A DNA stretch of 28,445 nucleotides from positions 1 to 28,445 of IMG/VR virus record IMGVR_UViG_3300044580_000221; one strand, written 5' to 3'. Below, in pieces: positions 1-28,445 of this stretch (position 1 is the stretch's first letter; every line of letters begins with the position of its first letter). The notes below the pieces were generated by a model. The model saw nothing but the letters and a program-made list of their open reading frames with translations, searched no databases and had not been told where the DNA came from. This DNA comes from a virus. Its lineage: Duplodnaviria; Caudoviricetes. The position numbers were made by a program, and so were the translations under genes.

Positions 1-20
1 TCGTGGCCGGCTTTTTTGTT
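1..20 (+). terminator. 3' part of a probable intrinsic terminator, truncated by the window edge
   Basis: GC-rich GGCCGGC followed by TTTTTTGTT; the 5' arm lies outside the window. Confidence 0.35.
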
Positions 21-27
21 CCCCTCA

Positions 28-55
28 ACTTCCTATAATATATCTTATGTTAACT
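28..55 (+). other. dif: dif-like XerC/XerD recombination site (11-6-11)
   Basis: ACTTCCTATAA-TATATC-TTATGTTAACT. The left arm resembles the Firmicute-type XerC arm (ACTTCCTA(G/T)AA) and the right arm carries the XerD core TTATGTTAA. Confidence 0.85.
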
Positions 56-73
56 CCCAGAACCAGCAATCCA

Positions 74-102
74 AATATAACCGATGTTTTTTGCTTTGTC
101 AA
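74..102 (-). promoter_or_regulatory. sigma70-type promoter pointing left across the dif site
   Basis: Minus strand TTGACA (102..97), 17 nt, TATATT (79..74). Confidence 0.6.
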
Positions 103-103
103 G

Positions 104-559
104 CTATTTTTTTAAACTTTCTGTTTCTGCTGAGTATTCCGAGCTCCGTTCTATGGCCGTAGCTGAATAAGGTGTGTATGGCACCCTACCAGCAAACTTT
201 TCCATATTCAGACTTTTACTTGCATTCCGCTCATCCTGCCATACGGGATGTTTCGGATCCTTAACGCCGCGCGGAACAATCTCGAAATATATCCACCAGT
301 TGCCCTCAACATTATTAAGAGCTTCTGCAAGCCTGGTTATCACAGTGGCCGTTACGCTGGCATTATGATTGCGCAGCATAGTTATATACTGCGGAGTCAG
401 CCCCAGGGCTCTGGCCATGGCTGCATCCGTCTTCCAGCCTTTTAATGCCTGGATTTGCCTGACCGCGTTCTTGCGGAACAGTATTTTATATTCAAGATTA
501 GGATTAGGTAAAACAGATTTTGGTTTCTTAGACTTTCTCTTGAAAAATAGATTTAGCAT
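104..559 (-). CDS. XRE-family HTH transcriptional regulator (151 aa)
   Basis: HTH-like DAAMARALGLTPQYITMLRN...VITRLAEAL; ATG at 559 preceded by AGGGGGAGAG. Confidence 0.7.
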   Translation of the reverse strand: MLNLFFKRKSKKPKSVLPNPNLEYKILFRKNAVRQIQALKGWKTDAAMARALGLTPQYITMLRNHNASVTATVITRLAEALNNVEGNWWIYFEIVPRGVKDPKHPVWQDERNASKSLNMEKFAGRVPYTPYSATAIERSSEYSAETESLKK

Positions 560-582
560 CGCTCTCCCCCTTTTATGCGTCA

Positions 583-611
583 ATGATAACCTATATAGGT
601 GGAGAGAACAA
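583..611 (-). promoter_or_regulatory. Promoter of the XRE gene with a palindrome in the spacer
   Basis: TTGTTC (611..606), 17 nt, TATCAT (588..583); perfect palindrome ACCTATATAGGT at 589..600. Confidence 0.55.
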
Positions 612-618
612 GGCTATT

Positions 619-1359
619 TCAGGTATTTCTGGGAAGCGTTTTCTTGGAAGCGACTATAACCAGATGGCGACTGAAGAGAAGTTGACTTGAGAGGACAATC
701 CGGTTTATCCTGGTGAAATCAAGTCCGCCTTTCTTTAAAGAACGACGTGCTTTTTGCCACGCTTGGAACTTCATGAAAGGAATGAGTAATGCGGCGATAG
801 AATGGTCTTTAAAACTTGACAGTACATTTTCTACAGAGAAGCCGGTATCAGACAGCAGGAATTCGAGTTCATGATAGCGATAAGGAACAAGGTGAAGATT
901 TGGTATCGTTTCTTTAGGATTGTGCGCTTGATCAAATGGCGGCTCCCTGAAATATTCATATGACCCTTCAAACAAAAAACGCAGACGTGATTTCAGGTTC
1001 AGAATATTGGGAGTAGAGATTATTATCCTGCCATCTGGTTTCAGAATACGGTTGATCTCGGAAAGTACCGAATAGGGATTCCGTAAATGCTCGACAACCT
1101 CCATTAAAAGAACATAATCACAGGATGAATCGGAGAATGGCAACGGTTTGGTTATATCGCATATCCTGAAATCGATCTCTCCGCGATATCTAAATCGGGA
1201 GATATCTATATCTCCTGCCACGACCTCAAAACCAATATCCTGAAGACGCTTAGAGTAATCCCCATGGCCGCAACCAAGATCCAGCACTTTCCCGCGGGGC
1301 ATATCTGAAAGAGCTTCGACAACAGCTTCAATAAGATAATTCTTAGAGTCCTTTGACAT
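619..1359 (-). CDS. Class I SAM-dependent methyltransferase (246 aa from the ATG at 1359)
   Basis: Motif I VLDLGCGHG, plus EVVEHLRNP and RILKPDGRIIISTPN, typical of Methyltransf_11/23 proteins. Confidence 0.85.
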   Translation of the reverse strand: MSKDSKNYLIEAVVEALSDMPRGKVLDLGCGHGDYSKRLQDIGFEVVAGDIDISRFRYRGEIDFRICDITKPLPFSDSSCDYVLLMEVVEHLRNPYSVLSEINRILKPDGRIIISTPNILNLKSRLRFLFEGSYEYFREPPFDQAHNPKETIPNLHLVPYRYHELEFLLSDTGFSVENVLSSFKDHSIAALLIPFMKFQAWQKARRSLKKGGLDFTRINRIVLSSQLLFSRHLVIVASKKTLPRNT

Positions 1360-1365
1360 GACAAT

Positions 1366-1394
1366 AAGATACCCGATGAACATATCTTTGTCAA
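1366..1394 (-). promoter_or_regulatory. sigma70-type promoter giving a probably leaderless methyltransferase mRNA
   Basis: TTGACA (1394..1389), 17 nt, TATCTT (1371..1366), 6 nt, ATG (1359); no SD. Confidence 0.65.
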
Positions 1395-1401
1395 TTGGAA
1401 C

Positions 1402-1746
1402 TTATTGATTTTGCACGGCCGCCATTATTTCCTGGGCTTGTTTGCTGACCTGGAAGCTTGGGAGTTTGTCGGCGATCCTATCAATGACTATCCCGGCAAC
1501 CCAACGGGTGAAAGGGTTAAGCTTTACATACCCTTTGCTTTCAACAAGGGATAGGCCCAGCGTTACGATCCGCTTGCGGTCTGCCTTGTTAATCTCCCCA
1601 TCCTGAGCCATCTTCTCGGCCTCCTGGATCAATGGAGTAACAATTGGTGAGATTTTGACCCATTTATCCACGCACCAGGCCACAATAACCTTAATCCTGG
1701 CTATTACGGCCGCCACGCCAGCGATTATCGCTAATATCTTTGTCAT
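1402..1746 (-). CDS. Small membrane protein, holin-like
   Basis: N-terminal hydrophobic helix followed by IQEAEKM...ADRKRIV, reminiscent of LL-H-type holins; GGAGG SD; end of the late operon. Confidence 0.45.
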   Translation of the reverse strand: MTKILAIIAGVAAVIARIKVIVAWCVDKWVKISPIVTPLIQEAEKMAQDGEINKADRKRIVTLGLSLVESKGYVKLNPFTRWVAGIVIDRIADKLPSFQVSKQAQEIMAAVQNQ

Positions 1747-1756
1747 ATTACACCTC

Positions 1757-2275
1757 CTAAAATTTGATTTCCGCTTTTATATATCCGGCCCCGAAACCGT
1801 ATTTCGGCCGCTGCGGGTTAGTCAGCAATTTCTCGCAGTAGGCCATAGCTGGATAAAGCGTGATTTCGATTTTGTCCACCAGTGGGAATTTTAGTGGCAA
1901 GTAGTCTCCGAGAGTTCCCATTCTGCGACCCAGGGCCAACGCGCCGCTTTCCAAAACCTTAGTATCGTCGTAGGCAAAACCGGCGTCAAGGACCCATCCG
2001 CCATATAACGCTTTTACCCACATTGGCCAGCTTGGCACTTGATCGACATCGGTCTTTATCACCTCAAAAGCCGTAAGCTGTTTTACTGACTTGCTATCTG
2101 AGATAAAAAATACTGCCTGCTTGGTCGTGATGCTGATACTCGATGTCTCACTGGATTCAGACGTGGTTTCCGTAGCCTCAGTCTCAGCTCCGTACACCGA
2201 ACCGTTAAAATCAAGATACCCGCACCCCCCGAAAAACACTGCCATCATTACGATTATTACGAGTAGCCTTTTCAT
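1757..2275 (-). CDS. Exported protein, possible lipoprotein or small outer-membrane beta-barrel
   Basis: Signal peptide MKRLLVIIVMMAVFFGGC; C-terminus GYIKAEIKF; ATG at 2275 overlaps the upstream stop (ATGA) and follows AAGGAGGAG. Confidence 0.55.
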   Translation of the reverse strand: MKRLLVIIVMMAVFFGGCGYLDFNGSVYGAETEATETTSESSETSSISITTKQAVFFISDSKSVKQLTAFEVIKTDVDQVPSWPMWVKALYGGWVLDAGFAYDDTKVLESGALALGRRMGTLGDYLPLKFPLVDKIEITLYPAMAYCEKLLTNPQRPKYGFGAGYIKAEIKF

Positions 2276-2406
2276 TTCCACTCCTCCTTTTTAGTTATGG
2301 TTCCGCACTCTTTACACACCCAGCCGTGCTTAGTGAGCCGGCTTACCGTATGATGCCCGCATGTCGGGCAGATTATGTCGCTGCGCTCTCTCCTTTTTGC
2401 TTTCAT
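2272..2406 (-). CDS. 44-aa zinc-ribbon protein (absent from the ORF track)
   Basis: Translated by hand: MKAKRRERSDIICPTCGHHTVSRLTKHGWVCKECGTITKKEEWK; two CxxC pairs; ATGA overlaps at both ends. Confidence 0.75.
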   Translation of the reverse strand: MKAKRRERSDIICPTCGHHTVSRLTKHGWVCKECGTITKKEEWK

Positions 2407-2606
2407 CTCGGCTCTCCTGTCCCCCACGCATCGTATTCACCGCATATCCAATTTAGACAGTGCATACAGTGGGCTTCTGTGCCTATCTTGATCGTCTCGT
2501 GCCATTTATGTATCAACCGGCTCCGGCCGTCCGGACGCCGGCAGGCCGGGCTATTACATTCCAGGTACGTTTTGTCCGCGTGGCGCGGGATGGGTAGCTC
2601 GCTCAA
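2403..2606 (-). CDS. Small Cys-rich, putative zinc-binding protein
   Basis: CNSPAC and HCMHC motifs; ATGA-coupled to both neighbours. Confidence 0.6.
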   Translation of the reverse strand: MSELPIPRHADKTYLECNSPACRRPDGRSRLIHKWHETIKIGTEAHCMHCLNWICGEYDAWGTGEPR

Positions 2607-2917
2607 TGGCTATCCTTATACCCGTTAATGCGTCCCAGAGTCTCTATCATCTGCCGGTGTTCCTCCCGGACGTACCGGCCGCGTTCTTCCGCCTTCTCGT
2701 CGTGCCGCTGGATACTCTCATTAAACCGGTCTATGGACCGGGATGAATCCTCGGATAACTTCTGGTACATCTTCAACACTTCTTGGATTTGCTTCAGCAG
2801 GTCTTTATGAGCCGCCAGCGTCCACATCATTACTTTATAAAGTAAAAAAACGATGGCGCCGCACATTAACCCAAACAACCCAAATTGTCCCCATGGACTA
2901 AGCAAGTGAGTCTCCAC
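2603..2917 (-). CDS. Single-TM coiled-coil protein, holin-like (BhlA/UviB-type architecture)
   Basis: WGQFGLFGLMCGAIVFLLYKVMMW helix then a charged coiled coil; AAGGAG SD before GTG. Confidence 0.5.
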   Translation of the reverse strand: METHLLSPWGQFGLFGLMCGAIVFLLYKVMMWTLAAHKDLLKQIQEVLKMYQKLSEDSSRSIDRFNESIQRHDEKAEERGRYVREEHRQMIETLGRINGYKDSH

Positions 2918-2937
2918 TTTTTATTCTCCTTCCACAC

Positions 2938-2966
2938 TTGACGATTCTGATTTTCAACTGTATACT
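2938..2966 (+). promoter_or_regulatory. sigma70-type promoter giving a probably leaderless mRNA
   Basis: TTGACG (2938..2943), 17 nt, TATACT (2961..2966), 6 nt, ATG (2973); no SD. Confidence 0.7.
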
Positions 2967-2972
2967 CTTCCC

Positions 2973-3275
2973 ATGGATATTTGGAAAGCCTGGATAATCT
3001 TAATTATATTTATAATGCTTGGGGTTTTTCTTGTTGCCTGTGCATGCTTTTTCATCTCAAAGCTTTTCATGAAAGAAACTGTATTTAATAAGACCGCCAG
3101 AAAAGCCCTATTGTTATCACTACTGGTAATGGTTATCTTGACTGTCTTTTATTGTTTGTTTCCAAAATACACTTTCTACGAATCATACGGACGCATTCAC
3201 CGACATAACAGGATCACTGGGACCGTCGAAGAACGGAAATACGGTCCCGATTCCTCCTGGATAAAGCTTAAATAA
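2973..3275 (+). CDS. Two-TM membrane protein, counter-oriented moron
   Basis: Two hydrophobic helices and a short soluble tail; AT-rich; fills the gap between minus-strand genes; has its own promoter. Confidence 0.75.
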   Translation: MDIWKAWIILIIFIMLGVFLVACACFFISKLFMKETVFNKTARKALLLSLLVMVILTVFYCLFPKYTFYESYGRIHRHNRITGTVEERKYGPDSSWIKLK

Positions 3276-3279
3276 TCTT

Positions 3280-6200
3280 TTACTCATACCCCACCTTCCC
3301 GAGTATCTCTCCTATCTTTCTATAAACAGATCTGATTCCTTGGATATCACCCTTCTTGTCGTATTCAACTGCTTTCTTGCGCCAGGCAGAAAGTAACGCG
3401 CTTGCGGCATGCAGCCTATAATACCTGCGGATGTCATCCCCTTTTAGCGTATCCGTGGCTCTTTCATACTTTAGCCTTTCAAGGTCAACATAGAATTCAC
3501 CGAGCTGTCGCTGCGGCTTTTCCGGTGCGTGGACCAATATGTCGGATAATACCGGTATATCGGAAGTCTCTTTTATATCTCTCTGCGGTATCTGTCTCAA
3601 AGCCCCGCCGGTATACTGGTTTAAGATATACTCCATCTTCACGGGAGAGATAGTGTCCTTTTTAAACCCGTTCACCACGCCGGCCAGGGCAGTCGCGAGT
3701 TTAGATGTATTGTAAGTTTTGCGTTCTCCGACGGGAAGGTTTTCAAGAGTTCTGCTTTCGATTGGAGATCCGAAATAATTTTTGTTCTCTAACGCCTGAA
3801 TTACCGGGGCAGTCATAGAGATATTCCAGGGCCGCGGAATCTGCCCCTCAATAATTTTTCTAACCGACTCTACATACTTCGTGTCGTTCATTTCCCAGGC
3901 GTCCATCATCGCCATCGGCAAAGACACAAATAACGTTCCGACCTCAAAAGGCATAGGAAGCCTTAATATGGTATGCTCGCCCACCTCGAAGAAAAAGTTT
4001 GAATACCTGTAATCCGGAGGAAGGTTTTTATACCACTGTTTATCTTTTATTTTAAACCAGTTGATCAACGTAAGGGTTGTCAGCCAGGCGAGGCCTTTAA
4101 CAAAGAAGCCGACCGGGTTCTCCTTTATCGCCCGGCCCATCTTATTGGCCCCCTGGACACTGGCGTTAAAGAAAGCCGTTACTTCGTTGATCCTTTTTCC
4201 CATATACCCCGATTTAGTGAAGTTGACGGTAACATCCTGCGCGTCGTTGAATGCTTTTACAAAAGCGTCCTCTTCTGTCCAGTCCGGGTGTTCTTTAATA
4301 TATTTCTTGTATGACTTCTCGAGTTCGGCCACGCGCGGGCCGAGTTCAAAAACATTCAAGCCTTCTCTGACCTGATTCAGCAAATAAGACAATAGGGACG
4401 GGACATTTTTCAGGTTAATTGCCTTTATTACCTTCTTGCTGGCTTTAAGTTTCTGATTTATCAGATCGTCATATATAGACATTGTGGCAGCGCGATCAAA
4501 ACCCATCATACCGCTTAGGGATCCTCCGGTGTTCTTGAAACGCCAGGCGAGATCACCCGGCTTTGCAGTGATCTCCGTGAGCACCCCCTTAGTGGTGTCC
4601 AGGATAGGAATAGAATCCTTATGTTTGGACAGGACGGCATAAGATAACGCGTCTCTCCAGGGGTTGCGCACAAGGTTGAACGACAGCTTCAGTCCGGTAG
4701 CTCCGAGGCGCAGCATACGGGCAAATGGAGAGAATATCTTGAGCAGTGTGCCTCGGTCTAATGTGTCCAGTCCGGACAATGCCCGGTATAAGTCGGGATG
4801 CAGCTCATAGAATTCACGCTTGCCGTCCCTAAATATCGAGACGACATTGTCTTTGCCTCGATATTGCTGCCCTTGGGTAAATACCGTGAGCATATCTTCA
4901 AGGTTGGCGTCGGCTAAATCAACTCCGATTTCCTCGAGCTGCGACTTTAGTTTCTCAAGCGTGAATGATTGCGCCGTCATTGGTGCCGGCACTCTCGAAA
5001 TAAAGCCGCCAACGCCTTCTTTACGCGCAAGGTCTGCTATAAGCCTGGCAATATTTATCTTCTGCGCCTTGAGTATCATCTCTGAGGCCTGAGAAACGAG
5101 GGATTCGATAGGGTTAATGATCGGCCGCGCACTGCCCTTTATAGACTTGACGGCTTCCCCCCTGTTTACCAGACTTGCTCCGGATCCGCGGGATACTGTC
5201 ATTTCATTGACAAATGCGCGTTTAAATGGCAGGTATATCGGGTTAAGTTCCCTGATTATAGCGGCTTCCTGCTTTCCCAGGCCTCCGGCCCTTATTACCC
5301 AATCAAGCAGGTGGTTACTCCATGAAGTTATTCCCTCGAGAACGCTATCCCAATCTTCTTTAGCGGAGTATTTATCCACGATAAACTTAGCGTCCTCAAT
5401 ATCCACGCCGCTTTCTATCCCTCGTTTCTGGAGGTTGAGCGCGCGCTGAGCTATCCCATAGGCTATAAAAGACGGCATCTCTTTGGCCGAGACCGGAGAA
5501 AGTATCTCTACCAACCCAGGCCCCAATATCTTGCCGTACTCATCAATGGCTTTTTCCATGACAAACGTCCGGGCGATCAGGCCGGCTTTTGACTTCGCAT
5601 AGGTGGCCATGGTAAACGGATCAGCCGTTGGCCGGATGTTCACTCCCGGCTTTATCCCCATTTGTTCTTCTATCTTGCGAAGCGTATAGAATTCATCAAT
5701 GAAGTTCCTATTGAACCACTCATAAGCCTTACGCGCCTTTAGGAACCATCCCGGGACCTCTATGTGTTCTTTCTGGAAGTCTATCTGCGCGAGTATCCGG
5801 TTCTCCGCTCCTTGTCCCTGCCAAGTGTCAATCATATCCTTCAGTGAGGTTAGCTTCTTAGCAAAATCAGGATTGCTCTTCAGGAAAACTTCAGTAAAAA
5901 ACTTATGGAAAAGCGGAGCCTTTTGCGCGGCCTGTCCGGTAGTGAGGTAATGCCTCATATATTCGGCGAAGCCTTCAGAAATACGGGATTTCTCCGGCTC
6001 GTAATCAAGTCTGCCAAGTTCTTTATACAAAGCCGCGCGCTCTTTTCCGGAAGCACTTCCGGACTTCCAATGCTTGCCGAGATCCTTTTTCATCTGCGCG
6101 TCTATATGGTGCGCGATCTCGTGCGTCATTGGCTCAATCTCCCCCCACCTTCTAAGCCGGACAATCTGTTCCCTGCGGCTGTATATGCCGGCAAGGTTCT

Positions 6201-9200
6201 TAAAGCGGTGCGTGGCCCTACCCCTGATTGGCACGTTAAAAGCCTTCTCTGCATAAGACAATATCTCGGTCTTATTAACCTTCTTGCCGATAGCCGGTTC
6301 TTTCGGCATAGAAACGCCCCAGGAGCCAGACTTTAAGGCTTCTGCCGTCTTCTTCTCGGCTATACGCTCCGCGCCCAGGTTGCTATATTTAGCAGATTTT
6401 GCCTCGCCATAAAACTTCTTGTATAAGCCTTGCCTATTCTTATTGACAAATTCCTGGACTCTGTATGTCTCTCCTCTCTCCCTTTTTTCAATCTCTACGT
6501 CTCCCATATCAAAATCCCCACGGGCAAGACTTTTCACTTCATATCCGCCACCCCGGGAATCAAGCTGAATAACGTCTGTCATCCTTGCCGGTAACTTATT
6601 GGTATTAGGTAAATTACCAATCTCACATACAATTATATATTGGGCGGCTTTATACCTTTGCACGGACTCAGATATATATTTATATATATCGCTCCTCGAT
6701 CCTATGCTGTCAATACTAAGAACCGAAGATTGAGCGTCGCAGAATATTACCGCAGTCTTATTATTCCTAACGAAATCCTTTGCCGCTCCGGCAGCCCCTT
6801 CCACACTAAAACTTGTCATCCTCCCGGCTTCCTTCCGGTAGTCAGGTTTCTCCGAGAAGAAATCATACATCCTTGCTTTAATAACTGCCGCTTCTTGGAA
6901 GGACTTCGATATAAAAGAAAACTTCCCGCTATCGGTAACTATATGCCCCTTGAACCTCTTCCCGATCAGTGAATAAGCGGTTTTTGTGGTTTCGATGTCA
7001 GGCTCAGAGGCTTCCGGGTTGCCGGATGGATGGTTGTGCGCGAAATAGATCTCATCGGCTCCTACCCTGTCGGCGGCGTTACTTATTCTATAATAGAGTT
7101 TAGACTTGAAATAAACACGGTCAGGCATACCGGAAGATATAACCTGGTGAGCCATGATTTGCTTTTCTTTGAGATATATTACCTGGAATTGCTCGATAAG
7201 TGGATGGCGGAACGCAGCGGCTATTTCTGCCACGTCGTGGATGGAATTTACTTCTTTGCCGCGGAAGTCGACAAAACCCCTTTTACGGAGTTCTTCGGCT
7301 ATTTTTGAGAGTTTCTCCGGGAATCGTATTCCCTTGTCGGCGGGTCGTATATCCCCTGCGTTCCGACCAGTTCCCTTGCTCTCTCGGACTGTTCCTTCTG
7401 AAAGTTGCGGGGTTTGCCCGGAATATCGGGATATGTCTGCTGCGGCTTTTGCGATCTTCGATTCTGCTTCTTCTGGACTGCCATAAGCGATCTCCTTTTC
7501 GCCCAAAGTATACTTTGAAGACTCGGAATTGTCAAGGTTGGGTTCAATTAAATTAGGATCATACCTGACCCCATAACTTTCCACAGCTTCTTTTAGTGGG
7601 ACGCCAATCATTTTCCCGTTGCTATCAGGATATGCGGTAGTTCCATCTGCAGTAATCCATCCCCAGTCTTTATAATCGTCTATAACACGACTTGGGACTT
7701 TTTTACCATCTACAAGTGCTCTAATAATAGCCTTTCTATGCGCGAATAGTGGTATGTTGCTAAATATCTGCCATTGGCCTATATAGTTTAATAAGTCTCC
7801 AATTTGTCCCTCAGTTGGTTTGCTTGGAATCGGTTTTCCGGTAGTCAAGTTACCTACGCCGACTACTTTACCTCCGAATCCGTGTTGATTTGTCATAGCG
7901 TTGAAAGAATCTATGCTCATTAACCCGGTGTCTACTAATTGCTGCGCAAGTTGATTTCTTTCTGCAACTTTTAATGGGTTAATTTTGTCTTTCAGTCTGT
8001 CCCCAATATATTTTATTAAAGGGATATTCTTGAATTCTTCCCGTGTCATTTCGTACGGTTCTTTATGTATTTGATATTGTTTACCTTGTTCCGCTACTGA
8101 CGAGTACCAGAAATTAACCTCAATTCCCTCATCACTTGCCCGGGTAACATTTGCATATCCGCCTTCTGATTCAACCTTGTTTATAAAGGCGAAGGCTTCT
8201 TCCGGATCAGGAAAAAGCCTTACTCCCGCTCCTTCTCCGCGGCCGCTTTCAAGATCGTGGTATGCCTGGTCCTGGCCAGCTCGATCAATTTCCTGTAATT
8301 CGGGTTGTTCAATACCGCCAATCTCCTGTTGAAGTCTTCTCTCTTCATTGATCATCTCCTTGTAATTACCATATAAATCGTCAAGGACTACCACCTGCTT
8401 TTCCGTCAGTGGTTTGCCGTTTAGGGCCTTATCAAGGATATTTAAAACAGGCTTGGCCGAGTATCCTCTGTTTTGGAAATACGGGGGGTAACTTGAAGGC
8501 TCATAACCGGCGTTTATCACTTCCCCGGTAATATTATCACGCGTAACGTATCTTCTCCCCCGGCCACCGGAAGATATTTCGCTTTTCATATCCTCAATAC
8601 CGGTTTTTATGTCATCGTTGAGCTTGACGGCTGATTTCTCATCGAGTTCTATCCCACCTTTTGCCCCTTTGATTGTCTGCTCTATCTGAGTCTTCGGCTG
8701 AAGCCTCTCGGCGAGACGCTTTGTCATCAACACGTCTATTGGATCGGCGCCATTTATTATCTGCTCTCGATAAGGAAGAAGTTCGGCGTACATCCCTTTT
8801 GAAGGATCTGCGCCGGCGGCCCGGGCGCGCGCGGCTTCCTTTGCTCCCACCCTGTCAAATATCTGTGCCCGCTGCAATTTTCCTTTAGCTTGCTGAACCT
8901 CCAATATTACGTCGTCCACGTTCCCATATTCACTCTTGAGCTTCTTAAGGAAAACCTTCCTGTTCTGCTCGTATAAGGCTTTTTGGAAGTTTGGCGAGAG
9001 ATCGGTCTCAGGGTTTAATTGAGCCTGTTTGACGAGCTTTAACGATTCTTTATAAGATACCGGCTTCCCTGCGATCCTGCGTCCCTCGGACATCACCAGT
9101 CCGCGCATTTGCGGGATCTCGGTCATTGCTCCCAATATCCCTATGGTAGCCGCGTTTATCCCTCCTCTGACCAAGGCGCTCTTTGCGTCCGGTTCTTTTC

Positions 9201-10023
9201 CGCTTAAAGCGTCCTGGGCCAGGTTTTCAGTAACAGAAGCCGCTCCGGCACCGGCAGAACGCTGTAGGATACGGTTTAATACAGTCTTCCCCAGGTCTGC
9301 GTCCTTGAATATCTTGCCTGTAACAGCGCCACCGGCGGCCGCCGTGCCTACTTTGGCGGCTCTTTGCTCAGGGGTAAGTTGCTCCTGCCGGTCTGTAACC
9401 TGCCTTACGGTCTCCTGGGCGGCCGGAATGGCCGCGAATTTAGCCACTGTGCCGCCTCCCGGGATAAGATAAGGCAAAACCCCGGCCACAACCTGAGAAA
9501 TAGCAGAATCGGCCGGAAACTCCTGTTTAAGCTCCGGATGCCCCGGGGTAATACCCAAAGCCCCCTGAGCGGCTCCTTGAATCCTGGCGACCCCTCTGCG
9601 GGATTCCTGGCGCTGCTTTTTGACAATATCCTCAACATTATCGGTTCCGTAGGTGGTTTTCAGCTCTTCTTTGGAGAATCCGGATAGGTAATTACGCACC
9701 ACGTCCCATCCTTTATCCCCTACCGTGGCCTCAATTATCTTTGCCAGCGGAGTCTCGGCCTTCTGCGTTTTGCCTTCCGGCTTTACAAGGTTTTTCTTGA
9801 TTTCAGGTGATAAGGCTTTTATCTCGGGGATTGGACGCTTGATCTCCGGGGAAGTATACGGGACGGATTCCTTTGAGACTATCTCCGGCAGCGGGTTTTC
9901 GGTATCCAAGACAAGCTTAGGCTTCTGGACGGTAGAGACAGGCTCTTGATCAAGAACAAGGCGGGGCTTCTTGACCTCCGGAGTCTCCTGGGCCTTCGGC
10001 TCATCCAAAACAAGGACTGGCAT
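3280..10023 (-). CDS. Giant polyvalent ejection protein: RadC/JAB domain, zincin (MPTase-like) domain, LPD38-like C-terminus
   Basis: JAB motif E...YFAHNHPSGNPEASEPD (HNHPSG at 7021..7038); THEIAHHID (HEIAH at 6109..6123) with downstream EGFAEY; C-terminal LRLPMPFE...KNYFGSPIE...ISPVKMEY; last of three ejection-type genes. Confidence 0.8.
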   Translation of the reverse strand: MPVLVLDEPKAQETPEVKKPRLVLDQEPVSTVQKPKLVLDTENPLPEIVSKESVPYTSPEIKRPIPEIKALSPEIKKNLVKPEGKTQKAETPLAKIIEATVGDKGWDVVRNYLSGFSKEELKTTYGTDNVEDIVKKQRQESRRGVARIQGAAQGALGITPGHPELKQEFPADSAISQVVAGVLPYLIPGGGTVAKFAAIPAAQETVRQVTDRQEQLTPEQRAAKVGTAAAGGAVTGKIFKDADLGKTVLNRILQRSAGAGAASVTENLAQDALSGKEPDAKSALVRGGINAATIGILGAMTEIPQMRGLVMSEGRRIAGKPVSYKESLKLVKQAQLNPETDLSPNFQKALYEQNRKVFLKKLKSEYGNVDDVILEVQQAKGKLQRAQIFDRVGAKEAARARAAGADPSKGMYAELLPYREQIINGADPIDVLMTKRLAERLQPKTQIEQTIKGAKGGIELDEKSAVKLNDDIKTGIEDMKSEISSGGRGRRYVTRDNITGEVINAGYEPSSYPPYFQNRGYSAKPVLNILDKALNGKPLTEKQVVVLDDLYGNYKEMINEERRLQQEIGGIEQPELQEIDRAGQDQAYHDLESGRGEGAGVRLFPDPEEAFAFINKVESEGGYANVTRASDEGIEVNFWYSSVAEQGKQYQIHKEPYEMTREEFKNIPLIKYIGDRLKDKINPLKVAERNQLAQQLVDTGLMSIDSFNAMTNQHGFGGKVVGVGNLTTGKPIPSKPTEGQIGDLLNYIGQWQIFSNIPLFAHRKAIIRALVDGKKVPSRVIDDYKDWGWITADGTTAYPDSNGKMIGVPLKEAVESYGVRYDPNLIEPNLDNSESSKYTLGEKEIAYGSPEEAESKIAKAAADISRYSGQTPQLSEGTVRESKGTGRNAGDIRPADKGIRFPEKLSKIAEELRKRGFVDFRGKEVNSIHDVAEIAAAFRHPLIEQFQVIYLKEKQIMAHQVISSGMPDRVYFKSKLYYRISNAADRVGADEIYFAHNHPSGNPEASEPDIETTKTAYSLIGKRFKGHIVTDSGKFSFISKSFQEAAVIKARMYDFFSEKPDYRKEAGRMTSFSVEGAAGAAKDFVRNNKTAVIFCDAQSSVLSIDSIGSRSDIYKYISESVQRYKAAQYIIVCEIGNLPNTNKLPARMTDVIQLDSRGGGYEVKSLARGDFDMGDVEIEKRERGETYRVQEFVNKNRQGLYKKFYGEAKSAKYSNLGAERIAEKKTAEALKSGSWGVSMPKEPAIGKKVNKTEILSYAEKAFNVPIRGRATHRFKNLAGIYSRREQIVRLRRWGEIEPMTHEIAHHIDAQMKKDLGKHWKSGSASGKERAALYKELGRLDYEPEKSRISEGFAEYMRHYLTTGQAAQKAPLFHKFFTEVFLKSNPDFAKKLTSLKDMIDTWQGQGAENRILAQIDFQKEHIEVPGWFLKARKAYEWFNRNFIDEFYTLRKIEEQMGIKPGVNIRPTADPFTMATYAKSKAGLIARTFVMEKAIDEYGKILGPGLVEILSPVSAKEMPSFIAYGIAQRALNLQKRGIESGVDIEDAKFIVDKYSAKEDWDSVLEGITSWSNHLLDWVIRAGGLGKQEAAIIRELNPIYLPFKRAFVNEMTVSRGSGASLVNRGEAVKSIKGSARPIINPIESLVSQASEMILKAQKINIARLIADLARKEGVGGFISRVPAPMTAQSFTLEKLKSQLEEIGVDLADANLEDMLTVFTQGQQYRGKDNVVSIFRDGKREFYELHPDLYRALSGLDTLDRGTLLKIFSPFARMLRLGATGLKLSFNLVRNPWRDALSYAVLSKHKDSIPILDTTKGVLTEITAKPGDLAWRFKNTGGSLSGMMGFDRAATMSIYDDLINQKLKASKKVIKAINLKNVPSLLSYLLNQVREGLNVFELGPRVAELEKSYKKYIKEHPDWTEEDAFVKAFNDAQDVTVNFTKSGYMGKRINEVTAFFNASVQGANKMGRAIKENPVGFFVKGLAWLTTLTLINWFKIKDKQWYKNLPPDYRYSNFFFEVGEHTILRLPMPFEVGTLFVSLPMAMMDAWEMNDTKYVESVRKIIEGQIPRPWNISMTAPVIQALENKNYFGSPIESRTLENLPVGERKTYNTSKLATALAGVVNGFKKDTISPVKMEYILNQYTGGALRQIPQRDIKETSDIPVLSDILVHAPEKPQRQLGEFYVDLERLKYERATDTLKGDDIRRYYRLHAASALLSAWRKKAVEYDKKGDIQGIRSVYRKIGEILGKVGYE

Positions 10024-10024
10024 A

Positions 10025-10744
10025 TTACTCCTCTATGCGGTATTTCTTGCCATCCCTGACGACTTTCCAGATGCCGTTTTCCTGGAAGGCATCAGGATAT
10101 TCGGAGTAAGGCGACTTTTGCGCGCCTGATTGGGATTGGTCTCCTTGCCCGGATCCTATAAGCTTGGAAAGTCTTTGCGCCATGGTAACACTCGGAAGAG
10201 ATTGAGCCACACTCTGCATAGCCTCTACCCCCGGAAGCATTCCTGCTGCAGTCTGCTGTTGATCTGTCCCTGCCCCGGGTAACTTGCTTCTTATGGCCGA
10301 TATTATTCTCCCGAGTATCCCGAGTTTATCTCCGCTTGCGCCATCGGATTGACTTCCTGCCTGGGTTTGACCTTCAGATGAATCCTCAGATTTAAAGTCT
10401 TCTATATCCCCAGCTCTGCGCATAAACCTGTTGGCATAGGCCGCCTCATTCTGCGAAAGCCCCTCTCCGTTTGCGACCTTAAGCTTTATACCCTGCTCGA
10501 AGTCCTTAACGTCGTCTTTCTTGTCCGGCTTCATTTTTGCCAATGCGAACTCCAATGCCTCCTGCTTTGTGGTAGGCTTCCATTCTTTTGCCTGAGGTTC
10601 GCTTATGTCTAACTGCGGGACCTTCCCGGAAGAGGCAGTATTCGCTATTAAAGCAAGAACTTTTTTAAGCTTGTCTTTCATCTGGCTTCCGTTCTCAGAA
10701 CCAGTATCGTCTGTTCCGCCTGAACCGCTTAATATACCGCTCAT
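10025..10744 (-). CDS. Putative ejection/internal virion protein
   Basis: G/S/Q-rich low complexity; lies between the gp7-like gene and the giant gene. Confidence 0.5.
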   Translation of the reverse strand: MSGILSGSGGTDDTGSENGSQMKDKLKKVLALIANTASSGKVPQLDISEPQAKEWKPTTKQEALEFALAKMKPDKKDDVKDFEQGIKLKVANGEGLSQNEAAYANRFMRRAGDIEDFKSEDSSEGQTQAGSQSDGASGDKLGILGRIISAIRSKLPGAGTDQQQTAAGMLPGVEAMQSVAQSLPSVTMAQRLSKLIGSGQGDQSQSGAQKSPYSEYPDAFQENGIWKVVRDGKKYRIEE

Positions 10745-10756
10745 TTATTCACCCCC

Positions 10757-11539
10757 TTATAGTAGCAATGTGGCCAGACTCGCCGCCAGGGCTATATATT
10801 GCCCGGTTTCGTCATCGTCGGATGAGTCGTAGGTTTTTGTGCTTGTTGAAGTAGAACCCGCGCCAGCTAAACTGGCTATGATATTGGCGAGGCTCGTTCC
10901 GTAACTTTGCGTATTCAGGTAATCGCTGTATAACTTATCGAGGCCGGACTGGCTGAGCGTCCTTTCCAGACTCCCATATGTCTGCGCGGCCGCCGCTTTC
11001 TTCAGGTCGGTTTCAGTCTCCTGTTGTCCGAGGTTGGCCGCCGCCGAAGCAGCCGTCAACTTGTTCTGTCTTTCCTGGTTGGCCAGAGAATAGATTATTT
11101 CGTTCAGGCTGTTTGCCGTATCCTCTGCGGCGTCTGACTGCGATGCCAGCCTTGCGCCAGACCAGTAAGACCCTCCGCCGGCGGCCTGGCTCGCTATATT
11201 TTTCTGCGTCTCAGCCAGGTTTTTATTGGCCTCTGCCTTAACCGCCTGGTAATAACCGGACGTGGTAGGATCATATTTATCGCTTGATAGCGTGTCGGAA
11301 TATTCTTTCTTCGCGGCAGTGGTAAGCGAAGAGTCGGTGGAATCAAGATACTTCTGCAAGAGAGATGTTGACTGTTTCTCCTGCGCAGTCTCATCTGCCG
11401 TCAATTGACCGGAATAACCAGAGAGAGAACTCAACTGGTTGCTAAGCCAAGACTTTAGCTGTTTAGTGAGCTCTGTATCGGAACTGGAAGATACCGTTGT
11501 TGAATTTTGGTTACTGCTCGATCCGAGTATTCCGCCCAT
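10757..11539 (-). CDS. Putative DNA-transfer/pilot ejection protein (P22 gp7-like position)
   Basis: MGG start, S/T/A/Q-rich helical sequence, GGSYWSGAR motif, hydrophobic C-terminus; follows the GNAT-like gene. Confidence 0.6.
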   Translation of the reverse strand: MGGILGSSSNQNSTTVSSSSDTELTKQLKSWLSNQLSSLSGYSGQLTADETAQEKQSTSLLQKYLDSTDSSLTTAAKKEYSDTLSSDKYDPTTSGYYQAVKAEANKNLAETQKNIASQAAGGGSYWSGARLASQSDAAEDTANSLNEIIYSLANQERQNKLTAASAAANLGQQETETDLKKAAAAQTYGSLERTLSQSGLDKLYSDYLNTQSYGTSLANIIASLAGAGSTSTSTKTYDSSDDDETGQYIALAASLATLLL

Positions 11540-11540
11540 T

Positions 11541-11957
11541 TTATCGCTCCTTTGTTAAATCCATCTTCAACACGCTGCCGTGCATCTCAAAATGATATTT
11601 ATATATAAATCCCCTCGGATTTCTTTGGGTAATGAAATAGATCCTTTTCAACCCCTTTGCTTTCGCCCAGGTTTTGACCTTTGTCAGCAATTCGAATCCG
11701 ATGCTCTTGTCTTCTTTGCACGGATTGATCACGCAGAACTGGATGAACGCACACTTTTCTCCGTCAAACGTCTCAACCGTCGCATATATAAATCCCGTTA
11801 CTTCCGGTTCCCGCCAGTCCATATAAGCCACGGTATTATCGTTGTTGAGCGTGGAGTATATGAACTTTTTCAACGCTTCCAGCGGCGTCCCCTGGACCAC
11901 CTCGGCAAGTTTGACAAGCTTCGGCACCCACAACGGGTTATCGAATTTAAGTATCAT
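11541..11957 (-). CDS. GNAT-fold acetyltransferase-like virion assembly protein
   Basis: GFIYA...IGFELLTKVKTWAKAKGLKRIYF fits GNAT motifs A/B; usual position before podovirus ejection genes. Confidence 0.6.
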   Translation of the reverse strand: MILKFDNPLWVPKLVKLAEVVQGTPLEALKKFIYSTLNNDNTVAYMDWREPEVTGFIYATVETFDGEKCAFIQFCVINPCKEDKSIGFELLTKVKTWAKAKGLKRIYFITQRNPRGFIYKYHFEMHGSVLKMDLTKER

Positions 11958-12280
11958 TCGTCTTCTTTCTCCCCGGATCCGGTCTGCCTGAGAATCTCTT
12001 TCTCAAGGTCGCTCTCGCCCTTATCTATGCCTATCTTTAGGACATCATAGTTTACGCGCCTGCTTTTGCGCTCGCCGTTCTCGTCCATCCCTTTACTGGT
12101 CATTTTCATTACTACCGTAGCGGTTATTGTATCCCCGACGTCTTTGTTAAATAAAACGTCTGGTACGTTTTCATACATACTAAAGCCCGGGTAATAGATA
12201 CGGACTTTCTTTTCTGACGGCTTGCTCGGCTGTTCTGCAATCGTGTTCTCTTCTTTTCTCCCCAGGTCGATCATCTTCAT
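11954..12280 (-). CDS. Hypothetical virion protein, possibly capsid staple/cement-like
   Basis: MIDLG...YYPGFSM...VGDTITATVVMKMTS; beta-rich; within the virion operon. Confidence 0.4.
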   Translation of the reverse strand: MKMIDLGRKEENTIAEQPSKPSEKKVRIYYPGFSMYENVPDVLFNKDVGDTITATVVMKMTSKGMDENGERKSRRVNYDVLKIGIDKGESDLEKEILRQTGSGEKEDE

Positions 12281-12292
12281 TGTTTACCCCTT

Positions 12293-12622
12293 TCAGACCA
12301 AGATAATTTGTTTGAACGCATAAGTATATTGTCCTGAGCCATCTATCCCGGAACGTATGCAAGTATACATCGTATCCGGATCTGAATCCGTTGCGCCTTG
12401 CAGCAGGAACAACTTTCCCCTGTATTTTTCCAACGGTTCGTCCGGCAAATCCTCAACGATATCGGCCGCGCGGTCAAGGGCGTTTACGTCGTCGGAGATA
12501 TTCTCCGACAATTTTTTCATGATCTCGTTGAGGTCCTTGCAGAACTGAAGTGTAGCCTCGTCTTTTATCTGAGAATAATCAGGGAACATCCCCAGGCTCG
12601 TTGTCTTTATCGTCCTGCTCAT
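12293..12622 (-). CDS. Hypothetical tail-associated protein
   Basis: ATGA-coupled to the nozzle gene; N-terminal helix then beta strands. Confidence 0.55.
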   Translation of the reverse strand: MSRTIKTTSLGMFPDYSQIKDEATLQFCKDLNEIMKKLSENISDDVNALDRAADIVEDLPDEPLEKYRGKLFLLQGATDSDPDTMYTCIRSGIDGSGQYTYAFKQIILV

Positions 12623-14403
12623 CTATTTGTCTTTCCTTTGGCGTATAGATAGTTAAGCCAGCCGAGAAGCGAGAAATGGTTTGTCGCCTCGAGCGAAGTC
12701 CTGAAATTCACCCCGTGCCGGTCCCAGGTAATGTTTTTCTTCACAACGTCTTTGTCGACGTCCACAAGAGATATGGTATGCGTCAGTGATTCATCGGCTA
12801 TCCTGTCGTCTTTTCGTAAAGATACTTTTACCTCTCCGGAGATATCGCTTTCCAGCCAATGCTGTTGTTTCCAGAGCCGTTTCGTGGTATCCGGCAGGTC
12901 GAAATTCATACGGGAGCTCGAGAACTTTCGCGTATAATCTTCCCCGTCGTCGGTATACCCGACATCCGCGTCCCTGATATACCCGTCCGATCCGCCGTAG
13001 ACTATCTGTGGCGCGCCGGAAAGGAAGTTGCGCGAATTCCAGAAACCATCTTGTTCGTCGACATATCTTTCGTCCCAGGGGCTATCATCAACGTAGAAAT
13101 CCTCGACATTTAAATACTCCCCGATGATATTGCAGGCCTGTTCAGACGCATATTCCCAGATATGCAGAATACCCTGGTTGTAGTCATACGTAATGCAGGC
13201 GTTCATATAGTCAGGGTTGTTATGCGGGACAAACCAGCGTATTTGATTCCTCGATTCCACCTGATATCCAAAAATGTCCTGCTCAAGGTTGGGATCGAAG
13301 TTTATACAGTAAGAATCTATCTCTTCGCTTATAACGTTATCTGTCAATAGATTCCAAGAATGGAACCGGTTTTCGGGCCCATAATAAAAGATATACTTAT
13401 CGTTGGCCGTTATAGACCGCGGCGCCCAGGCGCCAGCGCAGGAATTTGAAGTCTCATAGGTGAATGAATCGCTTGAACTTGAATATCTGCCGACCTGCGC
13501 GTCGCGTTCCCTAAAGACGATATGATACCCATTCCAGACAAGACTTCCTGTTATCCAATACCCGCCTTCGACAAAATCCTGAAAATCAAGGTCGTCATAA
13601 TCTTCGCAGTCTCCGACTTCACTCCACCTTATCCTTTGTGGCTGGTTGCCTGATTCTATTGTATGCAGCCAGAAAACGCGGTCTTTATATACCTCGATGT
13701 ATTTTGCCGAGACAAAGCTGGTAGGTAGATTTGACAAGGCCTGCACCTGCCCTGTTCCGGTGTATCTTATCGGGGTATCAACGCCGTTTGTGGCCAGCCA
13801 TACTTCGCCGAGATTCTTGTCGTAAAAAGACCGCGCGTGCCAGAAGTCAGCGCTGCCGCCGTTGAATATCTTCCTTGCGACGTATGCCGTGCTGGCCGCT
13901 GTCTCGACTGCGGCTGTTTTTAAAGTGAGCTGTGTATCGCTGTCAACGGAATCAATCTCATACCAAGTTGAACCGGTATGAATGTCCCCGGAGCCGATCT
14001 TGATATAATCCCCGGCTTTTAGCTCAGTAGACCAGGCCGTGCCGGAACCAAGAACCACATTTAAAGCGGCAGACTGTATTTCTATCGTTCCCGTGGTATA
14101 AACAGGCGTGAGGATATCGAAACGTTTGTTATTAAAGTCATATTTGTAAATATCCTTCGTGGTGCAGATCATCCAATACCAGGTGGAATTGAACTTCCAG
14201 AACTGTTCAATAAGCAACAGCGGACCCGATAGCTGTTGTGAATCAAACTTATCCAGTCCGAGCCGGCCGCGCAGGTATTCGTTATAGAATTCCACATTGC
14301 GTGAATCGGCGGAAGAGTAGTTATTCGACAAAAACTCTTCCGGCTTGTCTATCACTATGCCTTTATTCGGCAGGAATGTCGGTATCGTCTGCAATGCGCT
14401 CAC
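12619..14403 (-). CDS. Tail nozzle / packaged-DNA stabilisation protein (P22 gp10 / T7 gp12-like)
   Basis: 594 aa, beta-propeller-like (ATNGVDTP, YKDRVFW, RIRWSEVGD); expected position. Confidence 0.65.
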   Translation of the reverse strand: MSALQTIPTFLPNKGIVIDKPEEFLSNNYSSADSRNVEFYNEYLRGRLGLDKFDSQQLSGPLLLIEQFWKFNSTWYWMICTTKDIYKYDFNNKRFDILTPVYTTGTIEIQSAALNVVLGSGTAWSTELKAGDYIKIGSGDIHTGSTWYEIDSVDSDTQLTLKTAAVETAASTAYVARKIFNGGSADFWHARSFYDKNLGEVWLATNGVDTPIRYTGTGQVQALSNLPTSFVSAKYIEVYKDRVFWLHTIESGNQPQRIRWSEVGDCEDYDDLDFQDFVEGGYWITGSLVWNGYHIVFRERDAQVGRYSSSSDSFTYETSNSCAGAWAPRSITANDKYIFYYGPENRFHSWNLLTDNVISEEIDSYCINFDPNLEQDIFGYQVESRNQIRWFVPHNNPDYMNACITYDYNQGILHIWEYASEQACNIIGEYLNVEDFYVDDSPWDERYVDEQDGFWNSRNFLSGAPQIVYGGSDGYIRDADVGYTDDGEDYTRKFSSSRMNFDLPDTTKRLWKQQHWLESDISGEVKVSLRKDDRIADESLTHTISLVDVDKDVVKKNITWDRHGVNFRTSLEATNHFSLLGWLNYLYAKGKTNR

Positions 14404-14407
14404 CCTT

Positions 14408-15328
14408 TTAATACTTAATGATCATATTTGTTACCATGTGAGGGTTCATAACATCTTGAGCCGAGCTACCAGAAGAAGGGACAAGAATATCAGAGTTTAT
14501 ATAATCACGGGTAATTTCATACTGACCATTATTACCTGTTTTTAGCGCCAACCTATTGTCTCCGTCTGTTCCGTTGCTGTTAACTTTGGTGTAGGTGGTG
14601 GCGGCCAGAATTGTATGGGTATGTGATATATCTTTGGTCTTTGCGCCGCCTGTTTGCCCGATATACGAAAAGTCAGAATCGGAAGAATCTCTCCCTACTG
14701 GCATTAGCCCCTGCCAGTCCGGCAGGTTAAACGTTGTGCTTCCGTCCCCTGCTCCGAATGTCGTTCCTATGACCGCAAAAAGGTCTGCATAGGTAGTGCG
14801 TGATAGCGCCTGTCCCTGGCAAAGAAGCCATCCATCCGGGGCCGTTGTCGTAGGCCAGAGTAGTTGAGCGCCGACCGGGACAACTCCCGGAATCCGCACT
14901 CGGTCGTCAGCGTCAACCTTAAACACTTCAACGTATCCGTCGCCGTCTTTATTCGTTACCTTAAACCACTCATTGTTTGGCAAACGGTTGCCTTTATCGG
15001 TAAGCTGAATCTCGTTTGCGTCCGCATCGATGACGAACAACTCCACTTTCTCGTCATCACCTACCGTCTTGCCGTATATGTCGATCGCGGCTTCCGAACC
15101 TGTGCCGGTTGGCTGGACAGGCGTGCCGGTGCCTACGGTGATAAACCGGCCTTTTTTGAACCCGACGATTGTCTCCCATTCGCTTTCGCTGTCTGTCGTG
15201 AACCCGTAGATAATATCCTGAAGCCTCTCGGCCAGGTCTTTCATTATGTTTCTTGAATAACCCGGGATATTCTTAAATTTTGAATGATCTGGGATTAACG
15301 ACGAATCCCAATTACGCGTAAATGTCAT
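14408..15328 (-). CDS. Tail fibre protein with a phage tail collar domain
   Basis: VPVGAQLLW...APDGWLLCQGQALSRTTYADLFAVIGTTFGAGDGSTTFNLPD, followed by HTH(T) and NPHMVTNMIIKY. Confidence 0.85.
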   Translation of the reverse strand: MTFTRNWDSSLIPDHSKFKNIPGYSRNIMKDLAERLQDIIYGFTTDSESEWETIVGFKKGRFITVGTGTPVQPTGTGSEAAIDIYGKTVGDDEKVELFVIDADANEIQLTDKGNRLPNNEWFKVTNKDGDGYVEVFKVDADDRVRIPGVVPVGAQLLWPTTTAPDGWLLCQGQALSRTTYADLFAVIGTTFGAGDGSTTFNLPDWQGLMPVGRDSSDSDFSYIGQTGGAKTKDISHTHTILAATTYTKVNSNGTDGDNRLALKTGNNGQYEITRDYINSDILVPSSGSSAQDVMNPHMVTNMIIKY

Positions 15329-15462
15329 CTTATACCTCCAGGGTTCTTACCGCGTAACTCTGTGCCAATAAGTAATACAGGTCAGAATTAAGCAGGCAGA
15401 AAATCAACATCGAAAAAAACCTGTTATTTGAGAACTTTATACGCATACGCTCAGATGATTTT

Positions 15463-15999
15463 CTATGCGACTTTAACCTTATGGTTAATCAATAACGAAT
15501 CTCCATTCGCAACGTTTAAAACAGCGAAGGATTGGCTGGCCAACATTGTGCCGGCCAATGTAGCGTTAAATATGCCTTCTTCTGTTAACGCCAAGGATCC
15601 AGTAAAAGAAAACGTGGTGGTAAACTGCATAGTGTCGTTCGAGACGGTAGTTGTAGTCAGTGTTCCAACAACATCAGCTCCGCCTCTGCGCGCCCCCCCG
15701 TTTGTAGTGCACTCGGCGCCCAATGCGGTGGCCCCAGGTGTGCCGGTTCCGAGCGCAATATAATCAAATGCCGTCCCGCCTACATCCGGAGATAACAGAC
15801 TGGCCATCAGGGCTTTTCCGGCATCTGTAATGGTGTTCTTTATGTGCCTGGTCTCTTTTATGCGGCCGTTCTTATCCCGCAGAACCATCTCTATTTCACC
15901 GGAGAGTTTTACGGAATCAAAAAGCCCCTTTCTCCTGCCTGTTCCAAAAACCTTGACTGCTAAGAAAACAAACGCCAATATGACTATTGCCTGGATCAT
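15463..15999 (-). CDS. Virion fibre-associated protein with an N-terminal hydrophobic helix
   Basis: KNTITDAGK...YIALGTG...TEEGIFNA...G.ML pattern seen in phage fibre-base domains; AAGGAGG SD. Confidence 0.6.
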   Translation of the reverse strand: MIQAIVILAFVFLAVKVFGTGRRKGLFDSVKLSGEIEMVLRDKNGRIKETRHIKNTITDAGKALMASLLSPDVGGTAFDYIALGTGTPGATALGAECTTNGGARRGGADVVGTLTTTTVSNDTMQFTTTFSFTGSLALTEEGIFNATLAGTMLASQSFAVLNVANGDSLLINHKVKVA

Positions 16000-16016
16000 G
16001 ACTTTCCTCCTTTTGC

Positions 16017-16078
16017 AAAATAAAAAGGGCGCAAACCAGTGATCCCGTCGTAAAGACGGTATTCATGGTTTACGCCCT
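16017..16078 (-). terminator. Long-stem intrinsic terminator, copy 2
   Basis: AGGGCGUAAACCA...UGGUUUGCGCCCU followed by UUUUAUUUU. Confidence 0.75.
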
Positions 16079-16097
16079 CAAGACTGTCTCGCCGGGC
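16074..16097 (-). promoter_or_regulatory. Putative antiterminator hairpin, copy 2
   Basis: GCCC-GG-CGAGA-CAG-UCUUG-A-GGGC; 20/24 identical to 26260..26283; its 3' AGGGC is also the terminator 5' arm. Confidence 0.7.
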
Positions 16098-16562
16098 TTA
16101 AACTCTACGCCAGGTATCGTCAGGCTTTATTTTTCTTCTCCAAGTGCTCACAGCAGAAGTCGCCTTTGTCCATGTGGTTGATATTGCTGATTTCCTCATC
16201 CATTTTAAAGCTTTACTAAAAAGATCCGACAAAGAAGTATTATCTAAAAATAGTCTTGTCAGCGTGCGAGTGATTGTGTCGGTTATTGTAATGGTTTCCT
16301 CGAGTAATTTTGTGATTGTTCTGGTTATAGCGTCGCTTGAGGTAATGGAATCAATGAACGACCTGACAACTCCCCTACTGAGAATATCCGATAAAGAGGA
16401 AGAATCAGAGAACCCGCGGCTTATTCCTTTACTCATTGTTTCAGTAACTGACATGGTTTCCTCAGCTACTCCTTCCCAAACAAGAGACACGACAAGATTA
16501 CTTTCCAAATCTATTACCTCGTTCAAAGATAAATCTATAACTGGTGCGCGAAAAAAATTCAT
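16098..16562 (-). CDS. Thr/Ser-rich repeat protein (about five 18-aa repeats), probably a virion fibre component
   Basis: ETMSVTETMSKGISRGFS / DSSSLSDILSRGVVRSFI / DSITSSDAITRTITKLLE / ETITITDTITRTLTRLFL / DNTSLSDLFSKALKW. Confidence 0.65.
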   Translation of the reverse strand: MNFFRAPVIDLSLNEVIDLESNLVVSLVWEGVAEETMSVTETMSKGISRGFSDSSSLSDILSRGVVRSFIDSITSSDAITRTITKLLEETITITDTITRTLTRLFLDNTSLSDLFSKALKWMRKSAISTTWTKATSAVSTWRRKIKPDDTWRRV

Positions 16563-16565
16563 AGT

Positions 16566-18020
16566 CTAATACCCGTAATGCTCCTCAATGATTATCACGC
16601 CTGACCCACCGTTGCCTCCGTCTGCAGATGCCCCGTTTCCACCTGCGCCACCGGCTCCAACCGCGTAAGCATACGATGCAGCCGGCTCAGGGATATATAT
16701 TTCCACATATTCTCCTCCGCCTCCTCCAGAGCAACCGTATGACCCCCACGCAGAACTACCACCAGCACCGCCTCCTCCACTCCCAACATTACTTACTCCA
16801 ACTCCACCTGCCCCACCTCCGGCAGAACCACCGTGTCCACCTCCCCCTAACGTGGTGGCTCCGCCAGCTCCACCTGGATAATCACCAACTACATTTGCCA
16901 TCAAACCAGGCGCGCCGGGAAGCCTAACAGTGGCAGTCCCACTTCCTCCACCTCCGCCTCCCCCGGGGCTGGAGTAACCATTAGAAGCCCCCCCGCCGTT
17001 AGCGTAAACCGTCCCAAACTGCGAGTTTCCTCCGGCAGAACCAGAGAAATAACCCACACCATTGGATATACCTCCACCCCCACCTCCGCCGCCAACCATC
17101 CGCACTTTAATCCACTTTACCCCAGATGGCGTGGTGTATGTTCCGCTTCCAGAGGTTAGAGTCGTTATTGATGGAGCGATGGGATTATTGTGGTAATTTT
17201 GTTCAATTTCAGTAATCTTGCTTCCCATCTCTAACTGCATTTCGGTCAGTTCAAAATTCTTGGTCGTAATTTCACCACATTCAATCTTAATTTCGATTTC
17301 AATTCCGTTAGAACAATCACCCATCGAGATAGATTCATATTTTATCGTCGTTGCTGTGGCAGAAGCAACGGAAATTGCCCCACTGTTTCCAACTGCAGTT
17401 GTGGAAGAGAAATCATCTGCGGAAGCGGCTTTCTTAACATAGATTGTATAATTTATAGCCGACCCAACATCGTGATAAACTTTGGCCTGGAATGATGCAA
17501 CCTGATTCTTTAGCCAAATTGCATCTTTTGATTCTATTCTTGTTCGCAGGTATAAAATTCCGGTTCCGGTGAGCGTAACTCCGGAAAATTTAAACCCATA
17601 ACCCGTCCGACCACAATTTGCTGTGGCTGTCTGCTCCAAAGTACCGGCAGATACCGCCGTGCCGGTGGCCATACCGGCAAATTTATCTGGGCCAAAACCG
17701 TACTCATCCTTGACCAAGGTATATGCAGATACTCTTTGATTAACTATTCCGGAACCATTGATAACCAGGTTTTTACGGCCAAGTCCAACTATATAAGCAT
17801 TGGCCCATCGTTTATCCGATGCCCCCAGGTCGTCGGTATTATCCGCGCTTGGAGACGTAGCATCTGCCCAAGCTCCATCAACATCACATCGGAAGAGATG
17901 TTTAGTATCACTTTCATAATACCAATCTCCTTGAGATGGTGAAGCCGGACGATTAGCATGCGTACCAACACGAAAAGGCTGGTGAAGATCTGCTCCGGAT
18001 AAGTCATGATGCTGTCCCAT
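16566..18020 (-). CDS. Tail fibre/receptor-binding protein with a CBM-like middle and a Gly-rich C-terminal domain
   Basis: DLGASDKRWANAY; KNLVING...NQR...QLEMGS; SGTYTTPSGVKWIKVRMVGGGGGGG...GGSGVIIIEE. Confidence 0.75.
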   Translation of the reverse strand: MGQHHDLSGADLHQPFRVGTHANRPASPSQGDWYYESDTKHLFRCDVDGAWADATSPSADNTDDLGASDKRWANAYIVGLGRKNLVINGSGIVNQRVSAYTLVKDEYGFGPDKFAGMATGTAVSAGTLEQTATANCGRTGYGFKFSGVTLTGTGILYLRTRIESKDAIWLKNQVASFQAKVYHDVGSAINYTIYVKKAASADDFSSTTAVGNSGAISVASATATTIKYESISMGDCSNGIEIEIKIECGEITTKNFELTEMQLEMGSKITEIEQNYHNNPIAPSITTLTSGSGTYTTPSGVKWIKVRMVGGGGGGGGISNGVGYFSGSAGGNSQFGTVYANGGGASNGYSSPGGGGGGGSGTATVRLPGAPGLMANVVGDYPGGAGGATTLGGGGHGGSAGGGAGGVGVSNVGSGGGGAGGSSAWGSYGCSGGGGGEYVEIYIPEPAASYAYAVGAGGAGGNGASADGGNGGSGVIIIEEHYGY

Positions 18021-18023
18021 CTT

Positions 18024-18644
18024 TTAATCTCCCGCGTGAGTGCCTAACGATTCGATCATAGCCCGGGAATTAAGTTTATCGAGACCATCCTTGAACATAG
18101 AGGCCTTCTTATCACCTCGCCCGGTGGTATCCTCGGTATAGTCGGTATAATATGTTGCCTTTATGCCGTCCTTGAGGATCTCGATCATATCGCTTGATCC
18201 GAAAAAGTCGGATGCAGCTGTTACGTCGTCGACCTCGCAAAGGTGCTGGACGTATATGGTACGATCAACATCACTCTTGACGTCAAACTCAATCGTATTA
18301 ACCTCAATATGGTAATACTGCGGGACGCCGGTGGCCTCGGAATTGTAATATTCCGGGAACTTTTCATCGGTGAGTTTGTGTATTATGTTCCTGCGTCCTG
18401 ATTCTTCATACCAGACGCACTTCGCCCCTTTACCGGCAAGGAAATACGTCGGAACGCTCAGGGTGTTCTCTCCTGCCGAAAGCGTGGCGTATGACGTGGC
18501 ATACAACAACCTATCCCGGCAGTAAAGGGGGAAGCGGCGAAGCGCCCCCTTCGCGCAAGTGAGCAACTTCGTCGCCAGGCCGGTGTCGGAAGAATCGCCA
18601 CCTACCTCATCAATAACCTCGGATATGATCTCGGATATAAGCAT
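18024..18644 (-). CDS. Head-tail adaptor (tail tubular protein A-like)
   Basis: About 200 aa; helical termini; LSVPTYF and TGVPQYYHI motifs; position after capsid accessory genes. Confidence 0.6.
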   Translation of the reverse strand: MLISEIISEVIDEVGGDSSDTGLATKLLTCAKGALRRFPLYCRDRLLYATSYATLSAGENTLSVPTYFLAGKGAKCVWYEESGRRNIIHKLTDEKFPEYYNSEATGVPQYYHIEVNTIEFDVKSDVDRTIYVQHLCEVDDVTAASDFFGSSDMIEILKDGIKATYYTDYTEDTTGRGDKKASMFKDGLDKLNSRAMIESLGTHAGD

Positions 18645-18955
18645 TATTTACCCTTGTTCTTGCCGTCCTTACCCTTTGCCGATCCTTCGCTCTTCCCAGC
18701 ATCTTTATCGGTTTCGCCTCCGGCTTCTCCTTTGTCAGCCTCCGGCTTCTCCGCCGGTTTCGCGGCTCCTGTTCCTGTCTCATATTTCACGATTGCTCCC
18801 GGGTTCTTTCCCATAAACCTGTCTTCCAGGAAAACAACCTGCCTTGAATCAGCGCCGAATTCCTTCTCGACAGACAGGGAATCTCCGGGTTTGATCACAA
18901 CGGTCTTACCGTTCCAGCGCAGCGGTATGGCTTCTTTGGATTCGTTTCTCAGCAT
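18644..18955 (-). CDS. Hypothetical virion-associated protein with a charged low-complexity tail
   Basis: ATG at 18955 follows GGAGGAGG, which favours it over the track's start at 19045. Confidence 0.6.
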   Translation of the reverse strand: MLRNESKEAIPLRWNGKTVVIKPGDSLSVEKEFGADSRQVVFLEDRFMGKNPGAIVKYETGTGAAKPAEKPEADKGEAGGETDKDAGKSEGSAKGKDGKNKGK

Positions 18956-19245
18956 TTTGCGACCTCCTCCTTCTTTGAAAAATGGCTGCCGTTGACGCAA
19001 AACCGGCAGCCTTCGGTTAATCTTTCGGTACATTCGAAGCAGCAATAAGACGCACCGCCGCCCAAGGATACCCTCCCGCGGCTCTTGTGGTGCAGGTATG
19101 TCCCGGCCTCTTTCGAAGCCTGGTAAATCTCTTTGTTGCTCGCTTCCCTGCGTTTTTCCCTGTCGGCCCTGGCTTCGGCCAGGATCCGTTTCCCCACCGG
19201 TTCAGCTCGTTCAAAAGGTGTTTTGGTGATCTCTACCGAAGCCAT
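18949..19245 (-). CDS. Hypothetical protein with a C-terminal Cys cluster
   Basis: MASVEITK...CCFEC...GCRFC; first gene after the capsid hairpin. Confidence 0.55.
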   Translation of the reverse strand: MASVEITKTPFERAEPVGKRILAEARADREKRREASNKEIYQASKEAGTYLHHKSRGRVSLGGGASYCCFECTERLTEGCRFCVNGSHFSKKEEVAKC

Positions 19246-19261
19246 CCATCCCCCTGTTAGA

Positions 19262-19300
19262 AACACGGGGAAGAGCCGCTCTCGCGGCCCTCCCCGCGCG
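19262..19300 (-). terminator. Stable hairpin after the capsid gene (attenuator or mRNA stabiliser)
   Basis: GCGCGGGGAGGGCCGC-GAGA-GCGGCUCUUCCCCGUGU then a short UU tail; GNRA tetraloop. Confidence 0.6.
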
Positions 19301-19317
19301 TTACATTACGCTACTGA

Positions 19318-20487
19318 CTACGCCCCTTTGCCGCTCAACCTGCCGGACGACTTGAATTTCTTCGCCACCAGGTTGAAGTAATACTTCAAGGTGCCTTCCC
19401 AGATGGTCCTATTGCTCGCGGACCTCTTGAGAATGCCTCCGTGAGCGTCAGCCTCAAGCCAGGCAAAAGGCTTGCTCATCTCGGCTATTGTCAAGGCTTC
19501 GAAGTCCACGAACTGCATATATCCGCTCCATGTGTCAAAATCGCAGATTACGGGTATACCGTTCATAAACTCCAAACCTTTCCATCCGCCGCTCAACACT
19601 TCTTTCAAGTCAGCCGTTTTCTTCATCGAAGTCAACAGCTGGCCGTATTTGCTGAACAGCGTTTCTCCGGCCAGGACTACCTTTGCTCCGCCGAACTTCA
19701 GCGTCTTGAGATACAGATTGATCATATACGCTTCGGTCAGCGTTGCGCTGGTGTCCTCGGTGTAGGCACAGGCCCACGGAGCCGCAGACCTGGTTATTGC
19801 CTGTATCGTGGCGACGTTATCTCCGTCGTCTATGATACCGGCAAGACCCATCGCTTCAGCCGCACTGGCCTTTGTTATCACCGTGTCGTCAGCCCAGGTT
19901 GACGCCGTCGCCAGCGTTACCTGGGTTGCCGAATCGACGGTAGATATCTGAACCGCCGAACCGGTGCCGATCTGGATATACATACCTTCCACCAGGTAGT
20001 CGGTAGCATCCCCTCCGTGCGGAGCGGTGTCAACGATCAGCGTGGTCGAAGCCGAACCCGTGCCGTTGGTCTGGCAGAGTTTGCCGGTCCCGGCGCCGTG
20101 CAGCTGCCGGTTGAGGTCCATCCTGAAGTCGTCCTTCAAAGCCTGGATCTCGGTGCTCAATATCGCGGATATGGCCTTGATATTATCGTTGGCCGCCTCG
20201 ATTGCCTGATCGGTCAGCTCAAGCGTGCCGAAGGCATACTTGACCGACGTATAAGGCTGTTCGTATTTCGATTTCCCGGAGTAAGGCTCCGTCCCCTCGG
20301 CAACTGCATAAATACCGCTATGACGCCCCGACCTTACCGGGATGTATATGGTATTGTTCGTTACGGTTACGCCGACATTCTTTTTGATCTTGTCAAAAAG
20401 AATGCTTTCCTTCCGCAGCTGAGACTGCACGACGGGCACGATTATCTTTTTCAGCACCGCCGATATGTTGCTTATTGTTAATCCCAT
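19318..20487 (-). CDS. Major capsid protein
   Basis: 389 aa after the scaffold; AVAEG and DLNRQLHGAGTG motifs; perfect GGAGGTGA SD; downstream hairpin. Confidence 0.85.
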   Translation of the reverse strand: MGLTISNISAVLKKIIVPVVQSQLRKESILFDKIKKNVGVTVTNNTIYIPVRSGRHSGIYAVAEGTEPYSGKSKYEQPYTSVKYAFGTLELTDQAIEAANDNIKAISAILSTEIQALKDDFRMDLNRQLHGAGTGKLCQTNGTGSASTTLIVDTAPHGGDATDYLVEGMYIQIGTGSAVQISTVDSATQVTLATASTWADDTVITKASAAEAMGLAGIIDDGDNVATIQAITRSAAPWACAYTEDTSATLTEAYMINLYLKTLKFGGAKVVLAGETLFSKYGQLLTSMKKTADLKEVLSGGWKGLEFMNGIPVICDFDTWSGYMQFVDFEALTIAEMSKPFAWLEADAHGGILKRSASNRTIWEGTLKYYFNLVAKKFKSSGRLSGKGA

Positions 20488-20500
20488 TGATCACCTCCGC

Positions 20501-20522
20501 GTGATGTCGTAGTGATGTCGTA
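20501..20522. repeat. Perfect 11-bp tandem repeat upstream of the capsid SD
   Basis: GTGATGTCGTA at 20501..20511 and 20512..20522. Confidence 0.9.
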
Positions 20523-20525
20523 CTT

Positions 20526-21605
20526 TTACTCTTCCGATTTCCCGGACTCTTCTTCAAGGGCTTTTTCAAGGTTCTCCTGAAGGTTGTCCATGGTAACCGG
20601 TTTCTCTTTTCCCTGCGCGCCTTCTCCGCCTGTGCCTCCTGCCGGGACTGATCCAGAGCCGCCTTTTTTTGACTTCAGATACTTGGCGATGATCTTTTCC
20701 TTCGCCTTCTGTATCAGGTCAAACTGCGCTTTTGCCACGGTATTGAAAAACTCCGTGAACTTCTCCTTGTCCATCCCTTTGTACTTCTCTTTGTCGGAAA
20801 CGAGCGCCTCTATTACTCCCTTGCGCCACTGGGCCGCTTCGTCCTCGTCGTCAAACTGGAATGTTTTCTTCGCGCCGGCAAATGCCTCTTCCAAGACTTG
20901 TTTGCCTGCCGCGAGTTCCTTGTTCCGGTTGGCGTCGTCGGTTTCTTTGGCCCGTCTTTGTGTCTCTGCCTGCTGGTCCTGTTCGAGCTTGCCGAGTTTA
21001 TCCTGAAGCGCTTGGTTGGCCTTTAACGTGGTCTGCAACTGCGCCTTCATTCCTCTCAGCAACTTCGCGTAGGGATCATCTTCAGGCAAATCTTTCAGTG
21101 CCTTGTCTATCTCGTCCTCTTTTTCCTCAAGAGCCTGTTTCTGCTGTTCGAGTTTCTCTTCCTTCTCTTCCAGGATGGCCATAACCTTTTCGGCCTTCTT
21201 GGGGTTCTTCTTAAGGAAATCTATGATCTCCACGACCTCTTTTAAGGTCGCTTTCTCAGCGGACAGCTCCTGCGTCTTTTTACGGTAATCGGCCTCGAGC
21301 ATACCGCTTTTTTTCAGTTCAAGGATCTGACTGCGCTTGAGTTTTAGAGGGGTCTTTCCGTCAACGTCAAGGCCGAGGTCGTATTCCGGGTCTTCGTCCT
21401 TCTTTTCCTTGCTCTTTTCTTTGCCGGCTGCGCCTTCTGCGCCTGCCTGGGGCTGACCTTCAACTCCCTGTTCTTTCCCCGCTCCGCCGCCTTCACCGTT
21501 ACCGTCTTCGGAGACAGAAGACAGCTCCTTCTCAAGCGTCTTTTCCGTGCTTAGGTTCTGTTCGGCTGCGCCCTCGGATTCTTGACCTTCATCTGGAAAA
21601 AACAT
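20526..21605 (-). CDS. Capsid scaffolding protein
   Basis: E/K-rich coiled coil; ELKKSGMLEADYRKKTQELS motif; between portal and capsid. Confidence 0.8.
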   Translation of the reverse strand: MFFPDEGQESEGAAEQNLSTEKTLEKELSSVSEDGNGEGGGAGKEQGVEGQPQAGAEGAAGKEKSKEKKDEDPEYDLGLDVDGKTPLKLKRSQILELKKSGMLEADYRKKTQELSAEKATLKEVVEIIDFLKKNPKKAEKVMAILEEKEEKLEQQKQALEEKEDEIDKALKDLPEDDPYAKLLRGMKAQLQTTLKANQALQDKLGKLEQDQQAETQRRAKETDDANRNKELAAGKQVLEEAFAGAKKTFQFDDEDEAAQWRKGVIEALVSDKEKYKGMDKEKFTEFFNTVAKAQFDLIQKAKEKIIAKYLKSKKGGSGSVPAGGTGGEGAQGKEKPVTMDNLQENLEKALEEESGKSEE

Positions 21606-21617
21606 ATCAAACCTCCA

Positions 21618-23531
21618 TTAACTGCCCGGCTGCCCTGGGGCTTGGCCGGGTATTGCTGCTTGTTTGGGCTGACCTGGTTGACCGCCCGGTTTACCTGCAT
21701 TCATATTTGCCGCTGTCTGCATCTCGTTCAAAAGCGCCTGCTGATGCGCACCGCGGTGCATCATAAAGACTTTCTGCAACTCAATCGGGAGTTTCCGGAA
21801 GTTCTCCCCTTTCATAAACTTCTCGATAATTTCGATATGCGCCTGATGGTAATCCCACTCATTGACCTGCGGAAGAACTCCTTTTGTCATCTCCATATTT
21901 TCCATACGCTGCGCTTGCCGATCCAGATCGTTGTATATTCCGGTCAGTTCCCCGAATTCCATCAACTCAAGGGCCCTGTCCTTGTTGATATATCCCTCGT
22001 TGCGCATTGCTCTTATAAACATCTGCCTTTCGTTCTTACTCAGCGGCATATTCGAGCCTACCGATACTTGTATGCGCCTCTGGCCCTCTACTCCCTTCCC
22101 GAGAAACGTCTTTACGTCAGCCTCTTCCTCATTGCCTGCTATACCGATAAGCCTGCGTTCGGTATACTTCACCTGCATAATGTCAAGCGTCATTTCGGAG
22201 AAAAAGGATAGCTGCTGTTCGATCTTTAGAAGGATCGGGGAAAGCTGGTTGTTGTCAAGCTCATTGAGGTTCTCGATGGCCACGCCGCTTTTTATTTGCT
22301 CAGGCAACCTTCCCATGCCGGAATCGTGCACGCCGGCGGCGTCTTCCATATCCTTACGTATGCGCGCCAGATCGTCCCAGAGCTTTGTCGGTGGAGACGG
22401 CGGTGTCTCAAAATGCGGCTCGCCCAGGCCCGGAGTATAGATTATGTACTGGCCTATCTCATCGTCATACTTGCTTTGGAGATTACAGCCGTCCGGGACT
22501 TTTATCTTTCCTCCGAACCATTTCTTGTAAGCGTAGATCCTTGAAAGCGTGTAATTGTAGTCTTCCTGCAGCTCTATCAGTTGGTCGATCATACCCTGGG
22601 GGAACTGTGCCAGCATTATGTCCAGGTAATCTATGTTGAAGTAAGGCAGCCGGGTCTTATACTCAGACGGGATAGAGCCGTCAAATATGACCATCTTGGA
22701 GGTGCATATAACATACCGGCCTTCCGGGTACTGCTCGGACGGGATCTCCCAATACTCGTATACCTTCGCGCAACCTTCGTATTGGCTTTTCTCTTCCCCT
22801 GCGCCGTCAAGCATACTTATAAGCTGCTGTTCAACGTCGGACACAACGAGATCTTCTGCTTCAATGTCAACCCCATACTGCTTTTTTATCTCTTCCACCG
22901 GCAAAATCGACTGCTCGATGAAATACCGGCCCATTGGATCTTCGAAGACGTTAAACGGAGAAAGCGCCTTGACTTCGACCTCCCCAATTTCCGCATTAGG
23001 GACAGGAGCATCGTCAAGATACGCCGTGGACCGGGTTTTAGGGTTGAAATAAGGCTTCAAATACCCGCGGCCGGTGGTAAGGGCATACCCGAACACTTTT
23101 GCCAGTACAAGAGGCATCCCGGCGTATTTCTGGCAGAGAACAGGATTATGCTTATTAGCGGTGATCCAGAAGTCCTCAAGCCCCTCCTGTCCTACCCGGG
23201 CAGCAGATTTGTCCCTGTCGCTATTGGTAAGGGCAGATACCGAAACGTGCGCCTTCATTCTCAACAACCGTGAGAGCAAAGACCGATAGAGCGGAAGAAT
23301 ATAATTCGATGTCCTCCTTGTCTTCCCCTTGCGCTCCTCGGTCTTAAGCTCCCATAGGATCCGGTCTTCCGTGGCGTTGCCGGTGGGCTGAACCCTTTCA
23401 AGGACAAAATGCTGCTTGCCGTATAGAAACGCTATATTCATCAGCCATTGACGCTCATACATTGCGCGTCTGCGCTGTATCTTGTCTTTCTTATCGATTA
23501 TTGTCTTTGATATAGATGTTGGCTCACTCAT
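21618..23531 (-). CDS. Portal protein
   Basis: 637 aa after TerL; SNYILP, GMIDQLIELQEDYN and KSGVAI motifs; Q/P/G tail. Confidence 0.85.
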   Translation of the reverse strand: MSEPTSISKTIIDKKDKIQRRRAMYERQWLMNIAFLYGKQHFVLERVQPTGNATEDRILWELKTEERKGKTRRTSNYILPLYRSLLSRLLRMKAHVSVSALTNSDRDKSAARVGQEGLEDFWITANKHNPVLCQKYAGMPLVLAKVFGYALTTGRGYLKPYFNPKTRSTAYLDDAPVPNAEIGEVEVKALSPFNVFEDPMGRYFIEQSILPVEEIKKQYGVDIEAEDLVVSDVEQQLISMLDGAGEEKSQYEGCAKVYEYWEIPSEQYPEGRYVICTSKMVIFDGSIPSEYKTRLPYFNIDYLDIMLAQFPQGMIDQLIELQEDYNYTLSRIYAYKKWFGGKIKVPDGCNLQSKYDDEIGQYIIYTPGLGEPHFETPPSPPTKLWDDLARIRKDMEDAAGVHDSGMGRLPEQIKSGVAIENLNELDNNQLSPILLKIEQQLSFFSEMTLDIMQVKYTERRLIGIAGNEEEADVKTFLGKGVEGQRRIQVSVGSNMPLSKNERQMFIRAMRNEGYINKDRALELMEFGELTGIYNDLDRQAQRMENMEMTKGVLPQVNEWDYHQAHIEIIEKFMKGENFRKLPIELQKVFMMHRGAHQQALLNEMQTAANMNAGKPGGQPGQPKQAAIPGQAPGQPGS

Positions 23532-23535
23532 CTGT

Positions 23536-23739
23536 CTATCCTTCGCCGCACACTATTCCGCCGCGCGCCTCGATCTCTCTGCGTCTGATTTCTTCCGGGT
23601 CGTCGGGGAGAACAATCTCCTTCTTCTCAACCGGTGTTACTCCGTGCGCGATTAACAGGTTATCCACAAGCTTGCGCAGGTAGGCGTTCTCGTTGCGCAA
23701 CCTTTCGCATTCCGGGCATCTGCCGATCTTAAAAAACAT
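23536..23739 (-). CDS. Small hypothetical protein (CPEC plus coiled coil)
   Basis: Tightly packed between TerL and portal. Confidence 0.6.
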   Translation of the reverse strand: MFFKIGRCPECERLRNENAYLRKLVDNLLIAHGVTPVEKKEIVLPDDPEEIRRREIEARGGIVCGEG

Positions 23740-23741
23740 CT

Positions 23742-23900
23742 TCAGACCTTTCCCGCCAGCACCAAACCGGCGAACTTGACTCTCTCGATAAAAGGGGAAG
23801 TGTTGATATGACTCCTGATCTGCTGTTCAATCTCTATCCTTGCCCCTCTAACAGCCTTACCCAATTCTCTGCGTATCTTCTTTGCCTTCTTTTGGTTCAC
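23742..23900 (-). CDS. Small basic hypothetical protein (52 aa, MNQKKAKKIRR...)
   Basis: GTG at 23900 overlaps the TerL stop (GTGA) with GGAGG upstream; preferred over the TTG at 23966. Confidence 0.6.
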   Translation of the reverse strand: MNQKKAKKIRRELGKAVRGARIEIEQQIRSHINTSPFIERVKFAGLVLAGKV

Positions 23901-25429
23901 GCCGTTTCCTCCGCCGAAACCGCCATATTGGTATCTATCTGTCTTGTTTCCCCACCGTTGCGGCAAGCCTCGTCGTGCCTCTGGCCGTCTTTCTTAACCC
24001 TATCCCAGAAACTTTGCGCGGGTGTCTTTGGGGGTTCCGGCATCTTCGGGGCCGGTGGCCTGCTCATTACCGCATACCTCAACTCATCGGCTGCGTGATC
24101 CTCTCCGGTAGTGTCTACGTCTTCAACGCGCTCCGTGTCATGTATCAGTCCTGGGATTGTACGGATAAAATGCCGGCAGTTGTCAGTAACCATAAACTTC
24201 GAACATACGCCTCCGGACTGCGTGGGTATCAGCTTGAGAATTTCTCTAACCTTGCCCCAGCCGATTATCCGGGAGTTATCCGCCCTGTAGAGCGTGGTTA
24301 GAGGCTTGAGCAACCTGGTAATCATCTCCCCGCCGCTCTCGCCTTTCTTCTCGTCTGCTTTCGGTTTGAACGCCTTGGCCAGGTGATGCTGCACGTCCCC
24401 CCAGATCGCCGGGTCTGCTACCGCATAGCTGATTTTCTGCCCTTCCGGGGTCATTTGCCGTATCTTCTCGGCAAGTCCCTCATAGGTATAGCCCTCCGAA
24501 TAAAGCTCTCTGTGCCTAAGAAGCAACTGATGGTCCCCGTTGCATACCGGACACTTAGCGAAGAGCATATACCAGCCCACGCTTGCCGGTTGTGCATACC
24601 CATAGTCAAAAGAGATAAACCTTGTGTGGCGGGCTTCTGCCAGCCTTTCGATAACGCCAGCCGGGATAACGTGGTAGGCTTTAGAGAACTCCCGGAAGAA
24701 CTGACCGGCAAAGATGTCCCAATCTCCGAAGCGGAGTGCCTTCCGGTCAGTCTCCGGAAGCATATCGAGACGCTTTATATAGTCAGGGTCGTTACGCAGC
24801 AAAGCCTGGTTATCTTCTATCTGGGCGAACACAAAAGCCCTGGAAAGGGCCTGCGGGTCATCTGCGGTTGTCTGGATATCCTCATCGTTCACGCGTTTGA
24901 AATACCGCGGCGTGCCGTCTTTTGGTAGGCGGTCAATGAAGCGGTCTTTTACCCAGGCGTGGCCCACGTTACCCGGATTGGACGTTGACCTGGTATAGCA
25001 CTTGATTCCCGAGGCCGAACTCCTGTTCTGGGCCAGCAGGAAGAGATATTGCGTAAGCGTGAATTCTTCCACCTGGTCAAAACCCATAAAGCCGTATTCG
25101 TGGCCTTGATAGTTATATTTGTCCTTCTCGTCTTTGCAGTATCCGAAAGCGATGAAATTGCGGTTCGGCCAGGTCCAGCGGTGTTTCTCGCCATTCCAGG
25201 CAGCTTCGCTCTGCGAAAACCACTTATGCGACCGCTCAATGATCTCCGCCAGTTTAGGCAGTGTTCGGCGGAAGATTATGGCTTGATACCCGGGCGTAGA
25301 TAGTTGCCTCGTGGATTCCGCAAGCAGGGCGTCAGTCTTCCCTGGGCCTTTGGTCCCTCCAAACAAAGCTTCGTACCAGGGGAGACGTAGAAACTGTTCT
25401 TGCTTCGGCTGTGGGTACCAGTCATCCAT
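23897..25429 (-). CDS. terL: Terminase large subunit
   Basis: PQPKQ Q-motif; Walker A GGTKGPGKT; STSNPG motif III; nuclease residues FDYGY, VADP and EDHAADELRY. Confidence 0.93.
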   Translation of the reverse strand: MDDWYPQPKQEQFLRLPWYEALFGGTKGPGKTDALLAESTRQLSTPGYQAIIFRRTLPKLAEIIERSHKWFSQSEAAWNGEKHRWTWPNRNFIAFGYCKDEKDKYNYQGHEYGFMGFDQVEEFTLTQYLFLLAQNRSSASGIKCYTRSTSNPGNVGHAWVKDRFIDRLPKDGTPRYFKRVNDEDIQTTADDPQALSRAFVFAQIEDNQALLRNDPDYIKRLDMLPETDRKALRFGDWDIFAGQFFREFSKAYHVIPAGVIERLAEARHTRFISFDYGYAQPASVGWYMLFAKCPVCNGDHQLLLRHRELYSEGYTYEGLAEKIRQMTPEGQKISYAVADPAIWGDVQHHLAKAFKPKADEKKGESGGEMITRLLKPLTTLYRADNSRIIGWGKVREILKLIPTQSGGVCSKFMVTDNCRHFIRTIPGLIHDTERVEDVDTTGEDHAADELRYAVMSRPPAPKMPEPPKTPAQSFWDRVKKDGQRHDEACRNGGETRQIDTNMAVSAEETA

Positions 25430-25901
25430 CGGCTTTTTTATCCTGTTTTGGTAGGTATATGTTTGGCCCTTTAATTTCCCCGGAGTGCTCTACTTCCTGC
25501 TTATCCTTCCACTCGTCAGACTTACGGTTTTTAAGCCAGATAAAACAAGCGGCGGTATCAGGAGCCCACGCGGCCTCTTCTTCTACCATTTCTACATGGC
25601 TACCGTTCTCCCTGCCATCGCTTACAACAACTGCTTTTTTTACCTTCGTTCTATATCCGAGAGCTCTTTTATAGAGGGCGCGCACTACTTTCTGGTCAGC
25701 TTTATACTTCCAGTCTTTAAGGGCCTCAAAAAAGTCAGGGTGCTCTTTCTTCCAGTTGTTTAACGTCTGCTCGGTGAACCCGAAGAACTTAGCGACTTCT
25801 TTGTCCGTAAATCCATGCAGGACAAGAGTTCTGAGCTGCTCTTTGTCTACTGCGGTAAACTTTGTCGGCCGCCCCATCTTTTTTGGCTGTCTATATCCCA
25901 T
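25422..25901 (-). CDS. terS: Terminase small subunit (HTH type)
   Basis: GRPTKF, HTH, ALYKRALGY, PDTAACFIWLKNR...WKDKQE; overlaps the TerL start. Confidence 0.85.
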   Translation of the reverse strand: MGYRQPKKMGRPTKFTAVDKEQLRTLVLHGFTDKEVAKFFGFTEQTLNNWKKEHPDFFEALKDWKYKADQKVVRALYKRALGYRTKVKKAVVVSDGRENGSHVEMVEEEAAWAPDTAACFIWLKNRKSDEWKDKQEVEHSGEIKGPNIYLPKQDKKADG

Positions 25902-25927
25902 ACTGAAAATTTAATGATTATTTATGC

Positions 25928-25955
25928 TTTTTCTACCGCTCCGACGGTAGAAAAA
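25928..25955. repeat. Inverted repeat upstream of terS
   Basis: TTTTTCTACCG-CTCCGA-CGGTAGAAAAA, 11-bp perfect arms. Confidence 0.8.
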
Positions 25956-25975
25956 AGACAAAAACCGTTGCAGTT

Positions 25976-26182
25976 TTATATATTCCGAAGCATTATCTTT
26001 TCCAGGATTGACTTAACACAGGATAGTTGATTCAATGCCTTCTCGACTTTTCTAAGCTTTTTTGCGATTTTCCGCGCTTCTTCCGCGCTCAAGGGACCTT
26101 TGTCATAAAATAACTTTTCCAGTCGTTTCCGCGGGACCCTTATCCAGACAGTTGAAAAACTCAGCAGATGCTTTTCCAACAT
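25976..26182 (-). CDS. Small basic hypothetical protein (68 aa)
   Basis: ATG at 26182 follows AAAGGAG; first gene after terminator copy 1. Confidence 0.55.
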   Translation of the reverse strand: MLEKHLLSFSTVWIRVPRKRLEKLFYDKGPLSAEEARKIAKKLRKVEKALNQLSCVKSILEKIMLRNI

Positions 26183-26207
26183 TTCTTTTCTCCTTTCGGT
26201 AGACAAC

Positions 26208-26262
26208 AAAAAAGGCGCAAGCCGGATACCCGCGCGCTTCGCGCGAAATCCAGACTTGCGCC
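26208..26262 (-). terminator. Long-stem intrinsic terminator, copy 1, ahead of the packaging operon
   Basis: GGCGCAAG...CUUGCGCC followed by UUUUUU. Confidence 0.8.
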
Positions 26263-26283
26263 CTCAAGACTATCTTGTCAGGC
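26260..26283 (-). promoter_or_regulatory. Putative antiterminator hairpin, copy 1
   Basis: GCCU-GA-CAAGA-UAG-UCUUG-A-GGGC, 7 nt after the stop of the 49-aa gene; overlaps the terminator 5' arm. Confidence 0.7.
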
Positions 26284-26290
26284 TATTTAT

Positions 26291-26440
26291 TTATCCGAGG
26301 CTTTCCCGTTTTTCAATAATGTCCCCTTTGGTGATTTTCCCTTCGTGAATCTTGAACTCGATAATCATCGAACCGAACCGCATTTCATCGGCCCGGCGCT
26401 TTAGCTCTTTTATTATCACTTCCTGCTTATCTTCAGGCAT
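26291..26440 (-). CDS. 49-aa YezD/DUF2292-like protein (absent from the ORF track)
   Basis: Translated by hand: MPEDKQEVIIKELKRRADEMRFGSMIIEFKIHEGKITKGDIIEKRESLG; helix-FGS-strand-HEG-strand-EK pattern recalled for DUF2292. Confidence 0.65.
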   Translation of the reverse strand: MPEDKQEVIIKELKRRADEMRFGSMIIEFKIHEGKITKGDIIEKRESLG

Positions 26441-26445
26441 GTTTA

Positions 26446-26664
26446 TTATCTAATGCACTCTCGTATAATGCTTATATTATCCAAAGGGATCATTGCATCT
26501 AAAACCTTTCTATTATCCCGTATCACCAGAAAACGGCTATTTATCTCTACCATGGTGCCAACGAGAATGTCCCTCCGCTGCGCAGGATCTAACGTTTCCC
26601 CACTTAAGACTAATCTGGTTGTTTTTAATTCTACCTTGATCAAACTACCCGCTTCGATAGACAT
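26446..26664 (-). CDS. 72-aa small beta-barrel protein, possibly Sm/Hfq- or SH3-like
   Basis: LVGTMVEINSRFLVIRD...AMIPLDNISIIRE; ATG at 26664 follows GGAAGGGG. Confidence 0.5.
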   Translation of the reverse strand: MSIEAGSLIKVELKTTRLVLSGETLDPAQRRDILVGTMVEINSRFLVIRDNRKVLDAMIPLDNISIIRECIR

Positions 26665-26718
26665 CTTTGTACCCCTTCCATACAAATAATTTCCGTGGTT
26701 CCATGGCCATCTTGGGGA

Positions 26719-28218
26719 TCATATAAGCCCCTTCTTTATCCCCGGATCAATAACAGGCGGGATAGGAGGTGGGACAGCAGCATCCGGCCGTATGATCCGG
26801 CTCTTCCTGGCGGCCAATTCCTCACGGATCTTCTTTATCCGCTCGCGTTCCGCATTGATGAACGACATCGCCGCCTCACGCTGCTCTGGGATAATATTCT
26901 TCTCCGCATTTTCAAGGAATGCTTCGGCGTCTTTTAGGTGCCCCATGTCCGTAAGCATGACGGCTATATTATTATTTAGGCGGAAGTCGTTCTTGCGCAA
27001 CTTCCAGCCCTTAAACCATGTTTCAAGCGCAATGAAGTTATGACCGGCCTTCTTTTCGAGCAATCCTTTCCAGGTATAGCAGGAATAGAGATCCGGGTAG
27101 TTCATGATATTCGAATCAGCCTGGGCCATCTCATCCTTGTAAGCCGGGATATGAAAGATGGTCCTGACGAGGTAGTATACGAAAAATGCAGTCGTTACAA
27201 TCGTCTGGAGGTATAAACCGCTATCCTCTACCGGGATCTTGGCCAGAAGATTACTCATCATCAACATCAGCCCAACCAGAGGAAGGTATATATATCGCTC
27301 TGCGATTGACTGCTGTATTGTTATCACATTGCACCATTGCGAAATAAAAAGCACGAACCAAAACAGACCAAACACGGCCTGGTCAGTATAGATATTCTTG
27401 ATATTGCAAATCAGTATCGACATCACGGTTAAGCCAAGGAAGAAATACCCGTCTATCCTGTGGCATTCCTTGTTGTCTTTATCGCTCAGGCCATAACTGT
27501 AAAGAAACTTATGGTATATCCCGAGCCTAAAAGGCATCAACCCCATCAGAAAATAGTACCCCAGCGTCTTGAAATACAGAATGATCTTCACCGGCTTGAA
27601 GGCGGTCATTATTTTTGTGGATCCTCCCCAGCGCGGCCCGATCAGCTTCTTGTAGTACCACAGAAACGTAAGTGCTCCTGCAGGGATAAGAAATATATAC
27701 CACCAGTAATCCGACAATATGAACATCGCCGGCGTCAAGATGAAATTGAAGTTAGTCGCCGCTATTGCGAAATTGAAAAAGTAAAGTATCGGTGCATAAG
27801 CAGGAAACACCCACATAAGCAGGGCCGTAAGCGTGGCTATTGAATACCCGCGCGCCGACATCCATACGGACCCTTGGGTCCCGGCGGGATTCACGGCAAA
27901 TAACACGGCCGCCATAAAAGAGACTGAATTACTACCAAAGGCATAGTAGATCATAATTGAATTGGCCGCATGGAACAGTAGCGTGAACAGATGCGCCAGC
28001 TTCTTTGACTTCAGGCGCGTATACGAAAAATGCCACCATAGGTATTGAATGGGGTTTGAGGCGGTCAGCTCCGGCGTATAGGCCGGCGGATTGTTTTTGA
28101 TCTTGCGCAGCTTATTGGAATTCTTCCACAGCTGCACGTCGTCCACGCAGAGGCCGTAAAATATCGTCTTCCAGAATACCAAAAGAACGAGAGTGAATAT
28201 CAGGATTGCGGGTATCAT
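26719..28218 (-). CDS. Multi-pass GT-C glycosyltransferase-like protein (TMTC-like) with a C-terminal TPR
   Basis: DD after TM1; LFAVNP...SVWMSAR; IAERYIYLP; many TM helices; TPR-like NNNIAVMLTDMGHLKDAEAFLENA. Confidence 0.75.
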   Translation of the reverse strand: MIPAILIFTLVLLVFWKTIFYGLCVDDVQLWKNSNKLRKIKNNPPAYTPELTASNPIQYLWWHFSYTRLKSKKLAHLFTLLFHAANSIMIYYAFGSNSVSFMAAVLFAVNPAGTQGSVWMSARGYSIATLTALLMWVFPAYAPILYFFNFAIAATNFNFILTPAMFILSDYWWYIFLIPAGALTFLWYYKKLIGPRWGGSTKIMTAFKPVKIILYFKTLGYYFLMGLMPFRLGIYHKFLYSYGLSDKDNKECHRIDGYFFLGLTVMSILICNIKNIYTDQAVFGLFWFVLFISQWCNVITIQQSIAERYIYLPLVGLMLMMSNLLAKIPVEDSGLYLQTIVTTAFFVYYLVRTIFHIPAYKDEMAQADSNIMNYPDLYSCYTWKGLLEKKAGHNFIALETWFKGWKLRKNDFRLNNNIAVMLTDMGHLKDAEAFLENAEKNIIPEQREAAMSFINAERERIKKIREELAARKSRIIRPDAAVPPPIPPVIDPGIKKGLI

Positions 28219-28261
28219 AGCTTTGCTCCTTTCATTGATATAAAGTAATTTTTACCCAGGC

Positions 28262-28322
28262 TGCCGGCCGGAAGGATTTGCTCCTTCACCGCAGGTTATG
28301 CGGCCCGACTGAGCGGCCGGCA
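28262..28322 (-). ncRNA. tRNA-like three-way-junction RNA lacking a D-arm
   Basis: Closing stem UGCCGGCCG/CGGCCGGCA; hairpin GCCGC-AUAACCU-GCGGU; T-arm-like GAAGG-AGCAAAU-CCUUC. Confidence 0.5.
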
Positions 28323-28335
28323 CGCGCTGGCTATT

Positions 28336-28445
28336 CTACTTTACCAGCTCCTTCGGCACCTTCCCCTTGGGAGCGTTCTTGTAAACATATTCCACCAGGA
28401 CCTTCTTGGGCGCCGTTCCCTCCTGGGCGAAGGAAATCCCGAGTT
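28336..28445 (-). CDS. 3' end of a hypothetical CDS, truncated by the window edge
   Basis: Open frame ...LGISFAQEGTAPKKVLVEYVYKNAPKGKVPKELVK*. Confidence 0.5.
   Translation of the reverse strand, partial: LGISFAQEGTAPKKVLVEYVYKNAPKGKVPKELVK

Follow-up and report, generated by a model that had tools for sequence, protein, structure and literature searches.

Positions 16,017 to 16,097 of the DNA analysed here raise the question of why a phage would carry a second copy of a hairpin-terminator element within its virion operon, and whether this copy acts as a gate on the genes that follow it. The DNA (hereafter the window) is 28,445 nucleotides in length, positions 1 to 28,445 of IMG/VR record IMGVR_UViG_3300044580_000221, a linear virus record that is approximately 69% complete. 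The late region is podophage-like and lies on the minus strand, as do both copies of the element, their terminators and the genes adjoining them: it encodes terS, terL, a P22-like portal, the capsid protein, an SU10-type adaptor, fibres, a 594-aa virion protein, a GNAT protein and putative ejection proteins. It ends with a SAM methyltransferase and an HTH protein on the same strand (104-1383). A relative of the capsid protein (66%) sits within a Candidatus Omnitrophota assembly, so this phylum is the likely host of the phage. Sequencing runs that contain the stretch are mainly from digesters, wastewater and sludge; no RNA run is recorded among them, which counts neither for nor against the element.

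The second copy of the hairpin (copy 2; 16074..16097), a candidate protein-binding antiterminator, follows directly after the TAA stop codon of a 154-aa gene of unknown function (16098..16562; phrog_12240). It is identical at 20 of 24 positions to the first copy (copy 1; 26260..26283), which lies 10.2 kb upstream. The runner-up match to copy 1 in the window has seven mismatches rather than four, and four or fewer were attained by only 1 of 300 dinucleotide shuffles of the window. Copy 2 folds into a 4-bp outer stem, a 2x1 internal loop, a 5-bp inner stem and a 3-nt loop. The four changes had been said to leave this fold intact, and they do: U-G becomes C-G (position 4), A becomes G in the internal loop (6), A-U becomes G-U (8) and U becomes C in the apical loop (12). 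When folded alone, the two hairpins have an identical predicted structure, with energies of -10.2 (copy 2) and -9.2 kcal/mol (copy 1). Copy 2 scores 40.2 bits in a model of the hairpin family, of whose training set it is itself a member. A third copy is absent from the window (best other match 10 bits with filters off), and an Rfam search of the window at E values up to 1 returned no match.

Each hairpin runs into a predicted intrinsic terminator. That of copy 2 (16017..16078) has four paired nucleotides of its 5' base in common with the hairpin. The sequence-only reading had it keep a long paired stem and a U-tract, which agrees with the predicted fold (-32.7 kcal/mol; a 10-nt tract with nine U at 16026-16017), and its GC-rich stem stands next to the U-tract in this prediction, as is typical of an intrinsic terminator. 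The copy 1 terminator (26208..26263), predicted at -37.9 kcal/mol with a U-tract at 26213-26208, lies upstream of a 77-aa ORF and terS-terL-portal. A simple terminator scan missed the copy 2 terminator because its stem is long and interrupted; in a scan for U-tracts, it is the second strongest on the minus strand. The terminator base is homologous between the copies, with 9 bp in which 45 of 45 cells are paired across five sequences (including one G-C to A-U double change), a pairing that is not significant when taken alone (96 of 500 shuffles). Downstream on the same strand are a Shine-Dalgarno-like stretch (16014-16006) and the start codon of the next gene (together 15997..16014), a layout that matches that behind copy 1. 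Two runs, each from a different study, have contigs in which copy 2 is intact (X1, 781 bp with one difference; X4, 362 bp with no differences), and this rules out an assembly artefact; X1 is possibly not independent of the source of the window.

The first gene 3' of copy 2 encodes a 178-aa podophage fibre-type protein (15463..15999; PF23140, E 1.7e-5, 25.6 bits, below the cut-off of 27). The minus-strand genes beyond it (3280..15328) encode a collar-type fibre, the 594-aa virion protein, the GNAT protein and putative ejection proteins including a 2247-aa LPD38/RadC protein. Copy 2 had been proposed to gate fibre, nozzle, ejection and lysis genes. The fibre and ejection identities have profile support (for the fibre and LPD38, the ejection matches being weak) and the nozzle was assigned from gene order only, while no lysis gene was recognised among the genes downstream of copy 2. 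The 2247-aa protein (3280-10023) has RadC-like JAB and LPD38 domains; it is polyvalent and probably injected along with the DNA.

The hairpin is part of a family found in other phages. Ten aligned phage hairpins covary, with 93.8% of cells paired and a score of 0.522 versus 0.174 when shuffled (0 of 500 shuffles), although the structure was derived from these same 10 sequences and their relatedness inflates the shuffle control; control alignments that were slid out of register had 29-51% of cells paired. Inner covarying pairs alternate among A-U, U-A and C-G, and one outer pair alternates between C-G and G-C. The conserved part of the element is 24 nt. Its loop ends in AG(U/G), and the invariance of unpaired loop bases points to a ligand. 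Copy 2 retains all of the pairs and all 11 positions that are invariant in the nine other hairpins; the simulated chance of four random changes keeping both is 0.0014-0.007. Three of its four changes are also present in the primary copies of other phages. The claim that selection acts on RNA structure is upheld by the covariation of the family and by the 11 invariant positions that copy 2 keeps. As judged from these sequences, this selection marks the history of the copy 2 sequence and not necessarily its life at the present site: the fold-keeping changes could predate its arrival there.

The element is closely linked to a small gene. In the window, copy 1 begins 7 nt after the stop codon of a 49-aa DUF2292-like gene (26291..26440). 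A hairpin and terminator stand behind such a gene in 11 of the 12 viral loci found by protein alignment, two of them after an extra short ORF; two of the 12 loci (L032 and L033) are identical across this region. The exception, L039, has the gene without the hairpin. In that locus (gene at 22-168), neither hairpin nor terminator occurs in the 5.4 kb behind it. Two loci that were found via the RNA pattern (L041 and L051) likewise carry a DUF2292-like gene upstream. When a scan was run with two inner pairs left free, 11 matches were obtained, of which four have both pairs complementary: all four are accompanied by a terminator and a DUF2292-like gene (three are in already-known records), and the other seven have neither. 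In four more distant relatives (L016, L019, L028 and L054), neither the gene nor the hairpin was found in the more than 3 kb examined upstream of terL. In L054, the Omnitrophota-borne relative, inspection by eye shows a sigma-70-like promoter upstream of terS, along with further stem-loops that carry U-runs (3590-3810), possibly a different late switch.

The 49-aa protein matches PF10055 at E 0.0037 and 17.3 bits; the family cut-off is 22 bits, so we label the protein DUF2292-like. Nine of its 20 homologues match PF10055 at E values up to 0.1 (best 1.9e-4). It is approximately neutral by residue count (11 K/R, 11 D/E), and its predicted model is helix-strand-strand with a pLDDT of 91. Structure searches with this model gave a best Z of 3.8, no Foldseek or sequence match, and Atlas matches that were all under 0.9. 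A tblastn search against GenBank phages found nothing, and a profile search of genome contigs with the DUF alignment gave none in 49 candidates. Just upstream of the gene is a 499-aa multi-pass membrane protein (26719-28218) with a weak C-terminal TPR match and no family match. The sequence-only reading called for a factor working in trans, and the DUF2292-like gene supplies a candidate for it: copy 2 sits 10 kb from the gene, so the factor would have to act in trans, and a remote copy fits such action. The DUF2292-like protein likely opens both gates, its role as the ligand being suggested by the linkage of gene and hairpin.

On balance, and with modest confidence, we favour the reading that copy 2 is a lineage-restricted duplicate of the hairpin-plus-terminator cassette, likely a local gate that is opened when the DUF2292-like protein binds the hairpin. 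In copy 2, the 3' GGGC of the hairpin also forms the foot of the terminator stem. Each of the 13 phage elements that were folded shows this kind of overlap: the 3' strand of the hairpin gives two to four paired nucleotides to the terminator base, the overlap being only 2 bp in two of them. The predicted folds favour the terminator in 10 of the 13, by 1.3 kcal/mol in copy 1 and 3.6 kcal/mol in copy 2. The other three, in which the protein-free antiterminator is at least as stable, are L004, L034 and the second copy of L038. In the absence of protein, the copy 2 terminator would form and RNA polymerase would stop near 16020. With protein on the hairpin, the leftover stem would end 4-5 nt before the U-tract. 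A stem ending at this distance should block terminator completion, and polymerase would then go on to transcribe the genes for the fibre, the 594-aa virion protein and the ejection proteins. Copy 1, directly behind the protein's own gene, would be the conserved main gate to terS-terL-portal-capsid, and copy 2 an optional extra whose effect, confined to this strain, is to tighten or delay expression of the tail and ejection genes.

The element is best read as a RAT-like local antiterminator site with a small protein that would bind in trans. BglG/LicT RAT sites are stem-loops that partly overlap a terminator (PMC12591593). As in the BglG/SacY/LicT-RAT systems, the phage element has a small stem-loop that is weaker than the intrinsic terminator it overlaps, the bound protein would permit read-through at one terminator, and there are several sites per protein (PMC12591593). 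The copy 2 antiterminator hairpin is likewise predicted to overlap and exclude its terminator, by way of the four shared paired nucleotides. Unlike RAT (approximately 30 nt), the phage hairpin is 24 nt long and has no Rfam match; unlike BglG, SacY and LicT, the candidate is a 49-aa DUF2292-like protein and the genes under control would be late genes of a phage. Among the 28 window proteins scanned with Pfam, none has a CAT or PRD domain, the record being incomplete and a host protein possible. An ANTAR system was also considered and rejected: there is one hairpin per site instead of a dual hairpin, and none of the 28 window proteins has an ANTAR match.

The position of the hairpins next to stop codons (0 nt after the stop for copy 2, 7 nt for copy 1 and about 4-7 nt in relatives) is what would be expected if the hairpin were melted, and termination thereby favoured, by a ribosome finishing translation there or by the protein in the role of a repressor. 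Against this, the invariant unpaired loop bases suggest a ligand, and no clear ORF precedes the second copy of L038; a repressor would add little, because the terminator already wins unaided in 10 of the 13 elements. We regard a ribosome-driven or negative switch as very improbable.

In the lambdoid N/nut and Q systems, RNA polymerase is modified processively. The arrangement described here is like these in that late transcription would be released by a phage factor whose gene closes an upstream operon, and unlike them in that the geometry of the phage RNA suggests a fold switch that acts locally. Site-by-site rather than processive action was proposed from the sequence alone. This proposal is favoured by the hairpin-terminator overlap, which is present in every copy, and weakened by a terminator-like stem without a family hairpin that lies behind the capsid gene, between the two copies and on the same strand (19268..19295), with counterparts in L010 and L011. 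This stem is conserved (near 11220 in L010 and near 5015 in L011); its U-tract, interrupted in the window, is unbroken in L010. A strong hairpin-less stem at this point means that either the stem leaks or the polymerase is modified. In the latter case, the hairpin would serve as a loading site, as nut, put and conAn2 do, at which the protein modifies RNA polymerase, and copy 2 would reload it or serve a second promoter. That strong stem, which occurs in L010 and L011 as well as in the window, fits this, as does the presence of one hairpin for the entire late region in most relatives. Leaky terminators behind capsid genes are common, as in T7, and this counts against the processive reading. The overlap of all 13 hairpins with the terminator base would be needless for a loading site, and a scan for internal promoters in the window gave 18 sites versus 19.2 expected, no excess above chance.

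The nearest processive parallel is conAn2 of pLS20, an RNA of approximately 260-600 bp that acts over distance and in cis (PMC8191782). As in conAn, a small protein gene is followed by an RNA element where the long operon of a mobile element begins, a further point for processive action (PMC8191782). In contrast to the several hundred nucleotides of conAn2, the phage element is 24 nt in length and overlaps its own terminator, which speaks against such action (PMC8191782). Taken together, processive antitermination appears quite unlikely, and we retain the local gate as the preferred reading.

The second checkpoint of the sequence-only reading is not a general one: the related phages checked lack the motif at this place, an outcome that the reading itself had named as refuting. 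Among 26 viral loci that carry a homologue of the downstream gene, not one has a hairpin and terminator within 300 nt upstream (most of these loci are from distant phages, and the DUF gene was not seen in their examined DNA), and a family model scan of 25 new downstream-gene loci found no hairpin. The gene junction is tightly coupled in L005, L104 and L105. In the closest relative with both flanking genes (protein identity 92% for the DUF gene and 89% for the downstream gene), copy 1 is unchanged, but the two genes at the copy 2 site are joined by a start-stop overlap. Three close phages (capsid 95%) that span the adaptor to the 594-aa gene have no family hairpin there, and two of them carry other genes in the interval. 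Eight whole virus records, three of which are complete, have one real copy each; a weak second match in one (G003) falls within coding sequence. The only relative with two copies is L038, in which they stand approximately 325 nt apart in tandem before terS (2310-2355 and 2634-2710). The second copy of L038 has the internal loop UA instead of GA, and its open state is favoured.

Strains that co-occur with the window also differ at this site. One strain is 94 nt shorter and unalignable over 15919-16369 in runs X2, X4 and X6, with the same joint in X1 and X3; this fits the absence of the 98-nt spacer at copy 2. One X3 contig (1034 bp, otherwise two differences from the window) is missing 48 nt (16047..16094), comprising most of the hairpin and the 5' arm of the terminator. 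This deletion is possibly a natural knock-out of the gate or a library artefact, being seen in a single contig of a run that is labelled cDNA but is probably DNA. Runs X5, X8 and X10 do not bridge the copy 2 site. The fibre region (15300-18020) is mosaic among close strains: segments are replaced in several runs, and L011 and L012 have entirely different genes. The idea that the sister strain has the L010 layout was not confirmed, L010 being 126 nt shorter over a nearby interval.

These differences among strains bear on whether copy 2 does anything at its present site. The hairpin, terminator and ribosome site may have moved as a block from the primary copy of a sister phage and become a fixed leaky attenuator, or a nearly neutral passenger, with the fold-keeping changes selected in the donor. 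Consistent with this are the orthologous junctions without copy 2 (0 of 26 carry it, and three are tightly coupled), the 94-nt-shorter strain, the 48-nt deletion in X3 and the mosaic fibre region; copy 2 is also about equally close to the primary copy of L032 and to that of its own genome. A terminator of -33 kcal/mol before essential virion genes calls for efficient read-through, however, and this genome itself encodes the protein. Furthermore, copy 2 is unchanged in contigs of two studies, and a donor with its terminator was sought and none found. We consider this passenger reading unlikely. Since copy 2 is missing in relatives and deleted in one contig, it is not essential, and the sequences indicate that it is likely an optional extra and not a fixed checkpoint. 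The preferred reading is thus of a copy 2 that is genuine and probably functional, but strain-specific.

The DUF2292 family has a similar association in bacteria. Of the 301 Omnitrophota genomes searched, 63 contain a DUF2292 that scores above cut-off. At the 30 best-scoring of these host loci, 20 DUF2292 genes have a same-shaped hairpin no more than 200 nt away, versus 147 of 3000 random windows; a stricter hairpin test gave 9 of 30 versus 36 of 3000 (with one locus taken on the wrong strand). The phage proteins are thus like bacterial DUF2292 (PF10055) in their weak profile match and in the same hairpin architecture behind the host members, and unlike it in that they score below cut-off and in that the loop and inner stems of the phage hairpin differ from those of the host. 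A clear overlapping terminator is present at only a few host hairpins and absent from most. In the host loci (L073-L102), the 3' arm of the hairpin contains GGAGG and a terminator is often absent, so some host sites may act on translation. The genes downstream of the host hairpins mostly start like exported proteins (by eye). A search for the phage-type hairpin in 151 Omnitrophota genomes gave weak matches in six (E 0.013-0.048), with 41 candidates scored per genome; the one of these that was inspected (G001) falls within a long coding frame.

Other small regulators and structured RNAs were also compared. HemP/HmuP/ChuP with the HPRE is similar in being a tiny positive regulator, proposed in 10.1101/2022.02.10.479982 to act post-initiation on the leaders of several unlinked genes. 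It differs in serving heme uptake rather than phage genes, and the HPRE sequences quoted there differ from the hairpin (10.1101/2022.02.10.479982). The HemP profile has no match in the phage proteins. Moco-II RNA (RF01713) was rejected as a candidate, with no Rfam match at E values up to 1 and, in the alignment rows of the PMC2864571 supplement, no YGAC...GAGG layout. The terms COG5583, pfam10055 and DUF2292 are absent from the supplement text of PMC2864571 that was searched. In a literature search that covered few subscription papers, we found no description of the hairpin or the protein and no DUF2292 function in print.

From its sequence and predicted folds, the element is most likely a real, structured and apparently undescribed RNA switch of known logic, opened by a DUF2292-like microprotein. 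A wider proposal, which is tentative and falls somewhat short of probable, is that DUF2292-like microproteins and 24-nt hairpins make up an undescribed, widespread family of site-specific RNA antiterminators, which phages would use as a late-gene switch and rewire by copying or deleting an 80-nt cassette in the virion operon. This genome would then have gained a second working gate that stages the head genes before the tail and ejection genes, with co-existing strains showing states without it. The genome is a natural test set, with one protein and two sites of different predicted tightness (+1.3 and +3.6 kcal/mol), a hairpin-less terminator between them that bears on processivity, and natural variants without the second site. 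If the proposal is true, the small switch would be usable as a synthetic-biology part. The phage late antiterminators N, Q and put (and AlpA) act by changing the polymerase. If a 49-aa protein opened terminators singly, each via a 24-nt hairpin, this would represent a different way of timing late genes and would provide a function for DUF2292.

What the first reader, a model, noticed from the sequence alone, without database searches (positions are those of the whole stretch)
26208..26440. Candidate phage late-gene antitermination system: DUF2292-like microprotein plus a RAT-like RNA switch
Seen: an unannotated 49-aa ORF is followed after 7 nt by a 24-nt hairpin (GCCU-GA-CAAGA-UAG-UCUUG-A-GGGC; 4-bp and 5-bp stems around a 2x1 purine internal loop). 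Its 3' GGC is also the start of the 5' arm of an intrinsic terminator, so the two folds compete. The terminator stands in front of the whole terS-terL-portal-capsid operon. Known: BglG/LicT RAT elements use this overlap logic, and DUF2292/YezD is, as I recall, a family with no established mechanism. Inference: the microprotein binds the hairpin and permits read-through, acting as a late switch unrelated to lambda N or Q.
Basis: partly seen in the sequence, partly recalled or inferred. Interest (0 to 1): 0.92.

Follow-up and report, generated by a model that had tools for sequence, protein, structure and literature searches.

The report
Small-protein RNA gate before phage late genes
In this uncultured phage a conserved, uncatalogued RNA hairpin shares bases with a predicted transcription stop signal right behind the gene for a 49-residue protein, and the same pairing recurs in many other phages, so the protein likely holds the hairpin shut to let transcription run on into the virion genes; binding is untested.

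Summary
The 49-aa ORF, the 24-nt hairpin and the overlapping terminator are all there. A second hairpin-terminator copy lies at 16017-16097 in the virion genes. The hairpin covaries across 25 copies from two phage groups and has no Rfam match. It contests only the bottom three or four G-C pairs of the terminator, and the two states differ by 1-4 kcal/mol. The ORF is a real gene and a divergent DUF2292 homologue (below Pfam's cut-off; profile-profile E 7e-6), predicted to form a helix-hairpin homodimer. Gene and element are linked both ways: 16 of 17 distinct related loci carry the hairpin; 12 of 17 canonical DUF2292 phage loci carry hairpin plus terminator downstream, none upstream or antisense. 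Corrections: a conserved 68-codon gene lies between gate and terS; terS may have its own promoter; in 13 of 28 loci a sigma-like or late-activator-like gene follows the gate; copy 2 is absent from close relatives. Best model (0.6): the protein stabilises the hairpin and opens the gate, as a delay timer. It works like BglG/RAT but is not a member. No binding or RNA-end data. The scan noted the same pairing before, on other DNA (8 notes).

The parts
26291..26440 (-). Gene for a 49-aa DUF2292-like protein (helix 5-20, beta-hairpin 24-32/35-45); predicted homodimer; candidate antiterminator
   Evidence: (third-position bias)
26260..26283 (-). Hairpin copy 1: 4-bp lower stem, GA/A internal loop, 5-bp upper stem; 7 nt after the stop codon
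26208..26262 (-). Predicted intrinsic terminator 1 (stem 26214-26262, U-tract 26208-26213); its three basal G-C pairs use the hairpin's last GGC
25976..26182 (-). Conserved 68-aa ORF, first gene behind the gate, with a Shine-Dalgarno-like AAGGAG; function unknown (weak HTH lead only)
25899..25975 (-). Conserved non-coding stretch before terS, with a -10-like hexamer 6-7 nt before the ATG; possible own late promoter (inferred)
25422..25901 (-). Terminase small subunit, followed by terL (23897-25429), P22-like portal (21618-23531) and podophage major capsid (19318-20487)
16074..16097 (-). Hairpin copy 2 (GG/A loop), directly after the stop of ORF 16098-16562, with no small gene beside it
16017..16077 (-). 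Predicted intrinsic terminator 2 (stem 16027-16077, U-tract 16017-16026), before the 178-aa gp80-like gene; absent from a close relative

Best explanation
This is a two-part transcription gate: a conserved 24-nt RNA hairpin shares its last three or four bases with the foot of a predicted intrinsic terminator, and the 49-aa DUF2292-like protein encoded just upstream likely binds the hairpin, as a predicted dimer, and keeps it shut so that RNA polymerase would read through. Shown: the two folds, their overlap, their conservation, and their link to the gene. Computed: the hairpin is predicted to be fully formed (P > 0.99) until the last four terminator bases are made; the naked RNA then flips to the terminator (P 0.94 for copy 1, 0.998 for copy 2). 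A protein would need to supply only 1.3 and 3.6 kcal/mol to prevent this. Inferred: the gene lies upstream of its own gate on the same strand, so early transcripts would make the protein and stop, and read-through would begin once enough had built up. That gives a delay timer with positive feedback at the early-to-late boundary. It would release the 68-codon gene (a sigma-like or late-activator-like gene in many relatives) and, directly or through that gene, the virion genes. Copy 2, 10 kb downstream with no small gene beside it, would be opened by the same protein in trans.
For: Covariation: 93.7% of cells paired, 33 double changes, 0 of 500 shuffles as high, slid controls 33-54% (25 copies; 16 copies). 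One pair varies on one side (U-G 15, C-G 9, U-A 1), which points to RNA rather than DNA. Protein-first: 21 of 22 loci examined (16 of 17 distinct) carry the hairpin 2-730 nt downstream; 19 show the terminator and 2 are cut by contig ends. Canonical DUF2292 phage loci: 12 of 17 have hairpin plus terminator downstream on the same strand, 0 in 57 kb upstream and 0 in 119 kb antisense; 10 of 14 after removing the three records that came from the motif search. Motif-first with a different stem: 18 of 117 matches overlap a terminator against 2 of 118 for a non-pairing control (Fisher p 1e-4). PF10055 is found in 5 of 17 records with hairpin plus terminator (3 over cut-off) against 0 of 47 with hairpin only and 0 of 49 controls. 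Energy gap: median 5.4 kcal/mol over 26 elements. Terminator sequences differ widely between loci while the overlap is kept. Homodimer: score 0.72 against best control 0.01; that mark was reached by 20 of 30 solved pairs of one chain and 1 of 23 single chains; the runs agree in 100% of contacts, pLDDT at least 85.
Against: No binding, reporter or RNA 3'-end data. The protein is net neutral (11 K+R, 11 D+E, pI 6.6) and has no known RNA-binding fold. No hairpin was found near five homologues (L027, L028, L293, L298, L299; L292 is cut short). Four loci (L149, L151, L307, L308) pair the gate with a different small protein that hhalign does not match to DUF2292 (probability under 1%). 12 of 17 gate-bearing records had no PF10055 hit, though many are fragments and that search also misses the window's own protein. 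Related phages share the arrangement by descent, so counts overstate independence. The hairpin lies 2-7 nt after a stop codon in 14 of 16 elements of the window's group, which a protein-only model does not need.
Confidence: 0.6

Rival explanations
1. Ribosome-coupled attenuation: a ribosome finishing the upstream ORF covers the hairpin's 5' strand and so decides between hairpin and terminator; the protein product is secondary or only modulates the switch.
For: The hairpin begins 2-7 nt after a stop in 14 of 16 elements of the window's group, including six where the ORF is not the DUF2292-like one; 7 nt and 0 nt in the window. That distance lies within a terminating ribosome's footprint (general knowledge).
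Against: In the 14 elements of the canonical group the spacing runs from -5 to 147 nt. The small protein is conserved at the amino-acid level with a predicted folded dimer, unlike a leader peptide. The upstream ORFs were called mechanically, and tight spacing is common in compact phage genomes.
Confidence: 0.13
2. The hairpin is read by a host factor or by RNA polymerase itself, and the DUF2292-like gene stays beside it for another reason, such as acting on DNA or on a partner protein at the early-late boundary.
For: The protein is neutral and matches no known RNA-binding fold. Some gates lie beside unrelated small proteins and some homologues have no gate.
Against: Two divergent protein groups each keep the element downstream on the same strand. 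In Spirochaetota genomes searched, PF10055 was found in 0 of 201, and the RNA model gave 2 weak matches in 61, neither followed by a terminator.
Confidence: 0.12
3. The protein binds the hairpin but acts like lambda N at nut: it loads on RNA polymerase and makes it resistant to several downstream terminators, so the local overlap is only part of the effect.
For: The site lies at the start of a long virion gene cluster, and close relatives manage with one copy.
Against: Both strong coding-strand terminators found in the window carry their own hairpin, as expected of a local mechanism. The 3-4 bp overlap is kept across very different terminators.
Confidence: 0.1
4. The hairpin is only an incidental part of an ordinary terminator region with no regulatory role.
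For: Copy 2 is missing in a close relative, and one contig shows it partly deleted.
Against: Compensatory changes, conserved internal-loop bases, and strand- and side-specific link to the gene.
Confidence: 0.03

Closest known systems
BglG/SacY/LicT antiterminators with RAT hairpins (passages of PMC5393181 read)
   Same: A short hairpin with internal-loop features overlaps the 5' arm of an intrinsic terminator; a small dimeric domain (CAT, about 55 residues) stabilises it; the contest is for the terminator's basal stem.
   Different: RAT is 29-33 nt with two conserved internal loops and a 6-10 nt overlap; here about 22-26 nt, one 2x1 loop and 3-4 nt. The protein is a stand-alone helix plus beta-hairpin with no CAT or PRD match and no sensor domain, and it is encoded upstream of its site.
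DUF2292 / YezD / OscA family (Pfam PF10055, NCBIfam NF033785)
   Same: Same size and helix-G-strand-turn-strand pattern; profile-profile match to canonical phage members at probability 84%, E 7e-6; canonical members carry the same hairpin-terminator.
   Different: The window's protein is below Pfam's cut-off (17.3 against 22 bits) and far below OscA's (12.7 against 85). The papers I saw give no mechanism: yezD is listed as unknown (PMC6385201, passages), oscA as a sulfur starvation response gene (PMC10433965, passage).
Lambda N/nut and Q antitermination (recalled, not read)
   Same: A phage protein made early lets transcription pass terminators into later genes; the N gene precedes a terminator it overcomes.
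   Different: N and Q modify RNA polymerase processively; here a local fold competition is built into each terminator. No sequence or family match to N or Q in Pfam, PHROGs or NCBIfam.
conAn bipartite antitermination of conjugative plasmids (abstract and outline of PMC8191782 read)
   Same: A protein gene followed by an RNA element at the start of a long operon of a mobile element.
   Different: conAn uses a large RNA that itself antiterminates and a processivity protein; here the RNA is a 24-nt hairpin fused to one terminator.
Ltr late activators RinA/ArpU/LtrC (passages of PMC3753634 read)
   Same: [quoted passage not shown]
   Different: Ltr proteins bind DNA repeats upstream of terS and were reported as the only phage proteins needed for terS expression in the phages tested; the gate would be an RNA-level step upstream of them.

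Membership tests
BglG/SacY (CAT-RAT) | N-terminal CAT RNA-binding domain | tested here: not met
   No CAT family hit in Pfam at E 0.1 for the protein or at E 0.05 for 46 homologues; no solved relative by sequence
BglG/SacY (CAT-RAT) | Two PRD sensor domains | tested here: not met
   The protein is 49 aa; longer fused forms were not searched
BglG/SacY (CAT-RAT) | RAT of 29-33 nt with two conserved internal loops and 6-10 nt overlap | tested here: not met
   One internal loop, 24 nt, overlap mostly 3-4 nt (range 2-6) against PMC5393181
BglG/SacY (CAT-RAT) | Hairpin mutually exclusive with the terminator base | tested here: met
   By folding prediction only
BglG/SacY (CAT-RAT) | Protein dimer binds the hairpin and causes read-through | not testable with these tools
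   Dimer predicted; RNA binding untested
DUF2292 (PF10055) | Score at or above the gathering cut-off of 22 bits | tested here: not met
   17.3 bits, E 0.0037
DUF2292 (PF10055) | Homology at profile level | tested here: met
   23 of 46 homologues hit PF10055 at E up to 0.05, best 3.3e-5; hhalign to canonical members 84%, score 29.7 against at most 14.4 in 40 column shuffles
OscA (NF033785) | Equivalog cut-off of 85 bits and sulfur-uptake gene context | tested here: not met
   12.7 bits; neighbours are phage genes
Any Rfam 15 family | Match at the gathering score | tested here: not met
   0 in the window; best E 1 in 25800-26600; best E 0.13 in six related loci
Lambda N/nut-type processive antitermination | Read-through of unrelated downstream terminators via polymerase modification | not testable with these tools
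   Needs a two-terminator reporter
Known RNA-binding folds | Structural match to a solved RNA-binding domain | tested here: inconclusive
   No Foldseek match at E 0.001; best VIA Z 3.8, rmsd 4.4, 45 aligned; small models give weak scores

The most novel reading that the evidence does not exclude
DUF2292/YezD/OscA proteins are a widespread, undescribed family of minimal sensor-less RNA-binding antiterminators, among the smallest known. Each recognises a one-loop hairpin welded to a terminator's foot. Phages use the pair as a self-amplifying delay timer that releases the late activator and virion genes, and can gate further genes by gaining a 100-nt hairpin-terminator cassette, as copy 2 suggests.
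Probability: 0.55. Interest if true: 0.88.

Novelty: new variant of a known kind. Interest (0 to 1): 0.75.

Why it matters
If true, it gives a mechanism to a family of unknown function found in Bacillus subtilis (YezD) and Pseudomonas (OscA). It adds an RNA-level timing step to phage late-gene control upstream of known late activators. It also offers a very compact switch (49 aa plus about 75 nt) that can be tested directly in vitro. The logic, protein-held hairpin against terminator, is known from BglG/LicT; both parts and the use as a phage timer were not found described in the searches listed.

Tried and rejected
Rfam: no match. Fold searches and a PDB sequence search gave no significant relative; this does not show the fold is new. 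tblastn of the window protein and of a canonical DUF2292 protein against annotated phages and plasmids, and blastn of one element, found nothing, so no cultured host was identified. The single genome-contig scan returned one weak Spirochaetales locus, so chromosomal yezD/oscA loci could not be examined. RNA data: run X19 has one 165-nt contig at 26368-26532, depth 2.4; contigs show neither ends nor strand, so it is no evidence. The sigma-70-like site at 26476-26503 is not above chance (11 found, 13.6 expected), and in relatives the upstream gene ends 14-18 nt before the small gene, so I do not count it as the promoter. The profile comparison was circular (both alignments held the window protein) and was replaced. 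Of the 11 matches to the pattern, 5 were loci already held, 5 had neither an overlapping terminator nor the gene (taken as chance), and 1 (L036) had both. About four of the 18 terminator calls look spurious by eye (L047, L069, L091, L129) and were left in the count; one of the five PF10055 hits (G206, 25-codon frame) is probably spurious. The perfect inverted repeat before terS is not kept as a hairpin in three relatives. The 68-aa protein gave only a weak HTH lead (Atlas 0.90, 132 shared features) and a two-helix model at pLDDT 73; I do not call it a regulator. A kink-turn reading was considered from memory and dropped, since the loop is 2x1 without tandem G-A pairs.

Full report
Setting. The window is a whole 28,445-base virus record, estimated 69% complete. 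Its long ORFs lie on the - strand: terminase small and large subunits, a P22-like portal, a podophage major capsid protein and tail genes. The five runs holding at least half of the region's words are anaerobic digester or biogas metagenomes from two studies. The host was not identified.

The observation. A repeat search finds the second copy at 16074-16097. It starts directly after the stop of a 154-aa ORF and again shares its last bases with a terminator of quite different sequence. These are the two strongest of the 10 hairpin-plus-U-tract sites my scan listed on the coding strand. None of 150 shuffles of the window gave two such sites, with the caveat that the descriptor came from these elements. 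A contig from another run repeats copy 2 with one difference.

The gene. Differences from seven relatives fall mainly on third codon positions, for example 6/2/20 against L003, so it is a real coding gene. It hits PF10055 at E 0.0037, below the cut-off. 23 of 46 homologues hit the family at E up to 0.05. A profile of the 46 matches a profile of 10 canonical phage members at probability 84%, score 29.7 against at most 14.4 in 40 shuffles. AlphaFold2 gives one helix and a beta-hairpin at pLDDT 92. A homodimer is supported by the model, not shown: 0.72 against best control 0.01, a mark reached by 20 of 30 solved pairs and 1 of 23 single chains; the first strands of the two copies pair with each other. 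No significant structural relative was found. The protein is net neutral.

The RNA. Sixteen copies from the window's group pair in 93% of cells with 14 double changes. With nine more, eight of them from a second group, 25 copies pair in 93.7% with 33 double changes; 0 of 500 shuffles reach this and slid controls give 33-54% (two rows are misaligned by one column and count against the structure). Relatedness inflates such counts, but the upper stem takes at least four different sequences. Nearly fixed are a C-G pair in the lower stem, the C-G pair above the loop, the purine before it and the unpaired A opposite. The first loop base varies, and L017 has a different loop yet keeps both stems and the overlap. 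A model built on the 16 found copies it had not seen, L036 at 33.9 bits and L017 at 21.8. Rfam has no match.

The switch. Only the foot of the terminator is contested; its upper part can form in both states. Hairpin plus shortened terminator lies 1.3 kcal/mol (copy 1) and 3.6 kcal/mol (copy 2) above the full terminator. Over 26 elements from 24 of 34 sources given, the median is 5.4 and the range -1.0 to 13.0 (ten sources fell out at the U-tract filter). In nascent-RNA folds the hairpin is fully formed until the last four terminator bases appear, and then gives way. So termination is the predicted default and a modest stabilisation would prevent it. Polymerase is not modelled.

Link between gene and element. 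Protein-first in the window's group: searches gave 26 rows; I examined 22 loci after setting aside repeats, 17 of them distinct. The hairpin is present in 21 of 22 (16 of 17 distinct), directly after the gene in 9 of the 17 and 100-730 nt on in 7; L027 has none in 1.3 kb. Motif-first with a different upper stem (pattern partly recalled, partly generalised from the alignment; both scans stopped at 6 of 64 parts of the collection): 18 of 117 distinct matches overlap a terminator, against 2 of 118 for a pattern that cannot pair. PF10055 occurs in 5 of the 17 held records with a terminator, 3 over the cut-off. It occurs in 0 of 47 held records without a terminator (50 of about 100 loci given) and 0 of 49 controls (50 of 120 given). 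Protein-first again with a canonical member: 12 of 17 loci have hairpin plus terminator 60-1220 nt downstream on the same strand, none upstream or antisense; 10 of 14 without the three records that came from the motif search. Against: five homologues without a hairpin found (L027, L028, L293, L298, L299), and four gates beside a small protein not matched to DUF2292.

What the gate controls. In relatives the upstream gene ends 14-18 nt before the small gene (L003, L014), so the small gene probably closes a longer upstream transcript, and the gate marks the boundary to the packaging genes. In the window and seven relatives a 64-71-aa gene of unknown function follows the gate. Before terS, five close sequences keep a non-coding stretch with a -10-like hexamer 6-7 nt before the ATG and no evident ribosome-binding site. 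I read this as a possible leaderless late promoter; it is an inference. In 13 of 28 loci scanned, a gene within 1.3 kb behind the gate hits a sigma-70 region or DUF1492 at E up to 0.01 (65 ORFs sent, several hits weak; equating DUF1492 with ArpU/RinA-type activators is my recall). In L297 a probable terS-terL pair follows directly. [quoted passage not shown] The gate may therefore often act one step above such an activator rather than on the virion operon itself. Copy 2 is not general: five related records hold one copy each, and in G317 the two flanking genes are 2 nt apart. Strains about 94 nt shorter across this stretch occur in three runs.

Mechanism and rivals. I give 0.6 to local, protein-dependent antitermination acting as a delay timer; binding and read-through are inferred, not shown. 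The main rival is ribosome coupling (0.13): 14 of 16 elements of the window's group start 2-7 nt after a stop codon, whichever gene it is, although the canonical group is not so tight. A host-read hairpin (0.12), processive N-like action (0.10) and no function (0.03) make up most of the rest.

What is known. The logic matches BglG/SacY/LicT, but the RAT definition and the CAT and PRD domains are not met (PMC5393181, passages). Full-text searches: 'DUF2292' 2 papers (passages of one read, expression data only); 'PF10055' 0; 'YezD' 23, of which 20 were listed (passages of PMC6385201: unknown function, induced in deep starvation, deletion without effect on survival); oscA searches (one passage read); and three combined searches for such a switch (PMC7491331 does not mention yezD in its main text). 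None describes this hairpin or an RNA-binding role for the family. The library lacks most subscription papers, and I did not see the supplements of motif-discovery catalogues, where the hairpin could be listed.

Earlier notes. The scan's own index lists eight notes on other genomes proposing the same pairing in phages, CPR bacteria and before sulfur and nitrogenase genes; none on this genome or this protein. They are unchecked AI notes and are not counted as evidence. I tested the phage claim myself; the chromosomal claims I could not reach.

Verdict. A real, conserved and uncatalogued RNA element with a tightly linked small protein; known logic with new parts; directly testable. Interest 0.75.

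Noticed in passing
window 16047-16094: One contig of run X6 (depth 24, one other difference) lacks these 48 nt, which removes hairpin copy 2 and the terminator's 5' arm; natural variant or library artefact cannot be told.
   Followed up: partly
protein P0001: A homologue of the 49-aa protein whose two halves flank an HNH-endonuclease-like stretch (113 aa; HNH read by eye); possibly a mobile insertion in the gene.
   Followed up: no
L026:10147 and L026:10470: Two gates 320 nt apart, with a small gene and a TATACT -10-like site inside an inverted repeat between them.
   Followed up: partly
L149, L151, L307:10759-10926, L308:11525-11710: A family of 55-60-aa proteins upstream of the same hairpin-terminator that hhalign does not link to DUF2292; a very distant branch or a second partner family.
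   Followed up: partly
window 25916-25945: Perfect inverted repeat before terS, not kept as a hairpin in L003-L005, next to a conserved short palindromic stretch.
   Followed up: partly
window 19268-19295: Strong hairpin with a poor U-tract after the major capsid gene, without the conserved hairpin; an equivalent is present in two relatives.
   Followed up: partly
window 26719-28218: 499-aa multi-pass membrane-like protein with a weak C-terminal TPR hit, conserved just upstream of the small gene in close relatives; resembles a protein O-mannosyltransferase-type gene by recall only.
   Followed up: no
window 3280-10023: 2247-aa polyvalent-type protein with LPD38 and RadC-like JAB domains.
   Followed up: no
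window 15328-15463: Intergenic stretch almost identical in relative G317 and partly kept in G318; possible internal promoter, which would limit gate 2 to one gene.
   Followed up: partly
L028:5992-6180: A DUF2292-like ORF in a Spirochaetales genome with no hairpin found in that genome.
   Followed up: partly
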